Source: an uncultured Gammaproteobacteria bacterium
GTDB taxonomy: Bacteria > Patescibacteriota > Microgenomatia > Levybacterales > GWA1-39-11
Assembly: GCA_964568885.1 (NCBI GenBank)
Contig: CAZMSF010000002.1
Span: 4,367 to 68,366 of the forward strand
Direction of reading: 5' to 3'
DNA length: 64,000 nt
Part shown: positions 1 to 64,000 of the stretch, in pieces
How positions within the stretch are numbered: the stretch's first letter is position 1
How the letters are laid out: each line of letters begins with the position of its first letter
Notes under the pieces: model-generated
Told to the model about the DNA's origin: nothing
The model's database searches: none
Seen by the model: the letters and a program-made list of their open reading frames with translations, nothing else
Translations under genes and position numbers: made by a program

Positions 1-673
1 ATTTGTGGGTTGTTGTCATTATGATATGAGCGTATGGTGCGGGAGATGGATGGGAGCCTCCAACGACAAGTCCTGAAATGTGTGATATATCGGCTAGAAG
101 ATACGCGTTTACCTTATCCGCAATTTCCCCAAAACGCTGAAAATCGATAATCCGCGGATATGCAGTAAAACCGCACACAATAATTTTTGGCTTTTCCTTT
201 GTGGCAAGCTTTTCAATTTCATCGTAATCAAGCAACCCCTCTTTTGTGACAGGAAAGCTGACAGTCTTAAAATATTTCCCCGAAAAACTGACGGGTGAAC
301 CATGTGTCAAATGACCGCCGGAAGAAAGAGCAAGGCCCATTATTTTGTCTTTGAGGGGCTCAAGGAGTGCAAAATACACTGCGGTATTTGCGGGACTCCC
401 GGAATATGGTTGGACGTTGACATGCGCAACTTTAAACAATTTTTTTGCCCTTTCTATTGCGGTCAATTCCACGTCATCAACATTTGCGTTTCCCTGATAG
501 TATCGTTTCTTTGAATACCCTTCCGAATATTTATTAGTGAAAACGGAGGAGAGGGTCGCGCGGACTTCAAGGGATGCATAATTTTCCGAGGGGATAAGTG
601 TTATCGTGTCACGTTGCCTCTTATCTTCTTTCTGAAGGAGTGAGTAGATATGTGGATCTTTTTGTGACAACAT
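1..673 (-). CDS. glyA: serine hydroxymethyltransferase, N-terminal ~224 aa; gene continues beyond window start
   Basis: Manual minus-strand translation from the ATG at 671-673 gives MLSQKDPHIYSLLQKEDKRQRDTITLIPSENYAS...YSEGY...SGGHLTHG...ADISHISGLVVGG...TTTHK. These are SHMT hallmarks, ending at the PLP-lysine motif at the window edge. It is absent from the ORF track because it has no stop inside the window. The listed 109..303 ORF is an out-of-frame overlap. Confidence 0.85.
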   Translation of the reverse strand, partial: MLSQKDPHIYSLLQKEDKRQRDTITLIPSENYASLEVRATLSSVFTNKYSEGYSKKRYYQGNANVDDVELTAIERAKKLFKVAHVNVQPYSGSPANTAVYFALLEPLKDKIMGLALSSGGHLTHGSPVSFSGKYFKTVSFPVTKEGLLDYDEIEKLATKEKPKIIVCGFTAYPRIIDFQRFGEIADKVNAYLLADISHISGLVVGGSHPSPAPYAHIIMTTTHK

Positions 674-767
674 CGTAATTACGAAAAAGAATATATGAGA
701 ATGAGTCAATTGTCAACAATATTGTTATGAGTTGTTTGTTTGTACTTTCGTTCCGGCGAAAATATGT

Positions 768-2144
768 TTATTGAAAACAGCTAAAGGGGTACTTTGTGGA
801 TTTTTTGAAAATTCCTCCCCACTCAACCATTGTAAATCCTTGTCTTGCCGTATTTGTGATTGTGGGAGCCGTAACGCTTATGGGAGCATCAAGCGGTTCG
901 AAATAAAGGGTAACGCGGATTGAAGTTTGTGGTTTTGGTGTAATTGTTAGGGGCGAGATAGCATCAAGATTTGCAGTAGGAACAACTCCCACAAAATAAT
1001 ACGGTGCATCCGGTAAAACCCCCGTCCAGTATTCAGCAAATTGGCCCTCTTCTTTGTTGTTCAATCCCAGTTTTGGAAGAATTTTGGAAAGCAACGTTTT
1101 AATTTCATCTTTTTTAACCACGAATCCTTTGGTCGGTTTTTCTATTTTTTCGTCAGGAATTTCTGCCTCGTAGTAGAGATAATCAAAGTTTGTACTCCCT
1201 GAAAGTATTGTTCCATCGGGATGGGCAATTACATTCCACCCCCCGTTAGGATATGGAGGAATAGTAAGTTTTACCGGGCCGACGGGATTTACTGTTACGT
1301 TAACCGGAGTTGTTGTTGTTGGATACAAATAGATGGCGGGTTTGCAAAATGGTGAAAGCCAAGGGACGAGGAGATTATCTTGTTGGATTTGAAATGTCTT
1401 GAGCTGCAGATTGTCTTTGGCGCCTGCCTGTAAAGTGGGGGTCACGATATGTTGCTGTCCGCCGGTCGTGCTACCGGTCGGTAGTGCAGAGGTGTCGCAA
1501 TTTTTTATAAAGTCCGGAACGCCGGGGGAGTTAACATCTGAAAGTTTGAAGTATGCATCATACTGAGAGTCTTGGTCTCCGTAGCACGTAACCTCAGGCC
1601 CCCACATACCGCTGCACGTTGCCGGATGACAATTTTTCTTGCAGACATAAATGATTTCGTCATTTGGAATTGAGACGCAGTAAGGAACCGATTGGGGGCT
1701 TCCGATTTGGATAGGGGGAGGGGGAACGCTTTTCAGATATTTGTCTTTAGGCTCCGTTCTGCAATAGGGGGTTGCGTACTGGGCCGGAATGATATGGGTA
1801 TCTGAAGAATTGAGTACAATTGGCTGGCCGTTGTATTGTTGCCCTGAATCTTTTAAGTGCACATTTCCTTCCATGAGAATTGTATTTGTACGAAGGAGCC
1901 CGTATTCAGCGCCATTGAAAGTGAGTTTTTGTCCGTCTCCAGTTTGGGGTTTGCAATCGTTTCCGCTACCAGTATCGCAACATGAAAGAACCGCTCCGTT
2001 ACCATTGGGTCCCGTAGGGGCGGATTTATTGACCAGGGTGTTACTGACCAAAAAAATAGCAAGAAAAAGTAGCGCAAGAAGCATGAGAGGAGTAATAATG
2101 CCTCCATGAGAATAGCGGATAAAACGTCTTCTTTTCTTCGCCAT
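768..2144 (-). CDS. signal-anchored secreted Cys-rich protein, paralog 1 of a family sharing a ~200-aa C-terminal domain (KPAIYLYP...GGW...PDGT...YLYYE...PKPxT...GFTxVEWGG)
   Basis: ORF 768..2222. The likely start is the internal MAKKRRRF at 2142-2144, followed by a hydrophobic helix. The C-terminal ~200 aa align with ORFs 2943..3929, 4017..5039 and 42012..44249. Confidence 0.7.
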   Translation of the reverse strand: MAKKRRRFIRYSHGGIITPLMLLALLFLAIFLVSNTLVNKSAPTGPNGNGAVLSCCDTGSGNDCKPQTGDGQKLTFNGAEYGLLRTNTILMEGNVHLKDSGQQYNGQPIVLNSSDTHIIPAQYATPYCRTEPKDKYLKSVPPPPIQIGSPQSVPYCVSIPNDEIIYVCKKNCHPATCSGMWGPEVTCYGDQDSQYDAYFKLSDVNSPGVPDFIKNCDTSALPTGSTTGGQQHIVTPTLQAGAKDNLQLKTFQIQQDNLLVPWLSPFCKPAIYLYPTTTTPVNVTVNPVGPVKLTIPPYPNGGWNVIAHPDGTILSGSTNFDYLYYEAEIPDEKIEKPTKGFVVKKDEIKTLLSKILPKLGLNNKEEGQFAEYWTGVLPDAPYYFVGVVPTANLDAISPLTITPKPQTSIRVTLYFEPLDAPISVTAPTITNTARQGFTMVEWGGIFKKSTKYPFSCFQ

Positions 2145-2220
2145 ACATTTATTAAAGCACTTCGAAAATTGAAATACAAAATTGGTTGACTTATTTTGCA
2201 ATTTTTGAAACGATAGAGCC

Positions 2221-2841
2221 ATGGAGGAGATTATTGACAGGCTTGGATGGAAAAAAGCTGCGATAATTCTTGTGGGATTATCAATTCTTGGAATTCTCTT
2301 TGCGCTCCTCTCCTTTTCAAATTCGGAAAAACAAATTCAAGATGTAGGGGTTAAGGCAGGACAAAAGCAGCAAGGTGAATCTAGTACTTCAACAACGAGC
2401 AGTAACAATAACCTGCCCAATAGTGGGGGAACGGCACCTGCGCAGAACCTAAAAACATACACGACCACGTATTTCCAGATTTCATATCCCGAAAAATATA
2501 ATGGCGTTCCCTATACTGCGTCAAAAGGGGTCCTTGCAAATCTTAAATTAGAAAATCCCGATTCGACAAAGAAAATCGAAATTGTTGTTTTTGATTCGTC
2601 AATGAGTTTTACCAAGCTCTCACAACCATTTGAGGTATTTAAATATGCAAAAAGTTCTATAGGACTCAACGCACTGACCGGCACAATGTACAAGGGGAGT
2701 GTTGCGGGAACAGGAATTCGTGAGGTAGTTGTATTGGTTCCCAAAAACAGCACGACAATCCGGATAATGGCAACGTATCAGGGGAAAGAGGACGTGAATT
2801 TCGAAAACGAATTTAACAGTATTGTAAACAGCTTGAATTAA
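2221..2841 (+). CDS. hypothetical signal-anchored secreted protein
   Basis: 206-aa ORF with an N-terminal hydrophobic helix (AAIILVGLSILGILFALL) followed by a Ser/Thr/Asn-rich linker. It is divergent from the 768..2144 gene. Confidence 0.55.
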   Translation: MEEIIDRLGWKKAAIILVGLSILGILFALLSFSNSEKQIQDVGVKAGQKQQGESSTSTTSSNNNLPNSGGTAPAQNLKTYTTTYFQISYPEKYNGVPYTASKGVLANLKLENPDSTKKIEIVVFDSSMSFTKLSQPFEVFKYAKSSIGLNALTGTMYKGSVAGTGIREVVVLVPKNSTTIRIMATYQGKEDVNFENEFNSIVNSLN

Positions 2842-2942
2842 ACGACCCCTGAAAAAACCAGCTCTTCTTATTTCCCGATGACTCCTCCGCCCCAAGGGCA
2901 CTTGCCATATTATGGTGGCGCCCAAAAAGATGAGGGTCGTCG

Positions 2943-3929
2943 TTATCTTCCGATAACTCCTCCCCATTCGACAGCAGTAAAACCGGTTCTTTTTGGAGCC
3001 TCCGGCAAGATAAGCGAAGTCACTGTTTCATTATCCGCAAGAGGAGCAAAGTAAGCGATAAATTCAATCATGGTATCGGGCTTTGGCGAAATACTAACTT
3101 TATCAACACGCTCCTTTTCATCACGGTCCAATACCGAAACAAATATTCTATCGGTTTTTATGCTTTGGAGGCGTGGTATCCACCAATCCAAAAATTCTTG
3201 TTGCTCGTCAGTTCTTGTCAGTCCAAGTTTTGCGATAAATGCTAAAAGTTCTGTTTTTAGGTTTTGTTTATTCATTGCTATCCCTGCTTTCGGCCGATTC
3301 AAAGCTTGAGACTGCGTCTCGTAAAAAAGTTCACGGTATTGCTTGTTTTGATATTCCAAAGTGCCATCGGGATTTGCCAAAACATTTTTCCAGCCGCCCG
3401 TTGGGTAGAGGGGGTCGCTTATGAAAATATTGCCGGCGGTTTCAACCGAAACGTTAACACTTGTTGGTTTTTCGGGATACAAATAGATAACAGGCTTGCC
3501 AATGCAGTACCATCCATCTCCATCCTGCCCAAAAATTTGACACCAATTTGATTGATCAACTTGCGTGCACGACATGCCGGACGGGATGCCGGATTTTGAA
3601 TAGTCAATATCTTTACAAGAACCGCCCTCGCATTTGATAAGCCAGGCCACACACTGGCATTTGTCAGGATCCGCTTTTTTTGACATGTCGTGATTGCATG
3701 AGTCGGTTGCAGGGGTGGGTTTTGGTTGGAATGAGACATTCTTCAGTTGAATATTTTGTTTGCCGCCTCCTCCTTCGGTTTGGGCTTGTCCATATTCCTC
3801 TTTCGAGTCTGTTGCACTTTTGTTGTAAAGGGTTCCGCTTGTGAGGAGCACCCCAAAAGCAACGACGATAAAAAGAATTGGAACGATAACATTACCCTTC
3901 ATGAATTTTGAATTATATTTATGATTCAT
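2943..3929 (-). CDS. signal-anchored secreted Cys-rich protein, paralog 2 of the shared C-terminal domain family
   Basis: 328-aa ORF with an N-terminal TM helix, then a Cys-rich segment, then the C-terminal domain KPVIYLYPEKP...GGWKNVLANPDGTL...YRELFYE...LGLTRTDEQQEFLDWW...SISPKPDT...GFTAVEWGG. It is roughly 75-80% identical to the 4017..5039 product over this domain. Confidence 0.7.
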   Translation of the reverse strand: MNHKYNSKFMKGNVIVPILFIVVAFGVLLTSGTLYNKSATDSKEEYGQAQTEGGGGKQNIQLKNVSFQPKPTPATDSCNHDMSKKADPDKCQCVAWLIKCEGGSCKDIDYSKSGIPSGMSCTQVDQSNWCQIFGQDGDGWYCIGKPVIYLYPEKPTSVNVSVETAGNIFISDPLYPTGGWKNVLANPDGTLEYQNKQYRELFYETQSQALNRPKAGIAMNKQNLKTELLAFIAKLGLTRTDEQQEFLDWWIPRLQSIKTDRIFVSVLDRDEKERVDKVSISPKPDTMIEFIAYFAPLADNETVTSLILPEAPKRTGFTAVEWGGVIGR

Positions 3930-4016
3930 TTGCCAATGACGCCTCCCTCCTCCAGAGGACTAGGTATTTCCCTCCGAGAGGATTAGCTATTTTATAGCGG
4001 CACATACCGTCGCATT

Positions 4017-5039
4017 CTAATTTGTTGGGTCGGTGTCTACGACACCTCCCCATTCAATAGCGGTAAAACCTACTCGTTTCGGCGCCTCAGGTAAAACAAG
4101 AGGTTTGACAGTTTCATTGTCCAAGAGTGGAGCAAAGTACACAATAAATTGAATAAATGTATCCGGTTTTGGAGAAATGGAAACATTATCGACCCGGGCT
4201 TTTTCATCTTTTTCAAGAACTGAGACAAATATTCTGTCGGTTTTTAATGTTTGAAGTTTTGGTGTCCACCAATCCAAAAATTCCTGTTGCTCGTCCTTTC
4301 GCGTTAAGCCGAGTTTTTCGATAAAATCAAGAAGCTCTGTTTTTAGGTTTTGTTTATCAATAATCACTCCTGTCTTCGGCCGATTTATCGTTTGAGTGTT
4401 AGATTCGTAAAATAACTCTCTGTACTGCTTGTTTTGATATACGAGTGTGCCGTTGGGATGTGCCAATACATTCTTCCAGCCGCCGGTTGGATAGTGCGGG
4501 TCGCTTACGAAAATATTTTCTTCGGGTGTGACTTTTACATCAACAAGTATCGGTTGTTCCGGATAGAGATAAATAACAGGTTTTCCGATACAAAAAGTTC
4601 CATTCATGCCACCCGGGCATATAGAGCACCACCCGTTTTGGTCTACTTGTGCACAGGTGTACGTTTTAAAAGCGGAACCTGATTTGTCCAGATCAACCTT
4701 TACGCATTTCCCGTTTTCACAAGTCAAATGAAGGTCAGGACACGTACATTCGTCTCCAACGGGCTGACAGCTATCTGCAAAACACCCTGCTGAGGGAACG
4801 GGAGTCGGAGTCGGAGGTACAGGTGTAGGGGTTGAGAAATTTACTTTTGTCATTTGCAACCCTTTGGTATTTGAGGACTGCTGGTCGGCAACGGTATAGC
4901 TGACATTTTCTTCACCGGTAGATGACTTTGGGCCTTGGAAGAAACCGGTCGAGCCCATAAGCACAATAACCGCAAGTCCGGCAATAAAAATTCCAAGTGC
5001 GGAAAATCCTCTTTGGGAATTTAGGGTGCAAAACTTCAT
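4017..5039 (-). CDS. signal-anchored secreted Cys-rich protein, paralog 3 of the shared C-terminal domain family
   Basis: 340-aa ORF with an N-terminal TM helix, a Pro/Thr linker (PTPVPPTPTPVP), a Cys-rich module and the same C-terminal domain as 2943..3929. It is a tandem duplicate. Confidence 0.7.
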   Translation of the reverse strand: MKFCTLNSQRGFSALGIFIAGLAVIVLMGSTGFFQGPKSSTGEENVSYTVADQQSSNTKGLQMTKVNFSTPTPVPPTPTPVPSAGCFADSCQPVGDECTCPDLHLTCENGKCVKVDLDKSGSAFKTYTCAQVDQNGWCSICPGGMNGTFCIGKPVIYLYPEQPILVDVKVTPEENIFVSDPHYPTGGWKNVLAHPNGTLVYQNKQYRELFYESNTQTINRPKTGVIIDKQNLKTELLDFIEKLGLTRKDEQQEFLDWWTPKLQTLKTDRIFVSVLEKDEKARVDNVSISPKPDTFIQFIVYFAPLLDNETVKPLVLPEAPKRVGFTAIEWGGVVDTDPTN

Positions 5040-5081
5040 ATTGTTATTGTATTGTGTTTTTCAAAAACAGTCAAAGAAGAA

Positions 5082-5801
5082 CTATTTTTGGATAGCAGAA
5101 GTTGGGGAGAGGTGTTTGAGTCCGGGAGGAAGAGTGATAACGACCTGATTTTTGGTAAGGTTTGTGTGTTCGCCTTGTTTTGCGTAAAGAAAGCCCGTTA
5201 ATTGAGTTAGCTCAAGGGTCGTTGAGAGAACGGCAACTTTTAAGGGCTTTACCGTAAAGTTGATTTCGGCAATTTTTCCCGAACCTGCCAGTTCCTGCAT
5301 GCCGTCAGGAAGCTTGAGGGTTATTGTTTTTTCTCCAGGGGTTGGGTCATTGATATCGGGATTTATGAGTTTTAATGAATAACCGAGCGCCGAAGTATTG
5401 TCCTGGTAAGGCGTAATGGTTACGTTGTCAAGTAAATTCGGATTGTATTTTACAGAAATAACGACTCCGGAAATTTTCCGGGCGTCGGTGTTTATGATGA
5501 CATCAATTGTTGTTTTCTTGCCAGGCGTGCCAATGATGTTAACGGGTGTCAAGAGTAAGCTTCCATACAGTTCTTGTTTTGGCCCTTCGTCTTTCGCTGT
5601 TTTTGATAATTTCAGTTTTTGAGAATACAAAACTCCAAAGAGTATGCTTGCAAGAACAAGAAAAAGCATCCCGAAAAGTGCGATGGCAACTTTCTTGTTC
5701 TTGCGAATAGTGGAGGTTAATGATTTGAGAGTCAAGGGCTCACGCGATGGAGTTTCTTTTGTTTCAACTGGTTGATTTTGCACTTCGTTTTCCATATCCA
5801 T
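5082..5801 (-). CDS. hypothetical signal-anchored protein
   Basis: 239-aa ORF with a TM helix at about residues 40-60 (VAIALFGMLFLVLASILFGVLY). It lies 10 bp downstream of the 5812..8406 gene on the same strand, so the two are probably an operon. Confidence 0.55.
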   Translation of the reverse strand: MDMENEVQNQPVETKETPSREPLTLKSLTSTIRKNKKVAIALFGMLFLVLASILFGVLYSQKLKLSKTAKDEGPKQELYGSLLLTPVNIIGTPGKKTTIDVIINTDARKISGVVISVKYNPNLLDNVTITPYQDNTSALGYSLKLINPDINDPTPGEKTITLKLPDGMQELAGSGKIAEINFTVKPLKVAVLSTTLELTQLTGFLYAKQGEHTNLTKNQVVITLPPGLKHLSPTSAIQK

Positions 5802-5811
5802 TTATCGTACC

Positions 5812-8406
5812 TTATGGCGTACAGACATAGCAATTTGTTTGTGTGCCCGAGCCCAAGTCACAACCATTTCCTTCGCCTTTCCATCCCCAATATCCTGTTC
5901 CGCCTGGGTAGAAGCATTGCATGTTGGCCTCTGATGCGCTTCCGCACATTGAGTTTGCAGGATGTCCTACACAGCTTGAAGGAGGAGTATACGATGATGT
6001 TGGAGCCGGGGCCGTCGTAGTAGATGGTACGGGAGCAGTTGTTCCGCCACCGGGAGCAGGAGTAGTGGTAGTTGTGCTACCTCCCGGCCTCTTTGTGCAG
6101 CAGACATTCGGCCGTCCGTTTGTCTCGCTGCAAACTCTGTCTCCATTTGTTCCTCCGGGGCCTATTGGCGCATGGTCGTAACCTGCAAGACATTGTGTCC
6201 CATCCTGACACTCATTGTTGGTGAGTCCACCTGCAGCGTTGTAATAAGGACAGTCCGCTTGATAACCGCTTCCTCCGCCGCTACTGCCGGTAGGCGAAGG
6301 TGAGACATATGGGGTTGCACTCATGCATGCTGCGGTATTTTGTACATCAGTTTGAGACTGAGCGCACCAGCGGCCCGTTGCACAAAATTGTCCATTAGGA
6401 TTATCGGGAGGAAATACCTTACCTGAAGCTTCTTTATAGCATCCAAGCGTTCCACCGCATCCGCCTCCTGTAGGACATGCACACCCTACACCCCAATTGC
6501 CGAAATTTGCCGCAGAACAATTGTTTGAGGCACCCGGAGTTGGAGTGAAGGCCACCCCTCCTTTATATTGGCAGGTGTAACTGTTGGGATACAAGGGGTT
6601 GGGATTTGTGCACTCAAGGTTTTTATTCGGTTCACAACAATAGATTTTATTAGAATAGTCATTGGGATGACAAGTCTGCCCTTGATAGGCGGTACAATTT
6701 GCATCGGGTCCTACAGTTGGCGAAGGAGTAGTAGTGCCTCCTGTTGCCGGACACCAAGGGGGAGAAGAGCAGGTATTTCCTCCGCTTGGGACATAATCGA
6801 CATATCGTTGACTTGTTGACGGGTCGATATTTTGGCAGATGTATTTGTCTTTGTAGACACCGCCGCAGAATTCGCGCGCTGCTGCCTTTGTCGCGTCAAA
6901 AAGCTTTTCGTTACATGTGCCATTAACATATGACAAAACTCCGCCTTTTACTCCGGCGCATGGACCCGATGCTGGGCCGGGTGTTCCTCCGCCAGGAGAT
7001 GTTGTTCCTCCGCCTGGAGCCGGGGTGGAGGAGCTACCTCCAATGCTCGAGCCATAATACTGAGCATATTTGTCCGGGTCATAGCAGCATATTCCCCCGT
7101 TGCATTTGTCATTGCCATAATTATCGTGGCCTGATGCTTTGTAATCAACGGTATGTTTGTCTCCGTTCACGCCACAAGATGATAAGCATGCAAACGTGCC
7201 ATTGATATTGCCAACAGCGGTGCAACTGTTAGGATCCGAAGAAGGTGGGGGAGTACTTGCGGGTGGAGGTGTGGCACCAGCGGCAGCGTCACACCTCAGG
7301 GAGGAAGTATTGCATTTTTGTGAAGCACAAACAACATTTACAGGCAAACCTTGAGAAGCATAGTCCTCACAAAGAGCATTAGTACCCCCTTGCGAAGTGG
7401 AGACACAAGAACTGCTCCCTTTTTGACCTTTTACATTGCTAATGCAGAATTGATTTGCAGGACAGTCAGAGTGAGTTTTGCAGCTTTCACCTGAGGCTAA
7501 CGGTGCCTCGCATTTCAGTGTATAGGCATTGCATTTTTGTGAAGCGCAAACAATATTTACCGGTAGTCCCTGGGAAGCATAGTCCTCACAAAGAGCATTT
7601 TCCCCACCCACCCTAGATCCAACACAAGAGCTACTTCCTTTTTGACCTTTTACATTGCTAATGCAGAATTGATTTGCAGGACAGTCAGAGTGAGTTCTGC
7701 AGCTTTCATTTGAAGTAGGAGGTGTAGCAGGCGGGTTTTCGCATACATCAAGCGACTTATTACAGTAGCTCGAAGCACAGTGTTCGTTTTCAAAACAGGG
7801 TTCTCCCAATCCCTGCTGGTACTTACCACAGTATCCTATCATTCCAGCATCAGGTCCAGCTGTTTTTGCTCCGGGGATACAATACTGACCTGGGCTTGAG
7901 TAACAAGCGCCGGTGTAGCAAGTTTGTCCAACATCTTGTTTCGTTTGACATCGTTGAGCATCTCCTTTGCCGCCTCGATAGACAAAGCACTCATCTAAAT
8001 GGTCTTTGCATTGATTTATAGATAGTGAGCCACAATCTACCGGTTTACGGACACAATATCCACACCTTCCATAGCCTATATCTTGGATAACACATTGATT
8101 ATCAAAGCAGTTGTGTAGATTGGCCTGACCATAAGAAAGATAATTTCCATTTCTGGTCGATGTGCAAGTATTTAAATCGGACCCACAATATTCGTATTCA
8201 ATATAGCCTCCCAACTGAGAATTGTAAGAACCGATTTGTGCTCCCAAAACACCTTTTTGTTTAATGCCGGAATAACTATTATTTGCAGCATAAGCTACTC
8301 CCTTTGTGGAGTTTAGAAATGAGAGGAGTCCGTAGATAATTCCTATAGCCAATAAAAGGATGAATAGAGGTAAATATAATGCTTTCAGTTTAACGAATAA
8401 GTTCAT
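5812..8406 (-). CDS. large secreted Cys/Gly-rich low-complexity protein with internal 73-aa tandem repeat
   Basis: 864-aa ORF with an N-terminal TM/signal (LPLFILLLAIGIIYGLLSF). It is extremely Cys-, Gly-, Thr- and Pro-rich. Two near-identical 73-aa units (SC[RK]THSDCPANQFCISNVKGQKGSSSC...CEDYASQGLPVN[IV]VCASQKCN) are encoded at 7267-7704. Confidence 0.7.
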   Translation of the reverse strand: MNLFVKLKALYLPLFILLLAIGIIYGLLSFLNSTKGVAYAANNSYSGIKQKGVLGAQIGSYNSQLGGYIEYEYCGSDLNTCTSTRNGNYLSYGQANLHNCFDNQCVIQDIGYGRCGYCVRKPVDCGSLSINQCKDHLDECFVYRGGKGDAQRCQTKQDVGQTCYTGACYSSPGQYCIPGAKTAGPDAGMIGYCGKYQQGLGEPCFENEHCASSYCNKSLDVCENPPATPPTSNESCRTHSDCPANQFCISNVKGQKGSSSCVGSRVGGENALCEDYASQGLPVNIVCASQKCNAYTLKCEAPLASGESCKTHSDCPANQFCISNVKGQKGSSSCVSTSQGGTNALCEDYASQGLPVNVVCASQKCNTSSLRCDAAAGATPPPASTPPPSSDPNSCTAVGNINGTFACLSSCGVNGDKHTVDYKASGHDNYGNDKCNGGICCYDPDKYAQYYGSSIGGSSSTPAPGGGTTSPGGGTPGPASGPCAGVKGGVLSYVNGTCNEKLFDATKAAAREFCGGVYKDKYICQNIDPSTSQRYVDYVPSGGNTCSSPPWCPATGGTTTPSPTVGPDANCTAYQGQTCHPNDYSNKIYCCEPNKNLECTNPNPLYPNSYTCQYKGGVAFTPTPGASNNCSAANFGNWGVGCACPTGGGCGGTLGCYKEASGKVFPPDNPNGQFCATGRWCAQSQTDVQNTAACMSATPYVSPSPTGSSGGGSGYQADCPYYNAAGGLTNNECQDGTQCLAGYDHAPIGPGGTNGDRVCSETNGRPNVCCTKRPGGSTTTTTPAPGGGTTAPVPSTTTAPAPTSSYTPPSSCVGHPANSMCGSASEANMQCFYPGGTGYWGWKGEGNGCDLGSGTQTNCYVCTP
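7267..7704 (-). repeat. two tandem copies of a 219-bp coding repeat inside the 864-aa Cys-rich protein gene
   Basis: The DNA at about 7486-7704 and 7267-7485 is near-identical, for example the recurring gcatttttgtgaagc[ag]caaaca and gacagtcagagtgagtt[ct]tgcagctttca. It encodes two 73-aa protein repeats. Confidence 0.7.
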
Positions 8407-8451
8407 AAACCGGCTAATATAATCTCAGAATACGATGTTTTAAACTCAAAG

Positions 8452-8973
8452 TCAACAGCCCGTCGCAGCACCGTTGTAGGTTTTGTTAATTATGGCACCC
8501 GATGAGACGGTTATCTTCCAAGCTGCGTTTCCGAACCCGTCGTCGTTACTTAAAGTCAACGGATACGTTTGGGATGGTGGAACAAAAGGCTGAGAACCGA
8601 TGGTTTTTGTTGCGCTGGATAGTTCTACCGTTGCTCCTGTCGTACCTTCGACCTTTACGCTCCCCGTCATGTAGGGTGCTTTTCCTTGTTTGCATCCATC
8701 AAAAGTGACGATTACGCTCCATTCTGATGGAGGGCCTGAGGGAGTGGTGGTGCCTGTCGTGCCGGGGGTTCCGGATGTGCCACCCGGTGTGGGAGTGTCT
8801 ATGACGGAAGATGGCTCATTGCCGGAAAAAAGACTGCCGCCGCCACCTGCAAGCATGATGGCAAAAACAACAACGATTATGAAAAGAATAATATAGGAAG
8901 ATGATTGACCACGTTGGGAGACTAATGATTTATGGTTAATAGTTAATAGTTGATGGAAAAATTTAATAGGCAT
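8452..8973 (-). CDS. small signal-anchored Thr/Gly/Pro-rich secreted protein
   Basis: 173-aa ORF with the hydrophobic segment YIILFIIVVVFAIMLAGGGG followed by a TPTPGGTSGTPGTTGTTTPSGPP linker. Confidence 0.5.
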   Translation of the reverse strand: MPIKFFHQLLTINHKSLVSQRGQSSSYIILFIIVVVFAIMLAGGGGSLFSGNEPSSVIDTPTPGGTSGTPGTTGTTTPSGPPSEWSVIVTFDGCKQGKAPYMTGSVKVEGTTGATVELSSATKTIGSQPFVPPSQTYPLTLSNDDGFGNAAWKITVSSGAIINKTYNGAATGC

Positions 8974-8983
8974 ACATAATTAA

Positions 8984-9046
8984 GTATTAAGTATCACGGT
9001 TCGTATTGCAATTTGCAAAGTGAACTGAGCGATGTATTAAGTATCA
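8984..9046. promoter_or_regulatory. candidate operator: 13-bp direct repeat GTATTAAGTATCA (8984-8996 and 9034-9046) flanking a palindromic TTGCAATTTGCAA (about 9006-9019)
   Basis: Direct reading of the intergenic region upstream (minus sense) of the 8452..8973 gene. Confidence 0.3.
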
Positions 9047-9054
9047 AGTGGGTA

Positions 9055-9348
9055 TCAGTTCTGTGATGCTTCGAGGGTGGTGATTCTTTTTTCGTGGGCG
9101 GAAATTACTTTATCATTTCGTTCAAAGTGAAGTGTTGAAGCTACATTTTCTTCACGAATATCTACTAATTCTTTCAAAATCCTATCTTGGGTTGTTTGTA
9201 TTGTATCCAGCTTGTCATAAATTTGGTTTGATACGTCTTGAACTACTTGCTTCAGGTCGTCCTTTGTCGCAAAATTTGCTAGTTTTTGATCGAGGTAGGA
9301 TTTTGTTACAGGTTTGTCTTTTTTTTCTGCGGTTGTCACTTTTTTCAT
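9055..9348 (-). CDS. hypothetical small charged, possibly coiled-coil protein
   Basis: 97-aa ORF rich in K, E, D and Q with no TM segment. It is co-oriented with the surface-protein island. Confidence 0.4.
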   Translation of the reverse strand: MKKVTTAEKKDKPVTKSYLDQKLANFATKDDLKQVVQDVSNQIYDKLDTIQTTQDRILKELVDIREENVASTLHFERNDKVISAHEKRITTLEASQN

Positions 9349-9413
9349 AGAGATATCTAGAATATCACTTTGTGGTTAATCTTCAATAAGACAAACTACA
9401 ACAGTTCGTGAGG

Positions 9414-10343
9414 CTATTGCCCTGCATCATTGCAGATTTTTTGAGAGATATCTTTATATATTTGCTTGAGCTGAGTGGGGTCGGGAATTTCATAATATGT
9501 TGAAAGAGTAGGCTCTGTTGCGATTTTCCCCATCATAGTTCTCATGTCTGGTAAAAAGTATTCGTCTTGAGGGTCCCCAGGGACATAGAGTGCAATCGTA
9601 TATATTTTTATCCCCTTGTCTTTTATTTCTTTTGAAACGTCAGGGCTTTGGGTTGGGTCCTGGGAATTGGCAAAACATCTCAAGTTGGTAGGTGTTTGGT
9701 ATTGTCTGCCGCTTGCACAATCACGCGGGTTTGTTTCGGGAATGCCATCAGACAGGAAAATGAGCGCAAATTTCTGATTGGGAAATGTGGTTTGCGCTGC
9801 AAGGATTTTATCCCTCTCAAACAGGAACGCGGAACGCGTATTGGTTGCACCGGCCGCACGAAGGTTTTGAATCGCTTCCGGCATAGAACTTTTGGCATCT
9901 TTATATCGTGAGAATGGGACGTCTTCCTGAACAACAACAGCACCGTCGTCATTACTGCTGAAAGATGAGAGACCAATGACCGATTGGTCTGAAAGACTTT
10001 GGGTAAAGGTGGTAAGGGCGGATTTTAAGTTGTCAATTTTTGCACCCCTCATGGAACCCGAGCGGTCAACCAAAAGTCCAACTGCAACTTTGCTTGCACA
10101 TTCACGGAATTTGATGGTCTTGAGTTGCAAGTTGTTGCGGTTGATGCCGGGGGTTTCTTTTACTATTTCCAAGTCTCCAGTTTCTCCCGGGTCGGAAAGA
10201 GTCGAGCGCGGAGTAACACCGCGAGAAAGTAAGACCCCCATGCCAACTGCAAGGCCAATAAAAGCAAGGGTAAAAATTGTCCCCGGTCCCGTGAGATTAA
10301 TGCCAAATCCGCCTCCGCCTCGTCTTCTGTTATTGTTAGCCAT
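9414..10343 (-). CDS. von Willebrand factor A domain protein with conserved N-terminal Arg/Gly-rich signal-anchor module
   Basis: The N-terminus is MANNNRRRGGGGFGINLTGPGTIFTLAFIGLAVGMGVLLSRGVTPRSTLS. The vWA MIDAS motif is LLVDRSGSM (DxSxS), with a downstream T/D. Confidence 0.75.
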   Translation of the reverse strand: MANNNRRRGGGGFGINLTGPGTIFTLAFIGLAVGMGVLLSRGVTPRSTLSDPGETGDLEIVKETPGINRNNLQLKTIKFRECASKVAVGLLVDRSGSMRGAKIDNLKSALTTFTQSLSDQSVIGLSSFSSNDDGAVVVQEDVPFSRYKDAKSSMPEAIQNLRAAGATNTRSAFLFERDKILAAQTTFPNQKFALIFLSDGIPETNPRDCASGRQYQTPTNLRCFANSQDPTQSPDVSKEIKDKGIKIYTIALYVPGDPQDEYFLPDMRTMMGKIATEPTLSTYYEIPDPTQLKQIYKDISQKICNDAGQ

Positions 10344-10345
10344 AA

Positions 10346-11239
10346 TTATAATTGTATAGTAGTGCAGCCTTCACTGATATCTCCAACTTGATCTCCGTCG
10401 TGAAGGATGAACTGTGCGCGGTATGCATGTCCTGTCTCAAGGCCCAAACTGTCTACCTTCCAAATGATTTCCGCGCCAAAAAATGGTTCTTGGCGCCTTG
10501 CCGAATTTGCAAATTTCACATTGGAATTAGGGGGGTAAGGGTCTGCGCCGGGTCCCAAATCCAAATCATTTGGGTTTGGCATTACGGCTGCTGCGCCCAA
10601 AGGTTTCCATGCCCCATACACCTCGTCGGGTTTGTGCGGGGTGCCGCCGTTTTGAGCATCTCCCGATTTATTATTTGGGTCCGAGGTAATATCGCTTAAG
10701 AAAAGGGCAGGGTACCAAGGGAAATTATTCGCATCTTTTTGAGTTTCATCGCCAACATTGGGATTTACCACGTGGTCTTTTGAGCTCGTTGAAGGAGAGA
10801 CGTTCCCAGCGCCAAGAGTTATTGGCCACTCATCTTGGTAAAAAACTTTAATAGCTCCGCCTTTTACAACCGGTGTTCCGGGGTCGGGGTTGATTGCCCA
10901 AAGGATATATGGCTCGGGACTTCCCTTTATTGCATCATCTCCGCAATCAAACGTCGGGGGAATAACTACTTTCATTTTGAGGGTTCGAAGCTGCAAATTA
11001 GATTTTTGAGGCTCAGTTTGGTTGGTGTCTATCTGGTATGTGTTTTTGTCGTTGAGTCCTGAGAGTGTCGAGCGGGGAGTTACACCCCGGGACATGAGTA
11101 TTCCCATGCCAAGAGCAATTCCGATGAAAGCAATGGTAAAAACAGTCCCGGGACCTGTAAGGTTGATGCCAAAGCCCATTCCTCCCGCGCTTCGTTTTTT
11201 TTCCTTTGCCATACCTATAAGTTTAGAATTACATTTCAA
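10346..11239 (-). CDS. hypothetical secreted protein sharing the N-terminal signal-anchor module of the adjacent vWA protein
   Basis: The N-terminus MAKEKKRSAGGMGFGINLTGPGTVFTIAFIGIALGMGILMSRGVTPRSTLS is nearly identical to that of 9414..10343 over about 45 aa. The remainder is unrelated. There is a 2-bp gap to the vWA gene. Confidence 0.65.
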   Translation of the reverse strand: MKCNSKLIGMAKEKKRSAGGMGFGINLTGPGTVFTIAFIGIALGMGILMSRGVTPRSTLSGLNDKNTYQIDTNQTEPQKSNLQLRTLKMKVVIPPTFDCGDDAIKGSPEPYILWAINPDPGTPVVKGGAIKVFYQDEWPITLGAGNVSPSTSSKDHVVNPNVGDETQKDANNFPWYPALFLSDITSDPNNKSGDAQNGGTPHKPDEVYGAWKPLGAAAVMPNPNDLDLGPGADPYPPNSNVKFANSARRQEPFFGAEIIWKVDSLGLETGHAYRAQFILHDGDQVGDISEGCTTIQL

Positions 11240-11255
11240 CCATTGTCAACGTATC

Positions 11256-11284
11256 TTGTTTTTGAATTCAACTTTTGGTATACT
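11256..11284 (+). promoter_or_regulatory. putative sigma70-type promoter for rpsB (-35 TTGTTT, 17-bp spacer, -10 TATACT)
   Basis: Hexamers read directly. The leader is about 70 nt, with an AGGAAAAAAGGA Shine-Dalgarno before the ATG at 11361. Confidence 0.4.
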
Positions 11285-11360
11285 ACCTTTCATTACATCA
11301 TGTTCTTGATTACATCCTGGCTGAAAACGCCGCAAGAACAGAGGAAAAAAGGATTATAAT

Positions 11361-12137
11361 ATGCGACAAATTACACTGGAAGAATTATTGGAAGCAGGAT
11401 GCCATTTCGGGCATCAGGTCAACAGGCGTAATCCTAAAGCTAACCGCTACATTTTCGAGGCGCGGCAAGGGGTTAACATCATCAATCTTGAGGCAACTCA
11501 GGAGGGACTCATTGCTGCTGCAGAGTATGTAAAAGAGCTTGCTTCACGAGGAGGAAGTCTTGTTGTGGTTGGGACAAAAAGACAGGCACAGCAGGTTGTT
11601 AAAGAGGAAGTAGAGAGAGCACGGGAAATTACCCCAACAACCATTCATTACATAACGTCCCGTTGGATTGGCGGAATCTTCACAAACTTTGAAGAGGTCA
11701 AGAAGAATTTCAAAAAGCTTGTCGACCTTGAAAAGATTGTAGGTTCTGAAGACCGCGGAGGATACACAAAAAGAGAGGTTGGACTTTTTGAAAAAGAACT
11801 CATCAAGTTGAAAGATATTTACGGTGGACTATTTACTATAAAAGAAGCACCCGACGCAGTTTTTATCATTGATACTCATGCCGAGAATACTGCGGTCAGA
11901 GAAGCGGCTCGAGTCGGACTCACAACAATTGGGATTACCGACACCAATGCAGATCCTGCAGAAGTGACTTACTCAATCCCGGCAAATGACGACGCTGTTG
12001 GTTCCATAAAACTTATCACTACCTATCTTATAGACGCATGGATTGAGGGTTCAAAAGAAAAAGTAAAGTCAGACAACAAAGCAGCAGAAGCGGCAGCAAA
12101 AGAAGCGGCAAAAAAAGCAAAGCCGGCAGATAAATAG
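11361..12137 (+). CDS. rpsB: 30S ribosomal protein S2
   Basis: MRQITLEELLEAGCHFGHQVNRRNPKANRYIF... is the canonical S2 N-terminus, with a lysine-rich C-terminal tail. Confidence 0.95.
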   Translation: MRQITLEELLEAGCHFGHQVNRRNPKANRYIFEARQGVNIINLEATQEGLIAAAEYVKELASRGGSLVVVGTKRQAQQVVKEEVERAREITPTTIHYITSRWIGGIFTNFEEVKKNFKKLVDLEKIVGSEDRGGYTKREVGLFEKELIKLKDIYGGLFTIKEAPDAVFIIDTHAENTAVREAARVGLTTIGITDTNADPAEVTYSIPANDDAVGSIKLITTYLIDAWIEGSKEKVKSDNKAAEAAAKEAAKKAKPADK

Positions 12138-12174
12138 AGCGTTTAGTTAGATAGCGTTTAGGGTTTAGTTAATT

Positions 12175-12627
12175 ATGAAAATAACAGCAGATCAAATCAA
12201 GCAACTTCGAGAAAAAACCCAGGCAGGATTTTCAGACTGCAAAATGGCGCTTGAAGAGGCAAAGGGAGATATGAAAAAGGCTGAGGATATCCTTAAGAAA
12301 AAAGGATTTGAGAAAGCTGCAAAAAAGTCTGATAGAGAAACAGGTCAAGGGTTAGTTGAATCATATGTTCACCAAACAGGAAAAGTAGGAGTTCTTGTTT
12401 CACTTCTTTGCGAAACCGACTTTGTTGCACGTACCGATGAATTTAAAACCCTCGCTCACGAGATAGCGATGCAGGTTGCTGCGATGAATCCGAAAGATAT
12501 GGATATGCTTTTGAAGCAGGAATACATCAGGGATGGTTCGAAAACAATCGACGACCTCATTAAAGAGACTATCGCAAAGCTTGGAGAGAACATCAAGCTC
12601 TCAGATTTCAAACGCTCCGAAATCTAA
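12175..12627 (+). CDS. tsf: elongation factor Ts, unusually short 150-aa form
   Basis: KQLREKTQAGFSDCKMALEEAKGDMKKAEDILKKKG is the EF-Ts N-terminal UBA-like segment. The gene lies immediately downstream of rpsB. Confidence 0.85.
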   Translation: MKITADQIKQLREKTQAGFSDCKMALEEAKGDMKKAEDILKKKGFEKAAKKSDRETGQGLVESYVHQTGKVGVLVSLLCETDFVARTDEFKTLAHEIAMQVAAMNPKDMDMLLKQEYIRDGSKTIDDLIKETIAKLGENIKLSDFKRSEI

Positions 12628-12705
12628 GTTTTTCTTCCTCTTGCTTGCGTTATTTACCATGTTCTTTTCATAGTTTTTTAAGTTTAGTTATAGTAAAATG
12701 ATTGA

Positions 12706-13806
12706 ATGCTCGTAACAGTTATCGCCTTCATACTTATTCTTTCCGTTCTTGTTCTTATTCATGAATTGGGGCATTTTTTGGTGGCAAAGAAATTGGGGAT
12801 TAAAGTTGAGGAATTTGGAATCGGCTTTCCTCCAAGAGCATGGGGTAAAAAAATAGGGGAGACTACCTATTCAATAAATTGGCTGCCTGTTGGCGGATTT
12901 GTAAAACTTTTTGGTGAAGATGATGCCGGAGGAGGAAAGGTCGGTAAGAGTGTTGTGATGTCCTCAGGTGATGTCGAGCGTGCATATTACGCGCGGCCAC
13001 TTTGGCAGAGAATGAGTGTGGTGACGGCCGGTGTTGTCATGAATTTCGTTCTTGCAGTTGTTGTCATTTCTTTCCTCTTTGCAACTCAAGGAGTACCTCT
13101 TCCAACAGAACACGTGAAAGTGACCGAAGTATCGCATCAATCGCCTGCGGAAATTGCGGGGCTAAGACCCGGCGACCAAGTCATTTCAATGAACGGGGTT
13201 GTACTCAAGGACTCCAATAAATTTATCAGCGAGACACAAAAACATAAGGGCAAAGAAGTAACACTTATCGTTGTTAGAGACGGTCAGGAATTTGCTACCA
13301 AAATAACTCCCCGTGCAAATCCTCCGAAGGGGCAAGGGGCGATGGGTGTTGCCATTACAAATATTGAAGTCAAAAAATACTCTTGGTTTGAGGCGCCATT
13401 TTACGGGACCATGGAAGCTGCGAAATTTTCACTTGTGATTTTGCAAGGACTGGTAAGTATGATAGGGGATTTTGTCTTACATGGGGTAAAACCGCAAGGT
13501 GTTGCGGGACCAATTGGTGTTGCACAGTTGACCGGGGAAGCGGTCAGGGCAGGCTGGTTTGCAGTGCTGTGGTTCCTCTCCCTTTTATCCCTTAACTTGG
13601 CAGTGCTTAATATTCTGCCGATTCCTGCACTTGACGGAGGAAGGTTCTTTTTTATGATAATTGAAATGGTAACCGGTAAAAAAGTGAGCCCGAAGTACGA
13701 AGCAATCGCGCATGGTGCCGGACTGGTTGCGCTTCTTGCTCTTATGGCTCTTATTACCGTTTTTGATGTTGCCAGGCTCATTCAGGGGAAGAGCATCTTG
13801 CCTTAA
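12706..13806 (+). CDS. rseP: RseP-type site-2 zinc metalloprotease (M50) with PDZ domain
   Basis: HEXXH motif LIHELGHFLVA, a PDZ segment, and the C-terminal NILPIPALDGGR motif. A TAAAAT -10 box at 12694-12699 sits 7 nt before the ATG. Confidence 0.9.
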   Translation: MLVTVIAFILILSVLVLIHELGHFLVAKKLGIKVEEFGIGFPPRAWGKKIGETTYSINWLPVGGFVKLFGEDDAGGGKVGKSVVMSSGDVERAYYARPLWQRMSVVTAGVVMNFVLAVVVISFLFATQGVPLPTEHVKVTEVSHQSPAEIAGLRPGDQVISMNGVVLKDSNKFISETQKHKGKEVTLIVVRDGQEFATKITPRANPPKGQGAMGVAITNIEVKKYSWFEAPFYGTMEAAKFSLVILQGLVSMIGDFVLHGVKPQGVAGPIGVAQLTGEAVRAGWFAVLWFLSLLSLNLAVLNILPIPALDGGRFFFMIIEMVTGKKVSPKYEAIAHGAGLVALLALMALITVFDVARLIQGKSILP

Positions 13807-13860
13807 CAAGATTTTTTTGATTGAAAAATTCCTCTTGGTCTGCTAATCTAAAGTACATTT

Positions 13861-14424
13861 ATGGACAGCCAAATAACGAACTCCACAAAAACACGAATGG
13901 AGAAAGCCTTTTCGGTTTTGAGGGAAGATTTTGGGACGGTTAAGACCGGCAAAGCAAACCCGCAGCTTGTTGAGAACGTCGTAATAAATGCATACGGAGG
14001 AACGACAAGGCTAAAGGTGATGGAGCTTGCGACTATTCACGTTGTTGACCACGAAACATTGACAATTACACCCTTTGACCGAACAGTTCTTGGGGATTTG
14101 GAGCGTGGCATTTCGGATAGTCAAATGGGGCTTGGCCTTGCGACAGACGGCAATCTCATCAGAGTGACTATCCCTCCATTGTCTCAAGAGCGGCGAGAGG
14201 AATTTGTAAAGCTTATTCATAAAAAGGCAGAAAATGGGAAAATTATGATACGGCAGGCAAGGCAAGAGTCAAACGATGAGATAGCAAAATTGAAAAAAGA
14301 CGGAGAAATAACCGAGGACGACGAAAAAAGATTGGAAAAGGAAGTTCAGAAATTGACTGACGAATATGTGGAAAAAATCGACGAAGCACGAGATATGAAA
14401 GAGAAAGAACTAATGACGGTCTAA
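13861..14424 (+). CDS. frr: ribosome recycling factor
   Basis: The 187-aa product has the typical RRF length and sequence (…GTVKTGKANPQLVENVVINAYGG…IRVTIPPLSQERREEFVKLI…). Confidence 0.95.
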   Translation: MDSQITNSTKTRMEKAFSVLREDFGTVKTGKANPQLVENVVINAYGGTTRLKVMELATIHVVDHETLTITPFDRTVLGDLERGISDSQMGLGLATDGNLIRVTIPPLSQERREEFVKLIHKKAENGKIMIRQARQESNDEIAKLKKDGEITEDDEKRLEKEVQKLTDEYVEKIDEARDMKEKELMTV

Positions 14425-14438
14425 AGACCCCTTCTTCC

Positions 14439-15044
14439 ATGCGGATTCCAAAAGCTTTAGAGAGAGTTATTGAAAATTTTGAACGGCTCCCGGGCATCGG
14501 TCCAAAAAGTGCCCAAAGGCTGGGGTTTTATCTTTTGCATGTTCCCCAAAGTGATTTAGACGCATTTGCGCAAAACCTAACCCTTCTTAAAACGAACACG
14601 AAGATGTGTTCTGTTTGCTTTAATATTGGAACTACCGAAATTTGTGACGTCTGTTCGGACAGTGAACGTGACAAAACAATTATTTGTATTGTTGAGGATG
14701 CGTTGGACGTTTTGGCATTTGAAAAGTCGGACAAATTCAATGGGGTATACCACGTATTGCATGGTGTTATTGACCCTCTTAATTCAATAGGTCCGGATGA
14801 CATTTATATTCCACAGCTAATGAAGCGTCTGGCTACGGACAGTGACGTTGCCGAGCTTATTGTCGCCACAAATCCTACAATGGAAGGCGAGGCAACTGCA
14901 ATGTACATCGTAAAACAAATAAAACAGCACCATCCCGAACTTACTATTTCGCGAATTGGCCGCGGACTGCCGGTTGGGGCAGATATAGAATATGCGGACG
15001 AAGTGACTTTATCCCGCGCTTTGGAAGGACGTTCTCAATACTAG
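14439..15044 (+). CDS. recR: recombination protein RecR
   Basis: A helix-hairpin-helix (LPGIGPKSAQRLGFYLL), a C4 zinc finger (CSVCFNIGTTEICDVC) and a Toprim region. Confidence 0.95.
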   Translation: MRIPKALERVIENFERLPGIGPKSAQRLGFYLLHVPQSDLDAFAQNLTLLKTNTKMCSVCFNIGTTEICDVCSDSERDKTIICIVEDALDVLAFEKSDKFNGVYHVLHGVIDPLNSIGPDDIYIPQLMKRLATDSDVAELIVATNPTMEGEATAMYIVKQIKQHHPELTISRIGRGLPVGADIEYADEVTLSRALEGRSQY

Positions 15045-15057
15045 AAATTCTTAATGC

Positions 15058-16788
15058 TTAGGAGGTTGCCAGAGGGGGAGGTGTTCCACTCCCTGTTGGC
15101 GTTTCGGTTGTCCCGGTTGATGTACCTGCGCCTGCTAAGGCCGGCTCAGTAGGAGAAGCAGCTTCTGATGTTGTTGCCGTACCAAGACTTGAAGCACCTG
15201 CTGCATCCGCGACTGCAGCTGCGGATTCAAGCACATTTCCACCCATTGAAACTCCACTTTCCATAGCGGGTGCAGAGACTCCAGATGTGGGGAGTGCGCC
15301 ACCGTCCGTTTCGGCCGATGCTGCTACCTGACTTGCTTGTCCCAAGATATCCATAGGGGGAGGCTCCGGAGCTACGGTTGTAGAGGCAGAACCCAAAGCG
15401 GGTTCAGCTGGCGCCTCCGGAACAGTGGGCGAAGGAACGTCGGCTTCAGATGGGGCGGTTACGGGTGCTGCTGCTTCTCCCATGGAGGGGGGCATCCCTG
15501 TTCCAAATGGCGGCGGCGGTTCGGTAGGAGCTCCTGCAAGAGGTGTTGGAGTCGACTCGAGTTTTAGAGCGTTTGGATCTGATGGAATCGCTGCGGGTGC
15601 CTCAGGGGCAGGGGACACACCACCAACGACGGGCGCGTCGGGATGCGCCGCTGAAGCGTCAATTGACCAACTTGCAGGGGTGGTGGGTGCGGCAGCTTCA
15701 CCGGCAGGTGCCATGTCGGTTGTCGGTTTGTACTCCGGCACGGCTGGTGCGGCGGGTGGTTCTACTACTGCTGAAGGGCCTGATGTGGTTGGCTCTGAGG
15801 CAGGAGCGGATGGCCATGCCGACGCTGTTTCTGTTGAGGAAGCCGTCGTATCTGATGTGCTGTCCGGAGTCAAACCGGGAGTTGCGTCGGTTGCGCTTGA
15901 TGATGCGCTAGCTTCTGTTTGAACACCATAGCTTGGAAAGGCTTCTGAAGGTGATGGTGTGGTTCCCGCAGATGATGTGTCGTCTGCCTTAGCATCAGGT
16001 GATGTTGCAGTACCCATCGCAGCGGTTGCCGTTTTATCAATCTCATCCAAAGCCGCATTTGTCCCGGCTGCATTTTTGACTATAGAATCGGCCTCTGTTA
16101 CTGCGCTTGCAGCCGTCGGGTCTGTTGTTTCCGGGGTTTCTGCGACCGTGTCAGCTGCCGGTGTTGTCGCTTCCGGAGTTGATGTTGGGGACTCGGCTGC
16201 AAGTGCTGCTGGTGTCTCAGTACCCATCGGGGAAAGTCCATCTTGGGCCGCAGCTTCCGGAATTGAAGGCATCACCGGTTCTTGATTGACAGCGGCTGCT
16301 GCTTCAGGGGTAACATTTGGTACTGGAGGAGTAACCCCGTCTTTGAGGTGATCGGGCATGGCATTTGCGGGTTGTCCGACTGTTTCGGTTTTTATACCAC
16401 CTCTCAGACCAATAAATCCAAGAAGTCTATTCCCCAGTCCCGGCTTTGGTGGAGCGGCTTGTGCAGCTGCTTTTTCGGCAACCATTGTATTATGGGTTGC
16501 TTGAAGAGATGCCACATCAGGGGTTCCAAGTGGTGCCATAGGATTAAGCGTTGCCGAGGCTTCTGAAGTCGCTACCGATGAAGCGCCGAGCTCCGGCATA
16601 GCAGGAGTGACAGGTGTTGCTGCCGTTGCTGCTTCGACTGGTGTCGGCATTGCGTTTACTTCTGGAGCTGACGCGCCGGGCGTAGGAAGTAAGCCGTTAC
16701 CGGCTTCGGTTGCAACAGGTGCTGCTGCTTGTGGTGCTTCTAAAGTTGCGACACCACCGGATTGATTTTCGCCGTTGTTTGGTCCCAT
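15058..16788 (-). CDS. Ala/Thr/Pro/Ser-rich intrinsically disordered protein (576 aa), no signal peptide or TM segment evident
   Basis: Long ORF in a locally GC-enriched stretch; the enrichment is driven by GCN, CCN and ACN codons. It has low-complexity APT repeats throughout. Plus-strand ORFs in this span are antisense artifacts. Confidence 0.5.
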   Translation of the reverse strand: MGPNNGENQSGGVATLEAPQAAAPVATEAGNGLLPTPGASAPEVNAMPTPVEAATAATPVTPAMPELGASSVATSEASATLNPMAPLGTPDVASLQATHNTMVAEKAAAQAAPPKPGLGNRLLGFIGLRGGIKTETVGQPANAMPDHLKDGVTPPVPNVTPEAAAAVNQEPVMPSIPEAAAQDGLSPMGTETPAALAAESPTSTPEATTPAADTVAETPETTDPTAASAVTEADSIVKNAAGTNAALDEIDKTATAAMGTATSPDAKADDTSSAGTTPSPSEAFPSYGVQTEASASSSATDATPGLTPDSTSDTTASSTETASAWPSAPASEPTTSGPSAVVEPPAAPAVPEYKPTTDMAPAGEAAAPTTPASWSIDASAAHPDAPVVGGVSPAPEAPAAIPSDPNALKLESTPTPLAGAPTEPPPPFGTGMPPSMGEAAAPVTAPSEADVPSPTVPEAPAEPALGSASTTVAPEPPPMDILGQASQVAASAETDGGALPTSGVSAPAMESGVSMGGNVLESAAAVADAAGASSLGTATTSEAASPTEPALAGAGTSTGTTETPTGSGTPPPLATS

Positions 16789-16834
16789 TACAATAAGTTA
16801 CAAGAAGAGGGAATAGTTTGTCAAGAGTTGTCGA

Positions 16835-17590
16835 CTACTTTTGTCCTTTTTGCCAGGGGGCACGCTTTAAAATCGGAGCATACACATCGTCATCAAGATT
16901 TATTCTTAAAGTTCGGATTTCTTCCTCTGTCAGGTCGCGGTTCGTAAACTCGATATTTGAAAGCTCGGAAATCACAGCAAGGGGGGTTTGTTCTTGTCCC
17001 TCTCCCATACATGCAACCGCTCCTGCAGCAAGTCCGTCTGCGACATTTGCTTTTGTGACACGCATTACCCGCTCAAAGAGATCGGGTTTTCCCATATAAT
17101 CATTGAGAGCGTTAAACCCGGAGTGAGCTATCGAAACTCCCGTTGTTCCCCAGCGAAGAGGAGTGGTTTTGCTGTCGGTTATAATGACTCCCACATTTTG
17201 CACACCGAATTTTTCTTCAAGATGCTTCCTGATTTTATTTGCCGTATCATACGGATTTTCGGGCCACAAAATATAATAACCATTCCCATTTGATTCGTCG
17301 ATGCCCGCAGTTGGGATGAGTAAGTTCTGAGTAATGGTGAGATAAAATCCGTATTGGTTCTCATTCTTATCCAAAAACATTTCAGATTCTTCTTTGACTA
17401 GTTTTTCTTTATCCGTGGCCTCGGTTGTGTGATTTATTTTTTGTATTCTGCCTTCCGTTATTGAAACGATTTTTGAAGTGACTACAAGAATGGAGTTTTC
17501 CTCCATCTTATTTATATAGGTGTCGATAATATTGAAAAGGTTGGTGTCTTTTTCGGTTATCTTGTGAGTTTTTACCGGGGTAATTATCAT
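16835..17590 (-). CDS. CofE-like protein (F420-0:gamma-glutamyl ligase family fold)
   Basis: ILVVTSKIVSITEGRIQKI and LLIPTAGIDESNG match CofE/FbiB N-domain motifs. The function in this organism is unknown. Confidence 0.65.
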   Translation of the reverse strand: MIITPVKTHKITEKDTNLFNIIDTYINKMEENSILVVTSKIVSITEGRIQKINHTTEATDKEKLVKEESEMFLDKNENQYGFYLTITQNLLIPTAGIDESNGNGYYILWPENPYDTANKIRKHLEEKFGVQNVGVIITDSKTTPLRWGTTGVSIAHSGFNALNDYMGKPDLFERVMRVTKANVADGLAAGAVACMGEGQEQTPLAVISELSNIEFTNRDLTEEEIRTLRINLDDDVYAPILKRAPWQKGQK

Positions 17591-17619
17591 AGAGGCAATT
17601 GTACACTAATTTAGCCTCA

Positions 17620-17647
17620 TTGACAAAAACAAAACAGAAATTATAAT
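17620..17647 (+). promoter_or_regulatory. consensus promoter TTGACA-16-TATAAT for purB; -10 ends 6 nt before the ATG (leaderless transcript predicted)
   Basis: TTGACA at 17620-17625, TATAAT at 17642-17647, ATG at 17654. There is no Shine-Dalgarno. Confidence 0.55.
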
Positions 17648-17653
17648 CGGATT

Positions 17654-19096
17654 ATGGCAGCAGAAAACGCAACTACCCCGGAACAGCTTGTAGCAGCCGC
17701 ACCATATCCTGAAGAACAATTGATGGCTTTAACTACCCTTGATGGCCGATATAAAAAAGATGTTGAAGACTTAAGGCCTTACGGCAGCGAATTCGGTTTG
17801 ATTGGGGCACGAGCAGAGGTAGAGGGAAGACATCTCGTTTTGCTATCCGATTTTGGAGTCATTAGAACTTTGGCTCCAGGAGAGAGACAATTCCTGTTAG
17901 AATTTGGAACCAACCTGACAGTTCCACAAGCACAACGCGTGAAAGCTTTGGAGGCTGTTAGCGATCATGATGTTCAGGCTGTTGAAAAGATGATGAGAGA
18001 GCAGCTTGGCGGTACGAGCATGGCCGATTTGACTCCATACACTCATCTATTCATGACTTCTGAAAATGATAATAACCTGGCATATCGTGTCATGTTGAAA
18101 AGAGGGACAGAAAGAATTTTAGTCCCGACTGCAGACGCCGGAATAGATGCACTGATGGATATTGCTGCCCACGAAAAAGAAACAAGGATGCCGGCAAGAA
18201 CACATGGGCAAAAGGGTGTCACAACAACTGTAGGGAAAGAAATTGCTTTATTTGCGGTAAGGCTCAATGCACAACTGAGAAAACTTCGAAATATGCAACT
18301 AACAGGCTCTTTTAATGGGGCGGTTGGAAACTTTAACGCGCACGAATACGTTCGGCCCGATATCAATTGGCAGGAATATGCAAAGCAAATGGTTGAAGGA
18401 TTTGGATTTGAGTACAATCCCTTCACAACACAAATTAATCCTTATGAGGATATGGTTGAAGCGTTTCAAACATACCATCGGTTAAATAGCGTGCTTTTGG
18501 ATTGCGATCAGGACATGTGGAGGTATATAAGCGACGATTGGTTTGCACAACAAGCAGTTTTGGGAGAGACTGGGTCTTCGACAATGGCGCAGAAAATCAA
18601 TCCGATTAAGTTTGAGAATAGCGAAGGGAATTTAGCAATGGCCAACGGAATATTTGAAGTGCTTGCAAGAAAACTGCCGGTTTCAAGATTGCAGCGAGAT
18701 TTATCCGACAGTACTGTCATACGAAACGCACCCACAGCAGTTGGATACACCCTGTTATCTTTTAGAAATACATTAAAAGGTCTTGGGAGAATTTATCCAA
18801 ACCACCCGGTTCTTGAAAGGGCAGTTGAAAGCGATTGGAGTGTCCTTACAGAAGCGGTTCAGTCCCAAATGAGAATGGACGGCGATGCCGATGCCTATGA
18901 CAAAGTAAAAAATGCATCAAGGGGAAAGAGAATAGATGGTGACAACTGGGAGAAATGGTTGGATGAGGTTCCCGATATTTTGGATGAAAGTAAGGAAAAA
19001 TTACGAACCTTAACACCGGGTGAGTATATTGGGATTGCTCCTGACCTTGTCGACCAAATTGCAGATGTAATCAAAAACACGCGGCAAGGAAAATAA
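17654..19096 (+). CDS. purB: adenylosuccinate lyase
   Basis: The fumarate-lyase signature [26 protein letters not shown] matches E. coli-type PurB ([20 protein letters not shown]). Confidence 0.9.
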   Translation: [480 protein letters not shown]

Positions 19097-19109
19097 ATCT
19101 TCAGCTTCT

Positions 19110-20222
19110 CTATCTTTGGAATTTTGGTGTTAGGACATTTTCGGTATTAAGCAGGCCATATTTTGACAGGAGTGAGGACAAGATAGGAGAGCGCGTTGCG
19201 TACAAAAGTTTCTTTGGGAATTTTTCAGCGACCAAATTCTCTACCTCATGAAATCCTAAAAGATACGAAGCATCCTTTGGGAAGCCACCGGGCGCAGAGG
19301 TGTCGGAGAGTCCGCGTTTGACTCTATATGTCATGACAAATGCACGCTGTGGGGTAAGAGTTTCTGAGAGTGAATCAAAAATCTCACGAAAACTTTTATG
19401 CAAAAGCCTGACTGCTTTTATCCGCGAGAAGTACATTTCAAATGCACTCGGCGTTATTTTTCGCGTCATCACTTCGTTGTAGACGGCAAGACCTTCGCCG
19501 TACAGATGCTGGTTACCATATTTGGAAAGCTCCGAAAGAATCGAAGACCCGCGCCGGGCATTCTCTGCTTGAAGTACGTGGCTTTCAATTTCATGAATAA
19601 CCAGTCTGTCAACATTGCACTCAAAACGCTTTATATCACACCCAATATTTACCGATTGCCTTCCGACATTTATGATATGTGGCGAAAAAGCATCAATATT
19701 GACGTCGAATCCATTAATACTATATTTGTTCAACACCATTTCAAAGCGCTCTTTTATCTTTCCCGCATTCTGCATCCGGTGCGTAATATGCATCGTAAAT
19801 TCAACTTTGGGAGTATTGGTGAGCAGAAGGTCGAGTCTGTCGGTTCCCCAATCAAATAGCTTATGAGCATTATCTGAAAATTTATCCGTACCTATTGAGC
19901 TTTTCGTCAAAAAGAGATTTTTCTGATCATCAAGAAATTCCAGAAAGTACTCTTTCAATTCGTCCGGCAACAAAAGCGTATCTATCTCCGATTTAAATCC
20001 GTCGATTATTTTGGGGATATCTTTAAACTCCCTTTTTTTATAAATATATTGGGGATTATATGTGCTTGAATTAAAAAATTTTTCCAGCTCCTCTTTGTAG
20101 TTGAGCGGAGTCAATGATTCGGTACCTATATGAAGAGACTTTTTTATTTCTAAAAATTTCTTTGCAATTTCTTCGAGCTGTTGTTTTACCTTTTCCTGGA
20201 TTACACTTTCTTCTTTTGCCAT
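19110..20222 (-). CDS. DUF1704-family putative zinc metallopeptidase (QEGLA-motif / MATCAP-like)
   Basis: HExxH motif VIHEIESHVLQ and a GEGLAVY motif resembling the QEGLA signature. No TM segment. Confidence 0.5.
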   Translation of the reverse strand: MAKEESVIQEKVKQQLEEIAKKFLEIKKSLHIGTESLTPLNYKEELEKFFNSSTYNPQYIYKKREFKDIPKIIDGFKSEIDTLLLPDELKEYFLEFLDDQKNLFLTKSSIGTDKFSDNAHKLFDWGTDRLDLLLTNTPKVEFTMHITHRMQNAGKIKERFEMVLNKYSINGFDVNIDAFSPHIINVGRQSVNIGCDIKRFECNVDRLVIHEIESHVLQAENARRGSSILSELSKYGNQHLYGEGLAVYNEVMTRKITPSAFEMYFSRIKAVRLLHKSFREIFDSLSETLTPQRAFVMTYRVKRGLSDTSAPGGFPKDASYLLGFHEVENLVAEKFPKKLLYATRSPILSSLLSKYGLLNTENVLTPKFQR

Positions 20223-20535
20223 CGGGGTAATTATAGTATCACTACGTTGCTTCTTTGTCGAATTACCGCAAGAATTTTAGAAGTAGAATCCAGGTATTAG
20301 GGTATAATTTTTAGGGTTTAGCTTTTGAATAAATAAATAAACCAAAAAAAGTTTAAAAGATATGAATGTAAGCCTAATAATGTTTGCAGTTTAGATAAAA
20401 AAATATACTAAAAAGGGTAAAAAGGAAGAAATATGTTTTGTGGAAAAAAAGTCCCAAATGCGGGGATAGATGGAATTTTTCAAGACAAAAAAAGACTGTG
20501 TCATACTGCATCACGATTTTTTGGCCCTCAAAGCA

Positions 20536-20564
20536 TTGATAAGTGAGAGCGCAAAGCATACAAT
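20536..20564 (+). promoter_or_regulatory. promoter TTGATA-17-TACAAT; predicted TSS coincides with ATG 20571 (leaderless)
   Basis: Hexamers at 20536-20541 and 20559-20564. There is no SD before the ATG. Confidence 0.5.
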
Positions 20565-20570
20565 ATCTTC

Positions 20571-22127
20571 ATGCAACTTAATAAATACTCGGAAAGCCTT
20601 ATCCAACTTTTCGAGAAGGCCAAAGAAAAGCCAATCGAAACTGCTAATGTTGTAAATCCTCTCGTTTCGGAACTTGCTTCATGGTACGAAAAATTCCGTA
20701 ATTCAATTGAGTATAGGGATGAAGAGGTGATATTGAGAGCATCAATTGAGCGGATTTTAAAAAGACGCTTGGCACTTGGAGGGACCGGTGCAACTGCCGC
20801 AAAGCCTCTCCTTAAAGAATTGGTATGGGCACGGTATTTTCCGGAAAGTCTTTATACGGAAGAGACCATTTCAAGAATTGAAAGAGTAATTAATTTTTAT
20901 CTCCAACTAAAAAGCGAGGCGGTAAAAAGAGGGTTGAAAGAAGGAAACATGCGGGAGCTGATGTTCCAACTCATGTCTTCGGATGTTGAGCAGTCGCTGC
21001 ATCCTAATAAGGTAGAAGAAGCTGTCGGGAATTACATCTTTCATGTTCTGCAGAAAAGTATTGCAGTTGAAGAAACGATGGAAGAAGAGAGAGACGTGCA
21101 GCTTTTTATTGCAATCCGCAGAGCGTATTCAAAAGACGATATTGCATTTTTGAGATTTAAATTATTCACACAATATTTCGGAAAAATGAGCAACCAGGAA
21201 GTAGCGGAAGTGGCCGATAAATTTAAAGATGCGAACGAACAGATAGAGAAACAATTGACGCATCCTGCTCGGTTTAAGATATTGTCATATGTCAAAAGAC
21301 AAATTCCCGCATTCCTTATCATGGAGGATATTTTTGCAACACAGGACAGCATAAAAGATTTGGTGCAGAATGAAGAAGAGTTGGATGCGGTTATTTTGGC
21401 CGCATGCAAGAGGAAATACAAAACGATTTCGGAGAAAGTAAGACGTGCCATTATACGAAGTGTTATTTTTATTCTTCTTTCGAAAACAGTAATTGCATTT
21501 GGTGTTGAGGGGACATATGAGCGAATATTTTTGGGACACGTTCAGTGGCTAACTTTAGCGCTGAATGTTGCCATCCCAACGCTTTTTATGATCGTCGTTG
21601 GATTTTCTATCCGCACTCCGGGAGACAAAAATTCACGTTTAATTCTGTCCAGAATACATGCATTGCTTTTTGACGAGGAACCTAAAATTGGCCGCGCGAT
21701 TGATTTTCCGGTTCCGGATAAAAAGCCGAGAAGCGCCATGGATTGGGTCTTTTGGGTATTGTGGGTGACTGCATTTTTACTAAGTTTTGGTGCGGTGTCT
21801 TTGGGTCTTTCATTATTGCATTTCAGCATGGTATCTCAGGGCATATTCATTTTCTTCTTGGCAATCGTGTCATTTCTTGCGTACCGCATCAATATCACCG
21901 CGCATGAATATAGCGTTGAGAACAGGCAGGGGCTTTTGACACCGATTATCGATTTTTTCTTTATGCCGATAGCAAGAGTTGGACAGTATCTGACGGCAGG
22001 AATTTCTCAGATAAATATTTTTCTTTTTATTCTGGACTTTATTATAGAAGCACCATACAAAGCTATTGTCGGATTTTTTGACCAGTGGTTTTTCTTCTTG
22101 CACTCAAAGCGTGAGGAAATCGGCTAG
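20571..22127 (+). CDS. hypothetical membrane protein (large cytoplasmic N-domain plus C-terminal multi-TM region)
   Basis: 518-aa ORF with about 330 soluble residues followed by at least 5 hydrophobic helices. It is divergent from the DUF1704 gene. Confidence 0.55.
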   Translation: MQLNKYSESLIQLFEKAKEKPIETANVVNPLVSELASWYEKFRNSIEYRDEEVILRASIERILKRRLALGGTGATAAKPLLKELVWARYFPESLYTEETISRIERVINFYLQLKSEAVKRGLKEGNMRELMFQLMSSDVEQSLHPNKVEEAVGNYIFHVLQKSIAVEETMEEERDVQLFIAIRRAYSKDDIAFLRFKLFTQYFGKMSNQEVAEVADKFKDANEQIEKQLTHPARFKILSYVKRQIPAFLIMEDIFATQDSIKDLVQNEEELDAVILAACKRKYKTISEKVRRAIIRSVIFILLSKTVIAFGVEGTYERIFLGHVQWLTLALNVAIPTLFMIVVGFSIRTPGDKNSRLILSRIHALLFDEEPKIGRAIDFPVPDKKPRSAMDWVFWVLWVTAFLLSFGAVSLGLSLLHFSMVSQGIFIFFLAIVSFLAYRINITAHEYSVENRQGLLTPIIDFFFMPIARVGQYLTAGISQINIFLFILDFIIEAPYKAIVGFFDQWFFFLHSKREEIG

Positions 22128-22258
22128 ATACTGATGGGTCCTGTCACTTCTCGCCCCAATTTGCGCTGCTTTTCGCCCGCTCTACTTGTTTGGAATTTTT
22201 ATGTTCGCTTGCAAAAAGTTCTCAATTGGGGTCCCCAGTCGTGCCACCCATTCGAAGG

Positions 22259-22597
22259 CTATTTGATATCCAGAAGTTCTACCTCGAAGATGAGGTCGGC
22301 TAGGGGAGGGATAACGTCTCCGGCGCCTTCCTCACCATACCCCATGGTGTAGGGGATAAAGAGTTTTCTTTTTCCTCCGACTTTCATTCCGGGAACTCCT
22401 TCGTCCCAACCTTTTATCACATGCCCGACGCCAATAAGTGTTTCAAATGGAATGCCACGGTCTACTGAAGAATCGAATTTTTCCCCGTCATCGAAGGTCC
22501 CTGTGTAATGCATTACAACACGGTCTCCGGATTTTGCTTCGCGTCCTTTTCCGACAACAATATCTTCAATAACAAGTTTTGAAATAGGAGTTTTCAT
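22259..22597 (-). CDS. FKBP-type peptidyl-prolyl cis-trans isomerase
   Basis: GDRVVMHYTGTFDDGEKFDSSVDRGIPFETLIGVGHVIKGWDEGVPGMKVGGKRKLFIP is a textbook FKBP domain. Confidence 0.9.
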   Translation of the reverse strand: MKTPISKLVIEDIVVGKGREAKSGDRVVMHYTGTFDDGEKFDSSVDRGIPFETLIGVGHVIKGWDEGVPGMKVGGKRKLFIPYTMGYGEEGAGDVIPPLADLIFEVELLDIK

Positions 22598-22601
22598 ACA
22601 T

Positions 22602-22892
22602 TCATTTTACACCAACAAAATCAATTCGTGGAAGGAATGCTCTGATTTGGTCCCAGAATTTATCTGCAAGTCCTGAGGAGTATTTCGAGAACTGGCCGCT
22701 ATTTTGGTGAGCGGTCAATTTCATTTCGTATTCGCGGATTATATCAACTACTTTTTTACCTTTTTCATTGAATTCATTTTTATATTCTTCCTCATTTTGG
22801 AGGAATTTGTCATGGATATCCTTAAAATCCAGCATCAAGTCCCGGTGCTGTTCCATCATCTCTAAGAATAATTGGCGGTATTTGGCTGACAT
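22602..22892 (-). CDS. hypothetical protein
   Basis: 96-aa ORF lying 4 bp upstream of the FKBP gene on the same strand. Confidence 0.4.
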   Translation of the reverse strand: MSAKYRQLFLEMMEQHRDLMLDFKDIHDKFLQNEEEYKNEFNEKGKKVVDIIREYEMKLTAHQNSGQFSKYSSGLADKFWDQIRAFLPRIDFVGVK

Positions 22893-22939
22893 GGTTTAAG
22901 TATATTAAAGAGTATAAGCTTTCGAGTCAAGAGGCCTTT

Positions 22940-22948
22940 TGATATAAT
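22940..22948 (+). promoter_or_regulatory. extended -10 element TGATATAAT upstream of trhO
   Basis: Perfect TGnTATAAT at 22940-22948. Confidence 0.35.
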
Positions 22949-23020
22949 TGTAAGCTATGAATAACTATCAAATTTTGTTATTTTACCCCGAGCGAAGCGA
23001 GTGGGCAAAATAAAATTCAT

Positions 23021-23929
23021 ATGAATAATTTTCAAGTTCTTTTATTTTATAAATATATTCCAATTGAAAATCCTGTGCACGAAATGCGCGAGCAGAAGAG
23101 GCTTTGTGAGCGGTTAGGGTTGAGGGGACGGATAATTATTGCCACGGAAGGAATTAATGGAACGGTTGAGGGAACTGTTGAGAATACGGAGGAATACATG
23201 CAAATTATAATGCAAGACCCTCGATTTTCTGATATTAATTGGAAAAAATCGGAGGGAACGGGAAATGCATTCCCAAAGCTAAAAGTGAAAGTGAGAGAGG
23301 AAATTGTAAGCCTTCATCTTCACGACAAAGACATAAAGCCATGGAAAGTTACAGGAAAATACTTGGAAGCGGAGGAATTACATAGATGGTTTGAGGAAGG
23401 AAGAGAGTTCTACATTGTTGACATGAGGAATGATTATGAGCATAAAAGCGGGTATTTTGAAGGTTCGATACTGCCTCCCTTCAGTAATTTTAGAGATCTC
23501 TCAGAATTGTTACCGCATCTTGAAAGTTTGAAAAACAAGACTGTAGTGACCGTATGCACCGGTGGAGTCAGGTGCGAAAAAGCATCCGGTTTTTTGATAA
23601 AAAATGGATTTGCGGATGTGTACCAATTGAAGAATGGCATCGTAACGTATATGGAAAAATATCCTAACGAACATTTTAAAGGAAAATTATATGTTTTTGA
23701 CGGGCGGATATTAATGGGTTTTAACACCGGTTCTGAGAGGCACGAGGTTGTCGGAAAGTGCGAGAGGTGTTCGGAAACATCGGAACATTACATCAACTGT
23801 GACACCGTAGGATGCCATAGACATTTTATCTTGTGTGAGAAATGTATCGGTGAGTCAGGCAAAGTTTGTCCTGCTGGCTGCAAATATTTAAGAAGAAAGC
23901 AGCGCGAAAATCCCATACACCCCGCATAA
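23021..23929 (+). CDS. trhO: tRNA uridine(34) hydroxylase TrhO/YceA (rhodanese-domain protein)
   Basis: The N-terminal LLFYKYIPIENP…GRIIIATEGINGTVEG and the active-site loop CTGGVRCEKASGFL match E. coli YceA. Confidence 0.8.
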   Translation: MNNFQVLLFYKYIPIENPVHEMREQKRLCERLGLRGRIIIATEGINGTVEGTVENTEEYMQIIMQDPRFSDINWKKSEGTGNAFPKLKVKVREEIVSLHLHDKDIKPWKVTGKYLEAEELHRWFEEGREFYIVDMRNDYEHKSGYFEGSILPPFSNFRDLSELLPHLESLKNKTVVTVCTGGVRCEKASGFLIKNGFADVYQLKNGIVTYMEKYPNEHFKGKLYVFDGRILMGFNTGSERHEVVGKCERCSETSEHYINCDTVGCHRHFILCEKCIGESGKVCPAGCKYLRRKQRENPIHPA

Positions 23930-23930
23930 G

Positions 23931-24026
23931 TTCTTAAACGCAGTCAAGAACTCTCAAAGTTCTTATACGAAGTAAAGAAAACTTCAGCTTTTCTTAAACG
24001 CAGTCAAGAACTCTCAAAGTTCTTAC
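23931..24026 (+). repeat. two copies of a 36-bp direct repeat TTCTTAAACGCAGTCAAGAACTCTCAAAGTTCTTA (23931-23966, 23991-24026), each with a 7-bp-stem hairpin AAGAACT/AGTTCTT
   Basis: Direct reading of the sequence. The copies are spaced 60 bp apart, between trhO and the MFS gene. Confidence 0.7.
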
Positions 24027-24047
24027 TTTCTTTTCACGCCTTTTTTG
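24006..24047 (+). terminator. putative intrinsic terminator (hairpin of second repeat copy followed by T-rich tract)
   Basis: The stem aagaact/agttctt is followed by actttcttttcacgccttttttt. Confidence 0.4.
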
Positions 24048-24227
24048 ATTTAGTGCTATATATTGTGAGCATGGAAGTAGTAGTGAAGAGGTCGGTTTTT
24101 GCCGCTCTCGCAACCATTATATTACTAAGCGCCTACATCGTATCATTGCGATAAAAAAAAGAAGTAGTTGTTGCCATCTTTTTTTCATTGTAAAATGTAA
24201 CCCCCCACATATCATTGCGGGTTTGTC

Positions 24228-25526
24228 ATGGAAAAAAATCAAAATAAATTACTGGCGCTTTTCCCAGCGATGGGGGTGAGAAATTACCAGTATTATTTTG
24301 TGGGGCAGCTCATTTCTCAGGTAGGAACCTGGCTTCAGATAGTATCTGAGGGGTGGTTGGTTTTACAGCTCACCAATTCTGCTTTCCTTATTGGTGTCGT
24401 TGCAGCGTGTGCTACCGTACCGTCTCTCCTTTTTTCTCTTTTTGGCGGTGTAATTGTCGATAGGTTTAACAGAAAATATTTGATAATTGCGACACAAGCA
24501 AGTTCAATGGTCCTGGCGCTTTCTCTTGGATTTTTGACTCTTTTTCATCTTATTAATGTTTGGGAAATTGCATTATTCGCATTTCTACTGGGTGTAGTTA
24601 ATTCCGTTGATATGCCGGCCAGGCAAGCATTTGTATACGAGATGGTTGGTAAAGAAAAAATGGCATCCGCCATCGCTCTTAATGCGGGGATATTCAACTC
24701 TGCCCGGGTAATCGGCCCTTCGGTCGCAGGGATATTGATAGCTATTGTAGGTCCGGCCGGTGCGTATCTTCTGAATGGATTTTCTTATATCGCTGCTATT
24801 ATCGTACAATTCCTGATTGTTCCTATCGCAACACGAAAACATGAGGACCATTCTCATCCGATTCAGGCTATCAAAGATGGAGTATCATATACGGTTGCAC
24901 ATCCTGTAATCAGGTCGCTAATTTTGCTTACCGCAATTATCAGTATATTTGGATGGTCATATACTACAATCATGCCTTTTATCGCAAAAAACACATTTCA
25001 TCAGGGGGCTGCAGGTCTTGGATATCTTTATGCTGCGGCAGGAGTTGGCGCTCTTGTTGCCACCGTCATGGTCAGTTCTATCGGCAATAAAATAAGCCCT
25101 TATATATTCATTCTTGGCGGAAATCTATTGTTTGCGGTATCGATGATAGGTTTTTCTTCCGTCACACATATATTGCCTGCTTACTTTTTCTTGTGTCTTG
25201 GAGGGTTTGGATTGCTTTCGGCATTTGCCGTCATCAATGCCCGCATTCAGCATCTGGTTGAGGGACAATACCGCGGTCGGGTGCTGAGTCTTTATCTTTT
25301 GATGTTTGTCGGCCTTTTTCCTATCGGAAATTTCCAAATAGGTTTTATGTCCGAGCATTTTGGTTCTCAATTTGCGATACGATTTGGAGCATTCGTCGTT
25401 TTAATAGCAGTAGTTGCCGGCTTTTTCGCGAGGGAAAAAATAGCAAAACAACATGAAGAATATGAATCCAAAAAGGAACTGGAAAGCGGAGCGCGAGAAG
25501 TTGTGGTTGACAGTATCAGATCATAG
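24228..25526 (+). CDS. MFS transporter (EntS/macrolide-efflux-like)
   Basis: 12 predicted TM helices with the MFS motif GGVIVDRFNRK. Confidence 0.85.
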   Translation: MEKNQNKLLALFPAMGVRNYQYYFVGQLISQVGTWLQIVSEGWLVLQLTNSAFLIGVVAACATVPSLLFSLFGGVIVDRFNRKYLIIATQASSMVLALSLGFLTLFHLINVWEIALFAFLLGVVNSVDMPARQAFVYEMVGKEKMASAIALNAGIFNSARVIGPSVAGILIAIVGPAGAYLLNGFSYIAAIIVQFLIVPIATRKHEDHSHPIQAIKDGVSYTVAHPVIRSLILLTAIISIFGWSYTTIMPFIAKNTFHQGAAGLGYLYAAAGVGALVATVMVSSIGNKISPYIFILGGNLLFAVSMIGFSSVTHILPAYFFLCLGGFGLLSAFAVINARIQHLVEGQYRGRVLSLYLLMFVGLFPIGNFQIGFMSEHFGSQFAIRFGAFVVLIAVVAGFFAREKIAKQHEEYESKKELESGAREVVVDSIRS

Positions 25527-25602
25527 CCCCCAACACCTTCAGCATTATTGTAAATGCCTTCCATTTATTAGATAGTAATAATAAGAAAGGGGGTGATGTT
25601 TT

Positions 25603-25773
25603 GTGAACGCGAAAATGAAATCATGTTTTACGCCTCATGTTTTGACGCATAGTCTCTTCGGACTTGGGCTTGGAGTTTTGCTGGCATCAGTTATTCCGTC
25701 ACTTGCAATGTGGTGGCTCGGAGTAGTTATTATTGTTGTTGCTTTTGCTTTGGATGCAATGAGAAAGAACTAG
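25603..25773 (+). CDS. putative small membrane protein (~56 aa)
   Basis: A GTG at 25603 (or ATG at 25615) follows an AAGGGGG Shine-Dalgarno. It encodes MKSCFTPHVLTHSLFGLGLGVLLASVIPSLAMWWLGVVIIVVAFALDAMRKN, with two hydrophobic helices. It is below the ORF-track length cutoff. Confidence 0.3.
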   Translation: MNAKMKSCFTPHVLTHSLFGLGLGVLLASVIPSLAMWWLGVVIIVVAFALDAMRKN

Positions 25774-25805
25774 AAATAGTTTTGTTCCACAAGACCTTTT
25801 AGGAT

Positions 25806-25814
25806 TGATATAAT
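25806..25814 (+). promoter_or_regulatory. extended -10 TGATATAAT; ATG of next gene 8 nt downstream (leaderless)
   Basis: TGATATAAT at 25806-25814 and ATG at 25822. Confidence 0.4.
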
Positions 25815-25821
25815 CTTTGCT

Positions 25822-26310
25822 ATGCATGCATATCGAACGGGCCTTGTTATCGGGAGATTTCAGCCATTTCATAATGGACACAAGTTCCTCATCGAAAAAG
25901 CGTTAAAATTGTGTGACAAAATTTATATTGGAATTGGAAGTTCAAATAAATCCGACGATAAAAATCCATATTCTGCAAGTGAGCGACTCTCTCACATAAA
26001 AAAATTTCTGAAGAACGAAAAAATTGAAGACAGAGTCATCAAGATACTAAAACTTAATGACAATCCCGATGATGATGTGTGGTTTGAGAACCTTTACAAA
26101 ATGACGGGACCATTTGATGTGACTATTGGGAACAACCCTTGGAATAACGGCATCATCGAAAGGCATGGAATTCCTGCAGTGTATATAGGATTTCATAAGA
26201 GGCACGTTCTTGAGGGAATAAAAATCAGAAAACTCATGCAGGAAAATAAGAAGTGGGAGGAACGGGTGCCACAGTATCTAGTGGGTCTTATTAAACCTCA
26301 GGGGGAGTAG
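25822..26310 (+). CDS. nicotinamide-nucleotide adenylyltransferase, archaeal NadM-like cytidylyltransferase
   Basis: The GLVIGRFQPFHNGH HxGH nucleotidyltransferase motif and overall similarity to archaeal NMNAT. Confidence 0.7.
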   Translation: MHAYRTGLVIGRFQPFHNGHKFLIEKALKLCDKIYIGIGSSNKSDDKNPYSASERLSHIKKFLKNEKIEDRVIKILKLNDNPDDDVWFENLYKMTGPFDVTIGNNPWNNGIIERHGIPAVYIGFHKRHVLEGIKIRKLMQENKKWEERVPQYLVGLIKPQGE

Positions 26311-26317
26311 GGCGCTC

Positions 26318-26346
26318 TTTACCCTTGCCACGCAATTCTCTATAAT
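26318..26346 (+). promoter_or_regulatory. promoter TTTACC-17-TATAAT; ATG 26355 lies 9 nt after -10 (leaderless or 2-nt leader)
   Basis: Hexamers at 26318-26323 and 26341-26346. There is no SD. Confidence 0.45.
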
Positions 26347-26354
26347 GAATAGCA

Positions 26355-28994
26355 ATGCCCCAAAATGACGTTTCCGGTTTGACCTCTCAAGAAGTTGTTC
26401 TTCTACGCCAGGAATTTGGTAGAAACGTTCTTTCAGAGAAGAAAAAATCCTCAATAGTCCGCATCTTCCAAAATCAGCTAAAGAATAATTTTGTTGTATA
26501 TCTTCTCGTTGCCGCTATCATCATTTCATTTTTTGTCGGGAAATATATTACTGCTATTGCTATTTTTGGAGTAATCTCGCTGGTTGTTGGGGCCGGATTT
26601 TTTCAAGAATACAAGGCCGAAAAAGCGGTTGAGGCACTTAAGAATCTTTTAACGCTAAAGACGAGGGTGAGAAGGGAGGGACAAGAAAAACTGGTTGAAT
26701 CAACAGAGCTTGTCCCGAACGATATTGTTTTATTGGGCGCAGGGGACAAGGTACCTGCCGATGCGATAATTCTTTCGGGAGAGGAGGTTACGGTTGATGA
26801 ATCGATACTTACTGGCGAGGCTCAGGAAGTTGTAAAAAAACCGTATTCGCCCGATGGAAAAGAAGATAAGTCTTCGATGGTCTTTATGGGAACATTTATT
26901 ACGAGCGGTAATTGTGTTGTGAAGGTCACCCAGACGGGTATGAAAACCGAGTTTGGAAAGATTGCAGAGCTCGTTGAGGAAACTCAAAAAACGCTTCCAC
27001 TCCAAAGCAAAGTCAACAGAATTACTAAATATATGGTGGTTTTTGCTATTTCGGTGTCGGTATTAACCGGAGTCGTGTATGTGTTGCAGTCCGGGAATAT
27101 CACCCTTCCCCTTATCGAAAGTACGCTTATTCTTGTTATTGCTTTGTCTGTTTCTGCCTTCCCGGAGGGTTTTCCCGTAGTGCTCACTACTACTCTTGCG
27201 GTGGGCGTTATGAGGATGGCAAAAAGGAATGCGATAGTCAACCGCATGAGTGTTATTGAATCTTTAGGGGAGACGACTGTTATTGCTACCGATAAAACAG
27301 GGACCGTAACCAGAGGTGAGATGACTGTAAAAAAAATAATTCTTGATAATAAAACCCTTCATGTTACGGGTATTGGATACGAAACTAATGGAGAGTTACT
27401 CCACGATGGAAAGAAATATTCTGTAGAAAATGATGAGCAGCTCACCTTGATACTTCTGTCATCCGTTCTTTGCAACAATGCTTCTTTTGTTCAGGATGAG
27501 AATGAGGAGAGAAAACTGACGGGGAGCGCCACGGATACTGCCCTTTTGGTTTTGGGCGAGAAAGCAGGATTTCATAAAGATAACCCTTCATATATTGTAG
27601 TTGAGGAGTTTCCTTTTACTTCTGAAAGGAAAATGATGAGCGTTGAGACTAAGAGGGGGGATGAGTCGTTCATTTTCTCCAAAGGGGCACCCGAAATGCT
27701 GATAAAGCATTGTAAGCATTTTCTGGAACGCGACAAGGTTCTGCCATTGACTGAGGAAAAAATAAAGGAATTGCTCGGACAAAATTCCGAGCTGACAACG
27801 AAAGCACTTCGTACGATTGCGTTTGCGTATAAAAAAAATGGCGGAGGGGCACATGATGAGGAAGAGGACCTTACCTTTCTCGGAATTGCAGCTCTTGAGG
27901 ATTCGCCGCGTGAGGAGGTAGTGGAATCAATCGAGATGGGTAAAAAAGCGGGGATAGCAGTAAAACTTATTACCGGTGACCACAAAGAAACAGCACAAGC
28001 CGTTGCAAGACAAATTGGTATTCTGGATACCGTTATTACAGGTGAGGAGTTGGAAAAGATGACGGACGAACAGCTCCGGAAAGAAGTTATGGGTATAGGT
28101 ATATTTGCAAGAGTCATGCCCGAGCAAAAACTCCGCATCGTAAGAGCGCTTAAAGAAACTGGTGAAATAGTTGCAATGACGGGGGATGGAGTGAACGATG
28201 CTCCTGCTTTGGAGGAGGCTCATGTCGGAATTGCGATGGGAAAAAGAGGAACGGATGTCGCACGGTCTGCATCTGACTTGATATTGAAGGACGACAATTT
28301 TTCGACAATTATGGCTGCAATAATTGAAGGGCGAACCATCTTCAATAACATCAGAAAATTCACCACATACCAGTTATCATGTAATTTTGCAGAACTAATG
28401 GTGCTTTTTATCGCAACAATGTTAGCTCCCTTCCTTTCATGGAGTGTTCCGCTGCTGGTTGCGATACAGATTCTCTTTATGAATTTGGTCACCGATAATT
28501 TGCCGGCCATTATGCTCGGATTTAATCCTTCTTCAAAGGACATTATGCACGGGAAATTCAAAAAGAATATGGACATTCTTGATAGAAAGTTAATTGCTAT
28601 CGTTTTTATGACCGGTATACTTATGGGAAGTTTTGTCCTTTTATCATACTACATATCATTTAATGTCTTAGGGCACGATGCTGGAAGTTCCCGAACAGTA
28701 GCGCTTGTCGCACTTATAGTAATTGAAATCTGTGCCGCATTTGTCTTTAGATCATTCAGGAAAGGGGTTCTGACGCGTTCTCCATTTTCAAATAAATACT
28801 TGTTGTTTGCATCTATTATTTCCTTGCTTGCAACCCTTACGGTAATCTACACACCGCTTTCATATGTATTCGAAACTGTTCAGATATCGTTCTATGAATG
28901 GGGATTTTCGTTGGCTTTCGGTTTTTTGTTGCTGATAATTTTTGATGTACTTAAATTTATTAATCCAAAAACTAACATTTTTCCCGCTCATTAA
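26355..28994 (+). CDS. P-type cation-transporting ATPase (P2-type, Ca2+/Mg2+-like)
   Basis: The phosphorylation motif ATDKTGTVT, the hinge MTGDGVNDAPAL and TGES, with 8-10 TM helices. Confidence 0.9.
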   Translation: MPQNDVSGLTSQEVVLLRQEFGRNVLSEKKKSSIVRIFQNQLKNNFVVYLLVAAIIISFFVGKYITAIAIFGVISLVVGAGFFQEYKAEKAVEALKNLLTLKTRVRREGQEKLVESTELVPNDIVLLGAGDKVPADAIILSGEEVTVDESILTGEAQEVVKKPYSPDGKEDKSSMVFMGTFITSGNCVVKVTQTGMKTEFGKIAELVEETQKTLPLQSKVNRITKYMVVFAISVSVLTGVVYVLQSGNITLPLIESTLILVIALSVSAFPEGFPVVLTTTLAVGVMRMAKRNAIVNRMSVIESLGETTVIATDKTGTVTRGEMTVKKIILDNKTLHVTGIGYETNGELLHDGKKYSVENDEQLTLILLSSVLCNNASFVQDENEERKLTGSATDTALLVLGEKAGFHKDNPSYIVVEEFPFTSERKMMSVETKRGDESFIFSKGAPEMLIKHCKHFLERDKVLPLTEEKIKELLGQNSELTTKALRTIAFAYKKNGGGAHDEEEDLTFLGIAALEDSPREEVVESIEMGKKAGIAVKLITGDHKETAQAVARQIGILDTVITGEELEKMTDEQLRKEVMGIGIFARVMPEQKLRIVRALKETGEIVAMTGDGVNDAPALEEAHVGIAMGKRGTDVARSASDLILKDDNFSTIMAAIIEGRTIFNNIRKFTTYQLSCNFAELMVLFIATMLAPFLSWSVPLLVAIQILFMNLVTDNLPAIMLGFNPSSKDIMHGKFKKNMDILDRKLIAIVFMTGILMGSFVLLSYYISFNVLGHDAGSSRTVALVALIVIEICAAFVFRSFRKGVLTRSPFSNKYLLFASIISLLATLTVIYTPLSYVFETVQISFYEWGFSLAFGFLLLIIFDVLKFINPKTNIFPAH

Positions 28995-29125
28995 ATTTTC
29001 ATGCCATAGTTGTTTGTAGTAGCGACTATAAAGACATCTTAAGACCCAATTGATTTAACTTTCCTTCGGGTTTAGTCTAAATAAGACTATGTATTTGGCA
29101 GAAATTATAGTGTGATGTGTTTTAT

Positions 29126-29153
29126 AAAACCGGTCATTATGCCGGTTTTTTTT
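29126..29153 (+). terminator. putative intrinsic terminator (AAAACCGG-loop-CCGGTTTTTTTT)
   Basis: An 8-bp stem including CCGG/CCGG and an 8-nt T-run, between the ATPase and the 29184 gene. It is symmetric and so could act on either strand. Confidence 0.45.
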
Positions 29154-29183
29154 CTGTCAAAAAAGGGAGGAGGTGAAAAAAAT

Positions 29184-30806
29184 ATGAATAGTTCGACTTT
29201 CAATAGAAAGGTGAAAAAAATTTTAGTTTCAACTATTGCAACAGGTTTGGTTTTTGCTGCAACTGCGCTGCCTACATTTGCAGATACTGTTTCGCCCATA
29301 GATTTCGAGAGTCCTTATACAATTGGGAATATCAACGGACAGCAGGGGTGGATTAAAGCCGGAGCGTATGATGCGGCCGTAGCGGCAGTTTCTGGATTCT
29401 CAAATGCCTCAGGGTTTGGTTTTGGAACTCAGGCGTTAAGACTTTCAAACGCCGTTACTAGTGGCTCCTTCGGCGACCAGACGTTTTCCCCAGGACTATC
29501 AAGTCCTGCCGGTGAGGCGGTTTCGAATACTCATTTTGAGGCGAGTTTTGATATCGGATCCACACAATCTACTCAACAAGTAGGCCTATTTACATCGGTA
29601 AGCCCTGATGATGGCAATGGTGGTAGGATGAGTTACGTTGGATTTGAGGACCAAGCAGACGGAATTCATGTCATTTTTTATGATGTAACAGATCCGGGTC
29701 CGCTTCCTACAGTTGCAAGCTTTAATCCTTCTGACGTCGCGACTATAGATAGGACGAGTAAACATACAATAAAGTTTGCTATTGATTTTCTGTCGGGTCC
29801 TGCTAACGATATCGTCAAACTCTATGTTGATGGAGTTCTAAAGAAAACAGGAACGAGTTGGGAAGACTATTACCGATATGATCCCGAACAGAACGGAAAT
29901 GGACATGTAATTCCTACCACGAGTAAACTTTTGTTCCGTGAAGGAGGTACAGCTGCGCCTGGAAATAACGGCAATGGGTATTTAGTTGACAATGTTACTT
30001 TGTCCTCGACTGCACCTGTTCCGCCGTCGGTTCCGACTATTATTGTTCCTGCCGATGGAGCTCATGTTACATCGGCGGCTCTTGTAAAGGTTGATTGGAC
30101 GGATTCGACAGGTACAAATTCGCCATTTCAATACCAGTACGAAGCCTACTCAGATAGTGGGTATTCGAGTCTTATTTACTCTAGTGGATGGCTTAGTGCT
30201 TCCGAAATCCCAACACCGGGAACTCCGGTTGGAGATTACTGGGTAAGGGTCAGAGCAAAGGATGCAACCAGTACATTTAGTGGCTGGAGTAATGGAAGTG
30301 GTAGTCCATACCACTTTACCGTAGTCCCACTCGTCGGGCCGCCGACTTTGGTAAGCCAATGCAAAAATAATGGGTGGCAGACATTTAACAATCCATCATT
30401 TGCCAACCAAGGTGCATGCGTATCCTACGTGAGAGCACATTCCCACAGTGTTCTAGGCAACGTAAAGTATACGGCGTATGGCCTCTTGCGAAGTGCGCAA
30501 TTTGCGGCCGACACAGCCGATGGCGGAGGAGCCTTCCAATACTCCGATGCCAATCATGCTTGGTATAGGGTGCTTATCACCTCACTAAAGGTTGACGGGC
30601 ATAGCGCCTGGTTTGCCGGACGTGTCTGGCAAGCAAGCAATCCGTCTTGGGTTGGCAACTGGCTTTTTGCGAAGGTAAATGACAGTAGTCCTAAGCGTAT
30701 TTGGGGAAGTTTTACGACCCAATTAGCTGCTGAAAGTGGCGTATCCTCTATGGGAACGCCTGCTGATGGACCATTTAATACTATTGGTGCATTGGTTGTG
30801 CATTAG
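29184..30806 (+). CDS. hypothetical secreted protein
   Basis: An ATG at 29184 lies 8 nt after a strong AAGGGAGGAGGTG Shine-Dalgarno. The product starts MNSSTFNRKVKKILVSTIATGLVFAATALPTFA, a signal peptide. The ORF track starts earlier at 29112. Confidence 0.6.
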   Translation: MNSSTFNRKVKKILVSTIATGLVFAATALPTFADTVSPIDFESPYTIGNINGQQGWIKAGAYDAAVAAVSGFSNASGFGFGTQALRLSNAVTSGSFGDQTFSPGLSSPAGEAVSNTHFEASFDIGSTQSTQQVGLFTSVSPDDGNGGRMSYVGFEDQADGIHVIFYDVTDPGPLPTVASFNPSDVATIDRTSKHTIKFAIDFLSGPANDIVKLYVDGVLKKTGTSWEDYYRYDPEQNGNGHVIPTTSKLLFREGGTAAPGNNGNGYLVDNVTLSSTAPVPPSVPTIIVPADGAHVTSAALVKVDWTDSTGTNSPFQYQYEAYSDSGYSSLIYSSGWLSASEIPTPGTPVGDYWVRVRAKDATSTFSGWSNGSGSPYHFTVVPLVGPPTLVSQCKNNGWQTFNNPSFANQGACVSYVRAHSHSVLGNVKYTAYGLLRSAQFAADTADGGGAFQYSDANHAWYRVLITSLKVDGHSAWFAGRVWQASNPSWVGNWLFAKVNDSSPKRIWGSFTTQLAAESGVSSMGTPADGPFNTIGALVVH

Positions 30807-30823
30807 CGTATTTTACAAAAATG

Positions 30824-30850
30824 ACCCACTCTTGCCCGTGGGTTATTTTT
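30824..30850 (+). terminator. putative intrinsic terminator ACCCAC-loop-GTGGGT followed by TATTTTT
   Basis: Hairpin at 30824-30843 and a T-tract at 30844-30850, just after the 29184..30806 stop. Confidence 0.45.
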
Positions 30851-30887
30851 GTTTGAATTGAAGCTATTTGAGGAGTAAAATTTACGC

Positions 30888-31451
30888 ATGAGTAATGAGC
30901 ATGACTTGCCTATGGGAGGAGACTGGATTCCCGATGTTCTTCCCGGTAGTCTTTGGGAAAAAGAGGATGAGTTGCATTTCGGGGATGCACGGCAAATGGC
31001 TATGCTTCGCATTGCCGAGGTTGAGGTTGGACTTACGTGGCAAGATTTGATGAGACGGTATTTATTTTTGGGACTCGGTATACATGCGGGAGGAGAAAAC
31101 GGAGAATTCCAATTCGTAAGAAGAGTAGGTGAAGATGAGAAGCCGTTATCTTTAGAGGAAGAAGTAAGTCTTGAAGGAACAGAATGGGACGAGAGAGCGA
31201 ACAGGTCGGATAATGAACAAGAAATTGTTTTTAATACGATAGGCAGAACTTCAAGTGCGCTTTCGGCCGTTGCTACATCTCACAACCAAACAGTAAGGCA
31301 GATGCTTGAAAGGATAACTTCGATTGGGCTTCGGATGAGTTACGAATTGCGTCATCATGAAGACAGCATAGCTTATTATTTAAAGACAAGTAATGGGGGG
31401 ACGGTACGCATAAATGAATTGAAGCTTGGTGGGTTGTCAGCTCGAGGTTAA
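30888..31451 (+). CDS. hypothetical protein
   Basis: 187-aa ORF with no recognisable motifs. Confidence 0.45.
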   Translation: MSNEHDLPMGGDWIPDVLPGSLWEKEDELHFGDARQMAMLRIAEVEVGLTWQDLMRRYLFLGLGIHAGGENGEFQFVRRVGEDEKPLSLEEEVSLEGTEWDERANRSDNEQEIVFNTIGRTSSALSAVATSHNQTVRQMLERITSIGLRMSYELRHHEDSIAYYLKTSNGGTVRINELKLGGLSARG

Positions 31452-31496
31452 TATAGGCTTGACGTATACTAAAAAGAGTCTTAAAATTTCACACCT

Positions 31497-31871
31497 ATGG
31501 CAATTGAAGCAGAATATTATAGATGGGGAAGGCATATTTGTGAATGGGTATACCGTGGTGTTGAAGAGGATGCCGTGAATCAGTACTTCGCACCGGCAAC
31601 GCTTGAGATGACGACCGATGAAGATAGTGCCGGTCAACTGGCAAATATAATAGTGAAAAATGATAGACATGGTAGAATCCGGGCTACGTTATGGAGGGAA
31701 GGCATTGGGGAAGAGATGAGCACTGCTTTTCCTATCTTGCTTGTTCCCGGAGAGGTATTGAGTCTAAGTACGTATAACCGTCTCATGGATTTGAGTTTTG
31801 CAAATGAGCCAATCTTTCCGAGAATTGAGCAATCACATCAAGGAGTTTCACTGCATCAAATCCAAGATTAG
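31497..31871 (+). CDS. hypothetical protein
   Basis: 124-aa ORF with no recognisable motifs. Confidence 0.4.
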   Translation: MAIEAEYYRWGRHICEWVYRGVEEDAVNQYFAPATLEMTTDEDSAGQLANIIVKNDRHGRIRATLWREGIGEEMSTAFPILLVPGEVLSLSTYNRLMDLSFANEPIFPRIEQSHQGVSLHQIQD

Positions 31872-31942
31872 AGTTGACCAACCGAAGTTTTGTCTCCTGT
31901 ATCCCTCACCGGTTTCCGGATTATCGCTCAATCCAGAGACGA

Positions 31943-33205
31943 TTACTGTTCAAGTAAATCCAAAATTAAAGTGCTCCAGCCAAAGTTAGTTCTTCTGTAA
32001 CCCGTTCCATCTTCAGGATTGTAGTACTCGCGAAAACCGTGAGCCTCAATCATCTTTTCCATTTTTGAAATTACCTCTTTTGCAACGTCATTATATCCGT
32101 GTTTTTGCAGTCCTTTAACAACAAACCAATTCGTCGCAATCCATGTGGGCCCACGCCACAGTAGTTTTACTTGATGAAGTGGTGTATCGTGCGGCACATA
32201 ATATTTTTCGTCTTTTGAAACCGACGGGAAGGGGTAGGGTGTATAAAATTCATTCGTATTTAGCAGATGGTTTTCAACAAGTGCTTTTAGTTTTTCACCT
32301 TTTAGTCCGTCCAAGAAGAGTGGAATAAGTGAAGCGACTGTTTTGACCCGGGCGAACTTCTCGTCTTTTTTATAAAGCGAATAAAATATTTTGTCCGTCT
32401 CGTCCCAGCATTTTGAAAGCAGCGCTTGTTCACTTTTATCAGCAACCTGCTTAAAGAACACCGACTCATTTTTGTCTTCGATTTCTAAAAAGAGTCTTGA
32501 GAGACTTCTCGCGCTTTCTATAAAAACCGTATTGAAAAGTAATTCCTCAACATTAAAATAATCTTTTTCAAGAATTTTCTTGTTGTTAAAGCGGTACCGG
32601 TGGTTGAGAAAATCCCCTTTCCGGTACGTGTAATGCATACGGGTTGTTTCAAGCCCGGTGTATCCCGCAGCATATTGAAATACAGGAAGCTCGTCCATTC
32701 CCGACTCGTTGGGAGAAATTATTGAAATAAGATAATCATTGTCGATATCGCGGTTTTCTAGAAGCCATTTGTGATGCGAAGCAAGCTTCGGCAAGACCTC
32801 TCGAAGGAAATCTTTGTCGTTATCCTTTTTGTAAATATATTCAATGGAAATCGGAAATACAGGGGGTTGAGTGATTGAAGTTGTTCTGGGTCGAATGGAA
32901 AGGGCACTTTCGATATATGCCCAGTGGGGGAGTCTTTTTTTCTTTCCCCAAAAAATGATGTGTGGTAAAAATCCGTTATCCCACTGTCCGATAAGAAAAT
33001 TCCGTATTTCGTTTTTTGCCCACTCGGTATTGAAGTGAGAAAGAACGATTGCATGAAACCCGGTGTCCCACAGCCATTGATAAACATACTCTTTGTTAGC
33101 AGGGGCGATGAATTTATAGTTGGTCTTTTTCCATGAGGAGAATCCTTGAAAAGTATTCCCTTCAAAGATGTCTTTTGCACGCGAAATGATATCGGTTTTT
33201 TTCAT
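31943..33205 (-). CDS. six-hairpin glycoside hydrolase, GH63-like (glucosidase / glycosylglycerate-hydrolase-like)
   Basis: WLWDTGFHAIVL and other aromatic-rich motifs are typical of the (alpha/alpha)6 GH63/GH37 fold. The family assignment is tentative. Confidence 0.5.
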   Translation of the reverse strand: MKKTDIISRAKDIFEGNTFQGFSSWKKTNYKFIAPANKEYVYQWLWDTGFHAIVLSHFNTEWAKNEIRNFLIGQWDNGFLPHIIFWGKKKRLPHWAYIESALSIRPRTTSITQPPVFPISIEYIYKKDNDKDFLREVLPKLASHHKWLLENRDIDNDYLISIISPNESGMDELPVFQYAAGYTGLETTRMHYTYRKGDFLNHRYRFNNKKILEKDYFNVEELLFNTVFIESARSLSRLFLEIEDKNESVFFKQVADKSEQALLSKCWDETDKIFYSLYKKDEKFARVKTVASLIPLFLDGLKGEKLKALVENHLLNTNEFYTPYPFPSVSKDEKYYVPHDTPLHQVKLLWRGPTWIATNWFVVKGLQKHGYNDVAKEVISKMEKMIEAHGFREYYNPEDGTGYRRTNFGWSTLILDLLEQ

Positions 33206-33231
33206 CGTAAATTAATAATAACACCCGAAAG

Positions 33232-33768
33232 CTATTCGTTGGGGTCTGGGGGGAGGAATTCTTCGCCGCCGTGGTCTTCATTCTTTACATATTCTCCCGG
33301 CTTGAGCCATTCAACATACGGGCAACCCGTAGCTTTTCTGGCTTTACTGTCCCAGCCTGCTGTTGAGCACTTCTTCATTTTCTTTCCTTTTGCGGTTGTG
33401 TAAAGCACAAGCTTGTTGCCACATGTTGGACATTCTTCGTCCAACTCCTCAGTTGTTCCATTTATCCATTCGACAAAATCGCATCCGTCTGCAGTTTTTG
33501 TATCGGGGTTCCAAACATTTGTTGAGCATTTTTTCATCTTCTTTCCAAAGCGGGTGTAAGCAATAACCAGGGGGGAGCCGCATTTGGGGCATTTTTCGTC
33601 AATTGTCTCAGGTGGGGTCTCAAGCCATTTTACGAAGTCACATCCGATGTTCTTTTTTGTTTCCTTATCCCAATGCCCTTGAGAGCACCGTTGTAAACGT
33701 CTCCCTGTTGGGGTTGTTGTGGGGGCCTCAAGTTCACCCCCGCATTTTGGACACCTTTCTTGTGACAT
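33232..33768 (-). CDS. protein made of three tandem topoisomerase-I-type C4 zinc-ribbon domains, no catalytic domain
   Basis: Three repeats of CPKCG..L…G..(KM)KKCS…W….GC.FVEW. Confidence 0.6.
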   Translation of the reverse strand: MSQERCPKCGGELEAPTTTPTGRRLQRCSQGHWDKETKKNIGCDFVKWLETPPETIDEKCPKCGSPLVIAYTRFGKKMKKCSTNVWNPDTKTADGCDFVEWINGTTEELDEECPTCGNKLVLYTTAKGKKMKKCSTAGWDSKARKATGCPYVEWLKPGEYVKNEDHGGEEFLPPDPNE

Positions 33769-33795
33769 AAGAGTTTATGTTACGGAGTTTTGAAA

Positions 33796-33830
33796 AAGAA
33801 GTCAAGGTCTAGAATCCGAGAACTTCTTTT
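33796..33830. terminator. hairpin AAGAAGT-(19-nt loop containing TCTAGA)-ACTTCTT flanked by A-run and T-run (bidirectional terminator candidate)
   Basis: Read directly. It sits between two minus-strand genes, at the 3' end of the 33809..34426 gene. Confidence 0.35.
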
Positions 33831-34426
33831 ACGAGGATGACAGTGGTTCTTGCTGTGTCCTTTTCCGAGTTCATGATAAGTATTCTTCGTGGATTACTGC
33901 CGTGAGTTGTGTTGTATGCCTTATTAATCCTTTCCGATTCGCGAGGAAGAGAATAGGTATAAATCCTTTCAAAACCTTCGTTAATGTCTTTTACGATTTT
34001 GTGCGTTCCGGCAACAAATACAACATTAGTTGCCCCATACGCGTATCCTGGAATTTGGCTTCCGGAGCCGGAAGCCATCATAATTTTTCCGTCCTCGGTC
34101 ACCGCATGGAAGCTCCCGATTGCCCAGTCCGAAACGGAACGAATTTCCTTTATCTTCCATCCCTCATTTTCCCTATCCATTGTGAGGGTTTTTTTGTGCA
34201 CCGAATCATAGTTTCCTGAACTATCGATTATTTCCGTTACTCCGATTTGATCAAGAGTTGTAGAGGTGTTCTTCATGACATTTGCGCCTTGTGGAAGAAT
34301 TTTCAATAATGCTTCTTTTGCTTCTTGTCTATTGTTCACAACAATAACAAAAAAGCCGTTTTTTTCTAGTGACTCTTTTGTCCTTTCGATTGTTGCGTCG
34401 TTGGCAAGTTGACTAAAATCTTTCAT
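33809..34426 (-). CDS. LUD-domain (DUF162, lactate-utilization LutC-like) protein
   Basis: The product from MKDFSQLAND has LUD-type topology. The ORF track extends to 34462. The internal ATG at 34424-34426 is preferred because a -10 box lies 7 nt upstream. Confidence 0.55.
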   Translation of the reverse strand: MKDFSQLANDATIERTKESLEKNGFFVIVVNNRQEAKEALLKILPQGANVMKNTSTTLDQIGVTEIIDSSGNYDSVHKKTLTMDRENEGWKIKEIRSVSDWAIGSFHAVTEDGKIMMASGSGSQIPGYAYGATNVVFVAGTHKIVKDINEGFERIYTYSLPRESERINKAYNTTHGSNPRRILIMNSEKDTARTTVILVKEVLGF

Positions 34427-34433
34427 ACGGTAT

Positions 34434-34462
34434 AATTTACAAAATAAGTGTCTCTTGGGCAA
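34434..34462 (-). promoter_or_regulatory. promoter (minus strand) TTGCCC-17-TAAATT, -10 ending 7 nt before the LUD-gene ATG (leaderless)
   Basis: The reverse complement of 34434-34462 reads TTGCCCaagagacacttattttgTAAATT. Confidence 0.35.
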
Positions 34463-34540
34463 GTACCGACAAAAAAGTAGGGTACATACAAAAAGGATAC
34501 TAGATAACTATTCAGCTAATATTAAGAATCGGTGTGTAAT

Positions 34541-34879
34541 ATGAAACAAGATATGCCAACAAAGCTTAATTTGGGATGTTCATCTGTCAAAACAACATTA
34601 GAGGTTATCGGGGGAAAATGGAAACCTCTTATCATGTTTTTGCTCGTTGAGCGCACAATGAGATTTTCGGAACTTCAAAAAAGTATCATGGGCATTACCC
34701 AGAAAATGCTGACCCAGCAATTAAGAGAGCTCGAAAGCGACGGATTGGTGTCCCGAAAAGTGTATCCACAAGTTCCCCCACGGGTTGAGTATTCGATAAC
34801 CTCTCATGGAAAAACACTTCTTCCGGTTTTAGACACTATGCATAAATGGGGAGAGAGCCACAAAAGAACAGCTATTTAA
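34541..34879 (+). CDS. HxlR-family transcriptional regulator
   Basis: CSSVKTTLEVIGGKWKPLIMFLL…RFSELQKSI…ITQKMLTQQLRELESDGLVSRKVYPQVPPRVEYSIT closely matches the HxlR winged helix. A GTG at 34532 is an alternative start. Confidence 0.85.
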   Translation: MKQDMPTKLNLGCSSVKTTLEVIGGKWKPLIMFLLVERTMRFSELQKSIMGITQKMLTQQLRELESDGLVSRKVYPQVPPRVEYSITSHGKTLLPVLDTMHKWGESHKRTAI

Positions 34880-34882
34880 CCA

Positions 34883-35044
34883 CTACTTCATCTTCACTTT
34901 GATTTGCTGAAAGGGAATTGTTATTTGCGGATTTTGGGGAATGTTATATCTGGCCGGTTTTGGGTGGTAGGTTATGAGTACCACATAAGAGATGAAAAGA
35001 ATAATCCCAATGCAAAAAATTAGCTGAATAAGCGAAAATTTCAT
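34883..35044 (-). CDS. putative small membrane protein (53 aa)
   Basis: The minus-strand ORF encodes MKFSLIQLIFCIGIILFISYVVLITYHPKPARYNIPQNPQITIPFQQIKVKMK. A -10-like TAAACT lies 6 nt upstream. The ORF is below the track cutoff. Confidence 0.25.
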   Translation of the reverse strand: MKFSLIQLIFCIGIILFISYVVLITYHPKPARYNIPQNPQITIPFQQIKVKMK

Positions 35045-35093
35045 ACAGATAGTTTATCATGTTCTTTTATTCCAAGCATGGTTTTGAGAGTAT

Positions 35094-35101
35094 TGTATAC
35101 T
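35094..35101 (+). promoter_or_regulatory. extended -10 TGTATACT; CDF gene ATG (35108) 7 nt downstream (leaderless)
   Basis: Read directly. Confidence 0.4.
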
Positions 35102-35107
35102 TAATAA

Positions 35108-36034
35108 ATGGAAGTGAAGGAGAAGAAAATATCGGCCAAAACGGTAATAGTCGCGTCATTTCTTGTGGACGTCCTTGACATCGTTCTCTCCGTTTTTGTA
35201 TCGGTTGTGACAGGGAGCGTTATCATGTTGACCGAAGCACTCGAAGGGGTATCCGACCTCACCTCTTCCGGGTTACTATTGATTGGACTTAAACGTTCTA
35301 CTCAAAAAGCTGACAGGTCACATCCATTTGGGTACGGAAGGGAAATTTATTTTTGGACTCTCTTGGCGGCGCTTGTAATGTTTGGGGTGACCTCAACGGT
35401 TTCAATTTATTTTGGCTGGCAGCGGATAGTGAATCCTCACCCCGTTGAAAACCTGTATCTTGCTCAAATAGTCCTTCTCATCGCGTTTTTTTCAAATGGG
35501 TACGCATTTTTCCTGAGTTACAAAAGGCTACTTAAGAAAAGGAGTTTTAATCAAATTGTAAAAATATTCTATAAGTCATCCCTTGTTGAGACAAAGACCA
35601 CCTTCATTCTGGATCTTATGGGAACGATAGCTTCATTTTTAGGTATGGTAGCTCTTGTGATTTACAGACTTACCGGGGATGTGCGCTTCGATGGAATAGG
35701 CGCTGTAGTTATTGGAGTTGCGCTTTCTTTTCTTGCGCTTCTATTGGTGATGGGAATTCGCGACCTGTTGGTTGGCAGAAGTGCTTCTCGAGAAACCGAG
35801 GAAAAAATAAAAAAGGCGGCACTTATGGTTGAGGAGGTAAATGATGTGCTCGATTTGAAAACGCTGCATGTCGGGTCCGAAAAATTGTTGGTCAATCTTG
35901 AGGTGCATATGAAAAACAATTTGGATACCGATGAAATAGAAAAATTGATGGATGAAATAAAGGAAAGAATACAACGCGAAGTACCCTCGGTAAAATATAT
36001 CCAGGTGGAGCTGGAAACCCCCGATAAGAAGTAG
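35108..36034 (+). CDS. cation diffusion facilitator (CDF) family metal efflux transporter
   Basis: Six TM helices plus a C-terminal cytoplasmic domain, with CDF-typical HD/D sites. Confidence 0.85.
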   Translation: MEVKEKKISAKTVIVASFLVDVLDIVLSVFVSVVTGSVIMLTEALEGVSDLTSSGLLLIGLKRSTQKADRSHPFGYGREIYFWTLLAALVMFGVTSTVSIYFGWQRIVNPHPVENLYLAQIVLLIAFFSNGYAFFLSYKRLLKKRSFNQIVKIFYKSSLVETKTTFILDLMGTIASFLGMVALVIYRLTGDVRFDGIGAVVIGVALSFLALLLVMGIRDLLVGRSASRETEEKIKKAALMVEEVNDVLDLKTLHVGSEKLLVNLEVHMKNNLDTDEIEKLMDEIKERIQREVPSVKYIQVELETPDKK

Positions 36035-36193
36035 CTCTTTGAGGCTAAATCCTGTATTTTTGTCAACGCTCCAACCCCTTCCAAAAGTTGCCTAGATGTG
36101 CTATACTACAAAGTTGTTTTTAAGCCCATAGTCTGAGCTTTTAAGTTCATACTGAATTTGTTTTGTTTGGCTTTTTGCCGAACATAATTTTGA

Positions 36194-36221
36194 AATACTC
36201 CCTCGCATGAGTATTTTTTTT
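36194..36221 (+). terminator. putative intrinsic terminator AATACTC-loop-GAGTATT followed by T8
   Basis: Hairpin at 36194-36215 and a T-run to 36221, in the 440-bp non-coding spacer downstream of the CDF gene. Confidence 0.4.
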
Positions 36222-36497
36222 GCGGCCAAAAAAACAGTTTTTGTGCTTTTTAAGCCTTGAAAAATTGCTATTCAAGTAGCTTTTGAAGCATGACGCACAT
36301 TGAAAATTGGTTTTCGTATAACATATTTTTTTCACCATTTGATTGTGGGATAATGGGAGGAAATTAAGTATAAAGGGATAAGTATAGAGTATAAAGAAAT
36401 TGCTTAATACTTCATTCATAATACTTTTTTCTTCCTGGTGTCCCACAATCAAGAGTAACTAAACTTTTGTCTTGATGTGGGAGAAAGGAGTCCGTCT

Positions 36498-36641
36498 ATG
36501 ACGGATAAAGACACGGGTCCTATCAGGCCCGCACACGGTGGCATCCCAAGGGAGGTCACAGTTGCTGATGTTGAGGCCGCGAAGGCTGCCCGCATGAAAA
36601 CGGCAACCGTCAAGGTTCAACCGCCCGTCAAGCCGGCGTAA
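36498..36641 (+). CDS. 47-aa ORF at the 5' edge of the high-GC segment (MTDKDTGPIRPAHGGIPREVTVADVEAAKAARMKTATVKVQPPVKPA)
   Basis: An ATG sits 7 nt after GAGAAAGGAG, which lies exactly at the AT-to-GC transition. In GC-rich DNA, where every frame is open, this could be a chance ORF. Confidence 0.25.
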   Translation: MTDKDTGPIRPAHGGIPREVTVADVEAAKAARMKTATVKVQPPVKPA

Positions 36642-36688
36642 GCCGTCGACAACCCAACCCCGCAAACAAGACACATGAGGTACAAGCA

Positions 36689-39223
36689 TTGACCGCTAAC
36701 CCCGAATCCACCACGAAGGTGGGTACAACTGAAGGAGAGGTTGACCTCGCCGAACGGAATGTCGTTTGGCTCCGCGAGATCGGAGTCGAGCACATCTCAA
36801 TCGCCGGCGGTAAAGGTGCCAACCTCGGCGAGATGATGCGCACCGGAGCACCCGTGCCGAACGCTTGGGTTGCAACGGCTCACGCACACGCAGCCTTCGT
36901 CAGGAGTCTGCCGCAGGCTGTCATCGACAAGATGGTGGCCCTCAACGACGCAGACCGCAAGAACGTCACCGCCTTCGCAGTCCTCGTAGAGGAGATCAAG
37001 ACCGGTATCGAAGAACACGAGCTTCCGCTCGAGCTTCGGACGCTCTTCCTCCGTTCCTACGAGATGATGAGGCGGGAGGACGGCAGCCCGGAAGTGGTTG
37101 CCGTTCGGAGTGCAGCCCGTCCTGAGGACGGTGCTGACGCATCCTTCGCGGGTCAGCAGGGAACCTTCACGGACATCCGTGGAGGCGAGAATGTCCTGCA
37201 CGCAATCGTTGCGTGCTGGGGCACATGCTACGAACTCCGCTCGGTAATCTACCGGGCAGAGCTTCGGGAGCAGACCCTCGAAAGCGCAGCCGCAGAACCC
37301 GATGAAGTCCGCAAGCGCGAGCTTCTCGAGTTCGCCGACTGCCTCCGCCACGAGAACTTCGCGATGGCAGTCGTCGTCCAGAAGATGGTCCAGTCCTACG
37401 TGTCTGGCGTCATGCTGATGGTCGACGCTGCGACAAGCGATCCCGCGTTCATCACCGTCCAGGCCGCGTTTGGCCTCGGGCAGGGTGTGGTCGACGGGAC
37501 GATGGAAGCGGAGACGTTCAAGTTCCGCAAGGACGACGAACTGACGCTCGTTGAGGGGCCCATCCGCGTCGCACAGCCTGAGATGTATGTCCGGAACCCG
37601 GACAGCACCGGTTCTATCGAGGACGCCACCATCAAGGTGGCGACACCTCCGTACCTCATCAACGCACCCAAGCTCACGAGGGGCCAAGCACGAGCCATTG
37701 CCCGGTACGGCATGGACATCGAACGGCATTACGGAGCCCCGCAGGATATCGAGTGGGCCGCGGTCCAGGAAAAGACCGACTGGCTCGACTTCTTCATCCT
37801 GCAGACCCGACCCATCACCGTGAAGCCCATCCTCCTCAGTGGAACCCCCGCTCCGACAGAGTCGACCCTCCTTGGGACCGGCGCTGCCGCGAGTCCGGGA
37901 GTCGGCGTGGGGCGGATCCGTATCGTGACCGGCGACCCCGGCAAGGACGCCTCTATCCTGGAGATGGTTCAGCCCGGCGACGTTCTCGTCACCGAGATGA
38001 CCACTCCGGACTGGGTTCCTGCCATGAAGCGGGCGGCAGCCATCATTACCCATCAGGGTAGTGTGACGTGCCACGCCGCTATCGTCAGCAGGGAGAAAGG
38101 GATCCCCTGCATCGTCGCGGTACACAACGCGCTCGAACTCCCCGATGGGGAACTCGTGACGGTCAACGCAGCGACCGGCCAGATCTGGCTCGGCGAATGC
38201 CAAGACACCATCGCATGGTGGGCGGCAGAAGTCGAGTACATGAAGAAGATGGCCCAGAACGTCGAAACCGTCACTCACGTCTGCATCAACGGCGCATCGC
38301 CGCTCGATGTGCAGAAGGCCCTTTCCGAGGGCAAGCGGCCGCGCGGCAACACGCTCGCGCGGGCGGAGTTCTTCTACCTTGACGTCTTCAACCAGCACCC
38401 ACGGGCGCTTCTTGACGACGGCAGGCGGGAGGAAGCCGTTCAGACCATGGTCGACGGCTTCAGCGAACACGCGAACCTTATGTGGCCCGAAACGGCCACA
38501 GTTCGCACCAACGACCTCAAGCCTCACGAGCTTGGCAAGCTCGGTAACGGGCGGGGTTGGGACTACGAGAAGCCCAACATGTCCGAGAACCCGCAAGACG
38601 GGTATCGCGGCGTGGCACGCTACCTCGACCCCAACAATCCCGGCGAGCAGGAAGCTTTCCGCATGGAGGTCGAGGCAATCGCCAAGACGTTCCTTGCTGG
38701 CTGGACCAACATCCAGCTGATGCTGCCGTACGTCCGGGCGGTCGAAGAGTTGACGGAGTGCCTTGCGCTCATCGACTCCATCCTCGAGCCTCTCGGCGTC
38801 AAGCGTGGCGGCGAGGACGGACTCCGGGTCATCATGATGGTTGAGCTGCCTGAAAACGCACTCAACCTCGATGCCTACATCGACGAGGGCATTGATGGCG
38901 TTTCCCTGGGCTCCAACGACATGGGGTCCAAGGTGCACGGCCTTGACCGCGACTGGAAGGGTCGCGCCAAGTACGCCGCCATCGAAGTCGGACCGTCGAT
39001 GCTCAAGCTCTACCAGATGGTAGGCGAGGTTGCCCATCGGCGCGGCCTCAAGTACATCGGGTTCTGTGGGCAGGGCGTTGCGCTCTTCCCCGAACTCGCC
39101 GGCAAGCTCGTCGGCTGGCACTACACGCACATCGGTTGCTCGCCCGACTCGTTCGAGGCGACACTGATCAATACGTACAACGCCGAGTTGCGGCTTGGCA
39201 TCAGGGCCCACAAGGCCGCTTAG
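36689..39223 (+). CDS. ppsA: phosphoenolpyruvate synthase-like enzyme (pyruvate, water dikinase family)
   Basis: N-terminal PPDK_N/ATP-grasp segment ISIAGGKGANLGEMM…VPNAWVATAHA. Central phosphohistidine swivel motif HQGSVTCHAAIVSREKGIPCIVAV (compare E. coli PpsA GGRTCHAAIIARELGIP). C-terminal PEP-utilising TIM barrel VIMMVELPENALNLDAYIDEGIDGVSLGSNDMGS…DRD. The start is TTG 36689 or GTG 36716. The 832-aa minus-strand ORF 36797..39295 is a GC artifact. Confidence 0.8.
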   Translation: MTANPESTTKVGTTEGEVDLAERNVVWLREIGVEHISIAGGKGANLGEMMRTGAPVPNAWVATAHAHAAFVRSLPQAVIDKMVALNDADRKNVTAFAVLVEEIKTGIEEHELPLELRTLFLRSYEMMRREDGSPEVVAVRSAARPEDGADASFAGQQGTFTDIRGGENVLHAIVACWGTCYELRSVIYRAELREQTLESAAAEPDEVRKRELLEFADCLRHENFAMAVVVQKMVQSYVSGVMLMVDAATSDPAFITVQAAFGLGQGVVDGTMEAETFKFRKDDELTLVEGPIRVAQPEMYVRNPDSTGSIEDATIKVATPPYLINAPKLTRGQARAIARYGMDIERHYGAPQDIEWAAVQEKTDWLDFFILQTRPITVKPILLSGTPAPTESTLLGTGAAASPGVGVGRIRIVTGDPGKDASILEMVQPGDVLVTEMTTPDWVPAMKRAAAIITHQGSVTCHAAIVSREKGIPCIVAVHNALELPDGELVTVNAATGQIWLGECQDTIAWWAAEVEYMKKMAQNVETVTHVCINGASPLDVQKALSEGKRPRGNTLARAEFFYLDVFNQHPRALLDDGRREEAVQTMVDGFSEHANLMWPETATVRTNDLKPHELGKLGNGRGWDYEKPNMSENPQDGYRGVARYLDPNNPGEQEAFRMEVEAIAKTFLAGWTNIQLMLPYVRAVEELTECLALIDSILEPLGVKRGGEDGLRVIMMVELPENALNLDAYIDEGIDGVSLGSNDMGSKVHGLDRDWKGRAKYAAIEVGPSMLKLYQMVGEVAHRRGLKYIGFCGQGVALFPELAGKLVGWHYTHIGCSPDSFEATLINTYNAELRLGIRAHKAA

Positions 39224-39524
39224 ACCGGAGCTCACCGTGAAGCGCGAGTTCCGGATCTTCCATACGAAAACCAGGCCGACCGCGAGGTCGGACACCGGGG
39301 ATGGTCCATACGGTCCATCCTCGCCCCTCCGCCGGTATGAGCGGGCAGACCCACAAGTGGTCTCCCTGCCATTCGGCGGGGGGACCTACATAAACAACTC
39401 AAAACCCCTAACTTAAAACTCAAATCTTATTTTCCAATATCCTCAAGTTTTTCTTACCCTTCTTTGTTTCAATACCAAGACTACCAATATATGATGTATC
39501 AACCTTTGGTGAAAGGAGGTATAA

Positions 39525-39713
39525 ATGGCAAAATACGGAAAAAAAGCACAGGAAAAAATATCCGATGTCATGCATGAATATGGGAAAGGAAAATTGAAAT
39601 CCGGCAGAAGCGGAAAGAAGGTGACGAGTCAAAAGCAAGCGGTAGCGATAGGAATTTCTGAAGCCAGAAAAGAGGGAGATAAAGTGCCAACGCCGAAAAA
39701 GCATTACGCTTAG
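39525..39713 (+). CDS. small basic conserved protein (DUF6496-like, ~62 aa)
   Basis: A strong AAAGGAGGT Shine-Dalgarno lies 7 nt before the ATG. The product is MAKYGKKAQEKISDVMHEYGKGKLKSGRSGKKVTSQKQAVAIGISEARKEG. Confidence 0.55.
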   Translation: MAKYGKKAQEKISDVMHEYGKGKLKSGRSGKKVTSQKQAVAIGISEARKEGDKVPTPKKHYA

Positions 39714-39902
39714 ATGTATGAGGGGTCCTGTCTGCGCTCTTCCCCCGTCCGACAATCCTCATCGCTCACTTCGCTCGGATTGCGGGTGCTCGACGGGGGT
39801 CCCCCTTCGCTTGCCACCCCAGATGAAATTAGTTTAGTCTTTTTGAAACAGAAAAGAAAGAGGAAAGGAGAGGAAAATTAACCTCTAAAGGATAAAGGAT
39901 TT

Positions 39903-40184
39903 ATGAGAAAGGTTAATACTGAGAAAATTGAACCGAATTTAGCGCTTTGGGAGCTTGAGATAGAGCAGTTGGAAGGTCGCTCGCTTGAGAAAAAAGGAAG
40001 AGAAGAGATAAACGAAATGTTATCTGAGGGATGGCTTTTATTGTCTGTCTATACTTTGCGTTTTAAAGACGGGGAAGATACTTGGCTTGAGCGACCGATG
40101 GCGATTTTGGGACTTCCAAAACATCCTGTAAAAATAAAGAGAAAGAAAGAGAAAAAGGCATATCCCGAGTCGGTAGTTTTGTAA
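39903..40184 (+). CDS. hypothetical protein
   Basis: 93-aa ORF with an AAAGGATAAAGGA Shine-Dalgarno. Confidence 0.4.
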   Translation: MRKVNTEKIEPNLALWELEIEQLEGRSLEKKGREEINEMLSEGWLLLSVYTLRFKDGEDTWLERPMAILGLPKHPVKIKRKKEKKAYPESVVL

Positions 40185-40201
40185 AAACTTAAAGCCCCGG
40201 T

Positions 40202-40840
40202 TTATTTAGTTGTAAGAATAGTCGTTGAAAGTAGTGTTGCGTGCATGTATGCATCGTGCATTGAGGAGTACATCTTCTGATAATTCTTGTCGGCATAAGA
40301 GTCCAAAATCGCTTTTTCGTCTAATACGTGGCGGGCAAAATAATTTTGCGCATTCATGTACGAATCAACGTTTTTTCCTTGAGCAAGAAGCGATGAAAAA
40401 TCATCGGTGAATTTTTGGAGACTTTGAAGGGCAATTGTTTCTCTTGCATTGTCTTTTAGCTTTTTTGCATCTGCGTAATCAAGGAAAGCGTTAATGTGGT
40501 TTGTCCAAATAGTCAAAAATTTATTTTTTACGTCTACCCCATACAAACTTTCCATCTGCGAGGCAAGTTGTTGGGTGTTATCATCAACCGCCTGCTTTGA
40601 TGCTTGAAAGTCTGCCCTCCGTTCGTAGCGCGATATTAACATCTGCCCGCCGACAAGTGCATGCTCTCCCATAAGAGTATCCAGAGTTTGCTGTTTTTGT
40701 TCGGTAGAAAGTGGGGGTGTTGTTGGGGTGGTTTTTGGTTGTTGAGCAAAAACGTTTTGAAGAGCCGGTACTTGGAGGATAACAGGGGCAGCCAGCATAA
40801 CAAAAAGAAGTGAAAGTATAAAGAAAAGATTTTTTGACAT
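40202..40840 (-). CDS. hypothetical secreted protein
   Basis: Signal peptide MSKNLFFILSLLFVMLAAPVILQVPA. Confidence 0.5.
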   Translation of the reverse strand: MSKNLFFILSLLFVMLAAPVILQVPALQNVFAQQPKTTPTTPPLSTEQKQQTLDTLMGEHALVGGQMLISRYERRADFQASKQAVDDNTQQLASQMESLYGVDVKNKFLTIWTNHINAFLDYADAKKLKDNARETIALQSLQKFTDDFSSLLAQGKNVDSYMNAQNYFARHVLDEKAILDSYADKNYQKMYSSMHDAYMHATLLSTTILTTK

Positions 40841-40902
40841 ATGGCAAGTGTAAACGGTAGGAGCAAAAGGTGAGTTAATGAACGGTATGAATTTTACAAG
40901 AA

Positions 40903-42015
40903 CTATTCGAATTTGAAGAGGAAGAATTCGCAGGATTGCTGAGTGATTTGAGCGGGCCCGACAGTCGGTGTCGGGGTGGGGGTGTCTGTTGGGGTCGGAG
41001 GGACAAAGGTTTTCAGGTTAAGCTGAGGATTTCTTACCGGCTTGGGAGTCGCCGTAGGAGTCGAGTTTTGTTGTTCGGTGTCATTTCCCCCACCAAAAAG
41101 ATTTGCAAAGAAGGAGGCTACATTATCAAAAAATGATTTGTTGCTTGTTGATGCTCCGAGGATTACAGTGTTGCCGACGACCGGAACAAATGCGGTTTTT
41201 TTATCGCATGTCGGTACCGCCTGGACACGATAAACCTGTCCCTTTTCCATTGAGGAGGGAACATCAAGGTCCCACGTTGCTTTATACCGGGTTTTTTGGG
41301 CGGTAGTTTCGGCAACAATTGCAGCTATATTTTCTTTTTTGTCGATTGTCACAATTTTATCAGCTTCTTTGTAGAGAGTGAATGTGAAGGCGGAGATTTT
41401 GGCGTATTTCCCGTCATCACCTTCAACTTTACCAAAGGCAGTAATTGCAGTTTTTCCTCCGCGGATAATTGCACCTGCCTCAAGTCCATCGCATTTACAC
41501 ATATTTTGTGCAAAAGGTGTCGAGCATTTATTGTTGGTGCAGGCCGTGCACCCCGCGTCTTTTGCAGCACCCGTGCAGTCACCATCTTTTGTGCACGCTA
41601 CCCCACACGCAGGGGGAGTTTTGCAAACGCCACTAATACAAGCTGTACAGGAATCTTTTGCGCCAGTGCAGTCACCATCTTTTGTGCACGCTACCCCACA
41701 CGCAGGGGGAGTTTTGCATGCGCCGCTTATGCATGCGGTGCAGCCGTCTTTTGCTCCCTCGCAGTCTCCGTCTCTAGTGCATGCGACATTGCATGCAGGA
41801 GCCTTCTTGCACGTATATCCGTTGGTGCCTGAAACGCAGTCAGAGCAATCTTGTGGGCACGCGACTCCACCGGGGGTACATGTCTGGCCGCAGGCAGGAG
41901 GGGGTTGGGTCGGAAGACAGACATTATCAACTGCCCGTGCTTTTTGAGTAGTCAAGAATATAAATATTAGTGCAAAAAATCCTACCAATAATGTTTTAAA
42001 AGCTACAATTTTCAT
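40903..42015 (-). CDS. secreted protein with three 31-aa Cys-rich repeats (PACGVACTKDGDCTGAKDSCTACISGVCKTP)
   Basis: An N-terminal signal, with the repeats encoded at about 41521-41802. Its start overlaps the stop of the 42012..44249 gene (ATGA). Confidence 0.6.
   Translation of the reverse strand: MKIVAFKTLLVGFFALIFIFLTTQKARAVDNVCLPTQPPPACGQTCTPGGVACPQDCSDCVSGTNGYTCKKAPACNVACTRDGDCEGAKDGCTACISGACKTPPACGVACTKDGDCTGAKDSCTACISGVCKTPPACGVACTKDGDCTGAAKDAGCTACTNNKCSTPFAQNMCKCDGLEAGAIIRGGKTAITAFGKVEGDDGKYAKISAFTFTLYKEADKIVTIDKKENIAAIVAETTAQKTRYKATWDLDVPSSMEKGQVYRVQAVPTCDKKTAFVPVVGNTVILGASTSNKSFFDNVASFFANLFGGGNDTEQQNSTPTATPKPVRNPQLNLKTFVPPTPTDTPTPTPTVGPAQITQQSCEFFLFKFE
41521..41802 (-). repeat. three tandem ~93-bp coding repeats (Cys-rich 31-aa units)
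   Basis: Protein residues 72-165 of the 370-aa product. Confidence 0.6.
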
Positions 42016-44249
42016 AGTAATTCAAATGCTCCTAATTCTACTACGGTAAAACCATTTCTTTGAAGAGGGAGAATTTCAGGTCGAGAAACTGAATAGGGAG
42101 AATCAACTCGATGAATAACCAGGTGCACTCTATGCATCGTATCCGGTTTTGGTACAAGAGAGAGTGGGAGATTTCTCTCAACTTCTGCCTGATTTGCGAT
42201 TCCGATGAAATAATAACGGGCTTTAGTCTTTATGGTATTGACGACATCTTGAGAAAGTCGGTTTGTCTCATTCTCATTTAAGCCAAGTTCCGACGCGATT
42301 TTATTTACTTGGGTCGGGATTTCACTTCTCCCTACGATAAATCCTTTCGAGGGTAGCGAAAATTGAACCGTCCGTGGGTCATACTCATAATAAAGGTACT
42401 GTCTTTCCGTACCGTTTGCCCGGATTGTTCCATCATGAAGTACTAGAGTCCGGATAGTGTTGTTTTTGATTTCCGGGTCCGAGTAGGTCAGCTTTGCGCC
42501 GGTTGAGACAATTATTGACTCTGTTTGAATTGGATAGAGAAAGATTGCAGGAGAAAGACCAGTAATATAACAATGTGGGTCTCCCGATTGATATCCGGGT
42601 TGAACTCCATTCGTGTTCTGAAATACTTTTGGAAAGCGGGTTTTACACACTTGCATTTCTGCCGGTATGTTAAGGTCAGGGCAAAGACCTTTGGCTATGG
42701 CGTTTATCATGTCAGTCTTATTTGTCGAGCCTGTTGTGCTTATGAGGTAATAAGTATTTGGTGCTGTTGATACTTGTCCAAGCACAATTTTTCCGTATCC
42801 TGGAATGTCAAAAGTAACGACCTTTGCATAATCTGATTCTTTCGAGCACTCAGTCGGCGTAGGCGTAGGAGTACAGGCTCCGCCACTAGGAGATGGGTTT
42901 GGGGAAGTCGAGGGAGAAGGGGATGTTGTGGTGGAGGGTGACGGACTCGGTGAAGATGTTGTTCCTGGAACGTTGTTGCCGTGGTCCTGCGCATAGGCCT
43001 TTTTTACGAATGGATTTGTGAGAAACCCAATTTGTGGCTTTGAGGCCTTAACAGCTTGGATGAATTTAACGGTATATCCTGAATTGAGTGATGCAACACC
43101 TTTAATTATGTAATACGGTTCGTATGAATCCTGCGTGTCTTCAAGCGGTTTTTCAATGTAGCCCATTACCATATCGGTAATGGTAGCATCAGTACTTTCT
43201 GCTAAATTGTTAGGATACACTTTCTTTAGGTCAACCGTTCCGGTGCCTGCGGGCATCATAATGGTAAAGTCGGCTTGATTATTTCTCACTTTAGAAAGCG
43301 CTTCTTGGGGTCCGATTATTTTTTCAGTTGTAATTTTTTTATCTCTATCGAGCTGCCGCATTGTTGAGCTGATAGTGACAATGCTTCCGTCTTTTTGAAC
43401 TCCAATAACGACGCTATTGAAATCAACCGGTCGGGAAAGTCCGTCTTGGTTGTTGTTGGTGTTGATGACACTTTCATCCCGTGGTCCGTTGGGGTCTGCA
43501 TATCCCGGGCTTAAAGTCGACATGAATTTTGTTTCGGGAAGGTTAAGAATGCCGGGAGGGTTAAGAAGCGGTGCGCCTAAGAGATTCCAATTTCTATGAC
43601 ACTCAACATACGTGACGTCTTTGGCATCCGACTTTTGGAAAGTTACCGGACACGTCACCGTTGCATCAAGCATCCCCAAAGTTCTGAGTATTGTTTCGGC
43701 AACGGATTGAGGATTTTGTGAGCCGGCGATTTTTAATCCGGTGGCATTATAGAAATCGAAAGTTCCCACTTTAGGGTTTACCAAAAGAAAAGAACTTTTT
43801 TCACCACCGTCTAATGTATATAAGTCATAATCATCCGAGCTTTTTTTAAGTTTTGCATTCGCAAGATTGAGTTTTTCCTTTAAGCTTCGTACCTCTTCGG
43901 AAGATACATTATTTTTTAAAGGGTATACTTTGACCGCAGAATTGGTAAGCGGTGAATTTTTTACTTTGCCAAGTGCGCTTCTGTCCTCGTATTTTGTTGA
44001 AGTAAATTTTGGAATTTGAGTGGAAGGAATTGTCTCTTGGGATGTTCTTGAGTTTGGCGATGTGTTTGGCTGTTTTGAAAATATAAGTATTAAAACCAAA
44101 ATTAAACCGACCGCTGCAATAAGTCCCACCAAAAGAAGTGTTTTCACAGGAAGCATTCGTGGTCCCTTTTTAAGGGATTCTTGGGTATCCGGCAAAGAGG
44201 GGGAGGCGGGCTGTTCCATAACATTTACTTCGGAATTTTTATTTTCCAT
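42012..44249 (-). CDS. large signal-anchored surface protein (745 aa) carrying the same C-terminal domain as the 768-5039 paralogs
   Basis: An N-terminal TM (LLLVGLIAAVGLILVLILIF), a Ser/Pro/Thr linker (SPSPSPSTTTSPSPSTSPNPSPSG), and the C-terminal PAIFLYP…YLYYEY…LGLNENE…PKPDTM…NGFTVVELG, which matches the family domain. Confidence 0.7.
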   Translation of the reverse strand: MENKNSEVNVMEQPASPSLPDTQESLKKGPRMLPVKTLLLVGLIAAVGLILVLILIFSKQPNTSPNSRTSQETIPSTQIPKFTSTKYEDRSALGKVKNSPLTNSAVKVYPLKNNVSSEEVRSLKEKLNLANAKLKKSSDDYDLYTLDGGEKSSFLLVNPKVGTFDFYNATGLKIAGSQNPQSVAETILRTLGMLDATVTCPVTFQKSDAKDVTYVECHRNWNLLGAPLLNPPGILNLPETKFMSTLSPGYADPNGPRDESVINTNNNQDGLSRPVDFNSVVIGVQKDGSIVTISSTMRQLDRDKKITTEKIIGPQEALSKVRNNQADFTIMMPAGTGTVDLKKVYPNNLAESTDATITDMVMGYIEKPLEDTQDSYEPYYIIKGVASLNSGYTVKFIQAVKASKPQIGFLTNPFVKKAYAQDHGNNVPGTTSSPSPSPSTTTSPSPSTSPNPSPSGGACTPTPTPTECSKESDYAKVVTFDIPGYGKIVLGQVSTAPNTYYLISTTGSTNKTDMINAIAKGLCPDLNIPAEMQVCKTRFPKVFQNTNGVQPGYQSGDPHCYITGLSPAIFLYPIQTESIIVSTGAKLTYSDPEIKNNTIRTLVLHDGTIRANGTERQYLYYEYDPRTVQFSLPSKGFIVGRSEIPTQVNKIASELGLNENETNRLSQDVVNTIKTKARYYFIGIANQAEVERNLPLSLVPKPDTMHRVHLVIHRVDSPYSVSRPEILPLQRNGFTVVELGAFELL

Positions 44250-44341
44250 ACCTATTTTATATTAGGAATAAATGTTTAAAAGTTCAAGCAACAAAAAATC
44301 CTACTTTTCAAATTGATGTTCACCGTTTAATATATTTCAAA

Positions 44342-44758
44342 ATGCCAAGAAGAGAACACGAGGGAAGAGCAATCAGAGGGTCTGAGGATCTGGCGCTTAT
44401 TAAAAGCAGTGACGACGTGCCGAAAATAGATAATCCTGCGGAGCGGGAGTTTGCCCGGCTGCTCCTTGATAAGACCTCCCTTGAAATTACACACGAGCCA
44501 ACGTTGTTTTATTATCACGACGACGAAGGGATATTGAGGGGAACACTCCCCGATTTTAGAGTGGTCAATCCCGATACCGGAGCTGCGACCTATATTGAAA
44601 TTACGACTTCAAGTAATGGAAAAGGCAGACAGCAGTCAATTATGCAGCGATTAGCACCCGATGTGCACTATGTCGTTTTCAAAAGAGAAAAATTGGAAGC
44701 AATTCAGAATAAATTCCCCGAATATCATTTTTTTAACGGAAACGGTCCGGCAAAATGA
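44342..44758 (+). CDS. hypothetical protein, possibly restriction-endonuclease-like (PD-(D/E)xK) fold
   Basis: LPDFRVV…YIEITTSSNGK is loosely PD…E.K-like. A TAATAT -10 box lies about 7 nt before the ATG. The call is very tentative. Confidence 0.4.
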   Translation: MPRREHEGRAIRGSEDLALIKSSDDVPKIDNPAEREFARLLLDKTSLEITHEPTLFYYHDDEGILRGTLPDFRVVNPDTGAATYIEITTSSNGKGRQQSIMQRLAPDVHYVVFKREKLEAIQNKFPEYHFFNGNGPAK

Positions 44759-45549
44759 TATTGCAATTTGAAAAGCGTTTGTTAACATGTACTATTCCTT
44801 GCCCGATAGAAATGCTGAATATTGAGCGAAACGCTTTTTTGGTATCCGGCGGTGGTTCTACCATGCTCGAGATGGTAAAAGCCTCAATGGGGGGAGAAAC
44901 TCCCGGATTTCAACCTGCAGTAGTCATAGCAAGCAATCCATATGCCGGTGCCATAGAGAAAGCCCAGTCAGTGGGTTTGTCTGTTGAAATAGTAGATCCT
45001 AATACTTTCCGCGGAGATGATGGAAAGGTTGACCAGTACAGTTATTACCAGGGTCTTCGGAAAGCAACAGATAAATATGGTGCAACAGTTTTTACTCAAA
45101 ACGGACATTTGCCTCTTACTCCCGTAGACTACATTCTCTATATGTCAAGATTTGGGCAGGGAGGTTTTAATCAGCATCCCGGAAGAGTTCCTGATTTTGG
45201 GGGAAAGGGAATGTTTGGACGACGGGTTCATGCTGCAACATTGATATTCAAAAGAGATGTGAGGAGTGACAAAATGATGACGACTCCAATCGTTCAGAGA
45301 GTTCATCTAGAATTTGATAAAGGAGCAGTAGTTGGATTTAGGGATGTTCTAATAGCGCCAAACGATACAGTGGATGAATTACAGCAAAGAGTGTTGCCTG
45401 TTGAGCATGAAATAAACGTCCAGTTGGCCAAAGATATAGGCTCTGGAAGAATACAAGAATATGAATTTGTATCAGAGATAAAACCTGGCGAAGAGATAAA
45501 TCTCAGAAATGCGAAACGGATTGCACGATTACTATATCCCAACGGTTAA
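44755..45549 (+). CDS. purN: formyltransferase-family protein, PurN-like phosphoribosylglycinamide formyltransferase (divergent)
   Basis: The formyl_trans_N motifs FNQHPGRVPDFGGKG and VHLEFDKGAVV, and the position directly upstream of purD. Confidence 0.55.
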   Translation: MILQFEKRLLTCTIPCPIEMLNIERNAFLVSGGGSTMLEMVKASMGGETPGFQPAVVIASNPYAGAIEKAQSVGLSVEIVDPNTFRGDDGKVDQYSYYQGLRKATDKYGATVFTQNGHLPLTPVDYILYMSRFGQGGFNQHPGRVPDFGGKGMFGRRVHAATLIFKRDVRSDKMMTTPIVQRVHLEFDKGAVVGFRDVLIAPNDTVDELQQRVLPVEHEINVQLAKDIGSGRIQEYEFVSEIKPGEEINLRNAKRIARLLYPNG

Positions 45550-45552
45550 TAT

Positions 45553-46893
45553 ATGTCTGTAATTGCGGAAAGAAACATAGTCGGAATTGTTGACAGCGGT
45601 GGACGTGGGGCCGCTTTGGCTCGCGCGTATGAGAGAAGTCCGCATGTTGATGGAATAGTTGTTATTCCCGGAAATGACCTTACTGCAGAAATGGCAACCA
45701 AGCCAACTTTCGTTTTTCCAAATATCAGCAATTCAAGTGCCGATGCGATTGCAGACAAATTTTCAGAATTGGGGGTAACACTTGCCGATGTTGCTCAAGA
45801 TAATGCCATTGAGGCGGGAGTTACAGATAGGCTTAGGGAACAGGGAATTGCAACTATAGGACCTTCGAGAGATGCCGGACAAATCGAATGGAGCAAAGCA
45901 TACGCGCGGGGGCTTGGGAAAAACGCAGGCTTGCAACAACCGCGTTTTGAAACATTTACCAGAATTGAGCCTGCAGATTGGTACATAGACCATAGCGGAG
46001 AGGAAAACTTTGTCGTAAAAGCCAACGGGCTTGCCGAAGGGAAAGGTGTGAAGCTTGCGCACAGCTCGGAGGAGGCAAAAAGAATGGTTCGACTGCTTCA
46101 TGAGCAGCATGCAAAAGCATCGGAAATTTTTCTCATTGAGGAAATGGTTGCGGGTGAAGAATTCTCGACTTTTTTTGCCTCAGACGGTGAGCACATAAAA
46201 CTACTCGGACATGCTCAAGACCACAAGAGAGAGGGAAATTACGACACGGGGGAAAATACAGGAGGAATGGGCGCAAGTACACCCCCAAGACTCATGACAC
46301 GCACTGTCGAGCTTGTGGTTGAGCAAGAAGTGAAGAAAATGATGACAGCGCTTTCTGAGGAAGGCAGACCATATGAGGGAATTGGATATTATGGAGGGAT
46401 GCTTAATGAGGTTTTGAAACGGGTAAACAACATTGAGTGGAATGCAAGATGGGGGGACCCGGAGGTTGAGATAGTTGCTCCCGGAATAACGTCGGATATC
46501 TTCGAACTTGCCGTTGCTATCGTTAAAAAAAGTTTGGATAAGTACACTTTAACAACAGACAACCTCGCGCGGGTGGTTGTTGCAGGGGCATCGAGAGGTT
46601 ATCCAAGAGACTATAGTATGGTCAAGGGTAAAGAAGTTTTTGGCCTTGACTATGTCATGCATATGGAAGGTGTCGAGTTATATGGCGCAGGAGTAAAAGT
46701 GGATGAGGATGGGCGGCATTGGGCGAATGGAGGGAGACTCTTTTATATTGTAGGACAAGGAGAAAATGTAATTGAAGCACGGGAGAAGGCGTACGGAGCA
46801 ATGGCACGGGTGCATGTGGACGGAAATAACCTAATGTACCGGAACGACATCGGATGGAAAGACGTTCAAAGGCTGAGGGATGAGGGATATTAA
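45553..46893 (+). CDS. purD: phosphoribosylamine--glycine ligase
   Basis: The N-terminus IVGIVDSGGRGAALARAY…IVVIPGND and the ATP-grasp core. Confidence 0.9.
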   Translation: MSVIAERNIVGIVDSGGRGAALARAYERSPHVDGIVVIPGNDLTAEMATKPTFVFPNISNSSADAIADKFSELGVTLADVAQDNAIEAGVTDRLREQGIATIGPSRDAGQIEWSKAYARGLGKNAGLQQPRFETFTRIEPADWYIDHSGEENFVVKANGLAEGKGVKLAHSSEEAKRMVRLLHEQHAKASEIFLIEEMVAGEEFSTFFASDGEHIKLLGHAQDHKREGNYDTGENTGGMGASTPPRLMTRTVELVVEQEVKKMMTALSEEGRPYEGIGYYGGMLNEVLKRVNNIEWNARWGDPEVEIVAPGITSDIFELAVAIVKKSLDKYTLTTDNLARVVVAGASRGYPRDYSMVKGKEVFGLDYVMHMEGVELYGAGVKVDEDGRHWANGGRLFYIVGQGENVIEAREKAYGAMARVHVDGNNLMYRNDIGWKDVQRLRDEGY

Positions 46894-46895
46894 CT

Positions 46896-49781
46896 ATGAC
46901 AATTAACGAAGTACATGTTGCGAGAAACCAGGATCTCCCCGACCCAATAGGGGATGAGGTTTCGAAAGAAGCAGAAAGAGTTTTTGGAATAAAAACTTCT
47001 GTGAGGACTACTGCAAATTACAGGCTTGAAGGTGTTTCTGATGAAGACGCTCTGACGCTCACAACTGCAGTTCTTGTCGACCCGATTGTCGAAACGGGGG
47101 AAATCGGATCTTTGTCTCACACGGCTGTTGCTTTTGTTGATGGTGACTACGTTTTTATTGATAGGGAAGGCAAAAAAAGCATCGAAGTTTCATTGCGACC
47201 CGAGATGACAGATCCGGTTGCCGGTACCATTGAGGAATCGGCAAGAGATTTAGAGATACCGCTTGATGCTGCCAGGATTTCAAGAACATACACATTCGGC
47301 CCAAAGACCACCCCAAAAGAAGCAGTTCAAATTACACGAAGATTATTGGTAAATGACAAAGTCGAAACGGTTATAAATACCCCTCCTGAAACTCTTGCTA
47401 TCAAAGGAGAGGTGCCTCAGGTTGAAATTGTTTCGCTTCAGGATGCATCGGACGAACGGCTCACAGAGATTTCCGACCAGAGGCGGCTGAGTCTCAATTT
47501 GACAGAGATGAAAGTTATCCAAAAGGAGGCAAGAAGGAGGGAAAAAGATTTTACCGACGTTGAGCTTGAGATTCTAGCGGCACGGTGGAGCGAGCACTGT
47601 GTCCACAAGACATTTAATGCAAAAGTAATAACTCCCGAGGGCGAAAAGCCATCACTTTTCTCCCGAATCAAAAATATGTCAAGAAAGCACTTTGGAAATT
47701 TGGTTGCGACCGCTTTTGACGACAATTCAGGGGGAATTCATTTTTATGATGATACGGTCGTTCTCGTCAAATGGGAAACCCACAACAGCCCGTCGGCAAT
47801 TGACCCGGTTGGAGGTGCTGCAACAGGAAGCGGAGGAGTTTTTCGGGATATTATGGGAACAGGTCAGGGGGCAAAGGTTATTCTGTCAACCGACGCTTTT
47901 GCAGTAGCCCCGCCCGAGATGAAGCAAGAAGATCTTCCCCCTAAAACCATTCCCCCGGACAATCTACTGCGCGGACTCGTTAAAGGCGTAAGTGGATATG
48001 GAAATCCGATGGGGGTTCCAACGCCAAATGGTTCTGTTCATTTTCATCCTGATTTTGCCGCAAAGCCAACAGTTCTCGTTGGTGCTTATGGCATTACGCC
48101 TGAAAAATATGCATATAAAACGGACCCAGAAGTAGGAGATAGAGTTGTTGTAATCGGCGGCCGGACAGGTAGAGATGGAATTCATGGAGCAACGGTAAGC
48201 TCCGGTGAGAGGACAGAGAAAACCGCAACGATTGATGCGACACATGTTCAGATGGGAAATCCCATCGAAGAAAGAAAAATGGCTGATGCCATTTTGGAAG
48301 CAAGAGATAAGGGATTGGTTAGAACGCTTACCGACTGTGGAGCAGCCGGGTTTTCATCGGCAATTGGGGAACTTGCTGAAAATGTAGGAGTGACGGTTGA
48401 TATCTCAAAAGCTCCACTAAAGTACGAAGGCCTTGCTCCATGGGAGATTTGGTTGTCGGAGTCACAAGAACGGATGGCCTTAGCAATAGACCCTCAGAAG
48501 ATGGAGGAGTTTTTGGAAGTATGCAGAAGATATGAGGTTGAAGCAACCGATTTAGGGGTGTTTGATGGGAGTAACACTCTTACTGTCATGCACGGGGATA
48601 AGATAGTGGCGGATTTGGACTATGAATTCTTAAAAAACGGATTGCCTCAGCGCGAAATGGAAGCAGAATATTTCCATGAATTATTCCCGGAGCCTGAAGT
48701 CGAATTGCCCACGGATTGGGTTGGCACGTTGAAAAACGTTTTGTCTCACGGAAATGTGTGTTCAAAACAGCCAATTGTCAGGCAATACGACACAACAGTA
48801 CAGGGGACAAATGCATTGCCACCATTTGGAGGGGTAAATTTGGATGCGCCCAACGACGCGACAATTATTACTCCAATTCTTGACAAACCATATGGACTTA
48901 TAGTGAGTCATGGTCTCAACCCAATCCTTAATAGAATTGATCCAGAACGTGGTGCGAAATGGGCGGTTATTGAGGCTGTATCAAATGCGGTAGCCGTCGG
49001 AGCCGACATCGAGGAAATGGGAATATGCGGAAACTATATTTGGCCGACTCCCGACAGGCACTTTATGGGAGCGCTTGATGTTGCTGTTGACAGTGTGAAT
49101 GCTACGCAAGATGCTTTGGGACTGCCAACCATTAGCGGAAAAGATAGCCTTTCGGCAACATATGAATGGCCTGATAAGAAAACAAAAACTCACGTTCCAC
49201 CGGTTGTCAGCATTTCAACGATAGCAAAAATTCCCGATGTGGCAAAAACCGTTTCAGCCGATATAAAAAGAACAGGCTCGACACTTGTTGTAGTAGGAAA
49301 GCGGCATGAAGGTATGGGAGGGTCTGCGTATTTTGATACATTGGGACATTTAGGGAATGAAATTCCGGACATTGATGTTCTATCTGCGAAAGCAACCGCA
49401 AAATCTCTCCATGCTGCTATCTTGGAAGGGGAAGTTTCTTCTTGTCACGACGTTTCCGAGGGCGGTCTTATTGCGGCTGCAGCCGAGATGGCTTTTGGTG
49501 GCGACTGTGGAATTGTTCTTGATATTGACACAAAAGAGCGGCCGGACTTTTTCTTATTTAATGAAACAACCGGGACATTCATTGTCGAAGTTGATGACCC
49601 TGAACGAATAAAAGATTTTTTTGGAAACGTACCGTATATAGTTATCGGAAAAACAACCGAAGAAAAACAAATAAGAGTAAATCATAATGAAAGCGAATTG
49701 TTCAGCGCCGAATTGGAGGACTTAAAAGAAGCATGGCAGCGGCCGATGCAGGAACTTTTCCATGTAGCAGCGAGCGCATAA
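46896..49781 (+). CDS. purL: phosphoribosylformylglycinamidine synthase subunit PurL with two fused N-terminal PurS-like domains (961 aa)
   Basis: The PurL signature ARWSEHCVHKTFNA and the AIR-synthase-related domains. The ~200-aa N-terminal extension contains two PurS-like units (…LVDPIVETGEI… and …RRLLVNDKVETV…). Confidence 0.9.
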   Translation: MTINEVHVARNQDLPDPIGDEVSKEAERVFGIKTSVRTTANYRLEGVSDEDALTLTTAVLVDPIVETGEIGSLSHTAVAFVDGDYVFIDREGKKSIEVSLRPEMTDPVAGTIEESARDLEIPLDAARISRTYTFGPKTTPKEAVQITRRLLVNDKVETVINTPPETLAIKGEVPQVEIVSLQDASDERLTEISDQRRLSLNLTEMKVIQKEARRREKDFTDVELEILAARWSEHCVHKTFNAKVITPEGEKPSLFSRIKNMSRKHFGNLVATAFDDNSGGIHFYDDTVVLVKWETHNSPSAIDPVGGAATGSGGVFRDIMGTGQGAKVILSTDAFAVAPPEMKQEDLPPKTIPPDNLLRGLVKGVSGYGNPMGVPTPNGSVHFHPDFAAKPTVLVGAYGITPEKYAYKTDPEVGDRVVVIGGRTGRDGIHGATVSSGERTEKTATIDATHVQMGNPIEERKMADAILEARDKGLVRTLTDCGAAGFSSAIGELAENVGVTVDISKAPLKYEGLAPWEIWLSESQERMALAIDPQKMEEFLEVCRRYEVEATDLGVFDGSNTLTVMHGDKIVADLDYEFLKNGLPQREMEAEYFHELFPEPEVELPTDWVGTLKNVLSHGNVCSKQPIVRQYDTTVQGTNALPPFGGVNLDAPNDATIITPILDKPYGLIVSHGLNPILNRIDPERGAKWAVIEAVSNAVAVGADIEEMGICGNYIWPTPDRHFMGALDVAVDSVNATQDALGLPTISGKDSLSATYEWPDKKTKTHVPPVVSISTIAKIPDVAKTVSADIKRTGSTLVVVGKRHEGMGGSAYFDTLGHLGNEIPDIDVLSAKATAKSLHAAILEGEVSSCHDVSEGGLIAAAAEMAFGGDCGIVLDIDTKERPDFFLFNETTGTFIVEVDDPERIKDFFGNVPYIVIGKTTEEKQIRVNHNESELFSAELEDLKEAWQRPMQELFHVAASA

Positions 49782-49784
49782 ATT

Positions 49785-50588
49785 ATGGCATTAACAGAAT
49801 TACAACCAAGAATTGCAATTGTAAAATACCCCGGCACGAACTGTGAGGGAGAAACAGCCTATGGAATAACTCTTGCAGGGGGTATTCCCGATATTGTTCT
49901 TAATTATGATTTGGAGAGGGGTGATGTCCAACTGCCCGATTATCAAGGAGTCATATTTGCCGGAGGATTTTCCTATGGCGATGATTTGGGTTCCGGAAGG
50001 GTTGCGGCTTTGAAATTAGACAGTAAGTACGGCAACCAAGTTGAACGTTTTAAAGAAAAAGGAGGGATTAGTCTTGGCATTTGTAACGGAAATCAAATAA
50101 TGGCGCAGTCCGAGCAGTTTTTTACAGATGAAGCGGGTCGAGAGTTAACGCTTGATAGAAATGACAGGGCACACTTCAACAGCGACAGGGTGAAACTTTT
50201 GTACGAACCAAACAATAGGTGTGTTTGGTTGAAAGATTTGCAGGAATATGGGCCTGTAGAATTTCAGGTCGCCCATGGTGAGGGAAAGTACGTGTTTGTA
50301 AAACCCGAAAAGCTTGCCGAGCTTGAAGCAGAGGGGAGGGTGTTATTTAGATATGCCGGAAAAGATGGAAAACCAACGCTTGCCTATCCATTAAATCCAA
50401 ACGGTTCTGTTAACGGCATTGCAGGAGTAGTTGATAGAACAGGTCATCATGCTGCCCTCATGCCTCATCCGGAGCGGTCAATCAAAAGAGAGCAATATGC
50501 AAATTCGAGACGCCTTCCTCAAGATTTTATTCCCGAAGGGCTAACGCTGTTGAAGCACTATGTGGGGCATGCGCGGCAATCGGCCTAA
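49785..50588 (+). CDS. purQ: phosphoribosylformylglycinamidine synthase glutaminase subunit
   Basis: The class-I GATase nucleophile elbow LGICNGNQIM and the catalytic HPER pair. Confidence 0.9.
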   Translation: MALTELQPRIAIVKYPGTNCEGETAYGITLAGGIPDIVLNYDLERGDVQLPDYQGVIFAGGFSYGDDLGSGRVAALKLDSKYGNQVERFKEKGGISLGICNGNQIMAQSEQFFTDEAGRELTLDRNDRAHFNSDRVKLLYEPNNRCVWLKDLQEYGPVEFQVAHGEGKYVFVKPEKLAELEAEGRVLFRYAGKDGKPTLAYPLNPNGSVNGIAGVVDRTGHHAALMPHPERSIKREQYANSRRLPQDFIPEGLTLLKHYVGHARQSA

Positions 50589-51241
50589 ATTACCTCTTTC
50601 GTAAAAAGGGATGAGAGGATTTCAAAAGCCCTATTTATATTTTTATCTTCAAAAAATAGCGTAAATTCGCTTTTCGTAGGGGAGGCGCCTATGATGTTTA
50701 TTCCTTCCCATGCCAAAGATTTTAGGAAAAAATAATACACCCCGGCCGTGGTCATCGCCTCGGCAGGAACGTATACGGTGATTTGAGATATGTTTTGCAA
50801 ATTCGTAATGATTGAGTCTACATTGACACTCGCAAGCAGTTTTTCAAGGAGCACCATGCTTCCGGTAATTTGAATTTCGGTTGCGCCAACGGTTATTGCA
50901 CCAAATGTGCCCTTAACCCTATTTAAAAACAGTTTTGAGACAAGCTCTTCGGTTTCTTTAGTTCGGGCAATAACGACAAAAAAAAGCCCCGAGCGGATAA
51001 CCATTTCAGGAGGATGTTTGAAAATTTCCTCGCTTTTATATTTTGGTTTGAAATTTTTCTGTAAGCGTTTGAGTGCCATTATAATTGAACCCGAGCTCAC
51101 GTTTTTTATCAGCATCTGCTCCAATTCGGGTTGTATATAGCGGGCCAATGATGAGAGGTTGATGATGTCTTTTGCCAAAGCCTCGGAAAGGTACCGTGAG
51201 CGTTCGACTATTTTTTTTGTTGCTTCGGGAACAGTAATCAT
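50585..51241 (-). CDS. hypothetical protein with tandem ACT-like regulatory domains
   Basis: 218-aa ORF with two beta-alpha-beta-beta-alpha-beta-like segments. It resembles the aspartokinase regulatory region. Low certainty. Confidence 0.4.
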   Translation of the reverse strand: MITVPEATKKIVERSRYLSEALAKDIINLSSLARYIQPELEQMLIKNVSSGSIIMALKRLQKNFKPKYKSEEIFKHPPEMVIRSGLFFVVIARTKETEELVSKLFLNRVKGTFGAITVGATEIQITGSMVLLEKLLASVNVDSIITNLQNISQITVYVPAEAMTTAGVYYFFLKSLAWEGINIIGASPTKSEFTLFFEDKNINRAFEILSSLFTKEVI

Positions 51242-51355
51242 GAAGATGTTAATATCTTAACAAAATATACGGTTTTGTAAATTTTATTTCAAAAATTGAC
51301 CTCAATAGGAGTTTCATTTTACCATTCTTATGACAAAGAAAGGAGGTGTAAGCGC

Positions 51356-51535
51356 ATGGAAAGAATCAAAACAAAACCTGAAGGGGCCGATTTTCGGGCA
51401 ATAATCAACCAACCGCTACGCGATGAGATGGCTGAGCTCTCAAGGCAGCTTTCTGTTGCAGACAATGAAGGAATGTATGACAGACGAGATGGTGCTCCGG
51501 TTGAATTAAAGGCGGGGGTTGAGGGTAATGTTTAG
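51356..51535 (+). CDS. small hypothetical protein (59 aa)
   Basis: An ATG at 51356 lies 9 nt after AAAGGAGG. The product is MERIKTKPEGADFRAIINQPLRDEMAELSRQLSVADNEGMYDRRDGAPVELKAGVEGNV. Confidence 0.35.
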   Translation: MERIKTKPEGADFRAIINQPLRDEMAELSRQLSVADNEGMYDRRDGAPVELKAGVEGNV

Positions 51536-51552
51536 CTAATTGTATCTTCTGC

Positions 51553-51582
51553 TTGACTTAACTTTTCACGGGTGAGTACAAT
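51553..51582 (+). promoter_or_regulatory. promoter TTGACT-18-TACAAT upstream of the MgtE-N/CBS gene
   Basis: Hexamers at 51553-51558 and 51577-51582. Confidence 0.45.
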
Positions 51583-51626
51583 GAAGGAGGAAGCAAATCC
51601 CCATATATGTTTCATAAAAAACAGAT

Positions 51627-52844
51627 ATGTTCTACTTTTCCGAACTCATCAACAAGAAAGTGGTCAATGAGAATAATAGGACCATCGGTAAGCTAAAAGA
51701 CTTTTTGTTCCTGGCAGAAGAATCCCCAAAAATTACGAAGCTATTCGTTAGAAAAAGTAAATGGCGAAGTTATTCGATACCAATTCAAGACTTAAAAACA
51801 GTCAATGGCCGCATCGTCGTTTCCAAAGATTTTACTGAGAAAGAGGTATCCGATAAAGAATTTTCCTTGGCCCACAATTTGCTCAACCGACAAATAATTG
51901 ACGTCAAAGGGGGAAAAGTCGTTCGGGTTAATGATATCGCGATACAAGACAAGGAGGATAAGCAAGAGTACTATATTGCCGGCGTTGATGTTGGTTTTCG
52001 CGCGATACTCCGTTGGTTCAAATTGGAGAAAGCGTTTACGCCTATATATAAGGCGCTGAATTTGTATTCTCACCCGCACTTTTTATCATGGGGAGATATA
52101 GAGCCATTGGAGTTGGCAAATGGCACCGTACAGCTTAAGAAGGATATCGGAGAATTGGAGAGAATGAGACCGGAGGATTTGGCAGACTATTTGGAGAAGA
52201 CGAATATCAGAAATGTGAACAAAGTCATTACCGGACTTGGCGATGAATATGCGGCAGACGTTATCGAAGACTTGAATATCAACTATCAGACTGCGCTTTT
52301 CAAAAGATTTGCCCCCGAGAAAGCAACCAAAATCATAGACCTTCTGGAACCGGATGAGGCTGTTGATATTCTTCTGACGTTGCCTCGGGAAAAACGCATT
52401 GAAATACTTGAGGGTCTTGAAAAAACCAAAAATGAGGAGCTAAAAGAGCTGATGAAGTATTCAAAAACGTCGGTAGGAAAACTTATAAACCCGAACTTTA
52501 TCACTGTCGGTTCAGAGATAAACGCAGGAGATGCTTTATCAAAAGTAAAAGAGGCACTTGTCGAGCAGCCATTTGCAAAATATGTATATTGCGTAAATAG
52601 TGAAGAGCATTTGGTGGGGGTTTTTGAGCTTCCAAACCTTCTTATCCAGGCATCCGATACTCCTGTCTATAAATTCATGGAACAGGACGTTGTTGTTGCG
52701 CACCTGACTACCCCTCAGGAAATCGCCTTAAAAAGGATGCTTAAGTACAAATTGTATGCACTTCCCGTTATTTCAGACAACCAAAAAATGATTGGGGTCG
52801 TTACCTTTGATGACATGATTGAGGATATTGAAGAGAAGTTGTAA
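51627..52844 (+). CDS. soluble MgtE-type cytoplasmic regulatory module: PRC-barrel + MgtE_N domain + CBS pair, no transmembrane pore
   Basis: The MgtE_N-like segment is EDLADYLEKTNIRNVNKVITGLGDEYAADVIEDL…ILLTLPREKRIEILEGL. Two CBS motifs cover about residues 290-400. The ORF ends before any TM helix. Confidence 0.7.
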   Translation: MFYFSELINKKVVNENNRTIGKLKDFLFLAEESPKITKLFVRKSKWRSYSIPIQDLKTVNGRIVVSKDFTEKEVSDKEFSLAHNLLNRQIIDVKGGKVVRVNDIAIQDKEDKQEYYIAGVDVGFRAILRWFKLEKAFTPIYKALNLYSHPHFLSWGDIEPLELANGTVQLKKDIGELERMRPEDLADYLEKTNIRNVNKVITGLGDEYAADVIEDLNINYQTALFKRFAPEKATKIIDLLEPDEAVDILLTLPREKRIEILEGLEKTKNEELKELMKYSKTSVGKLINPNFITVGSEINAGDALSKVKEALVEQPFAKYVYCVNSEEHLVGVFELPNLLIQASDTPVYKFMEQDVVVAHLTTPQEIALKRMLKYKLYALPVISDNQKMIGVVTFDDMIEDIEEKL

Positions 52845-54088
52845 TGAAAAAAATAATTAAGAGACTACGGATTAAAATTTTTATTTTGTTAGCCGTTGTG
52901 GGGCCAGGGCTTATTACGGCGTTTGCCGACAACGACGCTGGAGGGGTCGCGACATATTCTGTTGCCGCATCGAAATTCGGCTACTCAATGTTGACAACTC
53001 TCATCCCCATTACCATTGTTCTTATGGTAACTCAAGAGATAGGCTCGCGTTTGGCTGTTGTTAGTGGAAAGGGATTGGGGGATTTGATACGTGAGAAATT
53101 TGGCATCAGAGTTTCCGTGCTGATCTTTGCGCTGCTATTTTTCGTCAATTTCGGAGTCATTATCCAAGATGTTGGAGGGCTAAAAGACGGACTTGCACTT
53201 TTCCACCTCAATTTGTGGATTTTTATGCCGGTTGTAATAGCATTTTTGTTCTTTTTCATAACAAAAGCTTCATATGCAAAAGTTGAGAAATTTTTCTTAT
53301 TTTTAATATTCTTTTACATTGCATATTTCGTAAGCGCCGTACTCGCAAAACCCGACTGGGGACTTGTGGGAAAATCACTGGTGATGCCGGTTGGCAAGGT
53401 CTCCTTTGACTATTTATATACTTCAATTGCAGTCCTTGGAACAACGGTTACTGCTTGGGGTCAATTCTTTATCAACAGTTATGTGAAGGATAAAAAATTG
53501 ACGGTCGATAGAATTGGATACAACAGGCTTGAAATATATTTCGGAGCATTCTTAACCGATATTGTGACACTTTTTATGATGGTGGCAGTTGCCGCTACGG
53601 TATTTACCCATAATGTACAAATACAAGGAGCTGCAGATGCTGCGCTTGCCATAAAGCCTTTCGCAGGGGATTTGGCAGGGGTGATGTTCGGAGCGGGACT
53701 TATCGTTGCGGGGTTTATTGGAGCTGCAATTGTCCCATTGGCAACCGCATATGCCTTCTCTGAATTTTTTGGATACGAAGGGAGTCTGGACGTAAATTTC
53801 TCAAAAAGCAGACTCTTCTATGGGTTTTTCATCGTCCAAGTGCTTCTCGGGGTTGCAGCAGTAAGTTTTCCCAATTTTGCCCTTTTCAAGTTCACACTTT
53901 ATGCAGATTTCATTAACGGTTTGTTTTTGCCGATTATATTTTTCTTCCTGTATAAATTTGCTAACGACCGCGAAATCATGGGGAAGTACAGAAATAACCA
54001 TATTCAAAATGTACTGCTCATCGGTTCCGGACTTGTTATCACAATAGCCTCCCTTGTTGGTGGGGTAGGAAAAGCTTTTGGAATGTAG
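52844..54088 (+). CDS. NRAMP-family transporter with non-canonical (NRMT-like) metal-binding site
   Basis: The TM1 region GPGLITAFADNDAGGVATY has D-A-G-G in place of the canonical D-P-G-N. The TM6 region GAAIVPLATAY lacks the canonical Met and His. The start overlaps the upstream stop (ATGA). Confidence 0.8.
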   Translation: MKKIIKRLRIKIFILLAVVGPGLITAFADNDAGGVATYSVAASKFGYSMLTTLIPITIVLMVTQEIGSRLAVVSGKGLGDLIREKFGIRVSVLIFALLFFVNFGVIIQDVGGLKDGLALFHLNLWIFMPVVIAFLFFFITKASYAKVEKFFLFLIFFYIAYFVSAVLAKPDWGLVGKSLVMPVGKVSFDYLYTSIAVLGTTVTAWGQFFINSYVKDKKLTVDRIGYNRLEIYFGAFLTDIVTLFMMVAVAATVFTHNVQIQGAADAALAIKPFAGDLAGVMFGAGLIVAGFIGAAIVPLATAYAFSEFFGYEGSLDVNFSKSRLFYGFFIVQVLLGVAAVSFPNFALFKFTLYADFINGLFLPIIFFFLYKFANDREIMGKYRNNHIQNVLLIGSGLVITIASLVGGVGKAFGM

Positions 54089-54091
54089 TCT

Positions 54092-55171
54092 ATGGCGCGT
54101 CTTACCTATCAACAACTTATAGATAAACATTTGGAGATTTTAAAAGGACTCCAATATGATAGCGGACTTTTTGCAGCTGCGGACAAAAGCGTCGGAACCG
54201 GTTACGAGAAAAGTTGGTTAAGGGATAATTTTTATGAAACCATTGCATTCGAAGTAATAGGAGACTGGAATACGGTTGAGAAGACATACAGAGCTATTCT
54301 TTCGATTCTTCTCAAACATGAAGAAAAAATCGACTGGGCAATAGAGAACAAGCCTACCGAGTCTTTTCAATTTATCCACGCGCGTTTTCACCCCGAGACT
54401 TTCGACGAATTTTGGGAGTCGTGGGGGAATAAGCAAAACGACGCGGTAGGGTGTATTTTGTTCCGCATTGGGGAACTTGAGCACCATCACAACCGGGCAA
54501 TTCTTACCGATGAGTCTCACGTAAGAATAATCAACAAATTAGTGAGATATTTGGAAGCTATCGAGTATTGGCAAAATGGCGACAGTGGTATGTGGGAAGA
54601 AGATGAAGAGCTGCATGCATCCTCCGTTGGAGCATGCGTTGCAGGACTCGAATCGATTAAGAGGTTGCCATCTATTCAGGTTCCGGAAGAGCTCATAGAA
54701 AGAGGAAGAAATGCGTTGGTAGAATTACTTCCCCGTGAATCAGAACGAAAATTCGTTGACTTGGCATTGCTATCGCTCATTTGGCCATACAATGTGGTAA
54801 CAGACGCTCAGCGAGATGAGATCTTGAAAAATGTTGAGTACCATTTGCTTCGGGAACGAGGAGTAATACGATATAAGGGGGATAGATATTACAATAAAAA
54901 TGCAGACAGTATAAGTGAGGAAGCTGAGTGGACTTTCGGTCTTGCGTGGCTCGCAATTATTTACGGAAAGCTGGGGCAAACGGAAAAAGCATTTTCTTAC
55001 ATAAAGGACTTGATAGCGGATGACACCCCGGAGGGTGTTCCGGAGTTATATTTCTCAAATTCGCCCGAATATAATGACAATACGCCGCTTGGGTGGTCCG
55101 AATCACTGTTTATTGTTGCATTATTTGAAATGCAAGAGCGGTGGGAAATGGAAGCAAAAGAAAAGGAGTAG
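54092..55171 (+). CDS. glycoside hydrolase family 15-like (glucoamylase-fold) protein
   Basis: SWLRDNFYE is a GH15-type motif and the repeat pattern is aromatic-rich and helical. It lies 3 bp after the Nramp-like gene. Confidence 0.5.
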   Translation: MARLTYQQLIDKHLEILKGLQYDSGLFAAADKSVGTGYEKSWLRDNFYETIAFEVIGDWNTVEKTYRAILSILLKHEEKIDWAIENKPTESFQFIHARFHPETFDEFWESWGNKQNDAVGCILFRIGELEHHHNRAILTDESHVRIINKLVRYLEAIEYWQNGDSGMWEEDEELHASSVGACVAGLESIKRLPSIQVPEELIERGRNALVELLPRESERKFVDLALLSLIWPYNVVTDAQRDEILKNVEYHLLRERGVIRYKGDRYYNKNADSISEEAEWTFGLAWLAIIYGKLGQTEKAFSYIKDLIADDTPEGVPELYFSNSPEYNDNTPLGWSESLFIVALFEMQERWEMEAKEKE

Positions 55172-55181
55172 GGAGAGAAAA

Positions 55182-55736
55182 CTATTTCTTAAAAAGTTTG
55201 CCTTTTTTCCAAGGGGTACCCAACATCGGAAGGAGATATCTGTCAACGCCTATCCATCCAGCAGTCCTCCACGCCAGAATAAGAAAGAGTTCGATGACAA
55301 ACAATACTGGGTTTGAACTTATGGTTCCGGCAAAAAGATAATTCATGTTCATGAACGCTCCAAAAAATGCAGAAATTCCGGTAAATATGCCCAATATAAG
55401 TCCAATGCCGACTAACAATTCTCCAAAGGCTACCATATAGGAGAATGTGGCGGCATTGGGAAGGGCTACATTCTGAATAAATGCTCCGTAAAATCCTGAA
55501 ACATCAGGATGCTGGCCTCCTGTTTTTTCAAGTGCGCCATTCAAAAATCCCGAAACTGCAACTCCTGCTTTAGGGCCGACCCACACCGGATTGTTAACCT
55601 TTGCCCATCCCGCAATAAGCCATTCATATCCGACGTAAACACGAAGGACAAGCCAGACCCAACCCATTCGAGTATTTGAGAAGATAAAGCGCGATAGCGC
55701 CGGCTCCGGAATTTCGTCTGAAAGATTTTTAGCCAT
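55182..55736 (-). CDS. DoxX-family membrane protein
   Basis: A four-helix hydrophobic topology and a conserved LRVYVGYEWLIAGWAKV segment. Confidence 0.65.
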   Translation of the reverse strand: MAKNLSDEIPEPALSRFIFSNTRMGWVWLVLRVYVGYEWLIAGWAKVNNPVWVGPKAGVAVSGFLNGALEKTGGQHPDVSGFYGAFIQNVALPNAATFSYMVAFGELLVGIGLILGIFTGISAFFGAFMNMNYLFAGTISSNPVLFVIELFLILAWRTAGWIGVDRYLLPMLGTPWKKGKLFKK

Positions 55737-55869
55737 ACTCTACGTTACCAGTGTTGATTCATGTGTGTCAAGTGATTTAAATCACATACAAACATTTTAT
55801 ATTCTGAGAGGCAGAACCCACTTGACGAACGTATAAATTTCCTTCATCATAAAAAAAGAGCGATATTTT

Positions 55870-57537
55870 TTGTTTTGTATGGATACAAATCTTCTTGCCC
55901 GGCTATCAAAAATTATTGAAGGAGACATAGCGACCGACTCCATGACTCTGACCGAATACAGTCATGATGCTTCTCTTTTTGAGATGAAGCCCGAGGCCGT
56001 GGTCTTCCCGAGGGGCGAAAAAGATGTTGCCGCTCTTGTCCGGTTTGTCGCTGAAAACAAAAAAGAGCATCCACATCTCTCATTAACAGCACGTTCCGCA
56101 GGAACAGACATGGGTGGTGGTTCCATCAACGATTCCATAATAGTAGCTTTTTCAAAGTACTTTAATGCGAAGCCAAAAATTGATGCCGATAAAAGAACAG
56201 CAATTGTTGAACCAGGCCTTTTCTATAGAGACTTTGAGAAAGAAACCATTCGCGAAGGGCTTCTTTTCCCTTCGTATCCTGCGAGCCGGGGTTTGTGTGC
56301 TATGGGAGGAATTATTAACAACAATTCGGGAGGGGAAAAATCTTTGCAATATGGAAAAACCGAACGGTATGTGAAAAGCGTTAAAGTTGTGCTTCGGGAC
56401 GGAAGTGTTTGTGAATTCAAGAAGCTCACGATGGCAAGCCTTGAAAAGAAAATGACTCAAAAAGATCTTGAAGGGGAGATATATAGAAAGATGTTCAAAC
56501 TCATCAGCGATAATTACGACGAGATAATGGCCGCAAAGCCGCAAGTGAGTAAAAATTCTGCGGGATACTTTCTATGGAATGTCTATGACAAAGAAGAGGG
56601 GACTTTTGATCTGACCAAGTTGTGGGTTGGAGCCCAAGGAACCCTTGGGTTACTTTTGGAGGCTGAGGTATCACTCGTTCCTATCCATATGCACCGGGAG
56701 ATGATGGTTGTTTTTCTTCATGACTTAAAGCATCTGGGCGAAATCATCAATGCCGCGCTGCCTCTTAAGCCAGAAAGCTTTGAGTCATACGATGACAATA
56801 CCCTTAAATTGGCTCTCAAATATTTCCCGGAATTTGCTAAGCAATTGGGAGCAAAAGGGTTTGTCGGGGCGGGGATAGCATTTATGCCCGAATTCCTGAT
56901 GGTGATGCGCGGTGGCCTTCCAAAGCTTGTTTTACAAATAGATTTCACCGGCAACGACCCTGAAGAATTGAAGCAAAAAATTGCTACGCTCAAGGCAAAG
57001 CTGGCGCCGCTTCATCCCCAAGCAAAAGTTGCGGTAGAGTCACAGGAAGAAAAATACTGGCTTATCAGAAGGGAAAGTTTTAATTTACTAAGGAAGAAAA
57101 TCAAAAACAAGCACACAGCCCCATTTATCGATGATTTTGTTATAAAACCTGAATATATCGCCGAGCTTATACCTCAAATAAATGCCATCATTCAAAAGCA
57201 CAAAGACTATATGTATACGGTTGCTGGGCACATCGGAGACGGGAATTTCCATATTATTCCCCTTGTTGATATCACGAAAAAATCAGTACGGGATGCAATT
57301 CCCGAAATTTCAAAACAGGTTTACGATTTGGTAATAAAATACGGAGGGTCAATAACGGGAGAGCATAATGACGGTCTCATCAGAACGCCGTATCTGAGAC
57401 AAATGTATGGAAGTAAAATTTACGAGCTTTTTGAGGAAACGAAGCGAATATTTGATCCGGAAAACATATTCAATCCACGAAAGAAAGTCGGAGCGACTAT
57501 GGAGTACGCAATGAAGCACCTTCGGATGCAGTGGTGA
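55870..57537 (+). CDS. FAD-linked oxidase (GlcD / D-lactate dehydrogenase-like)
   Basis: An N-terminal FAD_binding_4 segment (VVFPRGEKDVAALVRFV…ARSAGTDMGGGS) plus a C-terminal FAD-oxidase domain. Confidence 0.8.
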   Translation: MFCMDTNLLARLSKIIEGDIATDSMTLTEYSHDASLFEMKPEAVVFPRGEKDVAALVRFVAENKKEHPHLSLTARSAGTDMGGGSINDSIIVAFSKYFNAKPKIDADKRTAIVEPGLFYRDFEKETIREGLLFPSYPASRGLCAMGGIINNNSGGEKSLQYGKTERYVKSVKVVLRDGSVCEFKKLTMASLEKKMTQKDLEGEIYRKMFKLISDNYDEIMAAKPQVSKNSAGYFLWNVYDKEEGTFDLTKLWVGAQGTLGLLLEAEVSLVPIHMHREMMVVFLHDLKHLGEIINAALPLKPESFESYDDNTLKLALKYFPEFAKQLGAKGFVGAGIAFMPEFLMVMRGGLPKLVLQIDFTGNDPEELKQKIATLKAKLAPLHPQAKVAVESQEEKYWLIRRESFNLLRKKIKNKHTAPFIDDFVIKPEYIAELIPQINAIIQKHKDYMYTVAGHIGDGNFHIIPLVDITKKSVRDAIPEISKQVYDLVIKYGGSITGEHNDGLIRTPYLRQMYGSKIYELFEETKRIFDPENIFNPRKKVGATMEYAMKHLRMQW

Positions 57538-57547
57538 CACCCCCGTA

Positions 57548-58318
57548 TCAGGCTAAAATGAATTTCCCGATAACTTCGGCTACGCCGTCGCTATCAACAG
57601 TCGGGGCAATGAAGTCGGCGATTTCTTTCAAGTCGGGTACTGCGTTTCCCATCGCGACCTTAAGCCCCGATGCCATAAGAAGGGGAAAATCATTATATCC
57701 ATCGCCAACACCTATTATCTCTTCTCTTTTGAGGCTCAATTTTTCTGCAATGATTTCTATTCCATGAAGCTTTGTTGCATTTACATGTGTAATATTGAGT
57801 CCGTATTTTTCCGGATTTTTATGACGAGTTCTATAAATGTTAAGGTGGGGGAGTGAAAGCTCCTTCATGATGGTGTGGGTCTGGTCAAGTGTAAAATCTT
57901 CATAGGTATAAAACATTGAAACGTTGCCAGGATCGTCTCCTTTTTCAAATGGAGGAAAATTATCGTCATTTCGGGACAAACTTTCTCCATTCTTTATATA
58001 AAACGTAATGCTGTTCTTTTCAAAAACATCGATTGTGTGTTGCACGTCGGAAGATTCTATTGTTTGTTTGTGTATTACCTTTTCTGATGCAATATCAATA
58101 ACAAATGCTCCGGTGTCGATGACAATGTACCCATCGGTAAGGCCAAGCGGTTTTAAAATTTTTTTAGTCGAATAATATGACCGTCCCGTGACAAGGCAGA
58201 TATGGACTTTTTCCTTTGCTTTCGTTATCGCCTCCCTCACTTTTTTTGAAGGCATCGCATCGTATTGATAGGGAATAAGAGTCCCATCAACATCAAGCAT
58301 TATCGCTTTGTAATTCAT
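57548..58318 (-). CDS. HAD-IIB (Cof-type) hydrolase
   Basis: Motif I MLDVDGTL, motif IV GDGYND, and a cap domain. Confidence 0.85.
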   Translation of the reverse strand: MNYKAIMLDVDGTLIPYQYDAMPSKKVREAITKAKEKVHICLVTGRSYYSTKKILKPLGLTDGYIVIDTGAFVIDIASEKVIHKQTIESSDVQHTIDVFEKNSITFYIKNGESLSRNDDNFPPFEKGDDPGNVSMFYTYEDFTLDQTHTIMKELSLPHLNIYRTRHKNPEKYGLNITHVNATKLHGIEIIAEKLSLKREEIIGVGDGYNDFPLLMASGLKVAMGNAVPDLKEIADFIAPTVDSDGVAEVIGKFILA

Positions 58319-58376
58319 GTAAACAATTGTACCATTACAAAGTTGTTTTTGATGTTTTCTTTGGTATTATTTCAGA

Positions 58377-59162
58377 ATGGGGGAGAGACCTACAACAAGC
58401 CCAATGGAAGTCGTGACCGAAATGTCGCCGGGGACAACACGCATGTGTGTTGAAAATGGCGAGTGGTCTTTTGGGGCTCCAAATTATTATCTTGTCAGGG
58501 GGACAGACGGTGCGGTTGTTATAGATAGCGGGACGGGGACTGATGAAGAATTTGCGCTGTTTCGTAGCACTTGGTTATCGAAAGGAAAACCAAAAGTCGC
58601 TGCAGTTATTGTGACGCACGAGCATTTTGACCACGATGGGGGGAGTTTTGACTTTTCAGACCTCGTTGGCGCTCCCATAATAGGAGGACTTGGAGAAAGG
58701 GTTGAGGAACGGACGATGGATTTGGGAGAAAGGGTGGTCACAATTCTGCCGACTCCCGGACATACCGAGGATAGTTTGTGCGTTTTGGACAAAACATCAA
58801 ATAGCCTTTTTACGGGAGACACTATTATTGAGGACAAGTCGGTCGTAGTAGATGATATGGGAGAATACATACATTCTCTTGAGGAACTCAAAAGACTCAA
58901 CTCTGCCGCAATCCTTCCGGGTCACGGCAACCTAATTCCGGATGCAAGTCAAAAGATAGCCGATTATATTGCCCGTACTCATCGACGGGAAAGGATGATA
59001 CTGCGTTTTATTCACCACGGTTTGAATTCGGTTGACAGTCTGACAAAGCGCATGTATCCTCATAAGCCGCATGTAGGACAAAGGCAGGTACTGTCTCACA
59101 TTGAAAAGCTTATTAATGACGGTCTAATCACAGAGCAGGAAGGACAACTGACATTGATTTAA
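58377..59162 (+). CDS. MBL-fold metallo-hydrolase
   Basis: THEHFDHDGG is the metallo-beta-lactamase HxHxDH motif. The extended -10 TGGTATTAT at 58362-58370 ends 7 nt before the ATG. Confidence 0.8.
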   Translation: MGERPTTSPMEVVTEMSPGTTRMCVENGEWSFGAPNYYLVRGTDGAVVIDSGTGTDEEFALFRSTWLSKGKPKVAAVIVTHEHFDHDGGSFDFSDLVGAPIIGGLGERVEERTMDLGERVVTILPTPGHTEDSLCVLDKTSNSLFTGDTIIEDKSVVVDDMGEYIHSLEELKRLNSAAILPGHGNLIPDASQKIADYIARTHRRERMILRFIHHGLNSVDSLTKRMYPHKPHVGQRQVLSHIEKLINDGLITEQEGQLTLI

Positions 59163-59178
59163 ATCAATGTCAGTTTTA
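59146..59178 (+). terminator. perfect 15-bp inverted repeat AACTGACATTGATTT/AAATCAATGTCAGTT centred on the MBL stop codon, followed by TTTA
   Basis: Palindrome at 59146-59175. Confidence 0.4.
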
Positions 59179-59201
59179 TAGAGCTTGTTTACAATGCATG
59201 A

Positions 59202-59546
59202 ATGTTTGGTCCAGCCGATGTTCCCGAAATAACCGCTGAAGAAGTTTGGAAAGCTATTCAAAAGAAGAAAAAAGTAGTGCTTCTTGATGTGAGGACCCCA
59301 CATGAATATTCCCGGGGTAATATAGGAGGGAGCATGAATATCTCGGTTGAAAAAATACAGGATGAGGTACAAAAGCAATTTCCCGATAAAGATTCGACTA
59401 TCTACGTCTATTGTCTGAGCGGTTCACGGAGTGTTGTTGCGGTTGGTGCATTGGTGAAGATGGGCTATAAAAAGGTATATAGCATGACCAGTGGACTTCT
59501 TGCATGGAGGGCGATGGGGTATCCGCTTACACAGCCTGCGGGTTAA
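59202..59546 (+). CDS. single-domain rhodanese (sulfurtransferase)
   Basis: The active-site loop YVYCLSGSRS. TACAAT at 59190-59195 ends 7 nt before the ATG. Confidence 0.8.
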   Translation: MFGPADVPEITAEEVWKAIQKKKKVVLLDVRTPHEYSRGNIGGSMNISVEKIQDEVQKQFPDKDSTIYVYCLSGSRSVVAVGALVKMGYKKVYSMTSGLLAWRAMGYPLTQPAG

Positions 59547-59782
59547 CGCTATTTCTTACAATATTCTAATCGAACTAACGCATTTCTCTTCTACAATTCC
59601 TTCATGGAGGATGAGGAGTATCAGGAACAAAGTTTGAGCTCGAAAATTCTGCCGGCTCTTATATTCATTATTTTGACAGCCATTCTCATCGCAAGTCTTT
59701 ACTATCTTTTCTTTCGGTAGCAGAGTTGAAATTTCTCCCGACTTTACTTGATTTCAGGCTGAAAAGTGTTAGTATATGACAC

Positions 59783-60220
59783 ATGATTAAAGGAGAAGAT
59801 ATTTCGCCGATTTCAGAGGAGGTTCTTTCTGGTCCAACATATATTGATATTCTTGCAGACGCAACCGCAAGAACGGTCAACACCAGATTTAAGGCAGACA
59901 CATTGAGCTGGATGAATGCTGTTCGAAGTGGGCAGCTTGCTGCGCAAGCCGAACATCCGGGTTTTCTTTCCGACGTAAGCTTTGTGGAATTCCGCGAAGG
60001 GTATTTTTGGAGTGATGAAGTGCATACATTTCTCAATATTATGGGAAGAGCGGGAGCAATTGAGGTTCTGAGTCCAAGATATAGGGTCAGAGTTTTTGAG
60101 GCCGATGCCAAAGCCGACTTCTTAAATATCGTCGATCCTTTAGTTGAAGCACAAAAAGATGCTATTGTTCACATAACGCATGCACTTGATATGCAGGTAG
60201 GTCTTTCCCCGCTTCTATAA
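59783..60220 (+). CDS. hypothetical protein
   Basis: 145-aa ORF. TGTTAGTAT at 59767-59775 lies about 7 nt before the ATG. Confidence 0.4.
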   Translation: MIKGEDISPISEEVLSGPTYIDILADATARTVNTRFKADTLSWMNAVRSGQLAAQAEHPGFLSDVSFVEFREGYFWSDEVHTFLNIMGRAGAIEVLSPRYRVRVFEADAKADFLNIVDPLVEAQKDAIVHITHALDMQVGLSPLL

Positions 60221-60225
60221 GAAAG

Positions 60226-60861
60226 TTGAGTTTGTCAAAGAATCATAGTACGCTTATTATCTACTATCCCTTTTCCCATATGATGTTTCTTTACGATAAT
60301 TTAAACTGGATGCTTTTCAACTTGGGGCTGGCATTGATACCCCTTGTTCTTGTGCACTTGCTCAAGAGAAAGCTCAATTCGGCGCTTCGTATTGTTCTCC
60401 TTTTTTTGTGGTTCATTTTCCTGCCCAATACCATTTATCTTGTTACTGATTTGGAATATCTTCCGTATCAAATTTTTCGTACCGGGTATTTAGAGCAAGC
60501 TTTTCTTTTCACCGAATACGGAATCCTTACATTTTTCGGCGTCTTTTCCTATCTTTATTCACTCGAGCCTATGGAGTTTTTTATAAAAAAAATTAAAGGT
60601 GGGGGAGCGGGCAAAAACGCTTTCTATATCGCTCTTCACACGATTGTTGCTTTTGGAGTAGTAATGGGAAAAGTTCAAAGGACCCACTCATGGTATATCT
60701 TTACCAACCCTCAACGGGTTGTAACTGACGCCATAAAGACTCTATCGGCCAACGATCTTGTTTTCTGGATATTCTTTTGTGCCGTTGTCATCAATGGGTT
60801 CTTTTTCGTATTCAAAAAGTACTTTCCTGCGTTTGCAATTCGAAAGAAAAAATCAGCCTAG
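60226..60861 (+). CDS. hypothetical integral membrane protein (DUF1361-like)
   Basis: At least 5 TM helices and a FLPNTIYLVTDLEY-type motif. The family call is tentative. Confidence 0.45.
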   Translation: MSLSKNHSTLIIYYPFSHMMFLYDNLNWMLFNLGLALIPLVLVHLLKRKLNSALRIVLLFLWFIFLPNTIYLVTDLEYLPYQIFRTGYLEQAFLFTEYGILTFFGVFSYLYSLEPMEFFIKKIKGGGAGKNAFYIALHTIVAFGVVMGKVQRTHSWYIFTNPQRVVTDAIKTLSANDLVFWIFFCAVVINGFFFVFKKYFPAFAIRKKKSA

Positions 60862-60910
60862 TCTTAGGCGCTTGCATTCATGGAATTTGGGAGTATACTA
60901 ACCGTAAAGT

Positions 60911-61513
60911 ATGAATAAAAAGCTTTTGGTCGCAGCCCTCATAGTAATACTCCTTATCGCAGGCGTTGTCGGATATTTTGCAACCCAAAACAAAAAGGCG
61001 GCAACAACAACTACTACAGAAAATTCCCAGACGGCAACACAGCAAGCACCGTCCGAAGTTATGCCTGATTTTGTAAAGGCAATGCAAGGGTCGGGTTCCG
61101 TTAAGTGCACATATACCTATTCGGACGTAACAACGACTAGCTACATAAAGGACGGAAAGATACGGACAGAAATGACTGCAAAAGGAGTTACAAATAACTC
61201 AATCATGGCAAACAAAATTGTCTACTCATGGGCAACAGGACAAAAGACAGGAATAATGATGGATACGACTGCGCTCACCGCTTCAGTGACTCTGGGAGCA
61301 ACCGGTACTCAAAACTACAAAGATGCGGATTCGCTTAAGAGTGATTTGGAAAACTACAAACCTTCATGTAGTAACGAGGCAATTGCAGACTCGATGTTTG
61401 AAAAGCCAACAGGTGTTACTTTCACTGATTACAGCAAAATGATGCAGGACATAAAAAGCAAGATCCCTGCCAATGTCACTATCCCTGAGGGATACAAGGT
61501 TCCAACTCAGTAA
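60911..61513 (+). CDS. hypothetical signal-anchored secreted protein
   Basis: An N-terminal TM (LLVAALIVILLIAGVVGYFA) followed by a Thr-rich linker. Confidence 0.5.
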   Translation: MNKKLLVAALIVILLIAGVVGYFATQNKKAATTTTTENSQTATQQAPSEVMPDFVKAMQGSGSVKCTYTYSDVTTTSYIKDGKIRTEMTAKGVTNNSIMANKIVYSWATGQKTGIMMDTTALTASVTLGATGTQNYKDADSLKSDLENYKPSCSNEAIADSMFEKPTGVTFTDYSKMMQDIKSKIPANVTIPEGYKVPTQ

Positions 61514-61563
61514 TTCAGTTTTTCTCATTGACTTTGTGCTTTTCTCCACCGTACGATAAATAG

Positions 61564-64000
61564 GTGCAAGAAGAAAACCAGCAAGTTCAACAACCACCGC
61601 CTCCTCCAGCGCCTTCATTTCCAAAGAACGTTATTTTGAATTTATTCTCAAAGATTCCGAAACCGGTGTTTTTAGTGGTATTAATCGCCATTGGCATACC
61701 ACTTGTTCTATTTATACTGAAAGGGCCTCCAAGTACTTCTCCAACAAAACCAAAAAGTGAATTTTCGCTTGTCGAAAGTTCCCCTTCGGATCAACAAAAC
61801 GCAACACCCGTAATCGCTCAACCAACATTTGTTTTTTCAAAAAAAATAGGAATAAGCGAGAAGGAATTGGGAAAATATTTTACAATGACCCCAAAAACGG
61901 AAGGAAGTTGGCATATAGAGAAAAATGGACAGGTTGTGTATTTTGCCTCAAATAAGAAGGGGGGAAATAAATTTCCTCAGACGTTTGAATATCAGACGTC
62001 TTATTCTGTAACAATTGATAAAAGTTTTCATTCAGAAAATGGCAAACAATTAGGAGAAGAGGCGCATGTGACTTTTAAAACCCAACAGAACCCGGAATTT
62101 GGGCTCACCTCATACAAAAGTTTGCTGCCTGCTTTAGTGGGGGAATCAATTGATATCGAGGTTGGAGATTATAGTGGATATGAGGGTAAGTATGCTCAGT
62201 CAATCAAGCAGCAAATGACGGAACCGTACAAAGTCACACTTCAGAAAGCAACAAAGGAGGAATTGCTTTCTTATTTTAAATACAAAAAAAATTCTTATCT
62301 GGCAATAAATGAAGTGCCGGATGAGCTTGTCCACAGAGAGTCGGTTACGGCGACAGGTCAATATATGGCCCTAGGGCAAGGCGGATACACAAAAGCAATA
62401 CATGTATCAAGTCCTGTCTTTAAGACTCCCGGAATATATTTCGTTACTTTTTCGAATAAGTATGGACGTGACAGGCTTTTTGTTGTGGTTTCAAAACACG
62501 TTGCTCAAGTATTGCATGACAATAAGAAATCCTACGTTGTAACAACCGCCAGTGATACCAACAAGGCGATAGGGGGAATAAAGGTTGAGTATTACAATGC
62601 GCTTGAAAAAGTTAGCCTGCTTGACACGAAGTCAACCAACCCTGAGGGGATAGCGCAGCAGAACAAGTTTTCTGACGACACGGACTTTGTTGTGACCAGC
62701 CAAGGGGAGGATATTGCCATCACCTCTACTCGGGGATACCGAATGGGAATTGCCTCAGACGGGGAGAGTGAGGTCTTTTCGTATACCGACAGGCCAATTT
62801 ATCGTCCGGGAGACACTGTGCATTATAAGGCTGTTATTCGCGTCAGAGACGATAATGGAAATTACGCAATCAAGCAAAAAAAATATTATGTGAAGTATGT
62901 AGCCGGTTTTGATACAGCGAAGGGTGAATACAAAGAAGTGACAACCGATGAGAACGGAACATTGACTTTTGATACGAAAGTGCCGTATTCGGAGACGAAC
63001 CAGTACCCCAATATATATTTGGCATCAAAAAACGCCAAGGGAGAATACCAGTCGATGGATACATTGCCGATTTTGGTTGAGGCTTACAAAAAACCTGAAA
63101 TGGATATAAGCGTTAAGGCAAGCGAGAAGGAATACATAAGCGGAGATACATCGCACATGACCGTTATTGGTAAAACAAATTACGGCAAGCCTTTATCGGG
63201 CATAAAATTTACCTACCGGGTTATGCTTGTTGATTACACGGAATTGAAAGATAGGAATGATGAGCAGATAGAGGTAGATATTTATGCTAATTATTATGGG
63301 GGAGGAAAAGAATTAACAAGCGGTGCATCCGAATTTGACAAGAACGGAACGGCAAATATCGAGTTTTCGACAAAATTGCCGGAAAGTTTTGAACAAAGCC
63401 AAGTGGCACTCCTTGAAGTAACTCCTACAATCGGTGCCGTTCCTTCTTTTGGAAAAATTGTCCGTCTTATCCACCGGGGTGAGTTCGCCCTCTTTTTTGA
63501 TGGGATTGAAGGAAATACTACTACGGGTTTGAGTGGCTACACTCAAGCGCTTAATCACAATAATCCAAGACAAGCAGTCGGAAACATGAAGGGTAAGTTG
63601 ACTCTCACAAAAAAAGAATATTACTCGGAAAACGGACAGGTCATTGAGACGAGAGACATCGAACTCGATGGGAAAGGAAGGGTAGGTTTTACATTCAGAA
63701 ATCTGAAAGAAGGGAATTATGAGCTGAAATCGGAGTTTACCGACCAGCGGGGAAATAAAGTGACTGGCGTACAGATGACGTATATTGGGTCTCCTGTTCA
63801 GCTGACCGGGCCTGCGAGTGCAATGGCTGTTTCCTTCGACAAGCAAAAGTACAATGATGGGCAAACGGCTCGAGCAACAGTCATTTCCAACTTTCTTATA
63901 GATGACGTGTATATCGTAACAGCAGAGAATAAAGGCGGCATGACACGAATTGTGTCGGTTGAGCGACGAAAGGGAGAAGGGAGAACCAAGTCATTAACGA
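61564..64000 (+). CDS. alpha-2-macroglobulin family protein (bacterial A2M/YfhM-like), N-terminal ~810 aa; continues beyond window end
   Basis: A GTG at 61564 and an N-terminal TM (PVFLVVLIAIGIPLVLFIL). MG-domain signatures include TDRPIYRPGDTVHYKAVIRVRDDNG. It is not in the ORF track because no stop lies within the window. Confidence 0.75.
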   Translation, partial: MQEENQQVQQPPPPPAPSFPKNVILNLFSKIPKPVFLVVLIAIGIPLVLFILKGPPSTSPTKPKSEFSLVESSPSDQQNATPVIAQPTFVFSKKIGISEKELGKYFTMTPKTEGSWHIEKNGQVVYFASNKKGGNKFPQTFEYQTSYSVTIDKSFHSENGKQLGEEAHVTFKTQQNPEFGLTSYKSLLPALVGESIDIEVGDYSGYEGKYAQSIKQQMTEPYKVTLQKATKEELLSYFKYKKNSYLAINEVPDELVHRESVTATGQYMALGQGGYTKAIHVSSPVFKTPGIYFVTFSNKYGRDRLFVVVSKHVAQVLHDNKKSYVVTTASDTNKAIGGIKVEYYNALEKVSLLDTKSTNPEGIAQQNKFSDDTDFVVTSQGEDIAITSTRGYRMGIASDGESEVFSYTDRPIYRPGDTVHYKAVIRVRDDNGNYAIKQKKYYVKYVAGFDTAKGEYKEVTTDENGTLTFDTKVPYSETNQYPNIYLASKNAKGEYQSMDTLPILVEAYKKPEMDISVKASEKEYISGDTSHMTVIGKTNYGKPLSGIKFTYRVMLVDYTELKDRNDEQIEVDIYANYYGGGKELTSGASEFDKNGTANIEFSTKLPESFEQSQVALLEVTPTIGAVPSFGKIVRLIHRGEFALFFDGIEGNTTTGLSGYTQALNHNNPRQAVGNMKGKLTLTKKEYYSENGQVIETRDIELDGKGRVGFTFRNLKEGNYELKSEFTDQRGNKVTGVQMTYIGSPVQLTGPASAMAVSFDKQKYNDGQTARATVISNFLIDDVYIVTAENKGGMTRIVSVERRKGEGRTKSLT

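What the first reader, a model, noticed from the sequence alone, without database searches (positions are those of the whole stretch)
768..11239. 10-kb island of consecutive secreted/surface genes (nine of ten on the minus strand) built around a recurring, unnamed ~200-aa C-terminal domain (fourth copy at 42012-44249)
Ten adjacent genes, nine of them on the minus strand, each start with a signal anchor followed by low-complexity or Cys-rich modules. Three tandem paralogs (768-2144, 2943-3929, 4017-5039) and the distant 745-aa protein (42012-44249) end in the same domain: KP[AV]IYLYP…GGW…PDGT…Y[RL]…[LY]FYE…LGL…PKP[DQ]T…FxPL…R.GFT.VE[WL]GG. I cannot map this domain to a known family. Its constant C-terminal position after Cys-rich spacers suggests a cell-surface anchoring or host-contact module. 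The island also carries an 864-aa Cys/Gly-rich giant and a vWA adhesin-type protein. Together these fit an adhesion or attachment apparatus of a surface-attached or episymbiotic cell.
Basis: seen in the sequence. Interest (0 to 1): 0.7.

Follow-up and report, generated by a model that had tools for sequence, protein, structure and literature searches.

The report
Unnamed widespread secreted C-terminal protein domain
Four membrane-tethered surface proteins of this candidate-phylum (Levyibacteriota-like) bacterium end in the same ~180-residue domain, which belongs to a very large family that has no name and no solved structural relative and is found in many bacteria and some archaea, so it is a real uncharacterised domain but not a special attachment device of episymbionts.

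Summary
Ten genes lie between glyA and rpsB, nine of them on the minus strand. Nine of the ten have one N-terminal hydrophobic anchor. Exactly four proteins in the window end in one ~180-aa domain (pairwise E 8e-29 to 9e-122).

- The family is huge: 8,106 clusters at 50% identity.
- It is not CPR-specific. It occurs in many CPR phyla, DPANN archaea, Firmicutes (a human-gut cluster of 9,775 sequences) and Bacteroidota.
- Linkage to vWA, cohesin and Cys-rich genes is seen only in close relatives.
- Elsewhere the domain stands alone behind a lipobox, or follows GH8-dockerin-SH3b, BspA-LRR-CBM37-SH3b, TIG, Kunitz or ankyrin modules.
- In 26 of 81 loci it sits next to a secreted Memo+CapA fusion.

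About 25 residues are nearly invariant.

My best reading (confidence 0.4) is a membrane-distal ligand-recognition head for a common extracellular or envelope polymer. A new enzyme is the main rival (0.3). I tested CBM37 directly and rejected it.

The parts
768..2144 (-). Gene A (458 aa). Order: N-terminal anchor, conserved Cys-containing N-domain (CCDxGDG..., IPNDExIYVC), NLQLKTF linker, then the C-terminal domain with an extra C-terminal FSC. This is the commonest architecture in the family.
   Evidence: (homologs align from M27, so the start is 2144)
804..1343 (-). Copy 1 of the unnamed ~180-aa domain (A aa 268-447)
   Evidence: HMM 236 bits
2221..2841 (+). Gene K (206 aa). It has an anchor, a Ser/Thr-rich linker and a small globular part (sub-threshold PsbP_2). 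It is the divergently oriented neighbour of the B-type genes.
   Evidence: A homolog is adjacent in 16 related loci.
2943..3929 (-). Gene B (328 aa). Order: anchor, NIQLK motif, Pro/Thr linker, 8-Cys module, domain.
   Evidence: An identical protein, P0001, is in the public collection.
2949..3500 (-). Copy 2 of the domain (B aa 144-327). This copy was modelled: pLDDT 97, pTM 0.91.
4017..5039 (-). Gene C (340 aa), the tandem paralog of B (67% identity)
4035..4586 (-). Copy 3 of the domain (C aa 152-335)
5082..5801 (-). Gene E (239 aa): anchor plus a cohesin-like domain
   Evidence: PF00963, 26.4 bits against cut-off 24.1
5812..8406 (-). Gene F (864 aa). A secreted Cys/Gly-rich giant (8.3% Cys, 13.7% Gly) with an internal 219-nt (73-aa) duplication at 7286-7713. 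It is the most variable island gene: 66% identity and 864 vs 711 aa against its ortholog.
8452..8973 (-). Gene G (173 aa): anchor, Gly/Thr/Pro linker and a small domain
9055..9348 (-). Gene H (97 aa). Hydrophilic, with no signal or anchor. It is probably not part of the surface set. This slot is variable: the ortholog is only 49% identical, and a HTH-PIN pair is inserted next to it in L001.
9414..10343 (-). Gene I (309 aa). Order: 81-aa leader (anchor plus NLQLKT), then a vWA domain with MIDAS DRSGS.
10346..11212 (-). Gene J (288 aa from ATG 11212). It has the same 81-aa leader as I (56% identity), ending at NLQLRT, followed by an unassigned ~200-aa domain.
42012..44249 (-). Gene D (745 aa). 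Order: anchor, ~520-aa unassigned region, then a divergent copy of the domain. Its stop overlaps the start of the next gene.
42024..42554 (-). Copy 4 of the domain (D aa 566-742). It belongs to a stable divergent subfamily that keeps E60/E97/R166/E173 but lacks K2, W37, W105 and W174.
40903..42015 (-). A secreted Cys-rich repeat protein of 370 aa (7.8% Cys), translationally coupled to D by a 4-nt overlap
10119..10133 (-). An example of the recurring N-L-Q-L-[KR] motif, which lies ~25-45 aa after the anchor. Other copies are at 1398-1412 (A), 3741-3755 (B), 4848-4862 (C) and 10985-10999 (J).

Best explanation
A, B, C and D are single-pass, N-terminally anchored extracytoplasmic proteins. Their constant C-terminal ~180 residues form an autonomous, compact alpha/beta globule: an eight-stranded beta half, two long helices and a helix-backed sheet. 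This globule belongs to a very large, still unnamed domain family.

The anchor is N-terminal and is followed by Pro/Thr linkers and variable Cys-rich or other spacers. The conserved domain is therefore the membrane-distal head.

I infer that it is a non-catalytic recognition module for a widespread extracellular or cell-envelope polymer, most plausibly a glycan. In other words, it works like the accessory binding modules (CBMs, SH3b-type wall-binding modules) that sit at the ends of modular surface proteins and enzymes. The near-invariant aromatic and acidic residues (Y6, Y8, W37, E60, E97, F101, W105, R166, E173, W174) would form the binding site.

In this Levyibacteriota-like lineage the family has expanded into several paralogs with different stalks. 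The divergent D subfamily has swapped the tryptophans and presumably has a changed specificity.

Shown: homology, copy number, topology signals, architecture, conservation pattern, taxonomic spread, gene context, and the absence of any named or solved relative.
Inferred: binding rather than catalysis, the nature of the ligand, and that the conserved residues form a single site.
For: - Real, repeated domain.
- Confident autonomous fold: pLDDT 97.
- Position: C-terminal in 80/80 loci, with an N-terminal anchor or lipobox in most.
- Modular use as an appended unit behind unrelated modules, a typical accessory-module pattern:
  - GH8-dockerin-SH3b and DUF285/BspA-LRR-CBM37-SH3b
  - CarboxypepD_reg
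  - TIG and Kunitz
  - ankyrin
- Two or three copies alternating with spacer modules in single polypeptides (P0121, P0122). This suggests avidity.
- Near-invariant Trp, Tyr and Phe plus Glu and Arg across phyla.
- The D subfamily keeps Glu/Arg but replaces the Trp residues consistently, as expected for a change of ligand.
- Envelope-related context in CPR: a secreted Memo+PGA_cap fusion adjacent on the same strand in 26 of 81 loci, with MurB, DUF4012 and pilus genes nearby.
Against: - No ligand or binding has been shown.
- The degree of conservation (~25 positions >= 93% identical from bacteria to archaea, including K, 3 E and R) is higher than is usual for CBMs and fits an enzyme equally well.
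- Short stand-alone forms, with only an anchor or lipobox plus the domain, are common. That is normal for enzymes.
- Presence in DPANN archaea rules out a ligand restricted to bacteria, such as peptidoglycan, as the universal target.
- The AFDB-scale fold libraries were not available, so a structural relative of known function may exist outside the PDB.
Confidence: 0.4

Rival explanations
1. The domain is a new extracytoplasmic enzyme, for example a hydrolase, lyase or transferase acting on an envelope or extracellular polymer. The invariant carboxylates (E60, E97, E173) with R166/K2 would form the active site. The N-terminal stalks and modules would only position or target it.
For: - Extreme conservation of charged residues across bacteria and archaea.
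- E60, E97, R166 and E173 are retained even in the divergent D subfamily, which lost the tryptophans.
- Stand-alone anchor-plus-domain proteins are frequent.
- Tight same-strand adjacency to an enzyme-like secreted Memo+PGA_cap fusion in 26 of 81 loci.
- The size (180 aa, alpha/beta) is compatible with a small enzyme.
- Multifunctional GH proteins with a second catalytic module exist in ruminococci (PMC4081043).
Against: - No similarity to any catalytic fold.
- Multiple copies alternate with Ig-like or ankyrin spacers in one chain, which is unusual for enzymes.
- A C-terminal position after SH3b, CBM37 or dockerin is typical of accessory modules.
- The conserved Glu/Arg residues may be structural salt bridges.
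Confidence: 0.3
2. The domain is a host-contact or adhesion module, and the ten-gene island is an attachment apparatus specific to a surface-attached or episymbiotic CPR cell.
For: - Nine of the ten island genes encode anchored or secreted proteins, including vWA (MIDAS intact), cohesin-like and Cys-rich proteins.
- Island proteins diverge faster than the flanking genes between two related genomes: 66-90% against 95-98%.
- The family is abundant in CPR and present in DPANN, both largely episymbiotic.
- The domain is fused to a BspA-type LRR surface protein in R. albus.
Against: - The domain is common in non-symbiotic Firmicutes and Bacteroidota.
- Linkage to vWA, cohesin and the giant is confined to a few close relatives.
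- The domain is the conserved part and the stalks are the variable part, the reverse of a host-specificity determinant.
- There are no pilus or sortase signatures.
- H is cytoplasmic-looking.
- There is no evidence that the genes act together beyond co-orientation.
Confidence: 0.12
3. The domain is a cell-surface retention (anchoring) module. It binds the producer's own wall, S-layer or capsule and so holds the protein at the surface.
For: - In Ruminococcus proteins with cleavable signal peptides and no membrane anchor, the domain travels as a cassette with SH3b, a classical wall-binding module.
- Constant C-terminal position.
- Envelope-biogenesis neighbours in CPR.
Against: - The window's four proteins, and most family members, already carry an N-terminal anchor or lipobox.
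- The family spans organisms with very different envelopes: CPR, DPANN archaea, diderm Bacteroidota and Firmicutes. A common self-envelope ligand is therefore hard to name.
Confidence: 0.12

Closest known systems
CBM37 of Ruminococcus albus (a C-terminal module that binds polysaccharides and the cell surface)
   Same: Both are accessory, non-catalytic-looking modules at the C-terminal end of secreted enzymes and non-enzymatic surface proteins. Both sometimes occur in several copies. CBM37 is proposed to link proteins to polymers or to the cell surface (PMC4081043).
   Different: Tested here, and they are not related. The family HMM finds nothing in the R. albus 7 GH11-CBM22-GH10-CBM37 xylanase, even with filters off. 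That xylanase's ~97-aa CBM37 instead matches a different segment (aa 337-433) of the R. albus LRR protein, which also carries our domain at aa ~525-705. CBM37 is ~100 aa and is reported only in R. albus. Our domain is ~180 aa and is spread over many phyla.
Bacterial SH3b / SH3_3 wall-binding modules
   Same: They are small extracytoplasmic modules appended to surface proteins and enzymes. In Ruminococcus, SH3b lies directly upstream of our domain as a mobile two-module cassette.
   Different: The fold and size differ: SH3b is ~60 aa and all-beta. There is no sequence or structural match.
Cohesin-dockerin surface assemblies
vWA-containing tip adhesins of Gram-positive pili (RrgA/PitA type)
   Same: The island has a vWA protein with an intact MIDAS motif next to other surface proteins.
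   Different: There is no sortase motif, no pilin domains and no LPxTG. The vWA protein is N-terminally anchored. vWA is linked with the domain only in 4 closely related loci.
[not shown]
   Same: They are membrane-tethered, extracytoplasmic, small beta-rich proteins.

Membership tests
Any curated protein family (Pfam-A 2025, NCBIfam r20, PHROGs v4) | A significant profile-HMM match over the ~180-aa domain | tested here: not met
   There were no hits at E <= 0.1 for A-D and none over the domain in 7+10+3 diverse family members. PHROGs gave none. RefSeq calls the Diplocloster member 'hypothetical protein'.
[not shown]
   [not shown]
CBM37 | Sequence similarity to the R. albus CBM37 module | tested here: not met
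   hmmsearch --max with the family HMM finds nothing in WP_013483737.1 (GH11-CBM22-GH10-CBM37). BLASTP of its C-terminal 160 aa against A-D gives E >= 1.2.
CBM37 | About 100 residues and restricted to R. albus | tested here: not met
   The domain is 180-185 aa. At least 560 loci were found across many phyla. CBM37 is described as unique to R. albus in PMC4081043.
CBM37 / carbohydrate-binding modules in general | Demonstrated binding to polysaccharide or to the cell surface | not testable with these tools
   This needs purified protein and binding assays.
Cohesin (gene E, 5082-5801) | A Pfam PF00963 match above the gathering score | tested here: met
   26.4 bits against a cut-off of 24.1, E 9e-6, covering aa 92-204. 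The ortholog in L001 is marked 'Cohesin (weak)'.
Cohesin-dockerin system | A dockerin-bearing partner encoded with the cohesin | tested here: not met
   There is no Dockerin_1 hit in any island protein.
von Willebrand factor A (gene I, 9414-10343) | A VWA profile match and the MIDAS DxSxS motif | tested here: met
   PF00092 at 61 bits; DRSGS at aa 93.
Sortase-dependent adhesin/pilus island | C-terminal LPxTG-type sorting signals on the surface proteins | tested here: not met
   No island protein, nor D, has an LPxTG-like motif near its C-terminus. A sortase gene was not searched for systematically.
CPR-specific (episymbiont-specific) protein family | Restricted to CPR/DPANN genomes | tested here: not met
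   Confirmed members occur in Clostridia, Lachnospiraceae, Ruminococcus, Erysipelotrichaceae, Flavobacteriales and Chitinophagaceae, including the cultured Diplocloster hominis and R. albus 7.

The most novel reading that the evidence does not exclude
The domain founds a large protein superfamily: at least 8,100 clusters at 50% identity, shared by CPR, DPANN archaea, Firmicutes and Bacteroidota. Its fold has no solved relative. It would carry out a so-far undescribed extracytoplasmic activity, either a new class of polymer-recognition module or a new Glu/Glu/Arg-based enzyme. In most CPR it would act together with the secreted Memo+CapA fusion encoded next to it in the making or remodelling of an unknown envelope polymer. 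In addition, the N-L-Q-L-[KR]-T-[FL] element that ends the shared leaders of five island proteins could be a new lineage-specific N-terminal processing or sorting signal.
Probability: 0.3. Interest if true: 0.7.

Novelty: new variant of a known kind. Interest (0 to 1): 0.5.

Why it matters
A family of this size and breadth with no name and no structural relative is a real gap in protein annotation. It has more than 8,000 clusters at 50% identity, is found in both bacteria and archaea, and includes one human-gut cluster of nearly 10,000 sequences.

It has cultured, tractable carriers (Diplocloster hominis, Ruminococcus albus 7) in which function could be tested. The result would then transfer to CPR and DPANN organisms, where envelope biology is almost unknown.

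The recurrent pairing with a secreted Memo+CapA fusion gives a concrete two-gene module to study.

For the window itself, the result tempers the 'episymbiont attachment apparatus' idea. The island is a lineage-specific, fast-evolving cluster of surface proteins. Its recurring domain is a general-purpose module, not a symbiosis-specific one.

Tried and rejected
- **Curated family libraries.** Pfam-A, NCBIfam and PHROGs scans of the window proteins and of about 20 diverse family members found nothing over the domain.
- **PDB by sequence.** Profile searches with three alignments gave nothing significant.
- **CBM37 identity.** I considered this after finding the R. albus fusion, tested it directly and rejected it.
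- **Literature.** A search for the motif strings IYLYP and VEWGG returned only unrelated text. A search for Memo/CapA/Patescibacteria was swamped by word-start matches. The Cell 2023 Patescibacteria genetics paper does not mention Memo or CapA.
- **Memo+PGA_cap partner.** There is none in the 64-kb window by tblastn.
- **Shared I/J leader.** A database search found only 3 near-identical fragments, so the leader is not a widespread cassette at the sequence level.
- **Partners outside CPR.** Looking in Firmicutes and Bacteroidota loci found no conserved partner.
- **D as a decaying pseudocopy.** Rejected: it belongs to a conserved subfamily.
- **RNA genes.** The window has no tRNA and no Rfam hits.
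- **Terminators.** Intrinsic terminators inside the cluster are not above the shuffled expectation.

Full report
**1. The observation**

The left boundary is glyA, whose 5' part lies at about 1-660 on the minus strand. The right boundary is rpsB-tsf, from 11361 on the plus strand. Ten ORFs lie between them, nine on the minus strand:

| Gene | Coordinates | Strand |
|---|---|---|
| A | 768-2144 | - |
| K | 2221-2841 | + |
| B | 2943-3929 | - |
| C | 4017-5039 | - |
| E | 5082-5801 | - |
| F | 5812-8406 | - |
| G | 8452-8973 | - |
| H | 9055-9348 | - |
| I | 9414-10343 | - |
| J | 10346-11212 | - |

- B through J are co-directional with gaps of 2-87 nt.
- A sigma-70-like site sits at 11249-11220. 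Together with the 288-aa ortholog, it puts J's start at ATG 11212.
- A hydropathy scan finds one N-terminal hydrophobic segment in nine of the ten genes. H has none.
- F is 8.3% Cys and 13.7% Gly, and contains a 219-nt tandem duplication.
- I is a solid vWA protein (61 bits, MIDAS DRSGS). E passes the cohesin gathering score only narrowly.

**2. The shared domain**

A, B, C and the distant D (42012-44249) align over their last ~180 residues. BLASTP gives E 8e-29 for A vs D, 2e-33 for A vs B and 9e-122 for B vs C. I built an HMM from the family and scanned all six frames of the window. It finds exactly these four copies, at nt 804-1343, 2949-3500, 4035-4586 and 42024-42554.

**3. It has no name and no solved relative**

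- Pfam-A, NCBIfam and PHROGs give nothing over the domain. This holds for the window proteins and for about twenty diverse members from other phyla.
- RefSeq annotates the member from the cultured Diplocloster hominis as 'hypothetical protein'.
- PDB sequence searches with three profiles are empty.
- AlphaFold2 with a 74-sequence alignment gives a very confident model: pLDDT 97.0, pTM 0.91. It has eight strands, two long helices and then a beta-alpha-beta-beta-beta unit.
- AFDB-scale libraries were not available.

**4. Size and spread of the family**

- A word-indexed search returned 1,499 hits, all unnamed.
- An exhaustive HMMER search of 1.84 billion cluster representatives returned 8,106 proteins at E <= 1e-3 and 4,889 at E <= 1e-30.
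- The closest of these is a Candidatus Levyibacteriota MAG, at 78% identity over the B domain.
- Other CPR phyla with members: Saccharibacteria, Doudna-, Kerfeld-, Uhr-, Falkow-, Magasanik-, Roizman-, Dojka-, Peri- and Paceibacteria.
- Non-CPR members: Clostridia, Lachnospiraceae, Ruminococcus, Oscillospiraceae, Erysipelotrichaceae, Flavobacteriales, Chitinophagaceae, Crocinitomicaceae and others.
- A Nanoarchaeota member lies in an unmistakably archaeal context, next to diphthamide synthase.
- The Diplocloster-type protein stands for a 90%-identity cluster of 9,775 sequences from gut metagenomes.

The family is not CPR-specific.

**5. Architecture**

In 80 of 80 genome loci the domain ends 0-16 residues before the stop. 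Most of these proteins start with a hydrophobic anchor or a lipobox. Several classes recur:

- Anchor or lipobox plus the domain only (about 200-250 aa).
- The A type, which is the commonest among the best hits. It has a conserved N-domain with CCDxGDG and IPNDExIYVC motifs. An invariant Cys just before KP and another in a C-terminal FSC tail presumably form a disulfide that closes the domain.
- The B/C type, with a short 8-Cys module.
- A ~600-aa CPR type.

Fusions to recognisable modules are all of extracellular or interaction kinds:

- CarboxypepD_reg, alternating three times with the domain in P0122.
- Ankyrin, alternating three times in P0121.
- TIG and Kunitz.
- GH8-dockerin-SH3b-domain, on an IMG/VR contig.
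- DUF285/BspA-LRR-CBM37-SH3b-domain, in R. albus 7 plasmid protein WP_013483720.1.

'Always C-terminal' is thus nearly true. The multi-copy proteins are the exceptions.

**6. Conservation**

Across 354 domain instances, about 25 positions are at least 93% identical: K2 P3, Y6 L7 Y8 P9, P30 Y32, G36 W37, G45, L57 E60, G72, G92 L93, E97 F101 W105, P135 P137, R166 G168 F169, E173 W174 G175 G176.

The window's D copy belongs to a small but stable subfamily of ten clusters, going down to about 30-45% identity. It keeps E60, E97, R166 and E173. It consistently replaces K2, W105, W174 and G176, and in its closer members W37 as well. D is therefore not a decaying copy. It is a diverged paralog, probably with altered specificity.

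**7. Gene context**

I clustered all ORFs of 81 loci. The only widely recurring neighbour is a secreted Memo (PF01875) + PGA_cap/CapA (PF09587) fusion. It is adjacent on the same strand in 26 loci, mostly non-Microgenomates CPR. The pairing is seen again around the short P0109 form, with MurB, DUF4012 and pilus genes nearby. No such gene is in the window.

A K-like gene is the divergent neighbour in 16 Levyibacteriota-like loci. Homologs of the island's other genes accompany the domain only in a few close relatives: vWA in 4 loci, cohesin in 4, the giant in 2, and G, H and J in 1 each.

The whole island is syntenic in a related 107-kb contig. Against that genome, the identities are:

| Gene(s) | Identity |
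|---|---|
| rpsB, tsf, glyA (flanking) | 95-98% |
| J | 95% |
| A | 90% |
| I, B, C | 85% |
| G | 82% |
| K, E | 78-79% |
| F | 66% (864 vs 711 aa) |
| H | 49% |

. This is a fast-evolving surface-protein cluster. Its link to the domain is by descent, not a general functional coupling. Firmicutes and Bacteroidota loci show no conserved partner.

**8. Most likely mechanism**

Shown:
- These are N-terminally tethered extracytoplasmic proteins.
- The conserved, autonomously folding head lies at the far end of variable stalks.
- Evolution treats the head as a portable module appended to enzymes and interaction modules, sometimes in several copies.
- It has an unusually conserved set of aromatic and acidic residues.

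Inferred: it is a recognition module for a common extracellular or envelope polymer, working like a CBM or wall-binding accessory module (confidence 0.4).

The main rival is a new enzyme (0.3). It is favoured by the invariant Glu/Glu/Arg/Glu set, which survives even in the D subfamily. The frequent stand-alone forms and the enzyme-like Memo+CapA partner also favour it.

Peptidoglycan cannot be the universal ligand, because DPANN archaea carry the domain.

**9. Comparison with known families**

The nearest functional analogue is CBM37 of R. albus. I tested membership directly. The ~97-aa CBM37 of the GH11-CBM22-GH10-CBM37 xylanase (WP_013483737.1) matches aa 337-433 of the R. albus LRR protein at 64% identity. 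It has no similarity to our domain, and the family HMM does not hit the xylanase even with all filters off. The two modules coexist in one protein and are unrelated. SH3b, cohesin/dockerin, vWA tip adhesins and SpaI/NisI/PliG are resemblances of context or of insignificant structural score only.

**10. A side observation: the N-L-Q-L-[KR]-T-[FL] motif**

- Five island proteins (A, B, C, I, J) carry this motif 25-45 residues after the anchor. In A it lies just before the domain.
- I and J share an 81-aa leader at 56% identity. The similarity stops exactly at this motif.
- In Levyibacteriota-like loci, 23% of anchor-bearing ORFs have the motif, against 2% of other ORFs and 2% in other taxa. That sample is biased towards the family.
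- In the A model the motif lies in a low-confidence linker.

It may be a lineage-specific processing or sorting site. A database search with the leader found only three fragments.

**11. Verdict**

The finding is real, and its central claim holds: an unnamed, recurring C-terminal domain. The functional story needs correcting. The domain is a general, widely distributed extracytoplasmic module of unknown ligand or activity, not an episymbiosis-specific anchor or adhesin. The 'apparatus' is a lineage-specific cluster of rapidly evolving surface proteins. Interest is moderate (0.5). Large unannotated metagenomic families are not rare. This one is unusually broad and confidently folded, has no solved relative, and is now testable in cultured carriers.

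Noticed in passing
window 1398-1412, 3741-3755, 4848-4862, 10119-10133, 10985-10999 (minus strand): A recurring N-L-Q-L-[KR]-T-[FL] motif lies ~25-45 aa after the N-terminal anchor in A, B, C, I (vWA) and J, followed by Pro/Thr linkers. It is enriched in anchor-bearing ORFs of Levyibacteriota-like loci (23% against 2%) and sits in a low-confidence linker of the A model. It is a candidate lineage-specific processing or sorting signal.
   Followed up: partly
window 10101-10343 and 10970-11212 (minus strand): The vWA protein (I) and its neighbour J share an 81-aa N-terminal leader at 56% identity. The similarity ends exactly at the NLQL[KR]T motif, and the passenger domains are unrelated. A database search found only 3 close fragments.
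   Followed up: yes
L022-L084 (26 loci, e.g. L030 6479-8125, L036 3256-4755) and L085-L089 4117-5907: A secreted Memo (PF01875) + PGA_cap/CapA (PF09587) fusion protein is encoded immediately next to the domain protein, on the same strand, in about a third of the loci, mainly CPR. This two-gene module appears to be undescribed. It is absent from the window.
   Followed up: partly
window 36689-39223 (+), with a long antisense ORF at 36797-39295: A PEP synthase / pyruvate,water dikinase-like gene (PPDK_N, PEP-utilizers, PEP-utilizers_C) has GC 0.56 in a ~0.43 GC background. This suggests possible horizontal acquisition. The 832-aa antisense ORF is probably a by-product of the high GC.
   Followed up: partly
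L102 4429-6546 (R. albus 7 pRUMAL02, WP_013483720.1) and L101 6303-8558 (IMG/VR contig): In ruminococci the domain travels as an SH3b+domain cassette. It is found at the end of a BspA-LRR-CBM37 surface protein and of a GH8-dockerin enzyme. RefSeq names the former only after its LRR part.
   Followed up: yes
window 42012-44249 compared with P0300: D is 100% identical to a protein whose longest carrying contig has the same length (107,582 bp) as the contig that L001 comes from. The island orthologs on L001 are only 49-95% identical, and rpsB is 97.7%. If it is the same contig, this is uneven divergence along one genome pair (recombination or population mosaic).
   Followed up: no
window 7286-7713 (minus-strand gene F): There is a 219-nt (73-aa) tandem duplication inside the Cys/Gly-rich giant (81-93% nt identity). 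F differs by 153 aa in length from its ortholog.
   Followed up: partly
L097, L098 (IMG/VR), L092-L094 and MT835506.1 4419-4952: The human-gut (Diplocloster-type) member lies among YodL, DUF4262, HTH and SSB genes. It also appears on contigs classified as viral and in an unannotated 'Bacteriophage sp.' record. It may ride on a prophage or mobile element.
   Followed up: no
window 9055-9348 and L001 4190-5348: The slot between the vWA gene and gene G is variable. The window has a 97-aa hydrophilic coiled-coil-like protein that is only 49% identical to its L001 counterpart. L001 additionally carries a HTH_17 + PIN toxin-antitoxin-like pair there.
   Followed up: no
window 1-64000: No tRNA gene and no Rfam family at gathering score were found in the whole 64 kb.
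   Followed up: yes

Follow-up and report, generated by a model that had tools for sequence, protein, structure and literature searches.

The DNA analysed here is a 64-kb stretch (the window) from an uncultured Patescibacteria (Levybacteria-like) bacterium; 49 proteins of the window amount to 17,689 aa. An island on the reverse strand contains two adjacent genes, coding for a protein that we name DUF-X and for a vWA protein (Table 1). Because only 2 bp separate the DUF-X stop codon from the vWA start codon, the two genes probably form one operon. Rfam and tRNA scans gave no Rfam match and no tRNA in the window.

Table 1. Positions of the island features in the window
Feature	Position	Strand	Description
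DUF-X gene (name used here; gene upstream of vWA)	10346..11212	-	288 aa; leader, spacer and ~190-aa domain
DUF-X leader module, residues 1-51	11060..11212	-	
DUF-X LQL motif, residues 72-80	10973..10999	-	NLQLRTLKM
vWA protein gene	9414..10343	-	309 aa; PF00092
vWA leader module, residues 1-50	10194..10343	-	
vWA-protein LQL motif, residues 71-79	10107..10133	-	NLQLKTIKF
vWA domain proper, residues 82-304	9432..10100	-	Pfam, family alignment, AlphaFold2
IYLYP-family gene, generic leader (KGNVIVPILFIVVAFGVLLTSG...NKSATD...)	2943..3929	-	NIQLKNVSF at 3729-3755
IYLYP-family paralogue, leader QRGFSALGIFIAGLAVIVLMG	4017..5039	-	GLQMTKVNF at 4836-4862, then Pro/Thr linker
IYLYP-family protein with extra Cys-rich domain	768..2222	-	NLQLKTFQI at 1386-1412 (residue 272)
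Membrane-anchored cohesin-domain protein, without LQL motif	5082..5801	-	PF00963
173-aa island protein, [KR]G-TM-GGGG leader, without LQL motif	8452..8973	-	ORF

The TTG codon at 11239, given as the start of DUF-X in the initial annotation, is a mechanical open reading frame start only. Translation most likely begins at the ATG at 11212 (MAKEKK...), which is favoured by 288-aa orthologues; public contigs hold a protein of 288 aa (P0002) that is 100% identical to DUF-X, and P0002 is found in groundwater and wastewater metagenomes of ENA and JGI. This protein has no Pfam or NCBIfam match. Its domain of unknown function, with the C-terminus HDGD...GD..CTT, is modelled by AlphaFold2 with a pLDDT above 90 over residues 100-288, and a Foldseek search of the structure against the PDB returned nothing with E < 0.1. 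In Verrucomicrobia, Acidobacteria and other phyla, sequences matching DUF-X align from residue ~100-121 onward and lack the leader and the motif described below. In the vWA protein, the Pfam scan recognised PF00092 (VWA; E 2.2e-16, 61 bits for a gathering cut-off of 23.8), all output at E ≤ 0.1 being vWA models apart from a sub-threshold hit to the related CobT vWA model. The MIDAS signature DxSxS is present as DRSGSM, with D93, S97 and M98 invariant and S95 conserved in at least 90% of 35 relatives. AlphaFold2 models this domain as strands alternating with helices (pLDDT 85-98), and it is bracketed by the invariant C82 and C304.

Three further genes of the island belong to the IYLYP family, which has 590 members. 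The type of generic leader found on the 2943..3929 product also sits on DUF-X in other genomes. The 768..2222 product probably starts at the MAKKRRR codon at 2144 (its orthologues are 458 aa long); it has the Cys-rich domain between anchor and motif, the latter lying 24 residues before the IYLYP domain. The cohesin assignment of the 5082..5801 product is above threshold (E 9e-6, 26.4 bits for a cut-off of 24.1), and orthologues of the 173-aa protein occupy the same island position in the related loci L006, L007 and L042.

Extent and age of the shared leader module

The initial annotation had reported a near-identical N-terminus on the two neighbours, followed by unrelated sequence, and both observations hold. 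The first ~50 residues are common: the N-termini align with 45 identities over 81 positions (BLASTP, E 3e-25), 33 of the 39 residues of the core GFGINLTGPGT...SRGVTPRSTLS are identical, and BLASTP gives nothing significant past residue ~80. In DUF-X the leader consists of a K/R-rich start, GMGFGINLTGPGT, the transmembrane helix VFTIAFIGIALGMGILM (predicted by AlphaFold2 at residues 21-41) and SRGVTPRSTLS; in the vWA protein it consists of RRRGGGG, FGINLTGPGT, the transmembrane helix IFTLAFIGLAVGMGVLL (predicted at residues 22-40) and again SRGVTPRSTLS. The claim that the module is also conserved at the DNA level did not stand, there being no excess over the level imposed by the protein sequence. 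The two modules are 74% identical in nucleotides, and 21 of the 33 identical residues are encoded by different codons.

The 45-aa module was found in the vWA family and in the closest DUF-X orthologues only. Such a restriction to two gene families is what the initial annotation had expected of a local partial duplication, and it speaks against a general targeting signal. On the vWA side the module is retained by the orthologues in L005, L006 and L007 and by P0042-47, P0059 and P0074, and vWA proteins with overall identity as low as 42% still have it. On the DUF-X side it is limited to orthologues at least 72% identical (P0002-6, L005), those at 61% identity or less having a generic leader. In the genus-level relatives L006 and L007, the module is on the vWA protein, and DUF-X, 59-60% identical to that of the window, has a generic KGQILMPLLF...NKSATNP leader and lies next to glyA, ~6 kb away at the opposite end of the island. 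The window, L005 and L041 share the gene order rpsB, DUF-X (with module), vWA (with module), and in four of the five examined genomes of the species group DUF-X lies directly behind rpsB and ahead of vWA. In L042 DUF-X has the module, yet the vWA gene is absent within 8 kb. The DUF-X module is 82-90% identical to the vWA modules of its own clade and 69-77% to those of L006 and L007.

These distributions strongly support the view that the 45-50 residues in common originated as the signal-anchor leader of the vWA protein itself, the vWA copy being ancestral. Since distant relatives keep the module on the vWA protein and a generic leader on a DUF-X gene at the far island end, the DUF-X gene very probably moved in the ancestor of the species group, where it also exchanged its generic leader for a copy of the one on vWA; this relocation was reconstructed from few genomes. 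Judged by third codon positions, which are just 41% identical between the two modules, this take-over is an old event. A recent local tandem duplication or ongoing gene conversion, with the leader itself not under selection, would suit two genes that adjoin, as well as the derived residues common to the two L041 leaders (FIAIAIG, SRGITPKS; 87% identity) and unseen in the window and L005. It is nonetheless highly improbable: third-position identity between the paralogous modules (0.41-0.44) is in the same range as between orthologues, the two genes of the window and of L005 are no more alike within a genome than between genomes, and long tracts of identical DNA between the leaders are absent from the three genomes examined. 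Moreover, the module stays 79-91% identical where the vWA domain falls to 31%, as in the comparison with P0059 (TM part 79%, post-TM segment 91%, vWA domain just 31%). A duplicated module is in itself ordinary; what it shows is that leaders are swapped as cassettes between adjacent surface-protein genes.

The LQL motif and a family of leaders

A short motif centred on LQL had been noted in the DUF-X, vWA, 2943, 4017 and 768 products. All five occurrences are in real ORFs of the island, and a six-frame scan of the whole window found the pattern nowhere else. The strict N[LI]QLK-type pattern occurs five times in the 49 window proteins, compared with a mean of 0.03 and a maximum of 2 in 2000 within-protein shuffles; this pattern was defined post hoc on the same sequences, and the independent test, conservation in orthologues, was passed. 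A lack of enrichment beyond chance, named initially as a refutation, is contradicted both by these counts and by retention of the motif in orthologues of three domain families. These families are unrelated, and the motif is invariant in each although they were gathered by the C-terminal domain and not by the leader. L72, Q73, L74 and T76 do not vary across 35 vWA-family sequences of 31-90% identity, in which the motif averages 0.70 pairwise identity, compared with 0.38 for the domain and 0.18 for the spacer. Among 31 DUF-X homologues (36-85% identity), Q74 and L75 are invariant and L73 is found in at least 90%, with a variable flanking spacer. In the IYLYP family, LQ[LIM] follows the anchor in 90 of 110 anchored members (2.1 expected), at a bimodal spacing of ~17-20 or ~29-32, and some members have degenerate motifs (LHM, VQM). 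A distant member of this family, P0242, has an LLVGC lipobox, and the LQ motif is still present.

An exhaustive profile search of 1.84 billion representatives yielded 117 proteins at E ≤ 1e-3. The leader had appeared extremely rare when an 85-aa leader query gave a single fragment, a view overturned by the full-length and exhaustive searches; the word index misses short queries such as the 85-aa leader alone. LQ[LM] is present in 96 of the 110 profile-search proteins not already among the DUF-X homologues, a statistic biased, as are the others from this search, by the profile's preference for the query's spacing and [KR]G; the domain-selected DUF-X and IYLYP sets are unbiased. Among 143 non-redundant leaders the conservation is L 98%, Q 100%, L 97%, T 82%, [LIF] 95% and F 75%, and the distance from anchor to motif has a median of 30 residues (10th-90th percentiles 28-33); it is 25-35 in the 32 DUF-X homologues picked by the C-terminal domain only. 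At the DNA level, the NLQLKTxKF pattern retrieved 96 stretches from metagenomes, six of them real leaders and the remainder AT-rich chance matches.

The family has a common layout: a K/R-rich start, often with [KR]G, an uncharged run of about 23 residues (median 23, 10th-90th percentiles 19-26 in 226 leaders), a spacer of 25-35 residues, with little conservation, between anchor and LQL, the motif L-Q-L-x-T-[LIF]-x-F, and then a Pro/Thr linker or a domain. Leaders of class B without the Gly still have LQL. Among 80 proteins scanned, the cargo comprises 36 vWA, two GH16, two CHAP and one M57 domain, further cargo being domains of unknown identity. The data strongly support the view that the generic and vWA-type leaders both belong, as variants, to a single large leader family on the surface proteins of Patescibacteria (Levybacteria-like), and equally that leaders have been exchanged between genes with the junction downstream of the motif.

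The motif occurs once per protein and, by the models, is very unlikely to belong to the downstream domains, a separation that is strongly supported. AlphaFold2 gives residues 68-75 of the vWA protein a pLDDT below 50 and the DUF-X motif ~65-69, with the LQL residues as coil. A Pro/Thr linker directly follows the motif in 24 leaders, and the motif of the 4017..5039 product is placed outside the downstream domain because such a linker comes after it. The possibility that LQL is the first strand of that domain is countered by the AlphaFold2 models of DUF-X and vWA and by these linkers. A translational-pause or arrest peptide, one ribosome-tunnel length past the TM, was likewise rejected because the motif is also found at residues 272 and 480, far from any TM.

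Neither leader nor motif matched a Pfam, NCBIfam or PDB entry, and the literature on Patescibacteria/CPR surface proteins and sorting signals yielded no paper describing the LQL leader, only general CPR pilus biology. From its conservation, LQL is likely to be a functional recognition motif of some kind. The leader could instead be an ordinary Sec signal or anchor cassette, kept by descent and spread by recombination, in which LQLxT-x-F is structural, for example a small hairpin stalk. Leaders are indeed clearly swapped between genes, short strands at residues 59-61 and 80-82 flank the motif in the DUF-X model, and no partner enzyme was found in the loci examined. We consider this explanation unlikely, as descent alone would not hold three residues at 97-100% with the spacer at 18% and the domains at 31-38%. 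Furthermore, the motif outlasts changes of anchor type and whole-domain insertions, being kept after the lipobox anchor of P0242 and after an inserted domain in the 768 product and L009, and AlphaFold2 does not model it within either domain. Taken together, leader take-over, a leader family and LQL as its recognition motif form a picture to which we assign a probability of about 0.6.

Class of the export signal

The leader had initially been set apart from all canonical signals. This was borne out for Tat, lipobox, prepilin and sortase signals and was not for Sec, a Sec-type signal anchor being the most likely export route. DUF-X and vWA have n-regions (KKR and RRR) followed by an uncharged stretch of TM length and predicted helices, and ordinary cleavable signal peptides, also encoded in the window, show that the Sec pathway operates. 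The conserved xSG, xGG and SRG at the helix end are compatible with a -3/-1 signal peptidase site; the conserved Gly closing the hydrophobic stretch may be the -1 residue, in which case the "anchor" would be a long cleavable signal peptide.

A Tat signal was rejected on the lack of a conserved Arg pair (RRRGGGGF in vWA, KKRSAGG in DUF-X, and KRG, RKRG or KKSGG in orthologues), and a lipobox on the absence of Cys from both modules. Sortase substrates were sought among 214 LQ-motif proteins, none of which has a C-terminal LPXTG-like motif with hydrophobic stretch and basic tail; three chance LPxT-like tetrapeptides lack a hydrophobic tail, one other protein has a hydrophobic C-terminal stretch without the motif, and no C-terminal anchor was found in the set.

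A pilin-like class III leader was also weighed, in which [KR]G would be the prepilin-peptidase site and the proteins would be modular pilins or pseudopilins displayed by a type IV filament machine. [KR/H]G stands next to the helix in 93 of the 143 leaders and some Gly in 132, other N-terminal anchors at the same loci lack [KR]G, and conservation is higher in the leader than in the domain, as is seen in pilins. Several pilin N-termini are among the weak top PDB matches (E 0.28-3.7), the leader profile having only matches at E ≥ 0.16 to PDB sequences, with assorted N-terminal helices. Type IV pili are, in addition, widespread among CPR bacteria (PMC6744442). Against this, no prepilin model (TIGR02532 / PF07963) matched among 80 leaders (NCBIfam E ≤ 0.05, Pfam E ≤ 0.001), and the TadE/G-like domain (PF07811 / PF13400) is absent from the vWA protein at E ≤ 0.1 in Pfam and from 80 relatives. 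Glu+5 and Phe+1 are absent in most leaders, position +5 being mostly Leu, Pro or Ile, and the pilin motif G[FM]T[LI][IL]E occurs in no real gene of the window and loci. In the window module, a stretch of 11 polar residues lies between the Gly run and the helix, which is predicted to be just ~20 residues long before Gly/Pro. Finally, the cargo includes ordinary enzymes, and LQL is kept on Gly-less class B leaders and on the lipobox variant. Pilin-like leaders are therefore quite improbable.

Possible role of the motif and comparison with known systems

The proposal of a shared targeting or processing signal is retained for the LQL motif, which fits a shared recognition, processing or sorting element, and abandoned for the 45-aa module, which is not a general signal. 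The leader would insert via Sec/SRP with the N-terminus inside, keeping the protein on the cytoplasmic membrane, and LQL would be an exposed short linear motif recognised by one partner that all these proteins share. In the vWA-type module the TM part, which has a GxxxGxG pattern, is so strongly conserved that this helix may also make a specific contact within the membrane. In our preferred reading LQL would be a maturation or release site, where a protease would cut, releasing the domain from its anchor or from a pro-region lying upstream; cleavage at LQL is proposed tentatively. No recurrent peptidase, transpeptidase or co-located candidate protease or dedicated enzyme was found in the ±10 kb neighbourhoods of the matches seen, and the position of the nearby RseP is explained by its membership of the ordinary rpsB-tsf-frr housekeeping cluster.

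Docking of the LQL strand onto a common surface scaffold, doubtful in itself, is nearly as likely as a maturation or release site. The uncut LQLxT-x-F would bind in extended form to a common extracytoplasmic scaffold (a cohesin-domain protein, the wall or an S-layer) and gather enzymes and adhesins. Such a strand agrees with an unbroken conserved footprint of 9-11 residues that is hydrophobic on either face, with the low AlphaFold2 monomer confidence expected of a partner-dependent motif, and with the diverse cargo (vWA, GH16, CHAP, M57). The cohesin-domain protein of the island, a speculative candidate for the common partner, has apparent counterparts by size, position and N-terminus in L006, L007 and L042 (domain not scanned), and a Pfam cohesin-domain gene lies ~9 kb from the vWA gene in L044; near the vWA gene of L039, in contrast, Pfam detects no cohesin. 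A second tether also seems redundant because the proteins already own a membrane anchor, and Gln at 100% invariance is unusual in a docking peptide.

Returning to maturation and sorting, it is possible, if short of probable, that LQLxT-[LIF]-x-F, positioned about 30 residues beyond an N-terminal anchor, represents a sorting or maturation signal of Levybacteria/Microgenomates that had gone unrecognised and is read by a dedicated enzyme or receptor. Patescibacteria account for a large part of the diversity of bacteria, mostly without cultivated members; to our knowledge, how their surface proteins are targeted and displayed is largely unknown. Surface structures are believed to enable them to live on other cells or together with them (PMC6744442). 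If the signal is real, adhesins and lytic enzymes (vWA, CHAP, GH16, M57) would depend on it for their release or display at the surface, these being proteins likely used on other cells by bacteria with very small genomes that are possibly host-dependent. The leader gives a simple sequence rule to list the surface proteome of these organisms and a handle for phylogenetic profiling toward its partner, and the invariant Gln in a 9-residue footprint is a concrete target for metaproteomics and peptide-binding tests.

Among known systems, Sec signal anchors (type II topology) and long Gram-positive signal peptides have the same basic n-region and uncharged 19-26-residue stretch, whereas the LQL leader is conserved as a family over unrelated cargo, has, at a constant distance outside the membrane, a motif of 8 residues that is invariant and, in the vWA subfamily, is more conserved than the cargo domain. 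The features of class III prepilins and of C-terminal tripartite signals compared here are established knowledge. Class III prepilins, modular pilins and TadG-like vWA proteins also have basic residues and Gly before a conserved hydrophobic helix, and proteins that join a pilin-like N-terminus to a vWA domain are known. The LQL leaders differ in matching no prepilin or TadE/G model, in their short helix without Glu+5, and in the presence of LQL on Gly-less leaders and on a lipoprotein. Processing of the RseA/DegS/RseP type acts at site 1 and site 2 of N-in single-pass proteins, which resemble the LQL proteins in their single N-terminal anchor and outside ectodomain. The putative LQL cut would lie tens of residues outside the membrane, and the stub could be cleared by an S2P such as the neighbouring RseP; the cargo, however, consists of enzymes and adhesins rather than anti-sigma factors, and no site-1 protease was identified. 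In cohesin-dockerin assembly, as in the island, a cohesin-domain protein is encoded with several tagged enzymes or adhesins, but the putative LQL tag is a strand of 9 residues, whereas dockerins bind Ca and have ~70 residues; no dockerin is present in the island.

The C-terminal tripartite signals (LPXTG/sortase, PEP-CTERM/exosortase, PGF-CTERM/archaeosortase, GlyGly-CTERM/rhombosortase) likewise combine an invariant motif, a TM and a basic cluster, once per protein, and are common to many unrelated surface proteins of one lineage. As expected of a lineage-wide sorting signal, the same motif is found at the same position on three domain families and on GH16, CHAP and M57 proteins. The LQL leader has these elements in mirrored order at the N-terminus, with 25-35 residues between helix and motif, which adjoin in the C-terminal signals. 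Both LPXTG and PEP-CTERM initially came to notice as recurring patterns of motif plus anchor, and in both cases this led to a dedicated enzyme; statistically, the LQL leader bears the same signature.

Surface-protein island and its shared N-terminal module

The island of surface-protein genes is bordered by rpsB (11361, plus strand) on one side and, as longer same-species contigs show, by glyA on the other. At its head, the stop codon of the gene for a protein here called DUF-X lies 2 bp before the start of the vWA protein gene. The start of DUF-X is most likely ATG 11212 and not TTG 11239, because all its orthologues begin with MAKEKK.

Features of the window discussed in the text
Feature	Position	Strand	Remarks
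Surface-protein gene island	768-11239	minus	
768 product	768-2222		IYLYP family
2943 product	2943-3929	minus	IYLYP family, which also includes the 4017 product
Cys-rich surface protein	5812-8406	minus	864 aa; tandem duplication at 7286-7713
vWA protein	9414-10343		309 aa; PF00092, E 2.2e-16
DUF-X	10346-11212	minus	288 aa; directly upstream of the vWA gene; no match in Pfam or NCBIfam
MATCAP (former DUF1704) metallocarboxypeptidase-like gene	19110-20222	minus	PF08014, E 1e-23
GC-rich stretch	36000-40000		GC 56%, about 43% elsewhere
Pyruvate-phosphate-dikinase/PEP-synthase-like gene	36689-39223	plus	
Long spurious ORF	36797-39295		antisense to the preceding gene

As the initial annotation had noticed, the vWA protein and DUF-X have similar N-termini on otherwise unrelated sequences: BLASTP aligns 45 identical positions over 81 residues (E 3e-25) and nothing beyond. 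In the core of this module (GFGINLTGPGT...SRGVTPRSTLS), 33 of 39 residues are identical. That the module is also conserved at the DNA level, as had been stated, is only trivially true. The likeness is held at the protein level, since the DNA is 74% identical, third codon positions 41%, and 21 of the 33 conserved core residues are encoded by different codons. The annotation had further read the module, together with the LQL motif (an LQLxT-x-F segment outside the N-terminal anchor), as a shared targeting or processing signal, the alternative being a local partial duplication if the module were confined to these genes. An exhaustive profile search found the module on vWA and DUF-X proteins only, which by that criterion makes it the local duplication and no general signal. 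The motif is general.

A database search retrieved 48 homologues of DUF-X. The module (GFGxNLTGPGT...SRGVTP) is present only on the closest of them, P0002 to P0006 (at least 72% identity), and in locus L005; P0007 to P0037 carry a different, generic leader, for example MKGNILVPLLFVIIAFAVLLTSGAMVNKSATNP, nearly the same as that of the 2943 product. Among vWA orthologues, every relative found has kept the module, even P0059 and P0074 at 42% overall identity. The genus-level relatives L006 and L007 show the order rpsB, vWA (module), 8452-like, Cys-rich, cohesin-like, IYLYP paralogues, DUF-X (generic leader) and glyA, and in the window, L005 and L041 the order starts with rpsB, DUF-X (module) and vWA (module). 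DUF-X modules are 82-90% identical to vWA modules from within their clade, versus 69-77% to those of L006 and L007. Together, these leaders, gene orders and identities show that the module is native to vWA and that DUF-X, in the common ancestor of the species group, relocated to the island head and took this leader over. The event is old, because the synonymous sites of the module copies differ as much from each other as those of different species do (third-position identity 0.41-0.44). The duplication is genuine, yet nothing out of the ordinary: one gene took over its neighbour's leader long ago. In L041 (8395-9520), where DUF-X and vWA are neighbours, their leaders are identical at 34 of 39 residues (third codon positions only 44%) and have in common the derived residues FIAIAIG and SRGITPKS, absent from the window and L005; in this small sample, gene conversion at an earlier time could explain them, as could co-evolution between the helices.

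A vWA gene adjacent to rpsB, in divergent orientation, and carrying an LQL leader is present in the window (9414-11360), in L006 and L007, and in the distant relatives L039/L040, L044 and the P0192 contig. Across distantly related genomes the island ends near glyA, and in L044 the vWA gene is the only surface-protein gene with a Pfam annotation between rpsB and glyA. The vWA gene with its LQL leader looks like the ancestral resident of the rpsB-side site, around which the island grew.

The module appears to be more than a passive anchor. When the window vWA protein is compared with P0059, identity is 79% over the transmembrane segment and 91% over SRGVTPRSTLS versus 31% over the vWA domain, and the helix has a GxxxGxG pattern (FIGLAVGMGVLL), which suggests a specific contact within the membrane. 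The segment that follows the module, LSDPGETGD[LI]E, is retained in vWA relatives with other N-termini (P0076, P0086).

Elsewhere in the island, the Cys-rich protein contains a 219-bp (73-aa) tandem duplication with 81-93% identity. The version encoded on the same-species contig L001 has 791 aa, exactly one repeat less, and those on L002 and L003 have 864 aa; the repeat number is a copy-number polymorphism between strains.

Source organism and other features of the window

The closest genome records (L005-L010; CAYPEN01, CAZAJO01 and others) are labelled as uncultured Gammaproteobacteria. This label is probably wrong, given the short EF-Ts (only 150 aa), the gene content and the Levybacteria/Patescibacteria relatives: the IYLYP-family homologues P0199 and P0227, 51-55% identical to the 2943 protein, come from sources named 'Candidatus Levybacteria' and 'Levyibacteriota', and L011, a locus with such a leader, carries the label 'Patescibacteria group'. 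No tRNA, rRNA or other Rfam family reaches the gathering score in window positions 1-64000. The GC-rich stretch may have been horizontally acquired. The MATCAP-domain gene, here in a small-genome bacterium, recurs on contigs L001-L004 from the same species.

Occurrence and conservation of the LQL motif

The recurring motif reported in the island is confirmed and extends beyond the two genes, to three families and a leader profile set. Five island proteins contain its N[LI]Q[LM][KRT][TNK]-type form, and a six-frame scan of the 64 kb finds no further instance; in the 49 window proteins, 5 occurrences compare with 0.03 expected from shuffles. A 31-sequence DUF-X alignment shows no variation at Q74 and L75 and at least 90% conservation at L73, within an otherwise unalignable spacer. 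In 35 vWA-family sequences of 31-90% identity, the invariant positions include L72, Q73, L74 and T76 of the motif, D93, S97 and M98 of the MIDAS, and the two cysteines that bracket the domain, C82 and C304. Mean pairwise identity in this family is 0.70 for the motif, 0.38 for the vWA domain, 0.28 for the transmembrane segment and 0.18 for the spacer. The IYLYP set, gathered with the 2943 protein as query (590 matches), has LQ[LIM] at most 60 residues past the anchor in 90 of 110 N-terminally anchored members (2.1 expected by shuffling). It also includes a second leader class without [KR]G (...S[KR]IAS..K[DN]SLQLxTFxP; spacing ~17-20).

An exhaustive search of 1.84 billion representative proteins with a profile of 23 leaders gave 117 proteins at E <= 1e-3; 96 of the 110 matches that were new relative to the DUF-X search bear the motif at residue ~50-95. 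A Pfam scan of 80 matches identified 36 vWA, 2 GH16, 2 CHAP and 1 M57 domains, the others having no known domain. The consensus of 143 non-redundant leaders is [KR]-x-[NST]-L(98%)-Q(100%)-L(97%)-x-T(82%)-[LIF](95%)-x-F(75%), with a weakly conserved hydrophobic stretch 11-14 residues upstream of the motif. The hydrophobic segment ends a median of 30 residues before LQL (10th-90th percentiles 28-33), and the spacing is 25 to 35 in the DUF-X set, which was picked independently of the leader. The LQL element is real and widespread in the lineage.

The motif lies outside the domains that follow it. In the AlphaFold2 models of the vWA protein and DUF-X, the domains have pLDDT >90; vWA residues 68-75 are below 50, and the DUF-X motif is modelled as coil at about 65-69. 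DUF-X-domain relatives in Verrucomicrobia, Acidobacteria, Gemmatimonadetes and other phyla match from residue ~100-121 only and have neither leader nor motif. A Pro/Thr-rich linker follows the motif in the 4017 product and 24 other leaders. In P0242, a 2943-product homologue, a lipoprotein signal (LLVGC) replaces the transmembrane anchor and the motif is retained (NLQFKNFKV, 25 residues past the Cys). An extra domain lies between anchor and motif in the 768 product (motif at residue 272) and in a 713-aa protein of L009 (7841-9982, residue 480), where the motif still stands shortly upstream of the C-terminal IYLYP-type domain. The motif is present in a single copy in each protein, and no C-terminal anchor is present among the LQL-motif proteins checked.

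Possible role of the leader and comparison with known systems

The leader, whose basic n-region precedes an uncharged stretch (median 23 residues), looks like a Sec/SRP signal anchor with its N-terminus inside. The helix end has a conserved xSG, xGG or SRG, after which signal peptidase might cut. A pilin-like leader is a weakened alternative: no prepilin or TadE/G model in NCBIfam or Pfam matches, Glu+5 is absent, and some LQL leaders lack the Gly or have a lipobox. If the motif had no particular role, its 97-100% conservation beside a spacer at 18% identity would be difficult to explain. Being invariant, unstructured, limited to one copy per protein, constant in its spacing, always N-terminal to the domains and attached to unrelated cargo, the LQL segment would be a short linear motif recognised by a partner common to all carriers. 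We tentatively favour a maturation or release site (probability roughly 0.35 within this overall reading), because the Gln is absolutely invariant and the single copy per protein lies where the anchor or pro-region gives way to the cargo. No dedicated co-located enzyme was seen in the neighbourhoods of the loci examined, and the nearby RseP is a member of the usual rpsB-tsf-frr cluster. Docking onto a common scaffold, a close second though in itself rather unlikely, has a candidate in the island's cohesin-domain protein, which apparently recurs in related islands.

No entry in Pfam, NCBIfam or PDB matches the leader or motif, and we found no description of it in the searchable literature, so that the element is undescribed as far as we could find. 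The leader would work in the manner of a Sec signal anchor, and its statistics resemble those of LPXTG, PEP-CTERM and similar lineage-wide sorting signals. It differs from LPXTG and PEP-CTERM in having no known enzyme, in its long spacer and in being mirrored to the N-terminus.

Follow-up and report, generated by a model that had tools for sequence, protein, structure and literature searches.

A GC-rich PEP-synthase-like operon of low-GC CPR bacteria is an old island that appears to encode a highly structured mRNA

A GC-rich block in the 64,000-nucleotide stretch of DNA analysed here (the window) carries a lineage-specific PEP-synthase-like operon of a Microgenomates-like CPR group, which is inherited together with an AT-rich leader and a GC-rich 3′ element. 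The island is old and common to related low-GC CPR bacteria, and is not freshly imported DNA. Its high GC content accompanies selection for a sense transcript with exceptionally dense base pairing, and this selection is probably what sustains it. A structured-mRNA operon whose GC is maintained by selection on folding is the best explanation that we can offer, and we give it an even chance of being correct. The initial annotation of the sequence had already suspected a CPR-like host, and the best named relatives of PurB, from Shapirobacteria and Curtissbacteria (about 50% identity), agree with this.

The segment 36485–39395 of the window is about 62% GC, in a genome of 43% GC. The GC fraction is 0.32 at 36300–36499, 0.58–0.68 over 36500–39399, and 0.33 at 39400–39599, so the sharp step originally described at both ends is evident in the profile. 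The left edge lies, as had been noticed, at the ribosome-binding site of a 47-aa ORF (Shine-Dalgarno GGAGAAAGGAG, 36480–36490; ATG at 36498), and the right edge is near 39395, at ...GGCGGGGGGACCT / ACATAAAC. The 844-aa PpsA-like ORF (GC 0.625, compared with 0.43 for the genome) is the sole GC3 outlier among 54 ORFs in the window, at 0.79, with the other 53 at 0.33–0.51; the GC3 of the 47-aa ORF is 0.62. Other GC-rich stretches of the window, such as 15058–16788, owe their richness to codon positions 1 and 2 alone (GC3 0.37). The reported high-GC codon usage is seen in CTC for 59% of Leu, CGC + CGG for 74% of Arg, AAG for 94% of Lys, and ATC for 93% of Ile, compared with 13%, 27%, 28%, and 26%, respectively, in 19 other genes. 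The protein composition is also shifted to GC-rich codons (GC1 0.66; Ala 11% vs 7%). As in a genomic island, then, composition and codon usage deviate from those of the host. There are no tRNA genes in the window, no integrase or recombinase among the island neighbours there, and no flanking direct repeats or target-site duplications were found at the island. The idea that the contig is a chimera of high-GC and low-GC pieces has the abrupt change of composition in its favor and nothing more. It was rejected, and its probability is negligible: 35000–41000 is colinear and 99.98–100% identical in four other independent assemblies (four samples, two assemblers) that span both junctions, and the orthologous junctions are present in related loci L001–L007.

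The features of the operon, in order along the window, are as follows.

36088–36097, + strand: promoter-like extended -10 element (TGcTATACT), read from the sequence by consensus resemblance only
36100–36228, + strand: short structured leader with conserved motif GCCCAUAGU (fold z = -3.2; 0/200 shuffles as stable)
36298–36319, + strand: box CATTGAAAATTGGTTTTCGTAT, which holds the palindrome GAAAA-N4-TTTTC and the 5′ arm (36308–36319) of a long-range inverted repeat
36339–36452, + strand: long leader hairpin, with conserved base TTGATTGTGGG / CCCACAATCAA and an interior that varies in sequence and length
36470–36481, + strand: TCTTGATGTGGG, alternative partner of the 3′ half of the leader hairpin (36441–36453), abutting the Shine-Dalgarno
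36498–36641, + strand: 47-aa upstream ORF, where the GC-rich block starts
36689–39223, + strand: PpsA-like pyruvate,water dikinase gene, 844 aa (Pfam domains, PDB matches)
39225–39255, + strand: small hairpin CCGG..CCGG straight after the stop (RNAalifold consensus, one compensatory pair)
39262–39273, + strand: 3′ arm ATACGAAAACCA of the inverted repeat, perfect complement of 36308–36319
39273–39395, + strand: three GC-rich hairpins ending in GGCGGGGGGACCU, no U-tract, at the right end of the GC-rich block

Judged from its sequence, the encoded protein is a PpsA-like member of the PEP synthase family and belongs to a divergent subfamily. The gene starts with TTG, 9 nt past GAGG at 36677–36680. 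The PEP-synthase domain order of the initial annotation was confirmed with Pfam: PPDK_N (ATP-grasp; PF01326, residues 38–379, E = 1e-65), PEP-utilizers with TCHAAI (phosphohistidine swivel; PF00391, 428–497, E = 2e-25), and PEP-utilizers_C (TIM barrel for PEP/pyruvate; PF02896, 518–824, E = 2e-31), all far above the gathering scores. As a PEP synthase, the enzyme would turn pyruvate, ATP, and H2O into PEP, AMP, and Pi. The top PDB matches are PEP synthases (E = 1e-100), in accord with the earlier assignment to the PpsA type. The three domains occur in the same order in the PpsA structures 8a8e, 9dae, and 2ols, which also have the phosphohistidine motif and the GSND and CGQ C-terminal motifs; all six proteins of the clade carry TCHAAIVSRE, GSNDM, and FCGQG without variation, aligned to the equivalent motifs of 8a8e. 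Ahead of the phosphohistidine motif TCHAAIVSRE is the Thr at which PpsA undergoes regulatory phosphorylation. However, identity to PpsA outside its own six-cluster clade is only 31–39%, and the protein is about 80 residues longer than known PpsA, with clade-specific insertions such as YEKPNMSENPQDG. Its NCBIfam scores are below the equivalog cut-offs (NF005057, 528.9 vs 598 bits; TIGR01418, 500.6 vs 739.75 bits), and it was therefore filed as PpsA-like. The dN/dS ratio of the gene relative to L001 is about 0.09.

The initial annotation proposed a recent acquisition, with a high-GC partner (an actinobacterium, for example) as the donor, from the sharp compositional borders and the high-GC codon usage, and had named in advance what would speak against it: close homologues in low-GC relatives with similarly GC-rich genes. 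This is what was found. The only close homologues, P0002–P0006 (58–91% aa identity), are all in related Patescibacteria of low GC (39–41%). Instead of the patchy presence expected of a recent island, the gene is in every relative sampled, and it lies between HxlR (or CDF) and DUF6496 or a 212-aa gene in L001, L002/3, L004–7, and the P0003 contig; the HxlR / PpsA / DUF6496 neighbourhood is shared by four of the five homologues (P0002, P0003, P0004, and P0006), and P0005 (locus L008) has a different genomic context. The three syntenic copies with DNA (L001, L002, and L004) are 57–60.5% GC, with GC3 0.66–0.75, between flanks of 39–41% GC. Flank genes of relatives sharing the slot are only 70–93% identical, and among the window, L002, and L004 the flank proteins are 70–86% identical with saturated dS. 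Since the gene is still GC-rich after saturated synonymous divergence of the flanks, its composition is not a passive signature of recent import. With signatures of mobility also absent in the window, a recent acquisition is barely credible.

In a neighbor-joining tree, the clade is monophyletic in 100/100 bootstraps, on a long branch. The best match outside the clade is 39% identical, and the named neighbours are Chloroflexota (38% identity to the Chloroflexota-like PpsA group). The expected nesting within Actinobacteria failed, as actinobacterial ppsA genes branch elsewhere and there is no high-identity donor clade; on this tree, Actinobacteria are not the source of the gene. The sister group (80/100 bootstraps) includes P0029, from a 3.46-Mb genome of 70% GC, with a gene GC3 of 0.91. 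Because the genome of this nearest outgroup tested is 70% GC, it is plausible that the gene arose long ago in high-GC surroundings, near the Chloroflexota-like PpsA group as far as the sequences indicate. Of the high-GC donor first proposed, a deep origin is tenable and a recent import is not; the gene may go back to an ancient transfer out of a Chloroflexota-like lineage of high GC.

In the model of Lawrence and Ochman, an atypical island arises by horizontal transfer and then ameliorates. The present island resembles this model in its sharp discontinuity, its atypical codons, its high-GC outgroup, and the decay of GC in three lineages. One ancient high-GC transfer into the common ancestor, followed by slow and incomplete neutral amelioration, would account for these features and for the GC-shifted amino acid composition: in L001, L002, and L008, GC3 decays at the neutral ratio of S>W to W>S changes, where S stands for G or C and W for A or T. 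However, mobility genes and att-like repeats are lacking, the gene is in all sampled relatives, and GC is kept or rising in two lineages despite saturated synonymous divergence. On the window branch the polarised four-fold changes S>W vs W>S are 6 vs 17 (p = 2e-9), and on the L004 branch 11 vs 14 (p = 2.5e-4), compared with a neutral expectation of about 5:1, in a parsimony polarisation that is biased if the outgroup itself decayed. Furthermore, the flank synonymous sites are saturated between lineages that both keep a GC3 of at least 0.75 in the gene, types A and B differ by 0.59 at the four-fold sites of PpsA, near saturation for such composition, and there are already indications that the divergence since acquisition is much greater than the amelioration half-time. 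High-GC ppsA genes elsewhere are also without the folding excess described below. Transfer and amelioration alone is a distinctly unlikely explanation.

Folding calculations suggest that selection has favored an uncommonly dense folding of the transcript, on a par with structured RNA viruses. The MFED expresses as a percentage how much more stable the fold of a native sequence is than the folds of its shuffled versions, which here were synonymous-codon shuffles in 150-nt windows. The module is represented by five distinct DNA sequences (the window, L001, L002, L004, and L008), and in all five orthologues the coding sequence has an MFED of 10.5–17%, with z = -5 to -16: 12.5–13.4% for the window (z = -8 to -11), 16.5% for L004, 13.7% for L001, 13% for L002, and 10.5% for L008. 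Ten other genes of the window have MFED values of -5 to +4%, about 1%, with one exception, an unrelated ORF at 29112–30806 with 11.6%. Six canonical ppsA genes, including a GC3-matched Pseudomonas gene and the 70% GC outgroup, show 1–4.5% (z = -0.8 to -2.9). With an independent dinucleotide-shuffle null, the mean z is -1.83 in the coding sequence, whereas the flanks score 0.07 and -0.01 (p = 2e-4), and the structured zone coincides with 36050–39400. When the observed synonymous differences separating orthologues were relocated among equivalent codons, the folding excess was lost (z = -4.1 to -7.3; control gene, +0.9). The substitutions between the window and L001 fit the partner's predicted structure better than relocated ones (z = -3.3 and -3.1; 0/200), and controls were not significant. 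Long-range positional conservation of structure was no better than in control genes (SCI 0.40–0.47 vs 0.31–0.50). Because GC3 decays neutrally in L001, L002, and L008 with MFED still at least 10%, folding, not GC itself, may be the selected trait, and this possibility makes structure less secure as the cause of the high GC.

A circulating GC-rich cassette that repeatedly overwrites the resident copy by homologous recombination, from an unsampled high-GC reservoir or from other CPR lineages, so that each copy is young and partly ameliorated, is another way to read these patterns. PpsA is 60% identical between the window and L004, compared with 70–86% for the flank genes, and this greater divergence hints at a replacement event and some horizontal traffic; for L002, PpsA is 79% identical and the flanks are 70–79%. 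The graded GC3 among copies (0.79, 0.75, 0.69, 0.66, and 0.47) and the neutral-rate decay in three loci fit the same reading. In L008 the entire module, including the AT-rich leader, is in its other genomic context and adjoins a serine recombinase, and a Y1-transposase-like gene follows closely downstream in L004 and L007. However, no clade member was in a high-GC context among the matches obtained when 5.8 billion protein clusters were searched, and a high-GC donor would not supply the AT-rich leader that belongs to the conserved module. The four-fold divergence of PpsA between the window and L001 is 0.38, near the 0.42–0.62 of the flank genes, which fits co-divergence. After an import, one would not expect the window branch to show more W>S than S>W changes, and the folding excess and its maintenance are left unexplained. 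Recurrent replacement is unlikely.

Selection on a structured transcript, the reading that we prefer, draws further on the elements outside the coding sequence, as well as on the occurrence of the complete module, AT-rich leader included, in the differing surroundings of L008 and on the lack of clade members in high-GC contexts among the database matches. The extended -10-like element lies within a 25-nt block conserved in the window, L001, and L004. The short leader ends in a terminator-like hairpin, ATACTC..GAGTAT, then T8 (36203–36228). The stem co-varies (ATACTC/GAGTAT in the window, GACTC/GAGTC in L004, and TACGC/GCGTA in L002), its loop ..GCAU is conserved, and it may be a transcription attenuator, as predicted from these sequences. 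In L004 only about 20 nt lie between this hairpin and the 5′ arm, so the arm would have to be reached by read-through. The box CATTGAAAATTGGTTTTCGTAT has no second copy in the window at up to 3 mismatches and is found in all five distinct loci. The region 36335–36484 folds at -51.4 kcal/mol (z = -6.1), and the long leader hairpin has compensatory changes at two base pairs, TTGATCGTGG/CCACGATCAA in L004 and TTGACTGTGG/CACAGTCAA in L008, as well as G-U pairs on the sense strand. The equivalent of TCTTGATGTGGG also co-varies (CTTGACGT in L004, TCTTGACGAG in L008), and this element may act as a switch. The 47-aa ORF, first called from the window sequence, is supported by in-frame conservation in the window, L001, and L004 (42–51% identity, 14 invariant residues), and was also called independently in L090–L093; it has no Pfam match. 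Because L002 has it fused or deleted and L008 lacks it, the ORF is dispensable.

The GC-rich hairpins past the stop were correctly recognized at the outset: 39255–39400 folds at -74 kcal/mol (z = -6.3; 0/200 shuffles match), and the hairpin cluster is kept in all five loci, with double-sided changes at six pairs. The 12-mer arm has just two copies in the 64 kb. Perfect arms are present in every locus, of 12 nt in the window and 13, 14, 14, and 16 nt in L001, L002, L004, and L008, respectively, and they carry coordinated substitutions and changes in T/A-run length between genomes. In each of the four loci tested, the global MFE fold predicted for the 2.8–3.1 kb transcript has the two arms paired with each other. 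Inverted repeats that bracket a gene could also point to a cause at the DNA level. This might be GC-biased gene conversion at a local recombination hotspot, or selection could act on hairpins or inverted repeats in the DNA, as in a segment that inverts or transposes and has the 12–16 bp repeats as its ends. The antisense MFED is also 7–11%, and mobile-element genes are nearby in L004 and L008. However, the sense MFED exceeds the antisense MFED in all five orthologues, and the co-varying helices contain G-U pairs. The orientation is the same in all nine assemblies, the window has neither the duplications nor the recombinase that a mobile segment might leave near the island, and gene conversion would not end exactly at the Shine-Dalgarno. 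Conserved module sequence extends past both arms, so these are not the termini of an element. A DNA-level cause is very unlikely.

The RNA structure proposed here has parallels in known systems. GORS-like structure requires an excess of about 7% or more over sequence-order-randomised controls, along the whole sequence. The excess here is of the same size as in GORS-like RNA viruses and is spread along the coding sequence, and, as in those viruses, foldedness is kept as individual pairings, poorly conserved between relatives, turn over (SCI about 0.4), although our null differs from the published protocol and the sequence here encodes a metabolic enzyme on a bacterial chromosome, in place of a viral genome. 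The viral rationale, evasion of innate immunity, is not transferable to a bacterial gene. Complementary sequences that flank rRNA form processing stalks, which are RNase III substrates. The operon has similar complementary ends, kilobases apart, bracketing a structured, GC-enriched transcript in an AT-rich genome, but the enclosed RNA is protein-coding and the stem is just 12–16 bp. Pairing of the 5′ UTR and 3′ UTR within one mRNA is found in Staphylococcus aureus icaR (PMC3868564) and Bacillus subtilis hbs (PMC5737220). In icaR the 3′ UTR has the Shine-Dalgarno region as its pairing partner, and it recruits RNase III (PMC3868564). The predicted transcript of the operon likewise would have a conserved 3′ UTR segment complementary to its own 5′ UTR, with co-variation of the two segments. 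However, its 5′ arm is about 170 nt upstream of the Shine-Dalgarno and does not overlap it, the arms span about 2.9 kb, and the coding sequence is hyper-structured.

We suggest that the 5′ arm in the leader and the 3′ arm, located some 40 nt beyond the stop codon, would pair to close the mRNA of about 3 kb as a panhandle, capped on the 5′ side by the long leader hairpin and on the 3′ side by the hairpin cluster. Translation would be gated by the attenuator-like leader and the hairpin beside the Shine-Dalgarno. The most likely consequence would be an RNase-resistant, long-lived or stored mRNA, although RNase resistance is only a guess. We infer from the models that the structure may form in vivo, for which the higher MFED of the sense strand in five of five orthologues is indirect support, may cause the high GC, and may serve to stabilise the mRNA. 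The stronger proposal, that this is a cellular bacterial mRNA with virus-like, genome-scale ordered structure and a co-varying 5′–3′ panhandle, in which selection on folding both creates and keeps the GC island, falls a little short of an even chance. If it is true, some of the compositional islands flagged by detectors of horizontal gene transfer would be RNA-structure islands, and the PpsA-like mRNA would be a specially protected message, long-lived or stored.

The GC profile of the window, in 200-nt sliding steps, is 0.32 at 36300–36499, rises to 0.58–0.68 over 36500–39399, and returns to 0.33 at 39400–39599. The left edge of this island is the Shine–Dalgarno sequence GGAGAAAGGAG (36480–36490) of a 47-codon ORF with its ATG at 36498, and the right edge lies directly after GGCGGGGGGACCT, near 39395. 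The profile and the sequence thus confirm what the initial annotation had described, a GC jump at both ends with the left boundary at the ribosome-binding site of the 47-aa ORF. The high-GC codon usage claimed there is also seen in the 844-codon ORF at 36689–39223, the only GC3 outlier among the 54 ORFs of the window (0.79 vs. 0.33–0.51 elsewhere). The encoded protein has the domains PPDK_N, PEP-utilizers, and PEP-utilizers_C, in that order, aligns with PEP synthases of known structure at E = 1e-100, and keeps the catalytic motifs, in agreement with its earlier assignment as a three-domain PpsA-type enzyme; its score is under both NCBIfam PpsA equivalog cut-offs. An 832-aa ORF on the minus strand (36797–39295) was rejected as a gene, as it has 5–13 stops in the orthologous loci L001, L002, and L008. 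It occupies the codon-aligned shadow frame, in which a stop requires TTA, CTA, or TCA in the sense frame.

Other GC-rich segments are present in the window. A 576-aa ORF at 15058–16788 on the minus strand is 57% GC, owing wholly to the first two codon positions (GC1 0.66, GC2 0.67, GC3 0.37), and has no Pfam match; this peak is of a different kind from the island and is driven by amino-acid content. A small patch at 39714–39820 (about 55–60% GC), directly 3′ of the DUF6496 gene, has no significant structure (folding z = 0.13) and is missing 3′ of the DUF6496 gene of the orthologous locus L004. The exact 13-mer TGCGCTCTTCCCC is common to this patch (39733–39745) and the PpsA-like coding sequence (39079–39091).

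The PpsA-like protein is encoded without change, and beside the same genes, in four further assemblies made with SPAdes and MEGAHIT from four samples; positions 35000–41000 align with these assemblies without gaps at 99.98–100% identity. Both junctions therefore recur, and a chimeric contig is excluded. Among 5.8 billion protein clusters, the only close relatives are five clusters, at 91, 86, 78, 59, and 58% identity, and the next match, outside the clade, is at 39%. All five are in a low-GC context, and four of the five share the neighbourhood GH63-like/Zn-ribbon/LUD/HxlR/(CDF)/PpsA-like/DUF6496 … MgtE-like/Nramp. The syntenic copies with DNA (L001, L002, and L004; the P0003 contig is left out of these figures) are 57–60.5% GC, with GC3 of 0.66–0.75, in flanks of 39–41% GC, and the L008 copy, in a different context, has a GC3 of 0.47. 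The flanking genes of the window, L002, and L004 are 70–86% identical, with saturated synonymous sites. For PurB, the best named relatives (about 50% identity) are from Shapirobacteria and Curtissbacteria; these bear out the earlier guess of a CPR-like host, which is a member of the Patescibacteria.

Was the gene recently acquired from a high-GC partner such as an actinobacterium, as first suggested? Its nearest homologues come from low-GC relatives, in which the gene is similarly GC-rich, so this proposal is unsupported. In the NJ tree, the PpsA-like clade is monophyletic (100/100 bootstraps) on a long branch, next to a group in which the named members are Chloroflexota, and the actinobacterial sequences, within which it had been expected to nest, branch elsewhere. 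In 80/100 bootstraps its sister is a set of three proteins, one of them encoded in a 3.46-Mb genome of 70% GC, and an old origin of the gene from a high-GC lineage is plausible. A search of the window, the island neighbours, and the island borders for tRNA genes, recombinases, and flanking direct repeats found none. A profile scan of genome contigs with the clade alignment, keyed on the universal motif DASFAGQQ, gave, among the matches listed, only canonical PpsA at ≤35% identity, and these canonical loci then served as controls. A clade-specific DNA pattern back-translated from YEKPNMSENPQDG, which matches 8/8 clade loci and 0/80 canonical loci, had no match in viral and metagenome contigs, and a literature search on transfer of GC-rich genes or of PEP synthase in CPR found nothing relevant.

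If the island were ameliorating passively, its four-fold sites should show S>W and W>S changes (S, G or C; W, A or T) in the ratio of about 5 : 1 expected under neutrality from the flank equilibrium. The changes were polarised with outgroups by parsimony.

Changes at four-fold sites of the PpsA-like gene, by branch
Window: S>W 6, W>S 17
L004: S>W 11, W>S 14
L001: S>W 31, W>S 4
L002: S>W 26, W>S 9
L008: S>W 43, W>S 7

This ratio does not hold on the branches of the window and L004 (p = 2e-9 and 2.5e-4, respectively), whereas the pattern for L001, L002, and L008 is that of neutral decay. Of the 17 changes from W to S on the window branch, perhaps about 4 could be due to parsimony bias, but the contrast stays. 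Passive amelioration does not fit the island.

The island is part of a larger RNA-like module. Its leader box, long-range inverted repeat, long leader hairpin, second hairpin partner, and 3′ hairpin cluster are shared by all five distinct loci, including the window; the first elements listed below are not common to all five, since they are missing in L008.

Features of the module in the window
36088–36228: promoter-like element and short terminator-ended leader; hairpin stem co-varies; missing in L008
Leader box, CATTGAAAATTGGTTTTCGTAT: in the AT-rich leader; present in 5/5 distinct loci
36308–36319 and 39262–39273: inverted-repeat arms, the 3′ part of the leader box and a segment about 40 nt past the stop; perfect complement
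36339–36452: long leader hairpin; variable interior, co-varying base; folding z −6.1
Abutting the Shine–Dalgarno sequence: alternative partner for the 3′ half of the leader hairpin
39273–39395: GC-rich 3′ hairpin cluster; −74 kcal/mol, z = −6.3; compensatory pairs

The last of these bears out the GC-rich hairpins first noticed at the right end of the island. The arms are 12 nt long in the window, 13 in L001, 14 in L002 and L004, and 16 in L008, and they change in step, both in bases (GTAT/ATAC vs. GTAA/TTAC) and in the lengths of T/A runs; this comparison is taken from the repeat search, as the MAFFT alignment misplaced the run-length indels. The 12-mer has no other copy within the 64 kb. In all four loci tested, global minimum free energy folds of the putative 2.8–3.1 kb transcripts join one arm to the other. 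The base of the leader hairpin is TTGATTGTGGG/CCCACAATCAA in the window, TTGATCGTGG/CCACGATCAA in L004, and TTGACTGTGG/CACAGTCAA in L008. L008 has the entire module, together with its AT-rich leader, at a site of unrelated genomic context, showing that the leader belongs to the unit, and an AT-rich leader is hard to reconcile with delivery by a uniformly high-GC donor.

The leader at 36100–36228 contains a conserved GCCCAUAGU, one to three hairpins, and a terminator hairpin in which the ..GCAU loop is conserved, and it resembles a transcription attenuator or a small RNA. In L002 it is about 45 nt, too small for a typical riboswitch aptamer. An Rfam search gave no gathering-threshold matches, and its E-value mode returned only hairpin-like miRNA or leader noise. 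Readings of the hairpin and arms as an integron attC site, a MITE, or a TIR transposon were rejected, as there are no core sites or target duplications; furthermore, the hairpin interior is unrelated across genomes, and sequence conservation continues past both arms.

The coding sequence itself is unusually folded. Against shuffles that keep the protein and codon usage, folded in 150-nt windows, its native mean is −59.2 kcal/mol vs. −52.6 (z = −10.9), an MFED (the gain in folding stability of the native sequence over its shuffles, in percent) of 12.5%. The orthologues give 16.5% (L004), 13.7% (L001), 13% (L002), and 10.5% (L008), while six canonical ppsA genes, among them one from Pseudomonas with equal GC3 and that of the 70% GC outgroup, give 1–4.5%, and a further ten genes in the window lie between −5 and +4%, bar one at 11.6%. 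That exception, a 564-aa ORF at 29112–30806 on the plus strand (z = −3.7 vs. synonymous shuffles; GC2 0.50; no Pfam match), could owe its excess to internal repeats of a low-complexity protein. With dinucleotide shuffles in non-overlapping windows, the mean z is −1.83 for the PpsA-like coding sequence vs. 0.07 and −0.01 for the flanks (Mann–Whitney p = 2e-4), and the structured zone spans about 36050–39400. In 5/5 orthologues, MFED is higher for the sense than for the antisense strand.

Conservation of long-range pairing, measured by SCI, is about 0.4 and does not separate the PpsA-like gene from control genes. When the real synonymous differences between two orthologues were relocated among equivalent codons, folding dropped nearly to the shuffle level (z = −4.1 to −7.3; +0.9 for a control gene). 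The substitutions between the window and L001 agree better with the structure predicted for the partner than relocated substitutions do (z = −3.3 and −3.1; 0/200), and the controls are not significant. From these folding predictions, based on five DNA sequences, foldedness appears to be actively kept despite turnover of the pairings. Since GC decays neutrally in L001, L002, and L008 while MFED persists, folding, rather than GC, may be the selected trait. The same trio, a high MFED, pairings with poor conservation, and a foldedness that is maintained, defines GORS, the genome-scale ordered RNA structure of RNA viruses, for which published MFED values are 7–9% (HCV) and about 15% (SARS-CoV-2) (PMC7642675). 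Pairing of 5′ and 3′ UTRs has bacterial precedents in icaR (PMC3868564) and hbs (PMC5737220), although the position and scale of the pairing differ from those of the PpsA-like module.

The window and L004 PpsA-like proteins are 60% identical, a greater divergence than in the flanks, which points to one or more replacements or to a change of rate. This leaves room for a model in which the gene circulates as a cassette. In L008 (4462–9509), the module adjoins genes for SpoVG, HTH_17, an N6/N4 methyltransferase, and a 493-aa large serine recombinase, with Sigma-70 and DnaG on its other side, a context unlike all other copies that may be an integrative element. In L004 (about 12723–13505; also L007, 5452–6117), a gene for a 221-aa Y1-transposase-like protein (weak PF01797 match; RAYT or IS200-like) is inserted directly 3′ of the hairpin cluster, between two direct 49-nt copies (TTCCTTCGGATCAGCCCCAAACAACACCGGGGGTTGAATGGGCGTGAAC); it is missing from the window, as is a bAvd/23S_rRNA_IVP four-helix-bundle gene found between Zn-ribbon and LUD in L004 (7535–7885) and L005.

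De novo purine genes are unusual in CPR. The window encodes PurB (17654–19096) and, at 40903–51241, two large proteins of no assigned family (370 and 745 aa) along with Formyl_trans_N/PurN-like, PurD, PurL, and PurQ-like proteins. The corresponding place in L004 (14477–15372) is occupied only by a 144-aa ORF and a 67-aa AIRC (PurE) fragment, and the purine-biosynthesis genes appear to have been lost in the lineage of L004.

The evidence best supports a reading of the island as a lineage-specific PpsA-like operon with a sense transcript that would be selected for dense pairing and a closed 5′–3′ architecture; selection on transcript folding, rather than recent import, would maintain its GC-rich state. 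The module features would remove single-stranded, AU-rich, and free-end targets of RNases, and the result would be an mRNA that is long-lived or stored, with the leader as its gate. We infer such an mRNA as the most economical proposal, since the features converge on the removal of RNase targets.

The locus looks like a textbook island of horizontal transfer, yet it passes only the composition test and no other test of recent transfer, and compositional callers would mislabel it. Its anomaly appears to be a phenomenon of RNA structure and more interesting than a routine transferred island. If this is correct, mRNA-folding selection keeps the GC content of a 3-kb gene 20 points higher than that of its genome even where synonymous divergence is saturated, and local bacterial base composition would gain a previously undescribed determinant, a cellular counterpart to viral GORS. 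The module, with its attenuator, panhandle, and hairpins, is compact and fit for testing in a heterologous host. The one gene so treated encodes a predicted enzyme of PEP/pyruvate interconversion, amid genes for lactate utilisation and glycosidases, which suggests that the PEP/pyruvate step may be under post-transcriptional control in CPR with minimal regulatory repertoires.
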